A stretch of DNA of 64,000 bases from Phaeosaccion multiseriatum (lineage: Eukaryota > Protista > Ochrophyta, other classes): the NCBI GenBank assembly GCA_965112735.1, contig OZ218953.1:2294001-2358000 (forward strand), written 5' to 3'. Numbering within the stretch: position 1 is the stretch's first letter; every line of letters starts with the position of its first letter. The notes beneath the pieces are model-generated. The model saw nothing but the letters and a program-made list of their open reading frames with translations, did no database searches and had not been told where the DNA came from. The position numbers were made by a program, and so were the translations under genes. Positions 1 through 64,000 of the stretch are shown piece after piece.

Positions 1-3000
1 CCCCCCGGGGCGCCTCCCGAGGGGGTGGTCTTCTTGGTAGCCGGGGTGCAGCGCAGAACTACATCGGAGCGGCGGTGGACGTCGCGGAGGAGCTCACAGA
101 TGCCGCAGGGAAGTCGCTCTCCACTATGGTGCGTGTGCGTGTGCGTGTGTGTGCGTGTGCGTGTGTGTGTCATGTGTGTGTGTGTGTGCGTGCGTGTGTG
201 CGTGTGTGTGTGAGAGAGAGAGTGCGGGCAGCAGGCAATGAGAGAGGGGCTCAAGCGCTTTAGGTGGTTAAGGTCACCGTGAGCCTCACCACGACTCTGG
301 CCGTAAGATGACTACGCTACAGCAGTTGGTGATACATCAGCAACGTGCCTGCTGGCCCAGTGGCCAGCCCCCTGGTACCTCCTCGGCACCTCTGCTGATG
401 GACTAATTCCTGCCGATGTTGCTGTATCACCAACTACTGTGGCTACTGTGCTTCCTCAGGTGGCCTGCATCAAACCCAATCGGGAGCTTCGCTCGGGGGC
501 CTTCAATGCCCGATACGTGTCTGAGCAGATAAGGGCCATGAAACTGGTGCGTCAGGGTGAAACTGTGAAAATGAGGAAGTGGCTATGAGCGCCCCCCCTT
601 GGCCTTAGTCAGTCAACCCCCGCCCCCTTGGAAGAAGATAGGAAGGCAGGGGGAGGAGACATCTCTCCCCATCAGAGGACTGACCCTCCCCATCGAAAGA
701 GGAAGAAGAAAGGAAGAAAGAAAGGAAGGAAGGAAGGGAGGAAGGAAGGAAGGAAGGAAGGGAGGAAGGAAGGAAGAAAGGAAGGAAGGAAGGAAGAAAG
801 GAAGCACGGAAGGAAGGAAGGAAGAAAGGAAGAAAGGAAGAAAGGAAAGAAGGAAGCAAGGAAGGAAGGAAGGAAGGAAGGAAGGAAGGAAGGAAGGAAG
901 AAAGGAAGAAAGGAAGGAAGAAAGGAAGGAAGGAAGGAAGGAAGGAAGCATGAATCGCACGACTGACTCCCCCGCCCCTTATGTCTCTACCCGACGCTTC
1001 CTCCCTCCCCATATGCCTCTACCCACGAACCCTCCAAGGTGGAGCTGGCTCGGGGCATGTACCATGGAGGCAGCCCCAGCCCTTGCTTCTCCAGCCTGTC
1101 CTACTCAAAGCTCGAGCACATGCACCGCCGCAGCCTACAGGAGGGGGGGGGAGGAGGAGGAGGAGGAGGAGTGAAGGTGCTGCGGCTTGTGCGCTGCCCG
1201 AGAGAGTTCAGCAGGGCAGTGCTCGCCGCCAAGGGGATGGAAGAGGGGCAGGTGCTCTGGGGAAGGTAAGGGGGGGGGGGGAGGGGGTGTGGGGAGAGGG
1301 AGGGAGGGAGGGAGGGAGGACTACTAAGTGTTGATCGTATTCGCTTCTTCAATGTGCCTTGGGACCCTTTTAGCTCAGAAACTCAACTTGCCTTCCTTCC
1401 TTCCTTCCTTCCTCCCTCCCTTCGTCCGTCAATGTCTTCACGCCACCTCAGGACGCACGTGTTTGTGCGTCACGCTGCCGTCGAGGTGGTGCGTCAGCTC
1501 TACGCAGGGACCGCAGGCACCGAGGCATGGGGGGGAGGGGGGGGGGCAGCCGCTGCAGCAGCAGCAGCAGTAGGGGGACGAGGGGGAGGAGGGGGAGGAG
1601 GGGGAGGAGGGGGAGGAGGGAAGGCCGGCTCAGGCTCGGGTTTAGAGGGAACGGCGGTGTCGGCCGCCGCCGGAGTGCGAACATGGGTGGTGAGGATGCT
1701 CTTCCGCCGCCTGCTGCTGTGGTACCGCGCTCGCAACTGCTGGTTGTGGCTCCTGAGGGGCGTCAGGGGGAGAAGGGCCGCCCTTGTGAGTCTGGTGCGA
1801 AGCGGCTTTGGGGCCCTTTTGAGGCTGTGGCTGAAGCGGAGGGAGGCGGAGGAGGGGCTGCGAAGGAGGGAAGAAGAACAAGAAGAACAAGAACAAGAAC
1901 AAGAAAGAGGGGGAGCAGGAGGTGGACTGCGAGGAGGAGGAGGAGGAGGAGGAGGAGGAGGAGGAGGAGGAGGAGGAGGAGGAGGAGGAGGAGGAGGAGG
2001 AGGAGGAGAAGCAGAGACCGCGGTTGTGCTTGCAAGAGACGATGATACTGCTACTGCTCAGGGAGGGCTGGCTGTATCACCAACTGCACCACAGAGCCCT
2101 GCCGCCGAGGGTGCCTCGTCCAGAGTATCCACTGGCAGCGTGAGCGGCACTGGGACCGGCATGGACTCGAGTAGGAAGAAGAGGACGAAGAAGGAGAAGG
2201 AGAAGAAGAATGAGAAGGGGAAGAAGGCGGCGGCGGACGAGGTAGAGGAGGAGGAAGAGGAAGAGGGGAAGGAGGAGGAGGAGGAGGAGGAGGAGGAGGA
2301 GGAACGCGAAGCAGCTATCCACATGCACATGGCAGGCCTCAAGGAGGGAAAGCGCCGCCTCAAGCCTCGGCAGGGCATGGCAGCGGCCCAAGGTGAGGCC
2401 TTCACAGTCGGGGAGGACGAGCAGGAAGGGGACGACGACGAGGACGAGAAGGAAGACAAACAGAAGGACGAGGAGGAGGAGGAGGAGGAGGAGGAGGACG
2501 AAGAGGAGGAAGGTATCGTGGTGGTGTGCGAGGAGTGCGTGAAACGGCCTGCCAGTGTGTGGTGCCCCTCCTGCCCGAGTGCGTACTGCGGCTTGTGCAG
2601 CGCCTTTGTGCACACGGCGAGCAGGGTCATGAAGACGCATGCTCCGGTGCCGGTCGGGCTCATGCCCAGGCCGGGGGACAGCTTTGACGCCGGCCTCATC
2701 GATGGTGATGGTGGTGGTGGTGGTGGTGGTGGTGGTGGTGGGAGTGAGGAGGACGGGGAAGGGGTTGAGAAGAAGGAGATGAAGGAGATGAAGGAGAAGA
2801 AGGGGAACAAGGAGAAGCAGCAGACTGGGGAGGGGGAGGCGGAGGTGGGGTGGGAGGCGGACGAGGGAAAAGCCACGGCGGCAGGGGGAGGGGGACATAG
2901 CAGAGCCAAGAGCTCGACGACGCAGACGCAGAAGCTTCTATCGCTAGCCACCAGCCCCGGCAAGCGGCCGAGGAGGGGACGGGCGACGAACGGCAAGGAC

Positions 3001-3616
3001 GGGGGTGGTCCCCCGGGATCGCTCACCGGCATGGCCGAGCTGGTAAGTCAATGACCACGGGGGGCGTGGGGGGAGGGAAGGTGAAGGTTCTTCCATCAGC
3101 ACTGTACTCACAACTGTCCATGCTACCCTCTCTTCTTTCTCACACACACACGCACACACACGCACGCACGCACGCACGCACATGACACACCTCACGGTGA
3201 CGTCACCACGATGACGTCACACCTGTGCGCAGATGCCCGGCGAAGGGGTGGCAGCAGGAGAGGGGGGAGAGCTGAGTCCGTCCACCTGTCCGTCGTCGCT
3301 GTCTCCTTCCTACCGAGGCGGGGGGGGGGATGGCAGTGGACGGTCGGGGGGTCCCGACACCTCACCCGCACCCACCGGACAGGGGCAGGGGCAAGGGCAG
3401 GTGTGCGCCATCAAATCGTGCTCCAAATTGGCCACCAAGGGCGTGACCATGCGCTTCTGCGACAAGCACTACATCGACTTTAAAAAGGTGAGGGATGGCA
3501 GTGGACGGACCATGATCATATCACACTCATACGCCTCTGGGGGGCTGTTTGCTGACCTCTCGAGCCTGTCCATATGCCTGCCCATATGCCTGCCCATATG
3601 CTTGCCTCTCTTCCCC

Positions 3617-3670
<54 letters not shown>

Positions 3671-6419
3671 CTCCGCAGATGATGGCCCCTGCCCTGGGCG
3701 ATGGCGACGACTCGAGTTCGGAGAAGACCACCAACCTGCACAACCAAATCGCGCTCCTCAAGAAGCAACTTGCCGACAGTGGCCAGCAGGCGCTAGAGTT
3801 TGTCTCGCTGGACACGGTACGAAGGAGGGGAGGGGAGGGGAGGGGAGGGGAGAGGGGCGGGAAGGGGGGGGGTGAGCAAGGGAAGGAGAGCCTTACGTAC
3901 AGTAGGCCTATACTGTACAGAAATCACAAATGGACTTGTACTTGCAACTTGCACTGATCAGCGCGACTGGAATCTGTCTTCCCCCCCGGGCGTGCTCAGA
4001 ACGCATGGGCTGCTGCTTCTGCTGCTACTTTGCCTCTGCTTCTAACCCGGGCCTCTCTCCCTCTCTCCCTCCTTCCCTCCTTCCCTCCTTCCCTGCGTCT
4101 CTCCCTCCCGACCCACTCAAACCCTGAACTGAAACTGAGCCTGGCCCGTTGTATCCCCACCTGCCCCTCCCCCCAGGCCCGCGAGCGCATGCAAGAGGCC
4201 GTGCAGAAGCTTCTGGCAGGGGACGAAAGCGCCGAGAATGACATCGATAAGTGGGATAAAACCATCCGCATGCACCCGGACTACGCCAAAGAGTGAGTGC
4301 GTGCCTTGCCTACCTGGCCTGTCTGGGCTGTCTGGGCTGTCTGGGCTGTCTGGAGTCCGGCCAAGGGTAGCGGTTACGGGTGGCGGTTACGGGTGGCGGT
4401 TACGGGTGGCGGTCACGGGTGGTGGCTACGGATGTGTACTGGTGGGGTGCGGTCTGGTAGGAGGGGCTCTAAGAGATAGGGGTGGTAGCAGGGGTGGTGT
4501 CAGGAGGAGGCAGAGGAGAGGAGGGGGGTGGGAAAAGGTGGTGGAGGAGGTCGCCATACTTCGAAGTCTCGAGCGGCAGCAGAAGCAGCAGCAGCAGTAG
4601 TAGCTGTATATCGTGGCAGGAGGACGAGGGACCGATGCCTCAGCCTCCCTCCCTCCCTCCCTCCCTCCCTCCCTCCCTCCCTCCCTCCCTCCCTCCCTCC
4701 CTCCCTCCCTCCCTCCCTCCCTCCCTCCCTCCCTCCCTCCCTCCCTCCCTCCCTCCCTCCCTCCCTCCCTCCCTCCCTCCCTCCCTCCCTCCCTCCCTCC
4801 CTCCCTCCCTCCCTCCCTCCCTCCCTCCCTCCCTCCCTCCCTCCCTCCCTCCCTCCCTCCCTCCCTCCCTCTCTCCGTCCCTCCGTCCCTCCCTCCCTCC
4901 CTCCCTCCCTCCCTCCCTCCCTCCCCCCCTCCCTCCCTCTCCCCAACCCCCTTCCTGCTCCTCAGACAGCAGCAGAAGGCCGAGCAGTGGGAGAAGGCCA
5001 ACGCAGACAACAACAAAGAGGCCCTCCGAGCCATGCGCAAGCTTATCCCCCCAGGTGGGTGGTAGTGGATGGGGGGGGAGATGGCAATGGATGGCAGTGG
5101 ATGGCAGTGGATGGCAGTGGATGGGGTGGGCACGAGGGCGCACGAGTGCGTGCGCGCGTTTGTGTGTGTGTGTTTGGGCGCACGTGGGTGTGATGAAAGA
5201 GCGTTGAATGTATGAATGTATTTCGTCTCTGAAGCCCCCGCCCCTCCCCCCCATCCCTTACCCTCCTCCTCCTCCTCCTCCTCCTCCTCCTCCTCCTCCT
5301 CCTCCTCCTCCTCCTCCTCCTCCTCCTCCTCCTCCTCCTCCTCCTCCTCCTCCTCCTCCTCCTCCTCCTCCTCCTCCTCCTCCTCCTCCTCCTCCTCCTC
5401 CTCCTCCTCCTCCTCCTCCTCCTCCTCCTCCTCCTCCTCCTCCTCCTCCTCCTCCTCCTCCTCCTCCTCCTCCTCCTCCTCCTCCTCCTCCTCCTCCTCC
5501 TCCTCCTCCTCCTCCTCCTCCTCCTCCTCCTCCTCCTCCTCCTCCTCCTCCTCCTCCTCCTCCTCCTCCTCCTCCTCCTCCTCCTCCTCCTCCTCCTCCT
5601 CCTCCTCCTCCTCCTCCTCCTCCTCCTCCTCCTCCTCCTCCTCCTCCTCCTCCTCCTCCTCCTCCTCCCCCTCCTCCTCATCCTCCTTCTCCTCCTCCTC
5701 CTCCTCTTCCACAGACATCCGCAGTAGCAGCGTGGCGAAGATGATGAAGGAGGGCCTTCCCCGGGCGGCTGCTCAGCGCCTGCACAAGACCAAGGTGCTG
5801 CACTGGTGCAGATGGCACCCCGACGATGTCAAGTTCATTCACATTGCCGACCTACAGACCAAGTACAGCAATCAGGTGCGTGGGGTGGGTGGGTGGGTGG
5901 GTGGGTGGGTGGGTGGGTGGGTGGAGATTTGGTGGCAGCAGTTGGGAGGGTTGTGTCGGTGCCTGGTGTCAGCTGCTACTACTACTGACTCCCTCCCTCC
6001 CTCCCTCCCTCCCTCCCTCTCCCATTGATTGCCACCCATCCCCATCCCCAGGGGCTGGACATCATGGAGATGCGGGCAGTGTGGGCCTCCATGCCCTCGG
6101 AGTTTGAGCTTGACAATGAGGGCAAGAAGGCCCTGTGGAGAGACATGTTCTGTCAGAAGCTGCAAGAGCTCACCACCAAGGAGGAGAGGGGCTCCTTGGG
6201 CAAGCAGGAGAAGCGAAGCAACGCATACAAGGTGCGTGTGGACGCTGATAAGAGGGGTGCTGCAGGACTGGGCGTATCCCTCGTCTTCTCTCCTTTGCAT
6301 TGCGTCTCCCTCCCTCCCTCTCTCCCTCCCTCCCTCCCTCCCTCCCTCCCTCCCTCCCTCCCTCCCTCCCTCCCTCCCTCCCTCCCTCCCTCCCTCCCTC
6401 CCTCCCTCCCTCCCTCCCT

Positions 6420-6451
<32 letters not shown>

Positions 6452-8701
6452 TCTCCCTCCCTCCTCCCTACCTCTCTCCGCGTTCGTGGTATCCCCAAGA
6501 GAAGGGGCTTTGGTGACCTACCATTGTTGTGTGATTGTTGTGTGTGCGCATCTCTCTCTCTACCACCACAGTTGTGGTGTGTCTCTCTCTACCGCCACAG
6601 TTGCTGCTGTGTGTGCAGATGTCATCACGCAGCGTCGAAGAGAGAAAAAACTACCACTGATACGCTCTTTTGTACGCACATGCTCACTTACGTATACACA
6701 CACACGCACACACACACAAAAACACAAACAAACACACACACACGCGCACACACACACAAACACACTCCTTAGGACACGGAGGAGCTTCAGTGCTACGACC
6801 CGGACATTGCCCCCTCCAAGCGGGCGCTGCTCAAGTCCACGGCCTTCGAGCCTTCCGCATCGCCGAGCGATATTACGGAGCTCATCGGGAGCGGGGCGGG
6901 GGGCGGAGTGAGGCATCGCACCAGCGCTCTCGGCCTGGAGGGGGGAGGAGGAGCGGCGGGGCCGGCTAAGGTGGAGGCCTGGGTGCACGTGATGAAGCAG
7001 GAGGGGGAGCACAAGGCGGCGAATGCTGCCGTTGCTGCTGCTGCTGATGGAGGAGGAGCAGCGGAAGGAGGGGAAGAACGGGAAGGAGGGGAAGGAGGGG
7101 AAGGCGGGGAAGGCGGGGGTAAAGAAGCGAAGAGTCAGAAGCTCTTTTGCTGCTTTAGGAGGGACAAACTCCAGGTCAGTGGTGCCCTTTCCGCTCAGTC
7201 GGGGCGGTGCGAAAACCGTTAGACTGGCATTCATCAGCTCATTGCTTGCGCGAAGCTCGAAGACGCTGACACTGACTCCTCTCTCTCTCTCTCCCACTTT
7301 ACACACACACTCTCTCTCACTTTGTCTATCTCTGTATTCTCTGCGTATCCACCTGCCGCTCCCCCCCCCCCCCCCAGTTCTTCTTGACAGATAGCACGAG
7401 TATGTCGGCAGTCGCAGCAGCAGCCGCAGCAGGAGGAGGAGTAGGAGGAGACGACAGTAGTAGCAGTGGTGCTGGTGGCAGCCCCAGCACAACTCGACCG
7501 GAGCTGCCCCAGTTCTCCATCCGCCTGGACGAGAACTTTGAGGTGACCAAGGCCGGAGATCACCCCCCGGGGTCGCTAGCGCTCGTGCTCAAGGGAGACA
7601 AGAGGTGAGTGGGAGGGAAAGGAAACAAGGGGGGGGCAAGGACACACACACACACGGGGGGGGAGGCGGGAGCGGGGGGGGATGGCAGTGGATGGGAGGG
7701 GGTGGGGACGGCAGTGAAAGTGCAGCAGGAGAGGAGAGGGAGCGGGGGCGCTCCAGTCTGTGGCAGTGCGCCTTGTAGGGTGCAGTAGTTGGTGATACAG
7801 CAGATGCTCGGCCACCATGAAGCATCACATTGAGGAAGCTGTATCATTAAGGGTTAAAGAAGTAGCCCCCGTCCCCATATACCTTCAACTGTCCCCATCG
7901 AGCAGGCACGTGAAGCTCACCTTCGAGTCTGAGGAGGTATGCAGCAGGTGGACGAAGACCCTCGGAGACTTCATCTCCACGGAGAAGCTCGCCGCTGCCT
8001 ATGGTGTCGCAAATCACAGGGAGAGCGGGAGCAGCGCTGGAGCCGAACACGCACCCCCCCCCCCTCCCCTGCTACCCCGGGGGGCTGCGGATGACAGCAA
8101 GGCATCAGCAGCTGCAGCAGCAGCAGCAGCAGCAGGAGGAGGAGGAGGAGGAGAAGCAGCAACACCACCACCGCCGCCGATGCCGGCCTTCCTTGCCGCT
8201 ATTCAGAGCAGGGGCGGCGGAGTGGCTGGGAGGGGGAGAGGGAGAGGAGGGGGTGCAGGTGCCGCAGCGGGGTTGATGGATGCGATTGCTTCACGGCGGA
8301 AGAGTTCCGCCTCGGCCCCCTCCTCCGCAGATCCCGGCAGAGGAGGGGCGCCGGCTGGACTGATGGCGGCAATACAGGCGAGGGCAGCGGGCGGAGGGGA
8401 GGAAGGAGGGGGACGGAGGGGAGGAGGAGGGAGAGGGGGGCTTCTGGAGGCTATAGCAGGGAGAGGAAGAGGAGGAGGGGGACGAGGAGGACGAGGAGGA
8501 GGACGAGGAGGAGCGAGAGCAGGACTGATGGAGGCAATTGCCGCGAGGGGAGGAGGCGAAGGAGGTAGAGGAGGGGCAGGGAGGGGGGGGCTCATGGAAG
8601 CTATAGCCGGGAGAGGACAAGGAGGAGAGGGGGGAGGAGGGAGAGGCGTGGGAGGGAGAGAGGGGCTTATGGAAGCCATAGCCGCGAGGGGAAGGGGATG
8701 A
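1..8701 (+). CDS. 5'-truncated multi-exon divergent myosin-like protein: C-terminal motor segment, IQ-like helix, B-box zinc finger, small C/H zinc finger, uncharacterised helical domain, PH domain, poly-Pro and 7 WH2-like helices
   Basis: Spliced exons read VACIKPNRELRSGAFNARYVSEQIRAMKL (from 460), VELARGMY...QVLWGR (1039-1265) and THVFVRHAAVEVVRQL (from ~1451). These match myosin CIKPN...QLR...FGKTKVF. B-box CEECVKRPASVWCPSCPSAYCGLCSAFVH..H at ~2527-2640. PH-like VEAWVHVMK...KLFCCFRRDKLQFF...VKLTFESEEVCSRWTKTL at 6971-7970. L(M/L)xAIxxR repeats at 8180-8698; stop TGA 8699-8701. Confidence 0.75.
316..443. mobile_element. Small MITE-like remnant in the first visible myosin intron, TIR GCYACAGYAGTTGGTGATACA
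   Basis: gctacagcagttggtgatacatcagcaac (316-344) is the near-inverse of gttgctgtatcaccaactactgtggc (418-443). TSD is ambiguous (TAC, or a decayed TA). Confidence 0.6.
4371..4430. repeat. 13-bp minisatellite (GGTGGCGGTTACG)n, about 4 copies, intronic
   Basis: Direct tandem units visible in the sequence. Confidence 0.8.
4645..4940. repeat. (CCCT)n microsatellite, intronic
   Basis: Nearly pure array just upstream of the acceptor at ~4965. Confidence 0.95.
5262..5705. repeat. (CCT)n microsatellite, intronic
   Basis: About 440 bp nearly pure array ending just before the cacag acceptor at ~5714. Confidence 0.95.
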
Positions 8702-9262
8702 GGAGAGAGAGGGAGGGTCTGGGGGGGGGGATAGCACAGACGGCAGTGGATGGGGGAGGTCAAGTCCTGACACCCGCCACTCGTCAAATGGCTTTCCCGA
8801 GACATGGCGCCGAGAGGGTGGTCCAGCCCCCCCGGGAAGTATCACCAACTTGTTTATGTATATAAACTTGTTCTTTCAGAACTCCTCCTTCGAATTTGCT
8901 CTTATTGCTCGCGACGGCGGTGGCGGGTGTTTCCCCTCCTCCTTCTCCCTCCTCGCATATCCCCCTCCCCCCCCCTCCCCCGCCTCCTCCCCTCCCCTCT
9001 TCTCCTTTCCCAATCGACTGCCATTCTCTACCCTTCTAGTTTTAACATGCGCCGGGCAGCGGCACCTAAATATGGTGGCTGCCTGACTCTCCCACCCACC
9101 CCACCCACCTCACCCACCCCACCTATGCCCTACACCACGCCGCACTTTCCCTCAAATCTAAATCTAACTGCCTGCTGCTGCGAAGGCAAGCTTCTGTGCT
9201 GTGACTGCTTGCTGACTGGTGGCTAGCTAGCTCGCTCGCTCGCTCGCTTGCTCGGTCGGTCT

Positions 9263-12200
9263 TTACCTCTCCCCGTGACTGGTGTAGTGCGCCTTCACCT
9301 CTGTCAGCAGCCCCTCGATGGTGCTCTTGGCGTCTCCCAGGAGCATATCGGTGTTGGGCTGTGCATGCACGGGGGGGGGGGGGGATGGCAATGGACGGGA
9401 GAGGAGAGCAATTAGAGATAGAGATGCTGACGACGCCCTTGGACTCAAAGGTAAGGCGCTCGAGCATGACATGATATGATATGATATGATCCCTCACTAC
9501 CTTGAGTGCCACATCACACCACACAAAGCACCAGCGAGTTCGGCCTTCAGCCTCCTCCCTCTCGTCTCCTCGCCGCCCAACACACACACACCACACGGCA
9601 TACCGTACCGATCGAAGAGATCCAATACAACGCCTCCTACCCGCCCGACCATTGACTCATGCATCTTCCCACCCACCCACCCACCCAACCATTGACTTAT
9701 GCAGCCACCCCACCCACCTTAAAGAAGACAGGGTTGTCGACCCCCGCATATCCCGAGGCCATGCTCCTCTTGAGCATGATGACTTGCTTGGCATCCCACA
9801 CGCGAATGACGGGCATGCCCGCAATCACACTGTTGGGGTCCTCCAGCGCGGCGCTATTGACCGTGTCGTTGGCCCCCACCACGAGGCACACGTCCGCGTC
9901 GCTGAGTTCGTCATTAATCTCGTCCATCTCAAAGACAATGTCATAGGGCACGCCTGCCTCCGCCAAGAGCACGTTGAGCTGTCCAGGCATGCGCCCGGCC
10001 ACAGGGTGGATGGCGAACTTGACCTGTGTGGGTGTGTTGTGTGTGGGTGGGGGCGGAGGGTGGGGGGGGTCGGGGGGATGTGAGGTAGGGTGCGAGGGAG
10101 GACTTGTCGTGAGAATGAGACATGAAATGCGTGGGAAGGGGAAAGGAACCCATACACACAAGGAGAGAGAGAGAGAGAGGACCAGACCAACCTGCCCCGG
10201 GGCTTCCACCCTCAAACACACGCGCACACATGCACACACGTACATCCCCCCCCCCCCCCCCAACTTTCACACCCAATCACACCCACCCCCACACCCACCC
10301 CCACACCCACCCTCCCTCCTCCACCCTCCCTCACAAAAAAACAAACGCACCTTGACTCCATGCTTGGTGAGTATCTTAACCATCTCGGCACACGCGTACT
10401 GCGCCTGCGAAACCGCCATGCCGTAGCCGGGCACAATCACCACCTTCTTGGCGTCTGTGAGCATGCCGGCGGTGGAGGGTGTGTCGGTGGTGGTGTGCTC
10501 GCCGGTGATTGCCATGCGCTCGCCTTTGCCGGTGGCCTTGGTGCCGTAGCCACCGAGGATCACGCTTAAAATGTCTCTGTTCATGGCTGAAGGGAGGGAT
10601 GGATGGATGGAGGGAGGGAGGGAGGGATGGATGGAGGATGGAGGGAAGGAGGGGAGGATGGGGAGGGTGTGAGAGAGGGGGAAAGGGGAGGAGAGGGAGG
10701 GAAGGGAGAGAGATGGGGAGAGGGAGAGGGAGGAAGGACGAAGGGAGAAAGAGGGAGAAAGAGTGGGAGGAAGGACACGCCTGTATGTGGTCACCACCCG
10801 CCGTCAATCAAGCCCTCCTCTCTTCTCGCAAAAACCCGCACACACACATGCACTCACCCTCACACATGATCTTGGTGAGGAAAGCTCCGCTGCTGCCGAT
10901 GAGCGCTCCCACCACGGTGAGCAGTGGCTTATCCAGCATGAAGCCCTCTGCGCACAGGGCCCAGCCGCTGTATGAGTTCAGCACGGTGATCACAACTGGC
11001 ATGTCCGCGCCGCCGATGGATGCCGTCATGTGCAGGCCCAGCGCGCCGCTGCCCACCGCGGACAGCCCTGTGAACATGTGCGCAGTGCAGCAGTTGGTGG
11101 TACAGAGCAGAGCACGTGGCACGGTAGGTAGGTAGGGGGGGGGGGGGGGCGTGTGAGGATGATGAGTAGGAGCGAAGCGTCTCATGCATACAAACACGAT
11201 ATCCAAAAGCCAAGCGGAGCACAAAAGGGGAGGCGGCGGAAGGCGAGTGGTTTGGGGGCTTAGCTCAGCTCCCGCTCGTCCTCCTCGCTCCTCGCTGGCG
11301 CACGCCTTCTCTACCCCATCCCTCTCCCCTCCTTCCCTCCCACCCCAACTCACCCAGAAGCGCCATGCCGGTCTCGGGAGAGGGGTTGGTGATAAATGCT
11401 CCCATCCCCGCCAGGCACGCCAACCCCACCGCAGAGTTCATTGCATCCCTCCCGGGCAGCGACAAGGCCGCGGACTTCAGCAAGCCCTGAAGCTTACCAA
11501 AGGCCACCACGGAGCCTGTGGCCGTGGCACCCCCTATGAAGGTGGCGAGGTAGATGGAGGTGAGCCTCACTGTGTCCATCAAGGCAGGGTCGTTGCAGTG
11601 ATGCAGATAGTCCCCCAGTGCCCCTGCCACCGCTGCGGCCCCCACGAGTGAGTGAAACGCCGCCACCGTCTGCGGCAGCTCCGTAGGGCCAATCTTTTTG
11701 CCAATGCTGTACCCCACTGCCCCGCCCGTACCCAGCAGAGCCGCGATTTGCGCCAGTTGAGGCGCCGTCGGAGAGATGGTGCCAATCGTGCTCGCCAGCC
11801 CAAATGTAACGCCACTCATGCCCAACACGTTTCCGAGTCGGGCGGTGCGCTGACTGGACAGACCGCCAATTCCGCCAATGCAGCAAAGCCCGGCGGCGGT
11901 GGCGGCGACCGCATCGAGCTCCGCATAGCCCATTCCTTTGCCGAAACCGTAGCCCGTGACGAGGGCGGCGGCGGGGATGGCGTACAGTTGGTAGTGCTCC
12001 TCGGGGTCGTCGGGACGCTTGAACATGTCCAGCATCTATTCAATGATGGATGACAGTGGATGGCAGTGGATGGGGTGGTGGGGGGGGGGTTTAGGGAGAA
12101 CATCGATGTGAGTGGATCCTAACTGGGTGGTGCCTACGGGGAGGCAGCAAGTGTAGGAGAGGAGACCACACCACACTATACCGCACCCCCAACCCTCCTC

Positions 12201-12378
12201 CCTCCCTATGGATGGCACTCTGCGGCGCTCTACCACCATCCCATTGCCCCAGCATCCCATGGCCCGGAGCCCCTGCTGTCCGACCGCCCCAGAGTTGAAC
12301 CTCAACTTACCTTCTTGGTCACAAGGAAGCCTCCCGCGATGTTCACAGCGGAAACCATCGTGGCAGCCGCACCAATCG

Positions 12379-12433
<55 letters not shown>

Positions 12434-13696
12434 GAGTAAAAGCTCTCGCCATCTGCCCCTCTGTGTGCCGCCAACCAAGCAACAAGCAACAAGCACCAAG
12501 CACCGACCAACCAACCAGCCCAATGACAAATACCAACCCAATGACAAATACCAACCCACGAACCAGCCAACCAGCCAACAAACCTGCGAAGCGTTGGTGG
12601 GTACGAGGCCCGGCCCCACCAGGTACATACCGCCCACAGCGGTGAGGCCGGAAATGGCGTTGGTCACGGCCATGAGGGGGGAGTGCAGCGCGTGAGTCAC
12701 ACCGCTCACCACCTGGGGGGGAGGAATGGGGGGATGGCAGTGGACGGTTGGGACAGGGGGGAGGGAGACAAGTTTGTTTAGTAGGGGTGGTGTGCCGCTT
12801 CACGTGTGCATGAGAGCCTCCCAGCACGGCTCAGGACAGGTCCGGAGAGGGCGCTGACGACGCAGGTGGAGGAACCAATAATACCATCCCCTCCTCCCAA
12901 CCCTTTCCTCTGCCCTCTGCTGCCATCCCTGCCCTCCCTCCCTCCCTCCCTCCCTCGTTACTCGCCTGCCAGCCCACCATGCCGGAGAGGGCGAATGTGT
13001 TGAGCATGTTGCTAAAGGCGGGGTTTGGGGAGGCCGTCCCTAACCACACCACCCCTGCACTGCCCAGTGAAGCCTTTAGAGCCCGCTGCATGAACTCCTG
13101 CAAAGGGGGGGGGGGGGGAGGGGTGGCAGGGGATGGCAGATGGCAGCAGACGATAAGCATAAGCAGAGGGCCAAAGAGAGCGGACGTAAGCGAGCCCATC
13201 TGTGACCGTAACCCCAACCCCAAAGCATCCCTTCCCCGCCCCTCCTCCTCGTCTTCTGCCCCTCTTCTCCTTCTGTCCCTCGTCCTCCTCCTCCTCCTCC
13301 TCCCCCTCAACCCCCTCCTCATCCTCGTCCTCATCCTCGTCGTCATGCTCCTCCTCCTCCTCCTCCTCCTCCTCCTCCTCCTCCTCCTCCTGCTGCTGCT
13401 GCTGCTGCTGCATCCCCTCTCTCTCCTCTTCTTCTGCCCCTCTCCCCCTTTTGTCCCTCGTCCTCCTCCTCCTCCTCCTCCTCCTCCTCCTCGTCCTCCT
13501 CCTCCTCCTCGTCCTCCTCCTCCTCCTCCTCCTCCTCCTCAACCCCCTCCTCATCCTCGTCCTCATCCTCGTCGTCATGCTCGTTCTCCTCCTCCTCCTC
13601 CTCCTCCTCCTCCTCCTCCTCCTCCTCCTCCTCCTCCTCCTCCTCCTCATCCTGACCCCCCTCCTCGTCGTCGTCCTCGTCCTCCTGCTACTAACT

Positions 13697-13742
<46 letters not shown>

Positions 13743-16700
13743 AATGCTCATCCCCCTCGTCCTCCACCACGGCACCTGCTTAGGGTCCAGCACGACAGCC
13801 TCGACGCTCTCCACCTCCTCCTCCTCCTCCTTGACGGGGGCCACAGGGGGCGGGGTTGGTGCAGGTGCGGGCCACCTCAGTTCCCCCTGGTCCACAACCA
13901 GCACGCCTCTGAAGCGCAAAGTGTAGGTGGTTGGGAGGGTCGGTCGGTCAGTCTGGAGTTGGTTGTACCAACATGACAACACATACTACCACTTCCTTTC
14001 ACACAATACTTACTACTACATACGTACATACATACGTACACACATACAGATACATACATTGAAAGACAGACAGATCGATACATAACACAGATACTAAATA
14101 TGTATATATACACATCATCAACAGACCTGGTGGCAACATCGCTGTAGTCAATCTGAAACGCCTCCTTGTCGTCCGTGCTGAAGGGCCCCATGCTGGTGAG
14201 TAGCTTGGTGATATTGTTGGAGTACAGCGTGGACGCGGTGGAGGGCAGGCGGCTCGCCAGGTCGGTGTAACCGATGCACGTTACGCCATTGTCTGTCAGC
14301 ACCACCTCGTCCTGAGGGAGGGTGTGAGGAGGAGGGCGTGATGAGGGGTGCGGTGGGGGACATTTGCATCTGAAACGACAAGGCGCCAAACATAGCCAAC
14401 ACAATGCACCCACCCACCCACCCATCCACGCACCCACCCACCCACCCATCCACGCACCCACCCACCCAACCATCCACGCACCCACCCGTCCTCTGCCATC
14501 CCTTCCCTGTGCGCTCACCTTCCGTGTGGTGGCAATGTTCCCTCCCGTCTCAGCGGCAAGGTCGACGGTTACGCTGCCTGCCTTCATGCTCCCCACCATG
14601 TCCTCCGTGATGAGTTTGGGGGCAGGCTTGCCGGGGATGAGCGCCGTAGTGATGACGATGTCAGCCTCTCTGCGAGAGAGGAGGGGGATGATGGGGTATA
14701 GGCATATGAGCATAGGCCGGGCGCTTTGAGCGTGACTACTCACCATCACCATTGGTCCTTTTCCTCCTCCCCCTCATGCTCCTCTCCTCTTTCATTGCCT
14801 CTCTCCCCGCCCGGCGGGAACCCCCGCCCGGCGGGACCCCCCTCCCCTCATCCCCACCCACCACCCGTCCCGCCGCAACAAGCCCCACTCACTTGGTCTC
14901 AGCGGCGAGCATCTTGGCGGCCGCTTCCTTCCATCCGTCGCTCATCTCCTTGGCATACCCGCCTGCTCCAGCCCCGTCCTCCTCAAAGTTGACTTCCAAG
15001 AACTCGCCCCCCATGCTCTCCACCTGCTCCTTGGCCGCTGCACGGGCGTCGAAGCCCTGTTGGTTGACACATTGCAATGCCAAAGCAACGCCAATGCAAC
15101 GCCAATGCAGTTGAGAGAGGGGAGGGGGGCGACGGAATGCACCGGCACCAGGCAGAGGCGTATGGGCAGAGGGAGAGAGCGATGCTCATGCAGAAGCACA
15201 CCAGGGCAACTCTCTCTCTCCCGTCAACCCATACACCTGTAGCCCTCCCCCCAGCACAGCCTGACTCCCTCCCCCGCCCTCCCAGCAACAGCCCCAGCAA
15301 TAGGCCCAGCAACAGCCCCTGCGAAAGTGAATAGCCCCACCGCCCACCCCCTCCTCCCCTCCTCCCACCCCCCCCCTTCCTTCCCCCTTACCTTAACGAT
15401 GGCCCCCAAGTTCTTGGCTGCCTGTATGGCTGCGAGGCCCGCCACACCTGCTCCACACACGAGCACTCGGGCAGGGGGGATGCGGCCAGCGGCGGTGATC
15501 TGCCCGGCGAAGAAGCGCTGAAAGTGGTGCGACGCCTCCACCACGGCACGGTAGCCGGCAATGTTGGCCTATGTACAGGGGGTGGATGGCAGGGAAAACA
15601 CGTACAGTACAGGCATATGGGCAGGGCAGGGTAGAGCAGAGCAGAAGAGAGGAGAGAGGAGCGGAGAGGAGGGGAGGGGAGAGGAGAGAAATGAGAGCAC
15701 AGTCAGGGCAAAGCAGGGCAGCCGGACCACCACCCGCTGATGAAGGGACCAAAGCCCAAAGCCCGTGCAACTCGTACAGGACCGTCACCGTCCCGCCACA
15801 GCCCCCACGCACTAACATGCTCGATCAGTGGAATGCTTTGCTCGCGTTTGGTCGACAGTAAGGTTGTTTTCACTTTCACTTTCACTTTCAGTTGATCAGC
15901 CCCACGCACGCACGCACGCACACACGCACGCACTCACCTGACTGGAGAGCGCGTCAAAGGCCTGCCCGCGGCTCAGCGTCCTCGGCAGACAGTCCATGGC
16001 CAGCGCTGTGGCCCCTTGGCTCTGCAGCTGCTTCACCAGACGGGCGCTCTGATGGATGCCAGGTGTCGGGACCAAGGGATAAAAAGGGAGTTGTCAGGAC
16101 AATGACGGAAACAGGGATCACAAGACCAAGGAGGTGGGGTGGCGGGGTTGTGAGTGTATATATATAGAGTGTATATATATAAAAGAGAGAGAGAGAGAGA
16201 GGGAAGAGGAGAAGGGAAGCCGACAGCGATGAATGGGCTTGGCTCGGCGGTAGGTAGTCGAAGGCGCAAAGGAGTCAAAACAAAGCAAGGGAACGCCATC
16301 ATATTGGAGACACCCATCGAACTCATTGTCTTATCTGTCTATAGTCCCTCCTCCGCCCCACCCTTTCAACCCGACGTCCGTCCGTACCTGCCCCGGCCAC
16401 AGCAGAGACAGAACGGCCCTGTCCTCCAGCATGCCAACCTCAATGTCCGTGGGTTGCCGGACCTGGGGGGATGGATGGAGGCGTATGGATACATAGATGG
16501 AAGACGACCCACAGTGCATTTCGGCTGAGTTGGGGCGGCCACTAGAGAGATGGGGCTTAGAGAGAGGAGGACCCTTCTCTACATTCGGAGACTGAGAAGG
16601 ACTACTCGAGGTTGAAGGAAGGGAGAGAGAGAGAGAGCGTGGGAGGCAGGCACCCCATGTGCTTTGGCCTCGCTTTGTGCTGTGCCCATATGCCTGTCCC

Positions 16701-16899
16701 TATGCCCTGTCCCTGCACCTTTGTACTGACCTTGACGACGAGGTTACTCGCCCACACCTCTTCCGGCTTGTGCACAATGGTGGCTCCCGCCTCTGCGTAC
16801 TGCGCATCTGTGAAGTTGGAGCCCAAGCCCGCCCCGGACTCCACCACCACCGAGATGCCCTTGCCTAAGGGGGGTGCGCAGGTGGTGATACGGCAACAC

Positions 16900-16947
<48 letters not shown>

Positions 16948-17377
16948 GGGATCGCTCGCTCAGACCGGAGTAGTGGAGTAAGGAGCTTTTTGCGGGGGGG
17001 CAGGCTAGCCTTTGGTGGTCAACATACCCTGTGTGCACCACGACCCCGCATGGTCAGCAAAGTAACAAGCTTTGTTACCCACATATGCATATCATAGCTC
17101 CTACTTGCACAAAATTACGTGTGATTACGTACCCGTGAGCAGTTTGACTGTGGCGGGGGTCTGCGCCACGCGCTTCTCTCTGGGCAGAATCTCCTTGGGC
17201 ACGCCCACGGTGAGGTCCTTGTAGGGAATGCGCAGCGTCGTGGTCACCTCCTTCACCACCTGCTCTGCCGCCGCCGCCCCTGCCTGTGCAGATAGCCGGG
17301 GAGTCGTGCTGCTATGGAGGCTTCGAACGGCTGCTCGCTGCAGCTGCAGAGTCCGCCTCCAGGTGTTGGCGCTACTG

Positions 17378-17421
<44 letters not shown>

Positions 17422-17601
17422 CAGAATGGGATTGCACGGCTTGTTTCCACTCTTGATGGCGGCATGGCCGGCGATCGGTGCCCGGCCCTCGTGATGGAAC
17501 TGCCGAAGAGAGGAGGAAACGGCGCTTCTGTTGTTTTGGCTGCTGTGGAAGGCTCGCAGGTTGCAGCCACCGCAGCGCCGGGCCATGAGACGGGAAGTCA
17601 T
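9263..17601 (-). CDS. NNT: Mitochondrial proton-translocating NAD(P) transhydrogenase, single-chain alpha-beta order, multi-exon
   Basis: Exons splice in frame to give [156 protein letters not shown] and [16 protein letters not shown]. Arg/Ser-rich N-terminal presequence MTSRLMARR... Confidence 0.96.
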
Positions 17602-18292
17602 GGCAAGCAAATCTGGCAACAGCCCCTGCTGTTGCTTCTGCTGCTGTGGTGGGCCTGCTGGCGCGAGAGGGTCACAGAAGAGACGAGGGGGAGGGGTAAG
17701 GGTGAAGCAGGGCGGCTCGATAGACAGCACTCATGATGTGCCAAGCTTTGTTGAAGTCCAAGAGAGAGGATTGCAGACGCAGGGCAACATCGCGGGGCGA
17801 GATGAAGAGAGGAGCCGGAAATGTGAAAGGGGGAAGGAGTTACGCAAGCAGGGTTGCGCTCAATTCCCTTTCATTCACCCTCTGCTACTTAAGAAAGATT
17901 CAAAGATTCCTCCTCATCAAAGGCAACTTCAAGAAGATGAGCTAAGTGAGCGTGTCTCAAATCTCAACCCTTACGCCCCCCCACCTCGTCCTCTTACCCT
18001 GCGGCTTGCTTGCACTATGGGCGGCTCAAAGCTCTCGCTTATCGGGAAGATAATGGAGAGAGAAAAAAACAAAAATATCGGGAGATCGACATTTAAAATC
18101 TATGATCAACCTCTACTTTGGGTTGTTGGGTTGTTTTAAGGGGGTGTTTTAGTTTTTTTCGTCCGAGGCGATGTGGCGAGAAAGTGCTTCAACAATAACA
18201 ATAATTCCATCTCCCTCTTCGTCCATTAAGTCCTTCCTTCCCTTCCTTTCCTTTCCTTTGTTCCCTTGGCTCCACTGGGAACGCGACTGACA

Positions 18293-18729
18293 ATGGAGGC
18301 CCATCATCGGCGCCTAAGGCGTCGTCGATGCCTGCCTTCCAGAAGAGGAGCTCTGGTTGTGTCCGTCCTGCTTGGGACGCGAGCTCCCTGGCAAGATGGG
18401 GGCAAGTTCAATGGGATGGTCGGAGCCTCTCCAGCCAGCTCGGAAGGCTCGCTCCTCACGAGCAAGAGGGGGTTCGGGGAGGAGCGGAGCCCGAGAGGGG
18501 TGGGCGGCGGAGGAGGGAGCAGAAGGCCAGAGCAACAGGGGGTGGTGTCAAGGAAGCGGGTGCGCTGGGCGTCCTTCGCGACGGTGTCCCCCCTGACCCG
18601 CGGTGGGGGGCCCTCGGAGCTGCTCGCAGGTGATGGGCAGTGGTTCTCGGGGGGCTGGCCTGGGCGAGGCGCCCGTGATGGCGAGGATACGGGCAAGGGC
18701 AAGCAGCAGCAGCAGCAGAAGGCGAAGCA

Positions 18730-18760
<31 letters not shown>

Positions 18761-20616
18761 TGGCGGCAGCGGTCGCAGCGGAAGATGCTTTGGATTGGGC
18801 GTGGTCGGGCTGACAGGCGGAACAAGGATGACGTGGCGGAGGAGGAGAAGAGCGAGGGGAGAAGAATGGGCAGTTGGAGGAGAGCGAGGCAGAGCCAGAC
18901 CCAAGGAAAGCAGCGAGAGGGGCTATCTACGGTTCAGCCGACTGTGTGGGGCAGCGCACTGCTGCGGCGCGCGGACAACTTTGTTGGGGACCTCGGGGTG
19001 AGTAAGGGACCAAGGGAGGGGGGGAGGGAGGGAGGGAGGTGGCCTGAGGGCGGGAAGGTAGCGAAAGGCTTGTCGCCACTTGGGCGTGCGTTGTGGGTGT
19101 CACCGCAGATCCAGACAGACGGAGGCGTCTCCATGGCACACCACTTCCGTCTTAACTTTTGTGCTCCCTCGTCTCCCTGCCCCCCACCCCACTCCCCCCC
19201 CTTCCCTCAGGGCGCCGCATTTCCCCTCAGACGCTACCGCCGCTTCGTGCTGCGGCGGCTGTCCACCGTGTCTACCCGCCTGTCCAAGTGGCAGGAAGAT
19301 GCCATGGAGCGGGCTGTCGAGCTGCGCCAGGAGTTCAACGCCACCGTCACGCTGCAGAGGGACTTTGAAGAGGAGCGGCAGAGCTTGCAGACCTCGCTGA
19401 AGGCTCTTCAGGAGCTGGACAAGCTGTGGCGCCAGCAGCAACGTAGGCTTGACGCCAACCTAGAAACCTTTCGCGAAAAGTACGACCCCAGCTTGGGCTC
19501 GCTGCTGCTGCTCGAGGACGGAACGTGGGGGTCGGAGTCGGTAGAGACAGCGACAGCGGCCGCCGACACCGCAGCAGTAGCAACAGCAGCAGCAGCAGCA
19601 GCAGCAGAGTCAGGGGGCCTTGGACGAGCCAGCAGGAGGGAGAGGAAAAGACGCCAGAGGGAGGAGCGGCAGCGGCTGCGGGAGAGGGAGCGGTTGGTCG
19701 AAGCGGCGGCGGCGGCGGCGGCTGTAGCAGCAGCCGCGCGGGGGAAGGAGGGAGGCGGGAGCGAGAGCCCCAGGACCATGCTGCTTCCCGCCATGACACG
19801 GACGTTGGAGCTGGACGACCTCGAGAGTGCATTGACTCGGGCGGTACAGCACACCGAGCAAGAGCTTGGTGAGCTGAAGGAGAGGGCGGGGGCGCAGCTC
19901 GGGGACTTGAGGGGGAGCATTAAGGCGCAGAAGAAGGAGCTGGAGGCCACGGTGAGGGAGGACGGAGGGAGGTGGGGAGACGGGGGAGACAGGAGGGTGA
20001 GACAAGAGGGTGAGGGTGAGGGAGATGGAGGTAGGGATGGGAAGAGGAAGAAAGGTAGTGAAAAGAGGAGGAGGAGGAAGGAGGATGAGGGAGGGAGGAA
20101 GAGAGGGGGAGAGGGGAGGCCATCCCCTCCCATCTGTCGACGACTACTCACCCTCCCCCTGCCTCTCTACCCCAGCTGGAGTCCCTTCGGTCGGGCGACA
20201 GGACGCTCCTGCTTAACGCTGCCAAGGTGACGAGGGCGGACCTGCGGGCCAGAAAGGTCCTCTTCGACCAGCGCCTCAGGCCCTTGCTGGAGCAGCAGGC
20301 GCTCTTCAAAGCACAGGTGCAGTGTGCGGGTACACACGTCGGTACACGGCAGAGGAGGAGGAGATAGGGGTCGGGGTCAGAGTGAGAGGGTGAAGCCGAG
20401 GGTCAGGGTCAGGGTCGGGGTCAGGGTCGGGGTCAGGGTCAGGGTCAGAGGGTGAGGGCGAGGGTCAGGGTCAAGGTCGGGGTCAGGGTGAGGGTCAGAG
20501 GGTGAGGGCGAGGGTCAGGGTCAAGGTCGGGGTCAGGGTCAGGGTCAGGGTCAGGGTCAGGCTCAGAGAGTGAGCATAAGACGGAGTCCTACGGGGAGTG
20601 AAGGAGGGGTTGTTGT

Positions 20617-20668
<52 letters not shown>

Positions 20669-21256
20669 TCCTTCCTTCCGACCTGTTTGCCCAGCTTGGC
20701 ACGAGAGATCCCTTGAAGCCCGTGGGAACCGCCTTCGGATGGCCCATGCAGCCGATGTCCCGGTCATACATTGCCTTGAGCCCAATCACAGCCACCCACT
20801 GACTCTCTCACCCACCCCCTCGCATGCCTTCCTTCCTTCCTTCCTTCCTTCCTTCCTTCCTTCCTCCGTCCCTTCCTCTCTTCCTTCCTTTTCGCCTGCC
20901 TTCCTTCTTTTCCTTGCTTCCGCCTGCCCTCTCTTCCCTCTTCGTGCCGTTTGCTTCTCTCCTTCGCGCTGCATTGGGCTCTCTGCCACGCGCCCACACA
21001 GGCTCGCCAAAGCCAAAGCCAATTCGAGGACAAACTGCGGAAGCTTCGAGAGAACACGCGCACCTTCCTCGACCTGGTACGTAATGTTCCACGGTGTGGA
21101 GCTCTACGAACCGAATGTGCCTGCCCGCTTGCGTGGCGTTGGGCTGCATCCCCCGCCCCTTGCTCCATTGCTAGCCCTTAACTCTTAACTTCATACCCCC
21201 CCCTCGCACGCCCCCTCCCTTCTTCCGTGCTCTCTCCTCTCTCTGGTCTCTTTCTC

Positions 21257-21288
<32 letters not shown>

Positions 21289-22425
21289 CTTCCCCTCCTA
21301 CTGCCCCCCCCCCCCCTTCCCTCATGCCTTGGCAGCGCGACGAGTTGATAAGGCGCAAGAGCTCCTCTCTCTGCTTGGCACAGGAGAACGCTCAGGCCAT
21401 CAAGAGGGTCTTGGACCTTACCGCGGACAAGGTGCGGATACGAGCGGTTACAGAAAAACCTATCATACCCCGCCAAGGGGGTGGAGGGGGGGGGGTTAGG
21501 CGCCTGGATGCACACGTGTATCTCTGCTTCTGCCTGCTGCCCATGAACAGACATATCCCTTGGGCTTGATGCTGGCCATCGCGGAGGGAGACATAGGATA
21601 GTAGATCACAGGAGGAAGGGAGCAGCTGACCGCACCTATTCCTCCTCTTTCTGCACCCCCGGCCTTCTCTGTCTCTCCCGAATCGATTCAGTCGTCGTGA
21701 GCTCACGCACTCACCACCCCTCTACACTCTCTTTGTTCTTCTGAATCACCCCCTTTGCCCCTCCCCTCCCCGCAGGAGGGCTGGTCGGAGGTGTCTGCGG
21801 ACGAAGACATGAAGGTGTACCGCAAACTCTTGGAGGACGGAGGATCGGACGGGAAGTTCGCATGTGTCAAAGGTGAGGACGTGCGCACATTGAAAGCAAC
21901 AGTCTCTACTACATGTCGTCAACGTTACGACGCACTCCGCTCACGTGCCTGCTCGCCTGCTTGCCTCCCTTTTTACCTCTCTCTCCCCCCACCCGTCTCC
22001 CCTCTTCCCCTCTCTCTCCCTCCCCACGTATCTATCTATCTACCTACCTCCCTCCCTCCCTCTCTCACAGCAACGTACGAGATGAGAGCCTCTGTGGAGG
22101 CGGTGCAGGAGCTCTTTGCGGACAACTCACGCGTCGCCGAGTACAACAAGTACTTCCTAGAGGTAGGAGGAGGAGATGGCAGCGGACGGCCAGGGATGGC
22201 AGCGAATTGCCGGGGGGGGGGGGGAGAGAGACAGAGAGGGAGGGGCGTGGATGAATGGAGGTGGCAGGGAATGGCGCGAGAGAGGGAGCGAGAGAATCAC
22301 TCGGGGAATTTTATGTGGTAGAGTGGAGCAGGTCGGCCGAGTGCCTGTCAAGCAAGGCACGCAGCACCGTATACCTGCCGTAGCCTACCCCCTGCTTGCC
22401 CTCTTACCGACCTGTCGCCTCCCAC

Positions 22426-22464
<39 letters not shown>

Positions 22465-23333
22465 GCACACACACACTCACGCACGCACACGCACGCACGC
22501 ACACACATACGCCCCCCCCCCCCCTCTCAGGGCCGGGACCTGGAGAGCCTGGACGCCAAGACAAAGGTGGTGTGGGCCCTCAGCCCGGCCATCTTCCCCT
22601 TCCGCCAGCGTGACTACTGCACAGTGGTACATTACCGCACGCTTGACGACGGCACCGTCATCGTGCTCAACAGGGCGGCAGAGCACCCTGAGGCACCCGT
22701 CTCCAAGAAGCTCGTGCGAGCCAAGGCAAGTGTTGCAGTGGGCAAGTGGTGGTGTGATTGATGTGGATGGTGGGTATGGGGTATGGGTGCTTTTATGGGT
22801 GTGGACATGGGTATATATATATATAGAGAGAGAGAGAGAGGGAGATAGGATGGATGTACGCCCCCGAGAGCGACAGGGCGAGGCAGGCCCAAGGGAGGGC
22901 GGAGGCCTGCTCTTTCCTTCTTTTGTGCTGCTGCTCAACATGCTTCCTTGTTTTGCCTTGAAGAGTAAGCTTTGGGGGGGGGCAAGAACAGACGTGATTG
23001 AGGTCTGGCGACAAGACTGTCTATGTATTATGTTGTATGCTCTAACACACCAGTGCCCTCCTCTCTCTCCTCTTCTCTCTCCTCCTCCTCCTCCTCCTCC
23101 TCCTCCTCCTCCTCCTCCTCCTCCTGTATCACCAACAGATCATCCTGGGTGCTAACATCATCGAACCCTTGGGGCCTGACAGATGCAAATTCACCATGCT
23201 AACGCAATTGGATCCAGGCGGTGTCGCCCCCCCCTGGATCGTCAACAAGCTCTCTACCATGGGGCCTCCCCTCTTTCTGCGCAATGTGGAGAGGGCCGCG
23301 AGGGGGGAGGCGACAGAAGACGCCAAGCATTGA
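18293..23333 (+). CDS. Coiled-coil protein with C-terminal START (lipid-binding) domain, multi-exon
   Basis: Late exons give GWSEVSADEDMKVYRK..., AIFPFRQRDYCTVVHYRTLDDGTVIVLNRAAEHPEAP..KLVRAK and IIEPLGPDRCKFTMLTQLDPGGVAPPWIVNKL, all typical START motifs; stop TGA 23331-23333. The N-terminal boundary is less certain. Confidence 0.85.
20389..20566. repeat. Telomere-like hexamer array (TCAGGG and variants) in a START-gene intron
   Basis: Degenerate tandem GGGTCA units with an internal higher-order duplication. Confidence 0.8.
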
Positions 23334-24054
23334 TGTCAAGCACAGGGTGGAGGGGAGGGGCATTGGTGTCAAGCAAGGGTGGAGAAGACAGGGCAATTGC
23401 TGCGGGATGAGGAGGAGGAGGAGGAGGAGGAGGAGGAGGAGGAGGAGGAAGGGTTTTAGATGATTCATTGGGGGATGGGTTTGGGGCTGGTGCCCAGGGG
23501 GGTTGGGTGATGGATGGGAGAGCAAGCTTGTCACGCAGCCGATGGCACCGGGGAGGAGTACAAAAGGGGGGGGGATACGCAATGCTTTTACAATTTGCTT
23601 TTTTTCTTCTGTTCTTTTCAAATTGCACTGTAAGTAGGTAGGAAAATTAGAGGTGGGGGGGGGGCTGTAGGTACGTAAGATACGTAAGGTATGTACATGG
23701 GGGCGTGAGTGCATGTACAGGAAGGAAGGAAGGAGCGAATGGAGGGCTTTGGCTGAGAGGAGAGGCGACAAGTAGGTGTGCAGCGGCGGCAGCATGGCGA
23801 GAGGCCTCACCGTTCGAAGGGAGGGGGAGGGGGAGGGGGAGGGCTTGCCTTGGGGTGTTGCCTTTCCACCACCCGCCCCAGGCGCCCTCGGCCTGCGCAC
23901 AACGGCTGTGCATAACATTGTTACCAAAGTCGAGACAACGCACGAAAAGGGAAACAAAAAATACGAGACATGATTTGCACTCTTTTTTCTGCAGCGCAAT
24001 AGGCTTTCATGGTAGGCGTGTGTTTAACAATCACATCACTCTTTATTCTCCTTA

Positions 24055-24437
24055 CTGCGATTTCGCGGTTGATTGGCACTTTTGACGCCCCGTGAATTCT
24101 TTTTGACGCCAAATGACGATTGCTTTGACGACGTTTGACGACGTTTGAACCCCTTTTTTACCCCCTTTAAAGCCCTGTTTTACACACTTTGACGCCCTTT
24201 GACGCACTTTGACGCCCTTTTGTCTTAATTCGCGTTAATTTTCGCGATTGTTTTTTAGTTGATTTTTTTTAGACGAAAATAAGGCGAAATAAGATAAAAG
24301 GGCGTCAAAGGGCGGCAAACAGGGCTTTAAATGGGGTAAAAAAGGGGTTCAATCGTCGTCAAACGTCGTCAAAGTAATCGTCATTTGGCGTCAAAAAAAA
24401 ATCACGTCAAAAGTGCCAATCAACCGCGAAATCACAG
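24055..24437. mobile_element. AT-rich foldback MITE, about 383 bp, TA-flanked (Tc1/mariner-like)
   Basis: TIR ctgcgatttcgcggttgattggcacttttgacg ... cgtcaaaagtgccaatcaaccgcgaaatcacag; inverted homology extends well over 100 bp inward. TA at 24053-24054 and 24438-24439. Many internal TTTGACG repeats. Confidence 0.88.
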
Positions 24438-24538
24438 TAAAAGAAAGAAACAAAAGAATGGAAACCATCTGTGACGCTGGATGAGGAGTCTGAGTGAGAT
24501 GCCGCTGACAAGACAAAAAAAACATCGATTAAAACGAG

Positions 24539-25972
24539 ATGGCTCGAGCCGCAGCGGTCGCACGCAATGCCGCAGTGGCAGCGATGTGCTTGGTGGGGGG
24601 CTCCTTGCCACCACCAAGCCTGGCCTTCACAGGACAGGCGGTCTCCTCTTTCTCAAAATCCTCCGCTTCCTCTCTCTCACAATCCTCCTCCATTTCCTCT
24701 CTGTCGACCTTCTCCCCGTCGTCGTCGCTGCTCTCCCCTGTAAGCGGAGGAAGAGACGATGCCAGTCTTTTGAGGAGCAGCAGCAGTAGCAGCAGCACCC
24801 CTGAGCCGGAAACCGAGGAGAAGAAGCCGCACATCGCTGTCGTGGGTGGGGGCTGGGGTGGATGGGGAGCCGCCAAGGCTCTTTGCGAGAATGGATGCAA
24901 GGTAATTGAAGTCTGATTCTACATCGCTTAGCGTGTGTACTCTCTTGTGCTGCTGATTCGTGCCTGCCTCGTGAAAGAGCAATTTTTATTAGCCGCTCTC
25001 TTACGCCACCACCACAGCTGGATATCTTCCTATGGGCGTACCAGCTTGTGGTTCCAATGCGTCTGACGGGAGAGCCGCTGGACACATGTTTTTGCTCACT
25101 ATCAGGTGACGCTATTCGACGGCCTTCCCGACCCTACTGGAGAAAAACCATACCTCACGCCCACCGGCAAGCCCTTCGAGGCAGGCACGAGAGGCTTCTG
25201 GAAGGTAAATTGGGACTTACCATTAGCGTGGGGACATGGTGAGGGCGGGAGGAGGTTATTGGTCACTTGTGCACTTAGCAGGCAGTTGCTCACCCCCTAT
25301 CACCTGGTTCCTTGCTTTGTCCCCTCCCCCTCTCCTCCTCTCCTCCTCCTCCTCCTCCTCCTCCTCCTCCTCCTCCTCCTCCTCCTCCTCCTCCTCCTCC
25401 TCCTCCTCCTCCTCCTCCTCCTCCTCCTCCTCCTCCTCCTCCTCCTCCTCCTCCTCCTTCTCCTCCTCCTCTTCCTCTTCCTTCTCCTCCTCCTTCCCCT
25501 CCTCCTCTTCCTCTTCCTTCTCCTCCTCCTCCTCCTCCTCCTTCTCCTCCTCCTCCTCCTCCTCCTCCTCCTCCTCCTCCTCCTCCTCCTCCTCCTCCTC
25601 CTCCTCTTCCTCTTCCTTCTCCTCCTCCTCCTTCCCCTCCTCCTCTTCCTCTCCTCCTCCTCTTCTCCTCCTCCTCCTCCTCCTCCTCCTCCTCCTCCTC
25701 CTCCTCCTCCTCCTCCTCCTCTTTTCCCGTACCACCTACTCCTGCACCTTCCGCTACCGACAGGACTATCCGAACATCGAAGACTTGGTGCGCGAGCTGG
25801 GCATGTCTGAGGACGACGTCTTCTCTCCCTTTACCAACTCCTCCTTCTACAGCCCTGAGGGGATAGAAGCGACCGCACCGGTGTTCAGCAGCAGCAACTT
25901 CCCCGAGCTCCCCTCGCCCCTGGGCCAAATTGCGGTGAGAGAAACCATCATGATCATGTCATCATGATGATC

Positions 25973-26039
<67 letters not shown>

Positions 26040-29000
26040 GGAGGAGGAGGAGGAGGAGGCCAGTAAGTCAGTGGATGATGCAAATGCTCTCGCAGTGGTG
26101 TGTTGGTCCATTTCCTGCCCCTCATCCCATTTCTCCCGCCCTTCTGGCTGGGTCTCCACTGGAGTGGCACTGCTCCCTGCAGCTCACGAACCCCCGCCCC
26201 CCCTCCCGTCTTTCAATATTTGTATCTCTTTTTCTCTCCCTCTCCCTGCCTCTCCCTTTCCCTCGTCTCTCCCGATTGATTCACGCACCCGCCCACCGGA
26301 CGACTGCCCAGGCGTCATTCCCCAACTTCTACCGCCTGCCTGTGGCCGACCGAACGTCCATGTTTGGCCTGCTGTACGCCATCCTTGACTTCAATAGAGG
26401 TACTTGCAACGCTTGGTGCACGCCTCTCCTCTCTTTTGGCTCTGATATGGTGGCGCCCCCCACCGATGTGCTCTCTCTAACCCCCCAACCCCAAACAAGG
26501 ATTAAAAAAGAAGAAAGAAAGAATTTTTTAAACGCCTTGGTCCACACCTCTGGCTCTCTCTCTCTGACCTTGCTCCCCTGCCCTCCCCTCCCCTGCCCTC
26601 CCCGTAGATGAGGAGACATTCAACGCGTACGACCGCATGACTGCGCACGAGCTCTTCATTCGCATGGGCCTGAGCAAGGTGCAAAGTGTGAAGAGGAGGA
26701 GGAGGAGGAGGAGGAGGAAGAGGGTTTCCAGGTCTAGGAGGCTCTGCTCTACCCATATGCCTCTGCTCTGCTCTGCTCTGCTCTGCTGTCGTTGTATCTC
26801 TCTCGCACTTCTCCCCCCCCCCCCCCTCTCACCATGCGCACGTCACGGCGTTGTGGCCGCGGAACTGCACCCTTTTAACAGCATAACATCACCCCCCCCC
26901 CCTCCCCCCCTCCCGACGCCACACCCCGTACCTCCGTACTTTGCACATACCCGTCTACCCTTTCCATCCACCCTCCCGCAGCGCCTGGTGGAGGATTTCA
27001 TCAGGCCCACTCTTCTTGTGGGGCTGTTCAAGCCTCCCGAGGAGCTCAGTGCCGCTGTCGCCATGGAGCTGCTGTACTATTACGCCCTCGCGCACCAGAC
27101 AAGCTTCGACGTCAGATGGATGGTGAGACTGACTACCTCACTCATCCACTCTCTCACTCATCCACTCACTCTCTCAGTCACTGACTACCTCACTCATCCA
27201 CTCCCTCACTCATCCACTCACTCTCTCAGTCACTGACTCCCTCACTCATCCACTCCCTCACTCATCCACTCACTCTCTCAGTCACTCACTCTCTCACTCT
27301 CTCACTGACTCCCTCACTCACTCACCCACTCGCTCATTCACTTACTGACTCACTGACTCACTCACTCTCTCACTCGTTCAGTCCGTCACTCCCTCCTCGT
27401 CACTCCGCCCCTCCCTCACTCAATCACTCTCTTCCTCCCTCCCTCCCTCGCTCACTCCCTCACTCTCCCTCAGCGCAAGGGAAGCATCGCCGGGGAGATT
27501 ATCAACCCATTGGCCAAGAAGCTCATGGCGGAATACGACATCACCGTCAAGGGGGGATGCCTCGTGTCCCAGGTCAAGCTGGACGAAGAAGGAGAGGCTA
27601 ATAGTAGTAGTAGTAGTAGTAGTAGTAGCAGTAGTAGCAAGAACAGTAATGGCGTCAGCGGTAGCAGTGCGGTCACTGGAGTGGCCTACACGGAGGGATG
27701 GGGTGGTAAGGAGCAGCACTTGGACGGCCTAGATGGGGCTGTGTTGGCTCTCGGGGCAAAGGGTATGAAGGCCGTGGTCGGGGGCTCGCCAAAGCTGGCC
27801 AAGACGTCGGTGGAGCTCTGTCGGGCCGCGGCGTTGGACAGCATTGACGTTGTGGCCTGCCGCATATGGTGAGGAGGAGCAGGGAGGAGGTGGGAGAAGA
27901 GGCGGGGAAGAGGAGGGAGGAGAAGGAGGGGGGCATGTGGTCCGAATGTCGCTGCTGGAAACTGTCACATAAGCCTCATTGGTGGTGCTGTTTGCAGTGA
28001 TGATGGCAGGGGTTAGCGAATGGGGAGTACATCGAGGGAAAGGTCTTTGCCTTCCATGGTTCAAGCAAGCATTCCTCGTGCTCTCTCACCACCACGCCGC
28101 CTCATCTCCCCCACCCCCTCCCCCTCCCCCTCAAACCCTCACATACACACACACGTACGCACGCCATGCACGCACCCTCACCCACACTCACGCACCCACG
28201 CACCCTCACCCACACTCACGCACCCACGCACCACCCTCACAGGCTGGACCGGTACGTGCCCACCAAGTCTCCCGCCAACGTTTTTTCCAAGTTCGAGGCC
28301 TTGAGAGGGGCGGGAGGAACGTTCTTCATGCTGGACCAGATCCAGGGGGGCAGGCTCTACCCCGACGGGAGCGGCCCCACAGCGGCGGACAAGCAGGCAG
28401 AGAAGGACCTGTGGGCAGGGGAGGAGCCACAGGTCAGTCAGAGTTTGCACCTGTCGTTTACAGTTTCCAGCTTTGCAGCTTTGCAAGCCTTGCAGATTGC
28501 CCGTTCGTGAGTCATGGGGTTCAAAGAGAGTGGGGTGTGTATGTGGGGGGGGGGGAGGGTGTTGCTGCTGCTCTACCTTGTTGCCGCTTGACTGCTGCTT
28601 GACTGCTGCTTGACTCTTGTGCGTGCCGCCTCAGGGCTCTGTGGTGGCGTGCGACTTCTACAACGGCGGGGCCATCGCCTCCATGTCGGACGAGGACATT
28701 ATCAAGACCCTCATGGAGGACCTGCTCCCTGAGGCAGTGGGGGACTTCAGACAGGCGGTTGTGGTGGATTCCTTCGTGCAAAGGTGGGTGGGACCCACAC
28801 AGGGACCCACACAGGGACCCACACAGGGCTTGCTGCGTTCTTTAGACTGTTGGGGTCGAGTAAGGGGTCGGTGGGGGGGGGTTTTAAAGGGCCCAACGCC
28901 CAATGTCCTTGCTGCTACACTGTGAAGACGAAACCCGCTTGCTTGCTTGCTTGCTTGATTGCTTGACTCCTTTGACTAGTTGTTGGCAACGCATTGCATG

Positions 29001-30391
29001 TCGTCGTTACAACATACACACCAACTCAAGTGAGTGACGGCCCCGGTTCGACTTGACCTCCCCCCGCCCCTCCTCTTTGTGCAGATACCCCAAGGCCGTG
29101 ACGTGGTTCAGCCCCGGCTCCTTCGCGTCCCGCCCTCCCCTTGAGGTCAAGGGAGTGCGCAACCTTGTGTGTGCCGGGGACTGGTGAGTGAGTGGGGGAG
29201 GTATACATTGAGGAGAAAGGGGACAGAGGACGGAGGACAGAGGGAGAGAGGGAGAAAGGGAGAGAGAGGAGGTAACGGACGGTGAGGGGATAGCGGAGAG
29301 AGAGAGAGAGGAGGTAACGGACGGTGAGGGGATAGCGGAGAGAGAGAGAGGAGGTAACGGACGGTGAGGGGATAGCGGAGAGAGAGAGAGAGGAGGTAAC
29401 GGACGGTGAGGGGATAGCGGAGAGAGAGAGAGAGAGGGGAGATGAGAGATGGAGAGAGAGGGAAGAGCGGCGGGAAGGGGGATAGCGGAGAGAGGGAGGG
29501 AGCGTTGAGGGTCTTTCCTCCTGCTGCGGTGGGTGCCGGCTCCGTTGTTCGTTGCCTGTGGCGGTGGTGTGTCTCATTCTCATTGCGTTGGGGCGTTTCG
29601 CGTCGGCTGTCGACATGTAGGTGCTGCTGCTGCTGCTGCTGCTGCTGCTACTACTACGTGGTTACTCGGCCTCACCCCTTCTGTTGTCTTATCTCCCTCT
29701 CTCTGTCTTTGCCTTGTCGGTGCATCTCGATCGTCGCCAGGGTGCGCATGGGAAAGAACGAACATGGAGCCAAGGGGCTTTGCCAGGAGAGGTGCGTGTG
29801 TGCATGTGTGTGTATGTGTGCCTGTGTGTGTGTGTGTGCGTGTGTGTGTGCGTGTGTGTGTGTGTGTGCCTGTGTGTGCCTGTGTGTGTGTGTGTGTGTG
29901 CCTGTGTGTGCCTGTGTGTGTGTGCCTGTGTGTGCCTGTGTGGGTGTGTGTGCCTGTGTGTGCCTGTGTGTGTGTGCCTTTGTGTGTCTGTATGTGTGTG
30001 TGTTCTCTGTTGATTTCCCTCCCAGTCGTTACTGTGGGAGGGAGTGTGGCTCCTCCCCCCTCTACCCCTCCTCTTTCCCACCCATCTCTACCCACCTATC
30101 TACCCACTTATCCACCTATCCACCCGCACACACCCACACACACTCCACTCCATTCCACTTGCCACGTTCAGGGCCTACGTGTGCGGTTTGGAGGCCGCCA
30201 ATGCGCTAGCGAGGAGCGGAGCCCTCGGCAACAACAACCCGACGCAGACGGCCCAACGGCAGCAGCGGCAGCACCCCGTCATCCCCATCAGGGAAGACGA
30301 GCCGCAGGTCAAGGCTGGTAGGCAGATCAACAAGACTGTCAAGACCGTGCTGGGCAAGGTGGGGGTTCGAAACCCCTTCGCACCGCGGTGA
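24539..30391 (+). CDS. Plastid-targeted FAD-dependent oxidoreductase (amine oxidase / carotene desaturase-like superfamily), multi-exon
   Basis: Signal-peptide-like start with SLA|F cleavage motif and Ser-rich transit region; Rossmann motif IAVVGGGWGGWGAAKAL; EAGTRGFWKDYPNI; NLVCAGDWVRM; LCQERAYVCGLEAAN; stop 30389-30391. Substrate unknown. Confidence 0.85.
29262..29430. repeat. About 40-bp minisatellite (GAGGAGGTAACGGACGGTGAGGGGATAGCG(GA)n), 4 copies, intronic
   Basis: Four direct units differing only in GA tract length. Confidence 0.85.
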
Positions 30392-31138
30392 ACAGCCGCG
30401 GTGAGGAGGATACAGAAATGACTAACCTGCCGACCTTTCCAGTCGGGGGGTGGTCGTTGGCCGGGTCTCATCTCTGTGGCGGCTCGACTTCACCTCTCGA
30501 CTGCATCAGAGGGCTCTGGGGGAGGGAAGCGAAGGAGAGCGGAGATTCGCTCATCATTATGGATGGATGGCAGCTGAGGACTGCTACCATCCCTCTCCGG
30601 CCACACTGCGGCAACCCACCCACTCGGCTAAGTCGTGAAAGCCGTTACAATTAGAGGATGGGCATGAAATAGAGCTCCCGATAGATTGAGGTAGAGGCCA
30701 AAACTGGCCGACAACAGTGGCCAACACGGGTTGCAATGAGCCGCAGCCTAGGCCAGATAGACTTGCACAAATTCATATTAGCCGGGTGGGATGCGAGAAG
30801 CTCCCCTCCACTTCTTTACTCTCTTCTCAATCGTGCCAACATTCTTCTTTGTGCTTGATTTCTATCTCTTCTCTTTCATTCTTGCTCTCTCTCCCTTTTA
30901 TCGTTTTCTCTATGAACCGAAGTTCCCCCCACCTCCTACATCCAAAATCGTATCAAAACTGTTTGCAAGTTCTCTACAAAAAGTGCTGGCGCTTTGTGCC
31001 AATTGAGAAGGAAAACAACAAAACACACGCCACAATTGCACTTTCCCTCCTGCTCCTCCTCCTCCTCCTCCTCCTCCTCCCCCCCACCCCCCCTCCCACA
31101 TCCCCATCTTCAAAGCCCTTTCCTCATCTTTCTGCGAC

Positions 31139-31921
31139 CTACAGCCTCGGCTGCGTCATGTTGGCTCCTCCCTCCTCGCACACCCTCCGCATGTCCAGCA
31201 GCGCCTCTTGCAGATGATGGCACAGCCTCTCCGGCCAGCGCTCTTGCCCCGCTAGCCCCGTCCGGGCAGCCACCTGAAAGTGGAAACTCCTCTGCTTGAC
31301 CATGTACGCCAGCCCCACGCCATGCCGCACCACCTCCCCAAAGCCCCACCCATCAAACAACTCGTGGGAAATGTTAGAGGTGGACACTGCCCACGTCTTG
31401 CTCTCTGAAAAGGCCGGATCTGCAAAGAGCGCTGGCAGCTTGTCGGGGCTTGCCTCCCCGTCCTTTAGCATGAGCTTGAGCCCGAACAGGTGGCGGTCGC
31501 AGTCCTTCCCCTGGGCCGCTTCCCTGGCCAGAGTGGAGTGGCGCTTGGTCGCGTCTCGGAGGAGTCGGAGGCGGTGTTGCTGCTCCTCGTGCTCCTCCTC
31601 CTCCTGTGGCTCGGAGTTGTCTCGCATACGCTTGACCCAGGCCACCGATGAGTCTGTAACGGCTCGGATGCAGGCGGTGCGGCCGTGGAGGTAGATGCTC
31701 ACTTGAGCGGGCTCGTAGGTGGGTCTCACGCACCCACACATGCTGGCGGGGAGGGAAGGGGAGGAAGGTCCACAGGGGAGAGGGGCAAAAGAGGGATTGG
31801 GGATGGGGAAGGGGGGGGGGGGGGGGCTCAGGACAATGTTCTATCGCCAATGGTACGTCCACGCACACAAGCAAAAGCACGCGCGCACACACACACATGC
31901 ACACACACACGCACACACACG

Positions 31922-31985
<64 letters not shown>

Positions 31986-33229
31986 CCCCCCAACACCCAC
32001 CTGTAGTAGGCCAGCTGCAGGGCCTGCTGCGCGAATGCGTCGGGCGACATGCCCCACTTCTTCACCTCCGCCGCTCCGTACGCCACAAACTCCAGCGCCT
32101 CGAAGCCGTGGGCTGCCACCTCCGACTGGTGCGCGGCCCAGGCCAGGGAAACGTCACGCATAGAGGTGGCGGGCAGCACCAGGTCCAGACATCGGGCAGG
32201 AGCGGCGGCCACACGCACGGGAGGGTGTGATGCGGCTTGCCCCCCGGGGTGGCCTGCCGCCAGCTCTCCGACCCCGGGGGTGAAGGTGTACGAGGAGGAG
32301 GTTGGAGGTCTCCGGGCTGTCATGGAGTGGCGCAGCATGAAGCTGGCGAGGCGGAGGGAGGGAGTGCCGTCCATCATGGCATGTTCTCCGATGAGACCGG
32401 CCTTGGCGTTAGCAAACACCACCAGTTGAATGGGCTGCCGGAGGGGGGCGGGGCGGGGTGGGACGGGCAAGAAGTATGAATGAATGAGAGGGAGAGGAGA
32501 GGAGAGGAGAGAGAGGGAGAGAGAGAGATACACACAGAAAAAGACGGAGAGAGAGGAGGGAGGATGGAGGAGCGTAAGGGGGCTCGACGCATCACGATAC
32601 TCCAGAGGGCCCAGGGGGGGGGCATGAAACAGCCCTTCACATCGTGGACTGTCGAAATCTCCCCCCTCTCTCTCTCTTCTCTCCCTCTCAGTCCGTTCGT
32701 CCATCTCCCTCCCTCCCTCTCTCTTCCCGCCCTCCCTCCCCCTCCACCTCTCTCTCTCTCTCCCTCCCCCCCCCCCCCTTTTCTCTCTGTCTCTCACCTT
32801 GTCCCACCAGCGGTTGTTGCCATCCCCATGCAACAGCTGCCGCCCCACCTCCTTCTTGGTCACGGGGCGGGCCTCGTCCAGACACAGCACCAACGCCGCG
32901 CTCTCGATCCTCTCCAGCCTCTCTCTGTTGCTGCCCCGCCCCACCCCTTCTCCCCTTCCCTCTCCGCCGTCGTCGGACACACCCAGCAGCCGGGCCCGTG
33001 CATCGGCCCAGCTGTCTCTATCCCACGCCGTGAGGACACCCACCGGGGGAGTGCCGTCTCGAACGGGCCCACTGCCGGCCAGCACCGCCTGCAGCTGGGC
33101 CTCGAGAGTGTGCACGGAGGCGGGGGAGCCGTCGGCGTCGGTCACGGTGAGCTCGAAGAGGCGGTTGGCGACGGTTACGACAATGTGTTGGTGTAGGCTG
33201 AGTGAGGGGGTTGAGTGAGTGAGGAGAGG

Positions 33230-33291
<62 letters not shown>

Positions 33292-34286
33292 TCAGGGAGA
33301 ACACAGAGTCAAAGGCAAAAGCCTTTGTGAAAAACAGGAGAGACAAGAGGCGGGATTGACCTTTGGCAAGGGCGGTCCGGTCCAGTTGGCCAATGCATGC
33401 ACTGCCATCCGGCAGCAGCGTGGGTCACATCTGACTGACTGACTGACTGACTGACCTCGGGTCGTGCAGGGCGTAGGTGTCCTGCTCTCTGCGGGGGATA
33501 CGACACGTGTTAAACATGTACTTGTAGGGCGTTGTGCACAGCGGCTTGCGCTGCTTACCCCGCCCCACCCCGTCCGGAGGGAGTCTGCCTGACACCACCT
33601 GCTGCCGGAACAGAAGGGCGGCGTGGACGAGGCTAGCTGCGCGCCCGCATTGGGACCTGATGTTGTGTTTGGGGGGGGGATTGTGCATTCATTGCATGGG
33701 GGCAGGGGTTGAGGTGGCGGTGGTGGGGCAGTCGTCTTGCATGGGGAAAAGGGGGGAGGAGGAAGAGGGCACTGTCGACGTGAGAGCAGAGCACTTGTCC
33801 TACTTGTATAGAACAATGTACACGCTGCACGGACGAGGATACTGACTGACCTTTGCGCGGGAACAGGACTGTCCTTGAAGTGGTAGAAGTAGCTGATGTT
33901 GATAGGCACCGGGTCCCTCACCTGCGGCCGAGAGAGAGCGTGTGCGTGATTTTGCCGACGGGGGTGGGGGTTGGATTTAATGACGCAGTCTCGAATCGAT
34001 AAGGAAGGTGCCTACTCATATGCCCCAACCACCAACCCCCCCACCTGCAGATAGCCCAACTGGTTCCACCATAGCGCCAGATAGGAGGAGTCCCTCCCGT
34101 GCTCCTTGGCGCGTTGCAAGAGGCGGCGCTGGAGGACGGGCCCCATGCCTCCGGGCTGCAGGAAGTCCCGCACAGCAGCTTCGGTGCGCCGATACTGCTC
34201 CGTTGTGCTGCTTCCCCCCTCGTCCCTGTCGTGCTGAGTGAGGAGCGCGTGTACGCTGGCCAGGTACTTCAGCGAGCAAGGAGTGC

Positions 34287-34327
<41 letters not shown>

Positions 34328-34763
34328 GAGGGCGTGAAATGTGGCTGGCCTCGCAGCAACTGTGGGGAGGAGAGCGCCTGGTGGAGTTTAGTTCATGTCC
34401 CTCCACACCCGCGTACCTTGTCGGTCGTTTCTTGCAGGCTGGGTACTGGAAGGCGAGGCAGGGTGTGCTGGTGTTGGTACAGCGTAAGCGCAGCGTCCTC
34501 CACCAAAGGGGCATCGAGCCTGCGAACGCAAGAGCGAGAGGCGCGCAAAGACAAAAGGCCACCACCCCAGTCAATCCAAAGCACACACCAAGAGCGGCAG
34601 CAGCGATTCGTTGGCGCTGACAGATCATCCTTTCAGGGAAGGAAGGGGGTTGAAGTTTGACGACCGGCCCTGCCACAGGGAGCTCTTGGGGTAAGCGCCC
34701 AAGCTGGGTGACTGTCGCAGCTTACCTGTAGTCTCCATTGGACTCTCTCGTTCGGCCTCTCAT
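31139..34763 (-). CDS. Carnitine/choline O-acyltransferase family protein, probably peroxisomal carnitine acetyltransferase, multi-exon
   Basis: [53 protein letters not shown], catalytic [46 protein letters not shown] and carnitine-binding STS; ends TQPRL*. First exon [13 protein letters not shown] inferred from splice phase. Confidence 0.92.
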
Positions 34764-35090
34764 GGCTCTCCTTCGGTTCTCGCTGAACAAACAAGGAAGA
34801 GAGAAGACCCTTCAAAGAAAACCTATGTCATTAAGAATTCTACCCAACTGATCCCCAAACTTTCCGTTTCCCCTCTTCTCTCTCCTCCGATCCTCCTCCC
34901 TCACTTTCTCCCCTGATCTAGCAACGACAAGGAAAGGGGAAGTGGAGAAGGGCCCAACCTTTGTCGTGGACGGCTCAGCCGGCATACGAGACTGGAAGCT
35001 CGAAAAAGAGAGCCGAAAAGATTCCCTTTTCCCTGTCGGTTGTGCAGTGATTTATCGTGCACAAAAACTGTGTCTGCAGCTGCTAGGGAC

Positions 35091-38000
35091 ATGTCCCTGC
35101 TGCGTTATCCACCAGGGACGCGAGTAGACTGTCTCTACGATGATATTTACTACAGAGGGACAGTCAGGTAGGCCATGGGTTGGTCTAGGCTGCAGTTTTC
35201 TGTCAGAATTTTGGAGCAGGTTTTTTAATGCTTCCCTTCCTCCCCTCTAAATAGAGCTGACAGACCAGCCCGAGCCCTCTTAACCGGGCTGGTCAGTCGC
35301 CAGCCCAGTATTTTCTCCCCTTGTCGCGCCATAGCATGGGACCTTGTCCTATTGCCTCGTATAGCTCACTGCCGGTCTCCTATCTTCCGCGCCCCCACCT
35401 GCGTCTGCAGAGATGTCATCGCCGCCCCGGCCAGCAGCTCCAGAGCTGTGGATTTCTATACAGTAGTCTTCGACGATGGTGACATCAGGTGAGAATGCAG
35501 CCGAGAGACAGGCAAGGCCCTCCCTTTTTGTGGACTCCTCAGAATGGACATTTTTCCTACACTCCATAATGGAGAGGGGATACGACCAGAGGAGAGGAAA
35601 TGACATCCATCTCGTTCACAAAGAAAGGAGACAACGCAAGCCCACAGGCAAACTCCCTTTGTCCCTCTTCTTGCACTTCCTCCTCCACAGGGACGACGTT
35701 GAGGAAGACGAGCTGTGCGACACTCTGCGTGTGGGCACCAAAGTGCTTTGCCTGTACGACGAGGGAGGGGAGGACACCGACTACTACGACGGCTGCATCG
35801 CCAAGGACCATGGCGACAGCACCTACCAGGTGGACTATGAGGACGGAGACGTGGCGGAGAGGGCCCCGCGCCACCATATTAGGGAGGTGGAGGTGCCGCT
35901 CTCCGCGCGGTCTGGAGGCTCTCGCTCCTCGTCGGGACAGGCGGCACTGCTAGAAGGGTCGCCGGTGCGGCTGTCAAACCAGATCAAGGAGGCTGACCAG
36001 CAGCTGGCCACGCCCCCCCCTGCGTCCTCCAAAGACTCGGGGAGAAGGGGGGCAGCAGAAGGAGCTGCAGCAGGAGGAGGAAGAGGAGGGGGTGAGGGGG
36101 CAAGGAACGGGGCGGAGCAGTCCTCCTCATCCAGAGGCCGCAGACCGCGCGAAAGAGCCTTAAGTGGTAGTAGCAACAGCACTGACCGTCCATCAGGCGG
36201 GCCGCTGGGCTCCGACGGGAGAAATGGGACGACGGACCGTTTCAGCAGCGGTGGAGCAGGCGGGGGAGTTGGTTCTCCTGGATACTGCCCTGCCAGCTCG
36301 CTCTCTCCGGGCCCGCACGGGAGGCTGGATGCCTACGAGGCAGGCGAGTATCGAGCACCTCGCATAGAGCCAGAGGAGGGGCAGCAGCGAGAGGACGAAG
36401 GTGCAGACTGGGAGGGGGAGGACGAGGACGAGCCCAGCCCCGGCGAGAGGGGGAGGGGGAGGGCGGGTGGTGTGGAGGGAAAGTCCAAGGCCCGAAAGAG
36501 CGGCGGTAGACAGAGAGGAGGGCACGATTATGATGATGATGATGATGATGACGTCGATGATGATAATGATGATGGCGACGACGCGAATGACGTGGATGTG
36601 GATCCCGCCCTGTTCCACCCCACCTGCGGGAGTGCCCTGTATATGCACATGGAAGAGCTGACACACTCGTTGGAGCTCATGGGCACGGCCCCTCCTGACT
36701 ACCGCCTCAGCGCATACCTCTATCAGGTAGCCGTGCTCGAGCAGCAGCGATGGCAGCAGGAGGCCATGGGAGAGACGTTTGGGAGCAACGCGGGGGGGGG
36801 CGGGGGGGGGGGCGCCATCTTCTTGAGCTCGAGTGGGCTCGCCGCTTCTGCTCCAGGAGGAGTGGGGGGGGGCGTCGTCGCCACCGCAGCAGGGGCCGAG
36901 GGAGGAGGAGGAGGAGGGCTCGATGTGGTGTTTCCCAAGCGGCTGGAGCTGCGGCAGATCATCGAGGGCCTCACCAAGCTGCGCATGCGCATCGTGGCGC
37001 TGACGAGGCTGTGCCACGGGGACGCCTCTATCGAGATGACGCAAGCCCTCGTAGATCTCAGCGGCTGCTACGCGCAGCAGGGGCTCTGGCAGCAGGTAGG
37101 GTGGGGACGGGTGTGATTGATCGCTGTGTGGGGGGTGGGGGATAGGTCCTGGTCCTTTGGTCCTTTGTTCTGTGAGGTAGGTCGGAGTTGGCAGGATATC
37201 GCTTCTGCCGTTTTTATCTGTCGACGCTTTGCTGATCGATCCATCGATGCGTGTCGCTTATCACAGGTGTCGGCGCACATGAGTCGGGCGTCACAGCTTC
37301 TCATGGCCGTCAAGAATGCGACCGAAGAGGAGAGCTCCAACCATCGAGACGACGACGAGGAGGAGGAGGCGGGGGAGGAGGGCGTGGGAGGGGTGCTTAG
37401 GCGCGGTGGATGCGACTCTGCTCGCGAGGATCGAAGCGGGCGCTTTGGAGGTGAGGAAAGGGAGCAGCTGGGTGGGGAGAAGAGAGAGAGAGGAGAGAGA
37501 AGAGGAAGAGGAGGAAGAGGGGGGGAGGGGGGGGGGGGGGGAAGGGTACGGAGGCCCTTGGAGTGAGGTGGAAGGGGTGCCACATTGCAGTGCGCATTGG
37601 TCTCTCTTTGGTCCGAAGGGCTCTGCTCCTTCTGTTTGGAGAAGGTCTTGTAACACAGCACCGCCACCCCTCATATCCCACTCACTCACTCACTCGCGCA
37701 CGCGCACACGCACACGCACACGCAGGGATCAAGGGGATGGGTGCCCTGTGCTTCACCACCCGAGAGCGCTTCTTCGACCCGGACCTCGTGGAGGAGCTTG
37801 GTCCCACAGGCTGTGCAGACGTCGTGCTCGCAGTGCTGAGGGTCTTGAGGGAGGGGGCCCTGGCAGGGGGAGGAGGGGGAGGAGGTGATGGCGAGGGTGG
37901 TCAGGTCGGGGTGGTTTCTTTGCCTGCGTCGATGGATGCGCTCGCACAGCGACTGAGCTGGAGGAGGGGAAGAATAGCAGTTGGTGGTACAGAGGGTGTA

Positions 38001-41000
38001 GAGCAGCATGACCCGAGGCTGCTGGAGATTGTAGAGGGGCTGATCGGGGTCATGAGGGGAGAGGAGGAGGAAGGAGAAGACGGTGAGGTGTCCTGGGCTG
38101 TCGCGGTGAGCGAGCTTCGCACTCGCAGTCAGCTCTTCGCGGACCTCAACACCAAAGTGATGGAGGTGGTGAGGAGGGACTTGTTGGCAGCGGTGCGTCT
38201 CGCATTCCAGTCCGTGGCCATCACAAGCAGTAGCAGTAGCGAGGGCGATGCAGAGGACGGTGCAATAGTTGGTGATACGGCATGTAGGGACGTCGTCGAT
38301 CCGCTCGTCTTCGCGAGGGCGCTGCAGACGAACGTGCCTTGCTCGACGCTTGTTGAGCAGCACCACCCCGAGCTGGTGGAGTGGGTAGCTCGCCTGAGCT
38401 CTGCTGCTGCTGCTGCTGCTGGGGGTGGAGGAGGGGGGGACGGCAGTAAGCGGAGAGACAAGAACAAGGCCCCGCGGCCATCGCGCGGCGGCGGCAGCAG
38501 CAGGAGAAACCCCGTCCCGCTTTGCTGGGAGGAGGTGGTGGCCTTCCTTGCTGCCGACCTCGGGGGAAGCAGCAGCGTCGTCGTGAAGGGTCCTCGCGTG
38601 GCGGCCGCCTTGATGCAAAGAAGTGGGAGTAGAAGTAGTAATAGTAGTAGCAGTAGCAATAGGAGGGTGGTGGTGGCAACTCCCCAGCGCAAGCGGCACC
38701 AGCGCCACTGGCTGTCCCACCTCAAGACCCAAGTGATGCTCCTCGTGGGTCGCTGCCAAACACACACAGGCCGACTCGGAGCCGCACACGACAACCTCTT
38801 GGCCGCACTAGAGGAGCTGAGGCGATCACGGAGGGATGACAAGCTCTGCGCGGTGGCAGTCTATGCCGCCCTTGGAGACTTGCTCGCCCTGCGGTACAAG
38901 GATCACGTGGCGGAGTCCGCCAAACGCGCACGCACCCTCGCGGAGCAATGGATGGCCAGCGAGGAGGGGCACTCCGTGTGGAGGCAGGAGGTGGCAAGAC
39001 TCATGGAGGAGTGCCGTAGAGAGGCTGTGCAGGCGGCGCATCAGGCGGCCCTAAGAAGAGCGGCAGCGGCGGTGGGCGCGGGCACGGGAGGAGTGGGGAG
39101 GCGGGGAAGCGGAGGAGAAGCAGGAGGAGGAGGAGGGGGAGGAGGGCGAGAGCCAGTGGCGACACCACTGCCGAGGGCAGAGGTGGAGTTTCGAACACGG
39201 GAGGCGTTGCTGAAGCATAGGACGAAGGTGTGTGTCTCTTGCTTGGGAAGGTGGTTGTGCTGCTGCGCTTTTTACGGATGACATCACGCGCTTCCCTTAG
39301 ACATTTTTCGGGACGACTTCACCTAACCTCCTTCCTCCCTTTTCCCCTCCCTCCCTCCCCCCCCCCTTCCCTCCCTTCCCTCCCTCCCTCCCTCCCTCCC
39401 TCCCTCCCTCCCTCCCTCCCTCCCTCCCTCCCTCCCTCCCTCCCTCCCTCCCTCCCTCCCTCCCTCCCTCCCTCCCTCCCTCCCTCCCTCCCTCCCTCCC
39501 TCCCTCCCTCCCTCCCTCCCTCCCTCCCTCCCTCCCTCCCTCCCTCTCTCTCTCTCCTCCCTCCCTCGCCAACGATCCTATACCCAGCTGTACATTCGCG
39601 AGCTGGAGGGGCAGAATGACGACCTGGAGGCAGGCTGCGTGTTCTTGACCCGTGCATGGGAGATACAGGAGGCCGCACTGGGCAGACACCACGCAGCCAC
39701 AGGGGGGGCGCTCGTCTCTCTTGGCAATCTGGCGGTCATTCAGCACGACTTCGCGGAGGCAGGGCTGTGGTTCCGGCAGGCGCTGAGCGTGTTCAAGAGT
39801 AGCGTCTGCTTCGCTCTGCCACAGCAGTTGGTGATACAGCGGCAGCAGCGAGAGCAGCGGCGGCGGCGGCGGCGGCGGCGGCGTGGCGGGGGGGAGGAGG
39901 AGGAGGAGGAGGAGGAGGAGGAGGAGGAGGAGGAGGAGGAGGAGGAGGAGGAGAGTGATGGAGGGGGGGTCGGTGGAAGCTATACGCCGGTAACCGCCAG
40001 TACAGCAGTGGCGCTGGGAAGGGTGCTGTTGAAGATGGACGAAGAGCAAAGTAGAGGACAGGGGGGGCAGCAGGCACGGGCGGGGTCCAGAGGAGGAGGA
40101 GGAGGAGGAGGAGGGGCAGGAGGATTGGGGGGCGTCGTGGAAGGCGAAGGAGAAGGAGGAGGAGGAGGAGGAGGAGGAGGAGGGGCTGGAGAAGGAGAAG
40201 GAGGAGGAGGAGGAGGAGGAGGAGGAGGAGGAGGAGGAGGAGGAGGAGGAGGAGGAGGAGGAGGAGGAGGAGGAGGAGGAGGAGGAGGAGGAGGAGGAGG
40301 AGGGAGAGGGGGAGGAGGGGGCAGCAGCAGCAACAGAAGCAACCTGACCAGTGCGAGGGGCGCCTCTGCTGGCGGGGGAGGGAACGTTCTTCCCGGGGGA
40401 AATACTCCAGGGAACACTCCAGGGGGGAACACTCCGGGAGGGAACACTCCGGGGAACATTCCGGCTCCAGTCCGGCCCGGTGCCCTGGTGCACGAGGCGG
40501 CTGCACTGCTCTCCGAGGCAGGCACCTTCTACTTGCTCAGGGTAGAGACAAGCCTCAGGAGAGCGGAGAGGGCGAGGGAGGGAGGCGGGGTGGGTGAGGG
40601 GAGCACGGGCAAGGGCAAGGACAAGGGGCTGGGCAGGGGGCTTGTGGCGGCAGGGGTGGGCGGGGCTATGGCGGCTCTGGTCAGCGGTGCCGGTGGTGGG
40701 CGTGGTGACGGTGTTGACGGTAGCAGCAGCACCAACAGCACGGATAGTCCGGAGGTGGAGACCGAGGCCCCTCTGCGCGATTTGGAGGAGCTCCTGGATC
40801 CGCAGGTAGGGTAGGGTATGGATTGGGATGCGATGGGATGGGTAGGGTATGGTACACGGTGGGCAGACAGGCAGGCACCTTGCTTCTTCTTCTCCTTCTT
40901 CTTCGCATAGTGGTGGTACGCAGGGTGCGGAATGCGGCGGCGGCTCTCCCACCCTTGCGGTCCAGAGGACCGCCCTAGGATCTCTTGCACGGCCGTGCTG

Positions 41001-41406
41001 ACTCACCCCTTCCGCTGCCCTGCCCCTTGCTGCCCCTACCCCTGCCCCCCTTGCCTCGGCCCCTGCCCTCCCCTCCTTAGACTCGGACATTTGGTCATCA
41101 CGCCCGCACGCTGTTTGCCGAAACCGCACGCATCTGGGAGGGCCTTGGAGAGAGAGGCAAGGCGGCAGACGCCCTCGCTCTGGCAGCCAAAGCCGCGGAG
41201 TGCGTGCATGGTCCGTACAGCCTGCAGACGGGAAGGGCATACAAGCGGCTCGGGGCGGCCCGGGAGGCCCAGGGGGGCGACTGGGCGAGGGCCAGAGAGG
41301 CATACTTGAGAGCCCGAGGGGTGTTCGCGGACCACTTTGGCAAGAGCGACCAGCGCGCAAAGCAGATGGCAGCTTGTGCCACGGCCTGTCATAAGCAGGT
41401 GGGTGC

Positions 41407-41499
<93 letters not shown>

Positions 41500-42310
41500 G
41501 TGTGTGTGTGTGTGTGTAAAGGACGAGGGGCCTGAGGAACGAAGGAAAGTAAATTCAAATGATTACACTATTTTCCTCCACTCCGTCCCCTCCCTCCTCT
41601 TGTTGACCTATCTCCCACCTCGCGACAACCCCCCCCCCCCCCCCCCCCCGCAGGCCGTCGCCACAGTGCTGTCGGCGGGGAGGGGAGGCAGCGACAAGGG
41701 TCAGCAGCGCTTGCAGCTTGAGGCCGCTCTCGCTTCGGCAAGGAGTCAAGGCAAGGCCCCAGAGCGACAACCCGCAAGGCAGCGGAGAAGCAATGATACA
41801 AAGCCGCAGAGGCAAAAGCAGCAGCAGCAGCAGCAGAGGGGGCCAAAGGCGGCAGTAGCACCGCCGGCGGAAGAGGCGCCCACAACGGGGACGACGGACC
41901 CCGCGGGGCCCGCATCGGACGATGAGCGGGGGGATGTGACGAGCCGAGAAGAGGAGGAGGAGGAGGAGGCGGGCGGGAACGACGATGGAGGGAGTTGCAC
42001 GTACAGCAGCGACGAGCAGGAGAGCCAGCGCAGTTCACACGCTCTTCTCAGTAGTGGCCACAACAGCGCGAGTGGACAGTCGCTTGCGAACAGCAGCAGC
42101 GGGGGGGGGAGGACCAGCGTGGCCAGCAGCGGGGTCAGCAACAGGGAGGGCCGAGGAAGGCACAAGGAGGAGCAGAACAAATCCGTTGAGCGCTCGAATG
42201 GAGAGCACGCAGCAGCCCCGGCCTTCGGTCAAGATGGCAAAAGCAGCGGCAGCGGCATTGTAGACGATGACGCAGATATGGACGACGAGAATGCCGACTG
42301 GCTGCTCTAG
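35091..42310 (+). CDS. Tandem Tudor/Agenet-like domains fused to a TTC23-like TPR protein, multi-exon
   Basis: Two micro-exons missed by the ORF track give MSLLRYPPGTRVDCLYDDIYYRGTVR|DVIAAP...FYTVVFDDGDIR. A second barrel follows, VGTKVLCLY..YYDGCIAKDHGDSTYQVDYEDGD. RIVALTRLCHGDASIEMTQALVDLSGCYAQQGL resembles the TTC23 family (recalled similarity), and kinesin-light-chain-type TPRs follow (AWEIQEAALGRHHAATGGALVSLGNL). Confidence 0.75.
39370..39545. repeat. (CCCT)n microsatellite, intronic
   Basis: Pure array before the acceptor at ~39587. Confidence 0.9.
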
Positions 42311-42550
42311 GCGACGAAATACCGACCGGCTGCTCTGGGCAGGCTCTCCTGTGTACAGAGTTTTATGTACACAAAAGTGTTTGTTTAGGAGCCCAACGTT
42401 CTCCACTGTTTCATTTTTTTTTTGTATACGTCCTGCCTGCTATGGAGCAGTGATGCTTCTAAACAGCACTCTAAGTACTCGGCTGAGCATGATGAGAAGA
42501 GAAGAGGGGGGCGGTGTATTTGGGAGGTACAAAAATGAAATGCACTCGGC

Positions 42551-43524
42551 TCATGGCAGGTCACTGAGTGCCATCTCAATGGCCTCCGTCACGTCCGGCT
42601 CCAGAGGAGACATTGGGCTGGGGAACACCGCCACGAGCCTCCCCCGGCGGTCCAACAAGTACTTGTGGAAATTCCACACCGGGGCCATGTCGTCTCCCAC
42701 CTCCTTCGCCAGGGCCCTAAAGAGGGGGTGCGCTTGTTCGCCCACCACCCGCTGCTTGGAAGTCAGCGGAAAGGTCACGTTGTACTCCTTACGGGAGAAG
42801 GCCTGGCGAGGAAAAAGGCGCCGGAAGGCACACGTATGTCGTACGGTGGCGAGAGGGGGGGGGGGTTGTACTGATCAGAGGTTATAGCTTGATGCGTGTG
42901 TATGGGTGAGTGTGCGCTTTGGGGGGTTGAAGGATACAGGTCCTGAGACCTCGCAGACCTGTCACAGACATTGCTTCTCATGCCTGCCTGCCTTCCTTCC
43001 TTCCTTACCACAATCTTATCCTCGTCCCATGGCTCCTGGGCCCCAAAGTCGTTGGACGGCACGGCAAGGACAGTGAGTCCATCTGCCCCGAACCTCCTGT
43101 GCACCAGCTCCAGCTCTCCCAGCTGCGGCGTGAGCCCGCATAGACTGGCGGTATTCACCAGCAGTACCGCCTTCCCTTCAAATAGTGCAGCCGCATCCAG
43201 AGCCTTGCCCGTCTCAATCTGGTCGAACTTCAGCAAAGCTGCGTGGGAGGAGGTCTGCACGTACACGGGGCTGCTCTCTGCTGCTGCCTCTTGTCGGCCT
43301 CCACTCCCATCTGCTCCTGCTCCTACTTCTTCTCGGCCTCCACTCCCGCCTGCTCCTCCTATTCGCGAGGAGGAAGAGATAGACCTGTTGCTGCCCGTCT
43401 CTCTTCGCCCCTTCGATAGCAGCTGAAGCTCTGCGCCTGACAGCCACGCAGATTGTCGGCACATCCCGCTACCGACACTGCGGCTGCATCTGGAGATTCC
43501 CCTCACCGCCGCGCGCAGAGCCAT
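42551..43524 (-). CDS. Cys-type glutathione peroxidase family protein, likely mitochondrial, 2 exons
   Basis: LLVNTASLCGLT (TGC codon), AVPSNDFGAQEP and PVWNFHKYL motifs; intron ~42804-43008; Arg-rich presequence MALRAAVRGISRCSR. Confidence 0.92.
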
Positions 43525-43943
43525 GAAGAAGAAGGAGGAGGTAAGAAAGGGAGGAAGGGAAGAAGGGAGGATATCAAGGGAGGGAGGGAGGGAAAGAAGA
43601 CAGGTGCCGTAAGTCAACGATACAGCTGGCCGGCCCCGATTCTCACACGGATCAAATGAGACAGCGGGCAAGCGTGTGCCGTTGCATAGCAGGAGTAGTA
43701 GTAGCAGCAGCATAAGAAGGGAAAGAGAAGGCCGGTGGGTCACTCACTTCCAATCAAAGGGGGTTGGCAGGGGGGGAAAGAACGGGAACTTCTTTCTTTG
43801 AAGCCGAGAGTGCCCAGCCAAGAGCTGGGGGAGAAGGACGAGGGAGGTTGCAGGGGTCCCCTCCATAAAAGGAGGAAGGGGGGAGGCACGTAGGATACAC
43901 GCGTAGCAAGAGCCGAGGGCGTGGTTCAGTAAGGTAGTCAGCG

Positions 43944-44744
43944 ATGGGGGACAGTGGGAGGGGAGGCCAGGCCGCCGCCATCCACCGCGACTGGAATGAG
44001 CGTGAGCTGGTGAGCATCATGCATCTCAACATTCTGAAGATCGCCAAGTTCCTCAACGACTTTGACGCCACCATGCGGCACAAGCTGGTGCAGCTCAACA
44101 GCAGGATTGGGAGCATTGAGCGAACACTAGAGTACTGCGAGGCTGCAGCAGCTGCCGCCGCCAATGGGACTGCATCAAGCTTTGCTTCGGCTTCCTCGTT
44201 CCCAAGTGCAAGTAATGGCACACTAGTGAGTGCGGCGAGTGAGTCTTCAAACTCTCTCACCGCCGTCGCTGAGGGTGGCGCCACAGGAGGAGGAGGTGTG
44301 TCGATTTCCCAACCACCGCCAGAGCAGCAGCCGCAGACCCCCGGGCCAGCGCCAGGTGGAGGACCAGGGATAAACCCAATGGCAGCAGCGGCAGCAGCGG
44401 CAGCAGCAGCCGTAGGAGGGGGAGCAGCAATGGCAGGAGGAGGGGGGGGAGGAATGGCAGGAGCAGCAGCAGCAGCAGGAGGAGGAGGAGGAGGAGGAGG
44501 AGGAGGAGGAGGAGGAGGAGGAGGAGGAGGAGAAGGAGGGGGAGGAGGAGCAGGAGCAGGAGCAGGAGGAGGTGGAGGAGGAGGAGGAGGTGGAGGAGAG
44601 GGAGAAGGAGGAGGAGGAGGAGGGGGGGGGGGAGCAATGGCGGGAGGGCCTGCAGCAAGAGGACCAGGGGGAGGACCGAGAGCGCCCCCGCCAAGAGGTC
44701 TTCCACCGCCTCCCAAGCTGCCCCCTCCACCGCCCGGGAGATGA
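43944..44744 (+). CDS. BRK1: BRICK1/HSPC300 subunit of the SCAR/WAVE complex with a ~200-aa Ala/Gly/Pro-rich C-terminal extension
   Basis: IHRDWNERELVSIMHLNILKIAKFLNDFDATMRHKLVQLNSRIGSIERTLEYCEA matches the BRK1 pattern DWxNRE...IxxFLNxFD..xRxxLAxLNxxLxxLERxxEYxEA. Single open frame. Confidence 0.88.
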   Translation: MGDSGRGGQAAAIHRDWNERELVSIMHLNILKIAKFLNDFDATMRHKLVQLNSRIGSIERTLEYCEAAAAAAANGTASSFASASSFPSASNGTLVSAASESSNSLTAVAEGGATGGGGVSISQPPPEQQPQTPGPAPGGGPGINPMAAAAAAAAAAVGGGAAMAGGGGGGMAGAAAAAGGGGGGGGGGGGGGGGGGEGGGGGAGAGAGGGGGGGGGGGEGEGGGGGGGGGAMAGGPAARGPGGGPRAPPPRGLPPPPKLPPPPPGR

Positions 44745-45473
44745 GAGATCCAACACCCTGTAGCCTACAAGGGTACCGGAAACATAACCCCACAAGAGTA
44801 CCGAGGAAGCGGCCGGGCGGTCAGAGGGAGGCGTGTACATGTAATAGAAGTATAATTATATCATTATCACGAAGCGAACGGGTCGCCCCCTGCGTAATTG
44901 CACCACTCTTTATCGGGCCTTACTTCGTCCGTGCATCCCGTCAGTCTACAAGTACAATGCCATCAATCGCAGGAGCTCATGTGATCGCGAAACTGATCAA
45001 GCATTTCACAAGTTGCTTGAGGCACGATGTGCCGGTTGTGGCTGCGGCATTGGTGCTCACCCCGCCTCAAAAGAGTCAAGCTGCTCTCTGACCAACACTG
45101 CCCGCAGCTGCAGCGCAGGCGCGCGGGTATGTCTTCGCCCTTGGGACACTCGAAGCGAGTGAGCTGCTTCTCTTCAACGAGCCAGGCTGTGGCCGCCCGC
45201 ATGTCCGCATGTAATCACGCGCACTACCCCTGCCCCCCCGCTTCGACGATGCCTGAGCGATCCCGTCCGAGTGGGCACCAGTGAGTGTCCTTTGCCGCCG
45301 CCCGTCTCCCCGCGAGTCAGTCACTCTCCGATGCGTGTGCGTCGATAAGGACGACGGTCACGTGTTCTGAGTAGGAGCACCGAGAAGACCTTGCTTGGAT
45401 CAGCATGCTCGCCTCATTGTGGCGTCTTGTGACATTCTTCCGTCACCTCCTGGTCATGAGCCCTCTTGACAAA

Positions 45474-46145
45474 TCAGTGCTGCTCTGCGCAGAGGAGTAC
45501 CGCTGCTGCTTCCGCAGATGCTGCCTCCTTTGTCCCTATGCACCAGCATCCTTGTGAGCCAGTTGCGTCGCTGTCAGCAGAGCCAAACATGCTCAGCTCC
45601 GAAAGAGTCCAAAAGACACACATCAGCGAGGCGGGGAAAAGCGGCTCCTCTGAATCGAGCCCGAAAAGCACCCTTTTGACCTTTTGTGTGAACAAACGAA
45701 ACAGCCCATCTTGCGTATGCTGGACAACCGTGTGTGCGCCCACCAGGTGGAGGAGGGCTCAGCTACTGGCTGCCCACCATCACCACCCCTTAGCTACTGG
45801 CTGCCCACCATCACCACCCCTATCCCCAGCGGCGGCAGCAGCAGCAGCACCCCCACTATCCTCTTCCCCAGAGTCCTCCGCGTCCGTGGCCTCCTCTACC
45901 TCCTCCTCCCCCACGAGGCGCTCCAGCAGTTGCCTCGGGACCCACATGTCTCCCTGGCACACCACGCACTCTCGGAGGGCGTCCTCGTTGCCGCTCACTG
46001 CTCTCACCATTGCCTGGAAGAAGACCCGCATGAGGGGGAGGACGGACGGGCCTTCGTTCACCGAGACGAAGACCGAGAGGCAACGTTTAAGGGAGGGACA
46101 GAGAATCGCAGGGAAGGGGGGGGCGGAGGAGGTCCAGTATAAGAC

Positions 46146-46228
<83 letters not shown>

Positions 46229-47486
46229 AAGAGATGAAAGAATGGACTTGTGAGCCAAGAAGACTGGAGAGAGTCGCAGGGCACCCCTTAGAGACAAAGG
46301 TGTGTGGGGGGGGGGAGGGGGCTTTATTGGCTGCGCAACGACCGTGACAGTGTCTTCATTCCCAGCCGACGCCCCCACTCCCTTGGCCCAAATAACTCGC
46401 TCTGGCTCACCCATACGCCCCCACCCACCTGCAGACATCTTGTCGGACGTGTAGGTGATGTACTCGTGTTCCTCTCCCTGCCGTATCTCGCCCGTCTGCT
46501 CCGTGTGCAGTTTCAGGTAGTCCCCCCCGCTCGTTTCCACCACTGCACAAGCACATTCAACAAGTATTCACATGCATGCTCGTTGGAGGAGTATGAGCTG
46601 GCGAAGAAATTGCCTCGCCTTCTCCATCTGTCTTCTCCCCATCCTCTCCCCCTCCCATCCTTCCACTCTCGTCGTCGCGACGCTCACCCCTCCCCTCTGA
46701 GTCTCAACGACCTCCGCCCGTGCGTACCCCGCCACCCTTCCCTGCCCCTGCGCTCACGACTCACCCAGTGACACCTCCTTCTCGCCGGCAGCGTGGTCAG
46801 GGGCCTCCCCTCCACATTGCGGCTGAGTTGAGACTGGCTGCTTGTAGATGAGCGCTAGGTTGAATCGTCCGTAGCCCCCGAGCTTGCAGCGGAGGCAAGG
46901 ATCTGTTTCCAACTCGGTTGCAAACAGAGCCAGCGTCACACTATCTTGTCCTCCGCCGCCCATAACCCGCCACGGACATGTCACGTGACCCTGCGAAGAA
47001 AAGGGGGCGGGGGAGGGCAGTGCGTGACGCCAAAGCAGGGCAGAAACGCATCAGCGATTCAAATTGAAACTTCTGTAGGCTATCGCGCGGATATTGTACG
47101 CAGTGACATTCGGCGAAGAGGACTGCCCTAGCCTGGTGTCACCTCACCTGGAACCACTTGGACGGCGTGTGTCCGTCGTAGCCGTCGGGCTCGTCACCCT
47201 CATCTCCCAACCCCCCGCAGCAACCTACGTGGTGTCCCTGGTGCGGATTCGACCGGGGATGGGCAGAAGCAGACGATGAAGCTGAGGCACCAGCAACAGG
47301 ATGGGAAGGAGCTGGAGGGGGCGGGATTGCAAAGATGGCACGTCCCTGTACGTGCACGTTCGGCTCCGGCGCCCCCGATGCATGAGCGTGATAGGCTATC
47401 ATGATATCACTTTCATCATCGCCATCACCGCCAGACTTCTCTTCTCTACCCAGCATTGTAATATCTTCCATTTTCTTCCCATCCAT
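45474..47486 (-). pseudogene. Hypothetical multi-exon gene with apparent inactivating lesions
   Basis: The first three exons have clean GT-AG junctions (ending ...SKWFQ, ...EKEVSL, ...DKMSA). The in-phase acceptor of the next exon reads AAAC rather than AG (~46085), and a 31-bp tandem duplication (45761-45821) leads to a stop. No family recognised. Confidence 0.4.
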
Positions 47487-47743
47487 CTCCTCCGCGCTCG
47501 TCCCCTCTCGGTTCTTGTAAGAAAGGGGTCTTCTCCTTCTTATTCCCTACTCCATAATAAGAGCAGAGCAGAGCGGCAATGTGGGGAGACGAAGTATTCC
47601 GGGGAAAGGGGTACTGTAAATTTGTTGTGATTTGATTTGGATTTCAGATTTGGTGGCTACAGATGGCGACCAAGTGGCGACGGTGGATTCGAATGCTGTA
47701 ACTGTCATTATGATATCATCACATTTATCCATCATTCGAGGAA

Positions 47744-49990
47744 ATGAGGAAGGAAGCGTACCAAGCCGAGCCAGCGGGGGCTGTGGAAGATGGCCCGCTG
47801 CAGCAAAAGAAGGGGGGGGCGGAGAATCACAATCAAAACGAAGGGAAGAAGCAGCAGCAGGGTGCGATGGGCTACCCGACGCCTTTGACGAGCATCTTGA
47901 GCTCGGAGGGGAAAGTTGCGACACCGTGGACGTGCCTCGTCTGCTCGGAGACTAACAAGCACGAGGTTAGCTAGAGTAGTTGAGGAGGTCTTTTGAAGGA
48001 GAAAGTGGCTTGACATACTATGTGATATCCCCACCAGAGCAGGTCTTCAGACTTTTTGCTACCCCTTCGAAGAATGCCGAGATGGGCTGGCCAAAACCGC
48101 CTACCCTCCTTTCCTTGGTCATGCTTGTCTCCTGTACTATCCTCCCTTCAGGCCGCGGTGTGCTTTCTGTGTCGCCGGACGCGCATCCCCAAGTGGCTGC
48201 ACACGGAGAGCGGAAAACCTGCTGTGCCAGGTCAGTTGTCTAGTATGCCCATACAGCAGAGCGGACCAACGGATCGTGGACAGGCTGACCAAACGACTGA
48301 CAGGCAGGCAGAGAGACCGGGAGAGGGGGGGTGGAGGTGGCCAGCTTCGCGAATGGCCACAGCCGATTAGAGGGCGTCGACTGTCCTTTGTCATTGCTCT
48401 CTGCTTACCTCCAGTGAGGTGTTCAGATGCGTCCCAAAAGGCCTGTAGAAGGCAGCATCTTCTTTGTCCATACCATGCTTCTCCTGCCTATGCTTACTAT
48501 TGCTCGTCCAACAGGTGCTGTTATCCAGACGCCTCCGCGCTGCACGTCGCTGCCAATTGGGGACTGCCTCATGGTCGCACACTGCGTAGGCATCAAGCCG
48601 GATCTGCTGGAGACCCCTCCTTTGGCAGGCCCTCCCCGCCCACCATGTAGCATCGCTTGCTTTGGTATTGTCAGAAATAATGACATCAGCAGCCAGGAGG
48701 AGCAACCCGGACAGCAGGAGTGTGACAGCAGCAGCAGTAGAGCGTCTCTACTGGAGGTGGTCATCCCTGTGGAGGAGGTGAGATATGTGTATATGTGCAG
48801 GGTGACAAGAACGAATGAGAAGAAACTGCTAAATGCGCTTGTGTTTAAGGCTGCGAGAGCACCCGCTCTTCTCTCCACTTCGCTCTCACCCTTCCCGCTC
48901 CTCTCTTTCCCTTTCCCCTGCGTAGATTTCCTTGCTCACCGTCCTGGCAGCAGGCACGGAAGCCAACGCACAGGCCTATCGCCAATTCCTGAGCTTTGGG
49001 TTTTGCCCGCAGTGCACGCGCACCTTCAACATCCAAAACGGCCCGGGGCACTTGCTGATAGGTAGCACCTGTATCTGTGGACAGGAGACGGAAGTCGAGT
49101 GTTGCAACGAGCACATATGGAGGGCAGTAGGGGGAGGACTGGGAGGACTGAGATGCTTTTATTTTGCGTGTGCATATGTCTTTCCTCGTCGCGTGAGAGT
49201 GAGAGAATGCATTACGGAGGACCAGCGGTCATTTGCTTGCCCGCAATATGAGTCGACTTTCCACCACAAGTCAAACTCTCTTTCACTGGAGGAAGCTCTC
49301 TATTGCTCTCATGACCACCCCTGGGTTCCTCCTCTCCCTCGACTCTCTCCGTTGCTCGGCTCCTCTTCTCTCATACACTCTCTCTCTCTCTCTCTCTCTC
49401 GTGTATCTCTTCTTTCTCTCATATATTCTTTTTTCTCTTTATCTCTCTCCCTCTGTGTGTGTCTCCCCCCCTCTCCATCCCTCTCTGTATCCCATCACCA
49501 CCAACCGACCTATCCATCCAATCAACGCGGCAATGCCCAGCCTCGGAGCGGGCCGAGCTGAGCGCGTCACTAGCGAAGGTGGGGAAGCTTTTGGCCGATG
49601 CGTTTGTGAACAAGGCCGTGGCCAAGAACGGTGCGGTGGTGAACAAAGCAGAGGTCCTGCGATCAACGCAGAAGATCAAGGACCTTCAGGCGCAAGAGGA
49701 AAAGGTACACATGCAAGGAGTAGGTGGGCCAACGGGTAGCTAGTAGGGTCATCCCCTGAACGCGAGGATGACGTGGGTGCGTGCGTCGGTGCGAGCTCGG
49801 CCAGCCTGCATGCAAAGCAGACCAGCCAGCCCTGCCTGTGGAGCCCCACTGACGGTGAAGCGTCCTCCTCGCTCACCGCAGCCCCTCCCTTTCCGTGTTG
49901 CCCTCGTCTCCTCCTCCTCTTGATTGCGTAGATCAAGCGCCGACTGGAGAGGCCCGTCCTGAGCTGCCCTCACTGCGCGTGGAGGCCGTA
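47744..49990 (+). CDS. Hypothetical protein with RanBP2-type zinc finger and further Cys motifs, multi-exon
   Basis: Splicing joins WTCLVCSETNKHE to AAVCFLC, giving W-x-C-x2-C-x3-N-x6-C-x2-C. Later exons contain FCPQCTRTF..TCIC and SCPHCAWRP*. Middle exon structure uncertain. Confidence 0.55.
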
Positions 49991-51225
49991 GCTGCTGCCT
50001 GTTGTCGGCCTAGCTCGTAAGAGGAAGCCCTCACTACCTGTCTGGCACCGTGCGGCCGCCACCTCACGCATCAGGCTGCTATGTGAGCTGCAAGGCGGGC
50101 CTGCATGGGTCTTTCTCCGAGCAGATTTCAACCTGAGTGCGCTACAACAAGTGGCGAACGACACAGGCCTCGGGAGGTACTTTTCCACGGGAGCCCCGTC
50201 GCTCCCTACCTAGACACAAAGTGCCTCGGGAGCAAAGAGCAGACCCTGGCTGCTCCGCGACAGCCGACACGACGAACGGCTTCGTCACCGACCCATAGGG
50301 GGGGTGGGTGGTGGGCTCTGCCCGCTGAACCTGCCTGCCCTACTCCTTCCCCTCGACCGCGCTCTGGCTCCAACTCGCTGGGAGTGATGGTTGACTGTCC
50401 TTGAGCAGAGGTGTGGAGTGGCCGACTGCCCTGCTGCATCCCCCCCCCCCACCGGAGGGAGCCCGCGGAGCGGCCGAGAGCGAGAGAGAGAGGGCGAGCC
50501 CTGTGGCTAGACCATGGGTTCCAGGCGAGGTTTCTCTGGCGCCTGGCTTCTGGACCGTAGCCGCCTCCTGGCTTCGGGGCTTCTGGCCGCAGGCCAGACG
50601 GTCTGGCTTGCTTCTGGGCACTGGCTTCGTTCTCAGGCTCTGGCTTCCCTTAATGGGGGGGGCGGGGGGGGGGCTCTCGCTACTGTCCTGCTGGCTTCAG
50701 CAGGCCCAGCCCCTGGCTTGGCTTCTTGCTTTCGGCCGCAGGCCGCCTCTCGGCCGCTTCCCTTTTTACTGACTGGCTGAGAATGCCGTTTTCGAACAGA
50801 GCGAGTTTGCGAGGAGTCATAGTCTCGATAAACGTGTTTTCGGGCAGGGAGAGACAAGACACCCGGGGGGAGGGGGGGCGCGCAAGGGGTTGAGGCTTGG
50901 GGATAGGTGTACCACCGGGGTTAGAGGGAGTGAGTCGGATACGTGGGGCCGGATAGGCGTGGTCATTGTTGTTGGATGAAGAGGAGGAGGAGGCGTCGCG
51001 AGAGCAGCGGTGCCAGAGTAGTCGCAAGGGTAGAAGAGCTCATCGCGACGAGGAAGACAGCAAGGGTAGAGTTCACAGTCGGCTCCAGACTGGCCTAGAA
51101 GCCTAGGCCTAGAGACGAAATTCGGCCGGCCTAGGGGGGCCGCAGGCCCCCGGCCTAGGCCTAGAGGGGGCCGCAGGTCCCCGGCCTAGGCCTATTTTTG
51201 GCGCAGCCCCCCCGGCCTAGGCCTA

Positions 51226-51415
51226 TCGACCCTGGGCAAGATTACGGTGTGCGCCGGCCGTAACCAGTAATCAGCCCCCGGCCGGCGCAAAATCAGTAAT
51301 CAGGTCGGCTGGTCACCGGCTGTAAGCAACCAGACCGGCTGGCGCCGGTCGTAATCAGTAATCAGGCCGGCTGCGCCGGCCGTAATCAGAATCAGATGAT
51401 CTTGTCCAGGGTCGA
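51226..51415. mobile_element. MITE B copy 1 (190 bp), nested in element A
   Basis: TIR tcgaccctgggcaagat / atcttgtccagggtcga (16/17 match); internal TAATCAG repeats and GCCGGC palindromes. Confidence 0.88.
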
Positions 51416-53020
51416 CTCCCTCCCTCCCTCCCTCCCTCCCTCCCTCCCTCTCTCCCTCCCTCCCTCCCTCCCTCCCTCCTCCCTCCCTCCCTCCCTCCCT
51501 CCCTCCCTCCCTCCCTCCCTCCCTCCCTCCCTCCCTCCCTCCCTCCCTCCCTCCCTCCCTCCCTCCCTCCCTCCCTCCCTCCCTCCCTCCCTCCCTCCCT
51601 CCCTCCCTCCCTCCCTCCCTCCCTCCCTCCCTCCCTCCCTCCCTCCCTCCCTCCCTCCCTCCCTCCCTCCCTCCCTCCCTCCCTCCCTCCCTCCCTCCCT
51701 CCCTCCCTCCCTCCCTCCCTCCCTCCCTCCCTCCCTCCCTCCCTCCCTCCCTCCCTCCCTCCCTCCCTCCCTCCCTCCCTCCCTCCCTCCCTCCCTCCCT
51801 CCCTCCCTCCCTCCCTCCCTCCCTCCCTCCCTCCCTCCCTCCCTCCCTCCCTCCCTCCCTCCCTCCCTCCCTCCCTCCCTCCCTCCCTCCCTCCCTCCCT
51901 CCCTCCCTCCCTCCCTCCCTCCCTCCCTCCCTCCCTCCCTCCCTCCCTCCCTCCCTCCCTCCCTCCCTCCCTCCCTCCCTCCCTCCCTCCCTCCCTCCCT
52001 CCCTCCCTCCCTCCCTCCCTCCCTCCCTCCCTCCCTCCCTCCCTCCCTCCCTCCCTCCCTCCCTCCCTCCCTCCCTCCCTCCCTCCCTCCCTCCCTCCCT
52101 CCCTCCCTCCCTCCCTCCCTCCCTCCCTCCCTCCCTCCCTCCCTCCCTCCCTCCCTCCCTCCCTCCCTCCCTCCCTCCCTCCCTCCCTCCCTCCCTCCCT
52201 CCCTCCCTCCCTCCCTCCCTCCCTCCCTCCCTCCCTCCCTCCCTCCCTCCCTCCCTCCCTCCCTCCCTCCCTCCCTCCCTCCCTCCCTCCCTCCCTCCCT
52301 CCCTCCCTCCCTCCCTCCCTCCCTCCCTCCCTCCCTCCCTCCCTCCCTCCCTCCCTCCCTCCCTCCCTCCCTCCCTCCCTCCCTCCCTCCCTCCCTCCCT
52401 CCCTCCCTCCCTCCCTCCCTCCCTCCCTCCCTCCCTCCCTCCCTCCCTCCCTCCCTCCCTCCCTCCCTCCCTCCCTCCCTCCCTCCCTCCCTCCCTCCCT
52501 CCCTCCCTCCCTCCCTCCCTCCCTCCCTCCCTCCCTCCCTCCCTCCCTCCCTCCCTCCCTCCCTCCCTCCCTCCCTCCCTCCCTCCCTCCCTCCCTCCCT
52601 CCCTCCCTCCCTCCCTCCCTCCCTCCCTCCCTCCCTCCCTCCCTCCCTCCCTCCCTCCCTCCCTCCCTCCCTCCCTCCCTCCCTCCCTCCCTCCCTCCCT
52701 CCCTCCCTCCCTCCCTCCCTCCCTCCCTCCCTCCCTCCCTCCCTCCCTCCCTCCCTCCCTCCCTCCCTCCCTCCCTCCCTCCCTCCCTCCCTCCCTCCCT
52801 CCCTCCCTCCCTCCCTCCCTCCCTCCCTCCCTCCCTCCCTCCCTCCCTCCCTCCCTCCCTCCCTCCCTCCCTCCCTCCCTCCCTCCCTCCCTCCCTCCCT
52901 CCCTCCCTCCCTCCCTCCCTCCCTCCCTCCCTCCCTCCCTCCCTCCCTCCCTCCCTCCCTCCCTCCCTCCCTCCCTCCCTCCCTCCCTCCCTCCCTCCCT
53001 CCCTCCCTCCCTCCCTCCCT
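51416..53020. repeat. 1.6-kb nearly perfect (CCCT)n array between the two MITE B copies
   Basis: Direct observation; only a couple of interruptions near the left end. Confidence 0.97.
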
Positions 53021-53166
53021 TCGACCCTGGAGAAGATTACGGTGTGCGCCGGCCGTAATCAGTATTCAGCCCCCGGCTGGCGCATAATCAGTACTCAGGC
53101 CGGCTGGCGCCGGTCATAATCAGTAATCAGGCCGGCTGCGCCGGCCGTAATTACTAATCAGATAGA
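53021..53166. mobile_element. MITE B copy 2, same orientation, right TIR deleted
   Basis: Begins tcgaccctggagaagattacggtgtgcgccggccgtaa like copy 1; has several substitutions and lacks one ~30-bp internal unit. Confidence 0.85.
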
Positions 53167-53478
53167 GGCCTAGGCCTAGAACCGCCGGCCTAGGGAGAAA
53201 AAATGGCCGGCCTAGAGCGGCCAACGGCCGCCGGCCTAGGCCTAGAGCGGGCGTAGGCCGCTCGGCCTAGGGCCTAGAGCATAGGCTTCTAGGCCAGTCT
53301 GGAGCCGATCACAGCAGCAGAGTGTGAAGAGTGAGAGGAGCGACCCGCCCGGCCGCTTTACGGTTTCGCACCTCTTTCCCCCCTTTTTTTTGGACAGACC
53401 TGAAACTGACTGAAGAAGGAATTTTTGGCCCACCTGGAAACAGGAGAGAGAGTTTAGTGAAAGCAGCAAAAAATAAGT

Positions 53479-56400
53479 CACCCATACATTGGATGCAATG
53501 CTGCGGGACTTGGGACGGAATGTAGATTCTGCGGCTTCAGCATCTTTGATCCTTGCCCGGCAGCTGACGCATCGACGGGAGCCCCCTCCGCGGCACCTCC
53601 TTCTCCTGCGTCACCGACAAGCCCTCCAAGCAGCATCGCCACCTCCCCTTCTTCTCCGGCACCAACGCCTCCGAGCGACGCAGGAGGAGGAGACAGTTGC
53701 TCCGTACTCTGTCGGCAGGGGAATCCGGCGGAGCCTTGCTTCTTCGACCCCTCCTGTGCAAGTGGCGGTAAGTGACGTCATCACTACGCCAGCACCACCA
53801 GCCCAGCCATCCGCCAGTCACTGCCTGCCTGCCGGCCTGCTGCTGCCCTTGCTTCGCTCCTTCTCCCTCTAAGGCCTGACCTCCCCCCCCTCCCCGCCCC
53901 TCCTCCCCTATCCTGCTGCTCTCACTCTGCCTAAATGGGCATCCACAGGCATCGGGTGCAATGCACGGGGTTTGGGAAGGGATTGTAGGTTTTGTGGCTT
54001 CGGCATCTTTGATCCGTGCCCAGACGCCTCATCTTCGACCTCCCCTCCGACGCCTACTTCCGTGCCCGCCGCACCCACCACGCCTTCTGCTCCTGCGCCG
54101 ACAAGAGCCCCAAGCAATGCAGGAGGAGCAGGAGGAGTCGACGACGCCTGCTCCGCCCGCTGTCACTCCAGTGAACCATGCTTCCTGGATCCTCTGTGCC
54201 TGGACTGCGCTAGAGACCCTCGCTCTTGTAAGTAGTAGATTGTACGCCGCCGCCAGCCATCCTGATTTGTGTGCCTTCCTCACCTCGCCTTGCTTGCTTC
54301 GTTTTCATCATGTCAACGAGCGGCCGCTGCTCACCTCCTCCTCTCTCATCATCATCGTCATGTACCCCCCCCCCCCCTACCCGCATTCTCTTGATTCTCT
54401 TCAATGTCCATAGGCAACGGGTGCAATGCACGAGGATTGGGACAGGAGTGTAGATTCTGTAATTTCTCCTTCTTCCCGGACTGCCCAGTGGTCGCCAACA
54501 CGGTGACCCCGACATCGCCACCGACGCCAGCTCCAGTGGCCATCCCACCCACTCAGGTTTGAAGCGTATCCCCTCTCCGCCCTGGGCTCAGGTCTTCCTT
54601 GCCTTGCTTGCCTTCTTTCCTCTCTCCTCTTGTCTCCCATATAGCTACCTTCTTCCACTTCAACATCTTTAATCCTGGCCCGGCAGACAGTCCTCCTCTC
54701 CTTCCTTGGTACTTATTACCTCTCTCCTTCTTCTTTCGCCTCGGCTCCTCTCCATTCCTCTCCCCCTCTTGGTGTGCCTCTGACTGGGAAATGCATTATG
54801 CATCCATCATACTCCCATCGTCTGCTCTCCCGCTGGCTGTCCTGCCTGGGCTGGTGGTGCATCGAATCTCCCTCAGGCCCCAACCACCGTCACTCCAACC
54901 ACCACCCCTCCGTCTCCGGCACCAGCAGCAGCAAGCGCCGACACCACGACTGCACCCGCCCCCGCGCCCTCGACTTCAGTTCCGACTGCTGCTCCGACTG
55001 CGGTAGGTGACATGACGCGGTGCGCTTTTTTCCTTTTCTCTCTCCTCTTGTCTCCCGTATAATTATACCCTCCACACACCAGGATCTTTGATCCTTGCCC
55101 GGCAGACGACGATTCCTCCTCTCATGCATGTATTCATTCCGTGGTACGTTTTCTTGCTGTGCTTCTGACGCGTAATGCACGCATCCATCATAGCGAGGAG
55201 GGGAGGGGAGCGAGTGCCTCGTGGAGGGGGCGGAGTGCGCGGCATTATTCTTCGGCGTATCAGCTTGCTGCGGTGACGTGAGCGTCTTTGTTGGAGGTGC
55301 CGGCGGCTTCTGCATCGGCGGCACTTGCTCGGCGAGTCTTGGCCAAGAAGGGGAGAGCTGCGCGGGAGATGTAAAAAACAACTCCTGTGCCCAAGGCCTC
55401 TCTTGCATGGAGGGTAGCTGTGCTGCACCAGGAGGTATTGGTGAAAAGTGCGAGCTGGGCGACTTGTCCTTGTTGAACAATTCGTGCGAGGGAGAACTTC
55501 TCTGCATCGAGGGGACGTGCAGCGAGTGCCTCGTGGAGGGGGCGGAGTGCTCGGCATCCTTCTTCGGTGTATCAGCTTGCTGCGGTGACGTGAGCGTCTT
55601 TGTTGGAGGTGCCGGCGGCTTCTGCATCGGCGACACCACTAGCAACGCCCCCTTCATTGAACTTGGCACTTGCTCGCCGAGTCTTGGCCAAGTAGGGGAC
55701 AGCTGCACGGGAACCGGGACTTTAAACACCAACTCCTGTGTCCAAGGCCTCTTTTGCGTGGAGGGTAGCTGTGCTGAACCAGGAGGTGTTGGTGGCAAGT
55801 GCGAGGCGGACAATTTTAACGTCTTTACCAATACGTGCGAGGGAGAACTTCTCTGCATCGAGGGGACGTGCAGCGACAGCGAGTGCCTCTTGGAGGGCGC
55901 GGAGTGCTCGGCATTCCTCTTCTCCATCACAACTTGCTGTGGTGACGAGAACTTCGCTGGAGGTACCGGCGGCTTCTGCATCGAGGAAGACCTTGGCACG
56001 TCCGACGGCAATGGCGACACCACTGGCAACGGCCCCTTCAGTGGCAGTTGCTCGGCGAGTCGTGGCCAAAACGGGGAGCGCTGCTCGGGAGATGGACGTG
56101 AGATTAACACCAACTCCTGTGTCCAAGGCCTCTTTTGCGTGGAGGGTAGCTGCGCTGCACCAGGAGGTATTGGTGAGAAGTGCGAGCTGAACGAATTTGA
56201 TTTTAACAGTTCGTGCGAGGGGGAACTTTTCTGCATCGAGGGGACGTGCAGCGAGTGCCTCGTGGAGGGGGCGGAGTGCTCGGCATCCTTCTTCGGCGCA
56301 TCAGGTTGCTGCGGTGAGGTGAGCATCTTTGGAGGTGCCGGCGGCTTCTGCATCGGCGACACCACTAGCAACGGCCCCTTCATTGGCACTTGCTCGGCGA

Positions 56401-56606
56401 GTCTTGGCCAAGAAGAGGAGAGCTGCGCGGGAGATTTACGCAACAACTCCTGTGCCCCAGGCCTCTTTTGCATGGAGGGTAGCTGCGCTGCACCAGGAGT
56501 TGTTGGTGACAAGTGCGAGGTGACAACTGGCCGATTTGCGCCGATCAGTTCGTGCGAGGAAGGACTTTTCTGCCTCGAGGGGACGTGCTGCTGCGATTCT
56601 AGCTAG
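53479..56606 (+). CDS. Extracellular-type Cys-rich repeat protein with Pro/Thr/Ser linkers; 5'-truncated, possibly a pseudogene
   Basis: Three GCNAxGLGxxCRFCxFxxFxxCP modules on duplicated phase-1 exons, mucin-like linkers, then ORF 55221-56606 with four 14-Cys tandem units. No start codon, signal peptide or acceptor found for the first exon. Confidence 0.6.
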
Positions 56607-57120
56607 GAGGGGAGAGCAGAGTGCTCAGCCCTCTCCTGCGGAGCAGGTCAGCTTGCTGTGGTGATGTCACCACCCGGAGAGGTGGCGGCTTCAGTGTCGA
56701 CGAGGAGGACTTTCGCACGTCCAGCCACTTCCAATGGCAACGGGGAGCGTAAGGGAAGGCAGTAGACGTCTGGGATCGACTGGGAGGGACTGGCTTTGAA
56801 CGCGAGGAGTGAGCGGGAACGTGTCCAGCGTCATAGAGCAGGGGTAGGTAGCAGATGTAGGGGCGGCGGGGCGGTGTATGAGGTGGTTGAGAGGATCCAG
56901 CGAGGGAGGGGAGCGAAAAAAACTCTCCCACTTTAAGGTGCCATCCAATTTGGATGAAAATTTGGAAATTCTCCCACTCTTAAGGTGCCATCCAATTCTT
57001 TTTTTGGATCCGGCACAAAGAAAGCCTTGAAGAAAGGCAAAAGAGAGAGGAAGAGGAGAGCCTTCGGCTTCTCCGTTTGCTGTGCGTAGCAGCACGTGCA
57101 ACATGCGGTGGAGAATATGC

Positions 57121-60100
57121 ATGTTCACGGCCTCCATCATTGCATCAGCCCTCGCGACAGCCTTGGGCCTGCGGCCTCTCGCGCCACAGCCTTCTCTCAA
57201 GCATAGCGGCGGCGGCAGCAACAGCAGCAGCAGCCGCAGCCGCAGCAGCAGCACCAAGACTCGTAACTCAGGCACTTCCTGCTCGGGCTTCCCCCATCCC
57301 TGCGCCAGGCCCGCACTCGCCCCCCTCCCACGTCCCCAGGGGCTGGTGGTGCTGAGCAGCAGCGCGGACGGAGATGGTCCGGAGGGCACGCAGAAGGAGG
57401 ACCGCGTGCCAGAAAAAGGTCCACGCCGAGAACTCGTTCTGCAACGGCGTGTTCGAGGAGTGGCCAAGTTTCTGAGGAACAGGTTTCAACAAAAACAGCA
57501 GCTGCAGCAGCCGGAGGATACGACGCAGCAACAAGAAGAACCCCAGATGCCACAACAGCAACAGCTATCACAGGAAGAAGTACGACTGCAACAAGAGCAA
57601 GTACGAGAACAGGTGTATCAGCTACGTCAGCAGCAACAAGAAGTAGAGCAGGAGCAGCAGCAGCAGCAGCAGCAGCAGGAGAAGAGGTCATGGGCTATTG
57701 GTTCATCCTCCCCAGCGGCAAAATATCAAGAGTACGACAACTTACTTCGGCAAGGTATGAAGGGATCGAAGGCGCGGGAGGATGCGGAGATACTGGGGAG
57801 CCCAGAGGCACAGGCAGCACCCGCCCAGGCGGCAGCACCAGCAAGCCAAGCCTCAGCCGCAGCAACGCCGCAAGAAGAAGGTGCAGCTGCTGAGCGTGCG
57901 GCGCTGGAACTAAAGGAACTGAGGGTGGCAGCGGAGGAGAAGGAGAGGGAGATCCAGGCCGCGAAGATGGCAGCGGAGGAGAAGGAGAGGGAAGTCCAGG
58001 CCGCGAAGATGGCAGCGGAGGAGAAAGAGAGGGAGATCCTTGCTGTGAAAATGGCAGCGGAGGAGAAAGAGAAGGAAATAAATGCCGTAAAGAAGTCGGC
58101 GGCCTTGAAGGAGAAGGAAATCACTGTCGTGAGACAGACAGCGGCGGAGAAGGAGAGGGAAGCCCAGGCCGCGAAGATGGCAGCGGAGGAGAAGGAGAAG
58201 GAAATCCAGGCGGTGAAAAAGGCAGCGGAGGAGAAAGAGAGGGAAATACAGGCCGCGAAGATGGAAGCGCTGGATAGGCAGAGGGAGATCAATGCAGCGA
58301 GAAAGGCAGCGGAGGAGAAGGAGAAGGAAATCCAGGCTGCGAAGGTGGCGGCGGTGGAGAAGGAGAGGAAATTTCAGGGCGTGAGACAGTCAGCGGTGGA
58401 GAAGGAGAGGGCCATCAGGGCCGCAAAGTTGGCAGCGGAGGAGAAGGAGAGGGAAATCCAGGCCGTGAAAATGGCCGCAGAGGAGAAGGAGAAGCAAGTC
58501 ATGGCCGCGAAGATGTCAGCGGTGGAGAAGCAGAGGGAATTCCAGGGCGTCAAGATGGCAGCGGTGGAGAAGGAGAGGGAATTCCAGGCCAAGCTCGCGC
58601 GCTTGAAGACGGCGTGGGACAAGCAGAAGGAGGAGATGGAGGCCAGCTTCGCCGAGCAGAAAGCGGCCGCCTGGGAGCGGGAGAAGAAAGACAGGGCGGA
58701 GGCGCTGGCCCGGCAGGAGGCCGCAGCCTTGGAGAAGGAGAGGGTGGAGAAGGAAGCCTTCCTGGCCCAGCAGAGTGCCGCCGAGGCAAAGGCCGCTGCT
58801 TTGCAGAAGGAGAAGGAAAAGGCGGAAGCCACACTCGCCCGGCAGGTGGCGGCTCTCCGCATCTCCGAAAGGGACAAGGCGGAGAAGATGGAGAGTATCC
58901 GCGCCTACGAAGAGGACAGAGAGCAGCGCGAGATTGCTGTGCGGCAACAGATGGCGACGCTGGAGCTCAAACAGCAGGAGGAGAGGGCTTCTCTGAGCAA
59001 GGCCAAGGAGGAAATGCAGGCTCGCCTCGAGGCTACGGAGAGTAAGAAGGCAGAGCTGGAGAAGAAGAAGGCAGAGCTGGAGGAGACAGTGAGTTCCCTT
59101 TCGGATGCCAAGGGGAGCCTGGAGGTGGAAGGGAGGTCGAAGCAAGCCGCTCTCCAACAGGAGCTCGGCGAGATTCGCCTGGAGCTGGAGGCTGAGAAGT
59201 CCAAGTGGATTCAAGAGAAGGCCAATTCTGCGGCCAAACAGGAGCTCCTGCAGTCCCAAGTCGCCAAGCTGCAGGTCACGCTGACAGACACTCAGCAGGC
59301 CATGGAGACACAGCAGAACGAGGCCCTTGCTATTGAAACGGCGCGCCTGGAGATCCGCACGCAGCAGCAGGAGGAGCTTGCCAAAGGTCTGGAGCATCTG
59401 CGCATCTCCGAACAAGAGCAGGAGAAGCGAGAGACCGATCTGAAGCAGCAGATGGCGAAGCTGGGGCAGGAGGTGGAGGCGGAGAGGGTGGATCTGCGCA
59501 AGGCGAAGGAGGACATGCAGGCTCGCCTTGATGCGGCGGAGAAGAAGAAGGCAGAGCTGGAGAAGGAAGTGAGTGCCATGGCAGAGGCCAAGGGGAGTGT
59601 GGAGATGGAGGGGAAGTCGAAGCAAGCCGCTCTCCAACAGGAGCTCAGTGAGGTTCGCGTCAAACTGGAGGAGGAGAAGTCCCAATGGGTTCAAGAGAAG
59701 GCGGCATCCGCGACCAAGCAGGGGCAACTGGAGGCCCAAGTGGCGCAGTTGCAGACCAAGATGACCGAGGCGCAGCAGGCGATGGAGCTCCAGCAGAGCG
59801 AAGCCGTTGCGGCCGAGACGGCGCGCCTGCTCCTCCGCACGCAGCAGCAGGAGGAGGTCTCCAAGGTGCTTGACGCCAAGACGGCAGAGGTGGAAGAGAT
59901 GCAGGCGGCTTTCGCGGAGAAGGACAGGTTGCGAGAGAAGGCGGCGGTAGACCTGCGAGACCAAATGGCCAATTTGCAGGTCCTCATGGACAAGAGCAGG
60001 ACGCGCTCGCAGAAGACCATCGACGACTTGACGGAACAGGTGAGGGAGGAGTTGCGTCAGTGGCAGTGGCAGTGCCAAAAGTGGCTGGTGTCAGGAAGTA

Positions 60101-61014
60101 GGGGAAGGACGGACGAAAGCAAGCAAGGAAGATGGAAGGAAAGGGTTCTCGTTTCATTTCACTTCACTCAGTTCAGTTGCTCATCGGTCTATGAGAGCGG
60201 CGGTGGCGTGGGGGGTGCAGGCTCTTTCTACTTCGACTCTCACTGGATCCCCGACACTTACGTATCTTGGTTTCTGTCTGTCTTGGACTCTGATCTCTCA
60301 TTGTGCTCTACAGGTGAAGGAGGTGGAGGCATTAAAGGGCAACGAGGTGGCCTTAGAAGGGACCCAGAAGGAGCTCGAAGAGGCACGTCAGAAGGAGGAG
60401 AGTCTGCGGGAAGAGGTGGCGGAGGCGGAGCAGAGAGAGGAAGAGCTACGCGCCTCCATGGCAGAGCTTCAGACCCAGGCGGCGGGCATGGCATTGAGCG
60501 TGGAGGAGAAAGAGCAGCAGCTGAGTGAGGTGGCGGCGGAGCTGGAGAGGACGAAGGACCAGGTCAAGCAGATGGGTTCCGTCGGGGTGGAGCTGGTGTC
60601 CGCCCGGGAGGAAGTGGCGAGTGCTGGTGTGGAGATTAGCGCACTCAAGATGGAGAAGGCCAAGCTGATTGCCGAGCTGACGGAGGTAACGGCCATGCAA
60701 GAGAGGGCGGTGGAGACGCTGTGGGCCATTGAGCGCGACAAGGAGGAGAAGGACTACCTTGGTATCCAGCTCAAGCGTGAGAACACCATGCTACAAGAGC
60801 TCATGGCCAAAAACAGAAAGCGCTTCGAGAGGAGGAGGGCGGAGGTGGAGGCCAAGATGGAGGAGATGAAGGAGAACGAGGCCGCCATCGTGCAAAAGAC
60901 CACCGAGAGGGTCACTAAGCAGGTGCGCACAGAGAGAGAGAGTGTGTGTGTGTGTGGATGTGTGTGGAGAGGGTCACCATGCAGGTCGGCTAGATACAGA
61001 GTGAGAGTGAAAGA

Positions 61015-61068
<54 letters not shown>

Positions 61069-63257
61069 GCGTGCTCTCTGCTTGTCGTTGCTCTCGTTTC
61101 AGAACGAGCGAGATCACTCGTGCCCCGATGGAATGCCCATGGAATGCCCATGGAATGGGTTCCTCTAGTGCTCTTCCCCGCCTCCCCCCCCATCTTTCGC
61201 CGCAGGAAGCCAGGCAAAGAACCAGTCTGCCGGGTCCGACTCATCCATACCCACACAACCACACCGGCCCGTTCCCTCATGTCTTCACAGGTGAAGAGAG
61301 AGCTCGAGTCACAGGGTCAGCTGGCCGACGTGCAGCGTGACAGAGTCATGGAAACGACCGAGAAGCAGGCGCAGGGGTGGCTGTCAGAGCTCACCAAGGC
61401 CAGGCAGGAGTCTGAGGCCGCCAAGGACAGCAGCGGACAGCTCGAGAGGAGCCTTAAGGCAGAGAAGGCAAGGTTCTCGGCGCTGGAGGGGGCCCTAGCG
61501 CAGCTTGGAGTGGATCGGAGTGCACTTGCTGCGGTGACTGCGGGTGGGGCGGCGACGCCCGAGCGGGAGGCCCTGCAAAAGAAGTTCATCGCGGCCTTGG
61601 GCGCCGCCAATGCCAGTGCCACCACCGATGCTGCGGTAGCGGCTGCGACCAGTGCTGCCGCTGCTGCCAGTGAGCTGCAGCAGGAGCAACAGCGGCAGCA
61701 GCGGCTACAGGAGGATAAGGAGAGGGAGAAGGAGCAGCAAAGTCTGCAGCGGCAGCGGAAGGAGGAGAAGGAGCAGCAGCTACAGCTGCAGCGGCGGCAG
61801 GAGGAGAGGGAGAAGGAGATGGCCCGCACGGTGCAGGCGCTCAAGAAGGACCTCGACCGAGTCACGGGGGACCTCGAGGTGGAGCGACTCGAGAGGTCGG
61901 GCGGACAGCAGCAGATGAATGATGTGCAGGTGAGGAGGGGAGGGAGGGGGGAGGAGGAGGAGGAAGAGGAGGAGCTGTATGCCTGCCCATTTGCCTGTCG
62001 TCAATATTGCCTGTCTGCATGTCTGCCTGTCTACCCGTCTCTGCCTTGTTCGGGGTGGCTTTGGTGTGTGTATCCGTGGCGCGCACCTCCATGGCTTGTG
62101 CTTTGGGAGAATGTTGTGCTTTGGGATGCGAGTAGTACCGCTGGAGAACCAACGTGCATAGATCGATAGAACCCACGGGTGCTTTTTCCCTTTTCATCTC
62201 CTCTGTACAATGTACTTCTTCCGCCGGGTAACCCTCCTGCCTCTGCTTCCTGACCATTGTCGTGACTACTGATGCCGCTGTCGAGCAGAGCGATCTTGCG
62301 GAGACTCGTGGCCAGCTGGAGAAGGCCAAACAGATGCTCAAGAACGCGGGCGTCAACTTCGGCAACCAGCTCAGGGATATGGGCAGGTGAGGGAGTTGAG
62401 TGAGTGAGCATGGAAAAGAACGGGACGCCAAAGAAGCGAAGCAAGCGGTATCTCTTTTTCGTTTTCTTCGATCGGTCGTTTCGACCCCTTGCACCGCCAC
62501 CGCCCTCCCGTCCCGTCCCCTCCCCTCCCCCGACTCCGGCTCCATTCGCTCAATTGCTGCCCCTTGCTGACTTGCCCTCCACTGTCATCCCCCGCCGTCT
62601 GTGGGCAGGTCCAGGCACATGTTCGAGAAGCCCAGCAGTGACAAGCCCAGCACCGGCGGCTCAGAGGGCGCAGGGGCGACGAGCCCTCCGGCTGCGATGA
62701 CACCTCCGGCTGCTCCAAGGGAAGCGGCAAGGGTGGTCACCGCTCCTGCTGCGGCAAGGGTGGGCACCGCTACGGCTGCGGCTAAGGAGGGGGCAGGTGC
62801 GACTATGCGCCCGATGGTACCTCCGGCTGGTGCTACGGGGGGGGCAGGGGTGAGCAACCCTCCGGTTGCTGCTGCTGCAAGGGTGGTCACCTCTCCGGGT
62901 GTTGCTGCTGCAGGGGCTGTGCCGACTGCGGCTGCGGTTACGGAGGACGCAGGGGCGACCACCACCCCTCCAACTGATCGCTACGCACGCGCGTCCCACA
63001 ACCCCAAGAGGGAGAAGAAGAAGGCGCGGAAGGAGGACGAGGAGATGGGAAAGCTGGACATTAAGAGGGAGGCAAGGAAGGAGGCGGAAGAGGCCAGGGG
63101 GGGGCAGGTAGAAGAGGGAAAGAAGGAGACGGTAACGGCGGAGCAGGGGACCAAGGAGGTGAAGGCCCAAGTAGAAACGGTCAAGGCGGAGAAGCGGAGC
63201 TGGGGGAAGGGGCAAGTGAAGGGGACTAAGGAGGAGAAGGGGCAAGAAAAGAAATGA
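57121..63257 (+). CDS. Large coiled-coil protein with N-terminal signal/transit-like sequence and 14-aa tandem repeats, multi-exon
   Basis: MFTASIIASALATALG|LRP then a Ser/Arg-rich region; AAEEKEREIQAAKM-type repeats at 57931-58590; an internal duplication of roughly 180 aa at 58860-59850; further exons near 60314-60922, 61291-61930, 62289-62387 and 62610-63257. Confidence 0.75.
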
Positions 63258-63585
63258 GCGAGGCTGACCCCGATAGGAAGGAGCAAGGCCCTGAAGCTAA
63301 ATAGAAGCGGGGGCCAATGGAGGAGACTTGGGCGAAGCACCACTCTCCCTGTTGGCTTAGCTTAGCTCAACTTAGCTCAGCTCGATGAAAACAACGTCTG
63401 CAGTTGCATTGTCTCTCAGGCAGATTGGGGCCCTGAGGGGTTAGGGTAGGTTTAAGCATGGTTTACGGATGGGCATGATGGAATCACCGCCAACAGCCAA
63501 CGAAGGGGAAGTGGCATATACATGTGATGCGTGATCAAATTTTGGGTGCTTGAGTAGTTTAGTTCCCCCCAATTAAAAGGGTTTG

Positions 63586-63802
63586 TCGGCCCCTGACATG
63601 CTTCTGAGACAGGCCAGCCCAGAAGCAGGAAGTAGGCCGGCTGGCGCCGGCCAGAAGCAGGAAGCACCCTTGGCCCTCATCATTGCCTTATTATATGGCT
63701 TTCCCCCAGAACCTGGAACCTGCCTGGCCGGCTGGCGCCGGCCAAAAGCCAGCCGGCCAAAAGCAGGAAGCAGGGTCGCCTCAGAAGCATGTCAGGGGCC
63801 GA
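63586..63802. mobile_element. MITE C (217 bp) with 6-bp TSD (GGTTTG)
   Basis: Perfect 23-bp TIR TCGGCCCCTGACATGCTTCTGAG; GGTTTG at 63580-63585 and 63803-63808; internal AAGCAGG repeats and GCCGGCTGGCGCCGGC palindromes. Confidence 0.93.
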
Positions 63803-64000
63803 GGTTTGAGCTGCGTCGAGAGGATCTCGAGCGTGAAGGAAGTTAAGATGCAATTTCAGTTTCAAGTCTCGACTCTCCGGATACTGGGCAGTGTGGAGGG
63901 GAGAGGCAGGAGTGAGAAGAAAAGAGCGCACACACACACACACACACACAGTGGGAGGAGGGGAGGAAGGGGGCGAAGATCCACAGAGGCGGGTCAAAAG

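Follow-up and report, generated by a model that had tools for sequence, protein, structure and literature searches.

In the 64-kb stretch of DNA analysed here (the window), three elements with terminal inverted repeats (TIRs), named A, B and C, and a second, incomplete copy of B (B') were delimited, all of them read on the forward strand. The largest, A (51079-53308, 2230 bp), is defined by 27-nt perfect TIRs (51079-51105 and 53282-53308), which show two mismatches when compared over 31 nt, and by an exact target-site duplication (TSD) of 6 bp, TCACAG, located at 51073-51078 and 53309-53314 and impossible to extend either way. These limits and this TSD are identical to those proposed in a first-pass annotation of the same DNA. 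The annotation had also presented A as a miniature element, a description that does not suit 2.2 kb of DNA made up mostly of a (CTCC)n array, B and B'. Indeed, A as a whole reaches its size because of this nested content (1605 bp of array and 335 bp of B plus B'), its own arms measuring just 147 and 143 bp. The left arm (51079-51225) is composed of the TIR followed by 31-bp units, each consisting of a palindrome and a doubled GCCTAG (tandem period 31, 3.2 copies; seven occurrences of GGCCTAG), and the right arm (53166-53308) of 30-bp units followed by the TIR, with eight occurrences of the same motif. The two arms were compared separately, each on its own side of the nested DNA.

Element B (51226-51415, 190 bp) contains five units of about 31 bp and is bordered by 17-nt TIRs (51226-51242 and 51399-51415) matching at 16 of 17 positions, in full agreement with the limits previously assigned to it. 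A TSD was searched for at both flanks of B and none was found: the GGCCTA suggested earlier is present on the left, whereas the right flank reads CTCCCT. B is followed by the (CTCC)n microsatellite (51416-53020), which comprises 399 perfect units (401.5 copies with 99% match according to TRF), and beyond the array lies B' (53021-53165), another member of the B family, oriented like B itself. B' has a left TIR (one mismatch), is devoid of the right TIR and of one unit, and is 91% identical to B across 87 nt and 98% identical across 52 nt. B, the array and B' are all nested within A. The internal motifs reported for these elements are real, all ten occurrences of TAATCAG in the window being located in B or B' and 15 of the 17 occurrences of GGCCTAG in the arms of A.

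Element C (63586-63802, 217 bp) is built of units combining a palindrome and a doubled heptamer, with a unique centre of about 60 bp. Its TIRs (63586-63608 and 63780-63802) are perfect over 23 of 23 nt, and the GGTTTG that had been claimed is found at both flanks (63580-63585 and 63803-63808) and, like the TSD of A, cannot be lengthened. The TSDs of A and C cannot be re-phased to 2, 3, 8 or 9 bp. Exact 6-bp TSDs of unrelated sequence are thus retained for A (TCACAG) and C (GGTTTG) and abandoned for B, and two cases are too few to establish a fixed TSD length of 6 bp. When folded as single strands, B and C reach -51.9 kcal/mol (z -6.4) and -69.2 kcal/mol (z -7.7), respectively, a strong hairpin potential that is typical of MITEs. 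A 72-codon ORF running across C has no words in common with any protein in the collections searched.

The first-pass annotation had proposed that A, B and C share TCG...CGA termini, and all seven ends of A, B, B' and C do begin with TCG. These seven ends are identical at columns 1-3, 5, 7, 10 and 15, and 10 of the 12 outermost bases are the same in A as in C. Moreover, the unit of all three elements has the same build, with about 31 bp formed by a GC-rich palindrome and a doubled 6-7-mer, and the units of B and C have in common a palindromic scaffold of about 15-16 nt. This scaffold, also put forward earlier, was borne out by a search (degenerate patterns being of 22 nt or less) in which the 16-nt pattern gave four matches with 0.25 expected. 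The heptamers of B and C differ at two positions, the same ones, where B carries T and C carries G. Because ends, unit build and B/C scaffold are held in common, A, B and C are related non-autonomous TIR transposons, that is, relatives rather than unrelated elements with like starts by coincidence. The heptamer arrays of B and C run in a single direction along the element and are not mirrored at its two ends.

Regarding coding capacity, no transposase domain was found by Pfam in any ORF of at least 150 aa in the window, in line with the earlier statement that the window carries no transposase. Further copies were also searched for within these 64 kb, and none was found in addition to the single A, the single C and the pair formed by B and the incomplete B'. 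As A and C occur just once each, it would be premature to claim multi-copy status or a consistent TSD length, and of the three MITE families initially proposed it is the related, MITE-like nature of the elements that stands and not their status as families. An exact scan of viral contigs for the TIRs returned no matches, in collections that include neither the source genome nor a close relative; the closest Logan proteins to a Carn_acyltransf exon of the window, exons being searched one by one, are just 36-45% identical, and the best of them comes from a contig of unrelated DNA with 51% GC. Ten ORFs of the window are absent from a collection of 15 billion proteins, one other has no entry, and neither intron donors nor GC3 singled out a lineage. 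A single metagenome match to a TIR was discarded, being inside a bacterial coding region and devoid of an inverted partner, and scans of prokaryote genomes for the ends gave nothing but one chance match in a Pseudomonas contig. Rfam and tRNA scans of the window returned 0 and 0 matches.

Altogether, A, B/B' and C are very probably non-autonomous class II (TIR, cut-and-paste type) DNA transposons forming three related, lineage-specific families. They are short and without coding capacity (190 bp for B, 217 bp for C, 147 and 143 bp for the arms of A) and have TIRs, and the intact TSDs and perfect TIRs of A and C are compatible with insertions of no great age. Each element would owe its insertion to a transposase provided in trans by an autonomous element located elsewhere; this enzyme would cut the target with a 6-base stagger, the repair of the gaps then giving the TSD. 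The outer 12 bases or so, in which A and C resemble each other and B is similar, may represent a common cleavage and recognition end, and the family-specific motif adjoining the TIR is a probable specific binding site. The motif arrays, which follow a period of about 31 bp, or about three helical turns, are most simply read as tandem expansions of a subterminal unit. The annotation had seen in them family-specific binding motifs; the arrays are real, but this interpretation is weakened because the heptamers of B and C have a single orientation, unlike classic subterminal sites, and they look more like a tandem expansion from one end than like paired binding sites. These unmirrored arrays, together with the single copies of A and C, a B element with no TSD, no linked transposase and the arrangement of B, microsatellite and B', are the points that speak against this explanation.

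Among known systems, for which the termini used for comparison are those printed in papers, MITEs with internal tandem repeats are similar in being short, non-coding elements with TIRs, a TSD (as in A and C), hairpin potential, a tandem-unit interior and nesting, whereas the literature search found neither a build of about 31 bp combining a palindrome with a doubled 6-7-mer nor a TCG start. Tc1/mariner (TSD TA), PIF/Harbinger (0-4 bp) and CACTA-type/CMCT elements (2-5 bp) were rejected, as the TSDs of A and C are of 6 bp and allow no re-phasing (PMC10045372, PMC12730594). The TSDs of IS256/MuDR elements range from 4 to 10 bp (PMC10045372), and the 6 bp of A and C fall inside this range, MuDR/Mutator TSDs being usually of about 9 bp. 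Dada elements have a TSD of 6-7 bp but are without TIRs and insert in small RNA genes (PMC3706591); with TIRs in A, B and C and the null Rfam and tRNA scans, this group was set aside too. Polinton/Maverick elements and polinton-like viruses are 14-40 kb long, with TIRs of hundreds of bp and polymerase, integrase and capsid genes (PMC12220804), and they were rejected for elements of 190-2230 bp that have TIRs of 17-27 nt and none of these domains in ORFs of at least 150 aa.

Could the elements not be mobile at all, and instead represent inverted repeats that arose by chance, satellite DNA with structure or an artefact of assembly? Simple repeats are extremely abundant in the genome (122 TRF rows), an assembler could mis-size the perfect 1.6-kb microsatellite in A, and 19 of 100 shuffles produce by chance a 10-nt TIR accompanied by a 6-bp TSD. 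As the latter combination is not rare alone, the weight given to A and C rests on their long perfect TIRs. When perfect outermost inverted pairs of at least 16 nt were sought within 6 kb, only three loci of the window qualified, namely A, C and an AT-rich element unrelated to them, and 100 dinucleotide shuffles yielded 12 pairs in total, so that perfect inverted ends of 27 and 23 nt are far beyond chance. In addition, A and C are each bounded by an exact 6-mer, of unrelated sequences, and B-family sequence is present twice with 2-9% divergence, all of which stands against immobile DNA, a reading that we consider close to refuted. Two further candidates were dismissed: a TCG-starting inverted pair of 14 nt at 24958-25190, which lacks both a TSD and units and is within chance expectation, and a match at 41056, which has one mismatch and no partner.

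A 6-bp TSD with TCG..CGA ends is unusual and not diagnostic of a superfamily: superfamilies vary internally in the length of their TSDs, and placement needs the transposase. A TSD of this length suggests a short-TSD hAT lineage or an integrase-like (IS3EU/GingerRoot-type) enzyme. The members of the hAT superfamily usually have TIRs of 17-27 nt together with short subterminal repeats, and since short TIRs and subterminal repeats are present here, we slightly favour a hAT-like placement. However, hAT ends are not known to begin with TCG. It is a tentative possibility that A, B and C are non-autonomous hAT members of a 6-bp-TSD lineage like hAT6: hAT lineages with TSDs of 5, 6 and 7 bp exist beside the usual 8 (PMC12730594), and hAT6 has the 6-bp TSD seen in A and C (Kapitonov and Jurka 2007, cited in PMC12730594). 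Nevertheless, hAT6 is placed in a lineage with Blackjack and other animal hATs (PMC12730594), and the window comes from a GC-rich eukaryote of an apparently poorly sampled lineage. That the mover was a DDE enzyme resembling integrases, as in IS3EU/GingerRoot or Polinton, or a green-algal enzyme type giving 6-bp TSDs and unusual termini, is fairly unlikely. Both IS3EU/GingerRoot and Polinton usually produce TSDs of 6 bp (PMC10045372, PMC8232023), and IS3EU/GingerRoot are, like A and C, TIR elements with a 6-bp TSD (PMC10045372, PMC12730594, PMC8232023). Their termini are TA..TA (occasionally TG..CA) or TAYGG..CCRTA, complete IS3EU families always ending TA..TA and fungal ones TAYGG..CCRTA with TIRs over 30 bp, in contrast to the TCG found at seven of seven ends here (PMC10045372, PMC12730594), which speaks against these elements; TIRs of 17-27 nt beginning with TCG fit neither IS3EU nor Polinton. 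A giant endogenous virus of Chlamydomonas and its relics also have 6-bp TSDs, and their ACC-GGT termini are unlike those of any known integrase family (10.1101/2024.09.03.611062). The existence of orphan 6-bp signatures follows from this case, since the viral element has them with no identified enzyme, although it measures 617 kb and has kilobase-long TIRs and different end letters, compared to elements of 190-217 bp here. The reading of the first-pass annotation, in which A, B and C derive from a DNA-transposon superfamily so far undescribed, appears improbable to us. The literature search found no group pairing a 6-bp TSD with TCG..CGA termini, and a text search of the literature recovered no TCG..CGA-style notation and, as far as transposons are concerned, none of the strings of the TIRs or units. 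A negative text search is nevertheless weak evidence, TSD length and end letters vary inside known superfamilies, and the case is built only on TSD length and three terminal letters; most orphan MITEs, moreover, eventually join known superfamilies once their autonomous partner is found. We accordingly hold it rather unlikely that TCG..CGA ends and 6-bp TSDs mark the non-autonomous offspring of an undescribed transposase or integrase lineage, be it a new superfamily or an unknown green-algal enzyme type.

A, B and C are hence real, related, MITE-like elements, and at present they amount to routine annotation of repeats, with a small number of nested MITE-like elements located between genes. If the signature is borne out across the genome, the combination of end letters, 6-bp scar and unit build would become a handle for finding the autonomous partner, whose transposase would show whether these elements belong to a known superfamily with another TSD or terminus variant or to a new superfamily. 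The units of B and C, with an identical palindromic scaffold and the same two heptamer positions changed, offer a natural case of repeated-motif divergence in sister families. Should the undescribed lineage prove true, these modular units would record a shift in DNA-binding specificity between sister families, from T to G at the same two positions of the heptamer.

Element A (51079-53308) and element C (63586-63802), two of the three non-coding elements with terminal inverted repeats (TIRs) considered here, are real TIR elements whose target-site duplications (TSDs) measure 6 bp, since perfect inverted ends of at least 16 nt are rare and the flanking 6-mers are exact. Indeed, the ends of A are complementary over 27 nt without mismatch, or over 31 nt with two mismatches, between a left and an identical right TCACAG, and C has perfect 23-nt TIRs with an exact GGTTTG on either side; neither duplication allows an extension or a shift to a different length. 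On its own, the combination of a 10-nt TIR and a 6-bp repeat is not rare, as 19 of 100 dinucleotide shuffles contained it. In contrast, perfect inverted ends of at least 16 nt within 6 kb were found in the real window only for A, C and one unrelated AT-rich element, the same criterion yielding 12 cases in total in 100 shuffled windows. The anatomy of both elements proposed by the first-pass annotation (positions, TIRs and exact TCACAG and GGTTTG) therefore holds. A's own sequence amounts to just a 147-bp and a 143-bp arm; these were compared separately, with the nested insert left in place.

Regarding element B (51226-51415), nested inside A, its 17-nt TIRs match at 16 of 17 positions and no TSD is present, the flanks being GGCCTA on the left versus CTCCCT on the right. 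The GGCCTA previously taken as its probable TSD recurs three bases past the end of B', a second B-family copy, and is not a duplication made by B; CTCCCT opens a (CTCC)n array (51416-53020; 1605 bp, 399 perfect units) located inside A between B and B'. Beyond this array, B' (53021-53165) lies in the same orientation as B, with 91-98% identity, and keeps the left TIR; its right TIR is missing, as is one internal unit. Both hexamers at the array junctions are CTCCCT, a coincidence expected about one time in four in a period-4 array, and the array length in A is provisional and would need support at the read level. The initial observation is hence confirmed in part: the description fits A and C, the TSD of B is absent, and B' and the microsatellite complicate A.

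That A, B and C are mutually related is well supported by their shared ends, the shared build of their internal units and the homology of the B and C units. When the outer ends of A, B and C and the left end of B' were aligned, columns 1-3 (TCG), 5, 7, 10 and 15 were common to all seven, and 10 of the first 12 bases agree between A and C. In all three elements, each unit of ~31 bp has a GC-rich palindrome of 16-17 nt preceding a doubled 6-7-mer; the palindromes of A keep their stems and differ in sequence. The palindromic scaffold said to be common to B and C is borne out by an identical 15-nt stretch in their units (four matches in the window versus 0.25 expected), and at two positions of the heptamer, the same in either half of the doublet, B has T where C has G. 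Likewise, the repeated internal motifs proposed for each element proved specific, TAATCAG being confined to B and B' (10 of 10 window copies) and GGCCTAG falling mostly within the arms of A (15 of 17). Single-strand hairpins are strong, with z of -6.4 for B and -7.7 for C. As for the description of A, B and C as three families, their relatedness stands, but family status rests on one or two copies each.

The reading of these repeats as family-specific binding motifs fares less well. The heptamers of B and C run in one direction along the element, with none on the opposite strand and an inverted copy only inside the left TIR, which argues against this reading, as paired subterminal sites would mirror at both ends. 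The arrays of B and C rather suggest that the unit adjoining the right end grew in tandem, and the TIR-proximal heptamer copy may be a binding site.

A domain search of window ORFs of at least 150 aa recovered PNTB, AlaDh_PNT_C, Carn_acyltransf, GSHPx, B-box and TPR, with weak Tudor and Atrophin, and no transposase domain, in agreement with the earlier statement that the window holds no transposase gene. Further copies of A, B or C were not detected in the window by blastn, viral, metagenome and prokaryote collections, when scanned, returned nothing or chance matches, and no relatives were found for the ORF spanning C. The window itself is eukaryotic DNA of ~60% G+C whose genes contain introns. 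Gene exons were searched singly, with no spliced model assembled. An NAD(P) transhydrogenase gene (9697-14752, minus strand), in which the alpha part precedes the beta part, has GT-AG introns of ~300 nt, of low complexity and pyrimidine- or purine-rich, with GTGAG, GTGCG or GTGGG donors. For the conserved Carn_acyltransf exon of a carnitine acyltransferase gene (31841-33346, minus strand), 5.8 billion proteins yielded no relative exceeding 45% identity, and ten further window ORFs had no entry in a collection of 15 billion proteins; the lineage carrying the window seems poorly sampled. A glutathione peroxidase exon (GSHPx) lies at ~43 kb, and a 1148-codon open frame (57082-60528) without Pfam domain encodes a coiled-coil-like protein including, at 57926-58590, ~16 copies of a 42-bp (14-residue) unit.

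Simple repeats are extremely abundant (122 TRF rows), with very dense tri- and tetranucleotide arrays, many exceeding 200 bp, across 1-64000, (CCT)n, (CCTC)n and (AGGA)n among them, and the skew profile displays long strand blocks rich in purine or pyrimidine. At 24055-24437, a 383-bp foldback-type element that is AT-rich and unrelated to A, B and C has arms of ~150 nt, ~90% complementary and crowded with TTTGACG-like repeats; TA lies on either flank and, being palindromic, makes a TA duplication indistinguishable from a 2-nt arm extension. At 24958-25190, a TCG-starting perfect inverted pair of 14 nt, without flanking duplication or internal units, was taken as chance, since ~3 such pairs are expected per shuffled window.

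The usual TSD lengths assigned per superfamily by the first-pass annotation are broadly right against published values. TSD length is an unsafe superfamily marker, because hAT5, hAT6 and hAT7 lineages have been described beside the usual 8-bp hAT TSD (PMC12730594) and IS256/MuDR ranges from 4 to 10 bp (PMC10045372). An origin of A, B and C in a short-TSD hAT lineage is conceivable and on the unlikely side. IS3EU/GingerRoot, a group with 6-bp TSDs like those of A and C and including REP9 of Zymoseptoria as a further such case (PMC8232023), has TA..TA and now and then TG..CA termini (PMC10045372), or TAYGG..CCRTA with TIRs above 30 bp in rust fungi (PMC12730594), unlike the TCG seen here. Polinton-like elements have TSDs of 5-6 bp and differ by their size of 14-40 kb and long TIRs (PMC12220804), and Dada, with TSDs of 6-7 bp and small RNA genes as targets, is without TIRs (PMC3706591), whereas A, B and C have them. 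An integrase-like group as the source of A, B and C appears doubtful.

The proposal of an unclassified superfamily is improbable. In a literature search, with Repbase and Dfam outside its scope, neither the TIR or unit strings of A, B and C in a transposon context nor the TCG..CGA terminus notation were found. An orphan 6-bp signature has precedent, since a Chlamydomonas giant endogenous virus combines 6-bp TSDs with ACC-GGT ends, its enzyme being unknown (10.1101/2024.09.03.611062); here, the ends are TCG..CGA. Overall, the initial interpretation is partly supported. TIRs, 6-bp TSDs, nesting, relatedness and gene absence are observed, and the remaining mechanism is inferred, whereby a transposase provided in trans, cutting its target with a six-base stagger, would have inserted A, B and C, the outer dozen bases common to the elements would serve as the cleavage end, and a family-specific motif adjoining the TIR would confer specificity.
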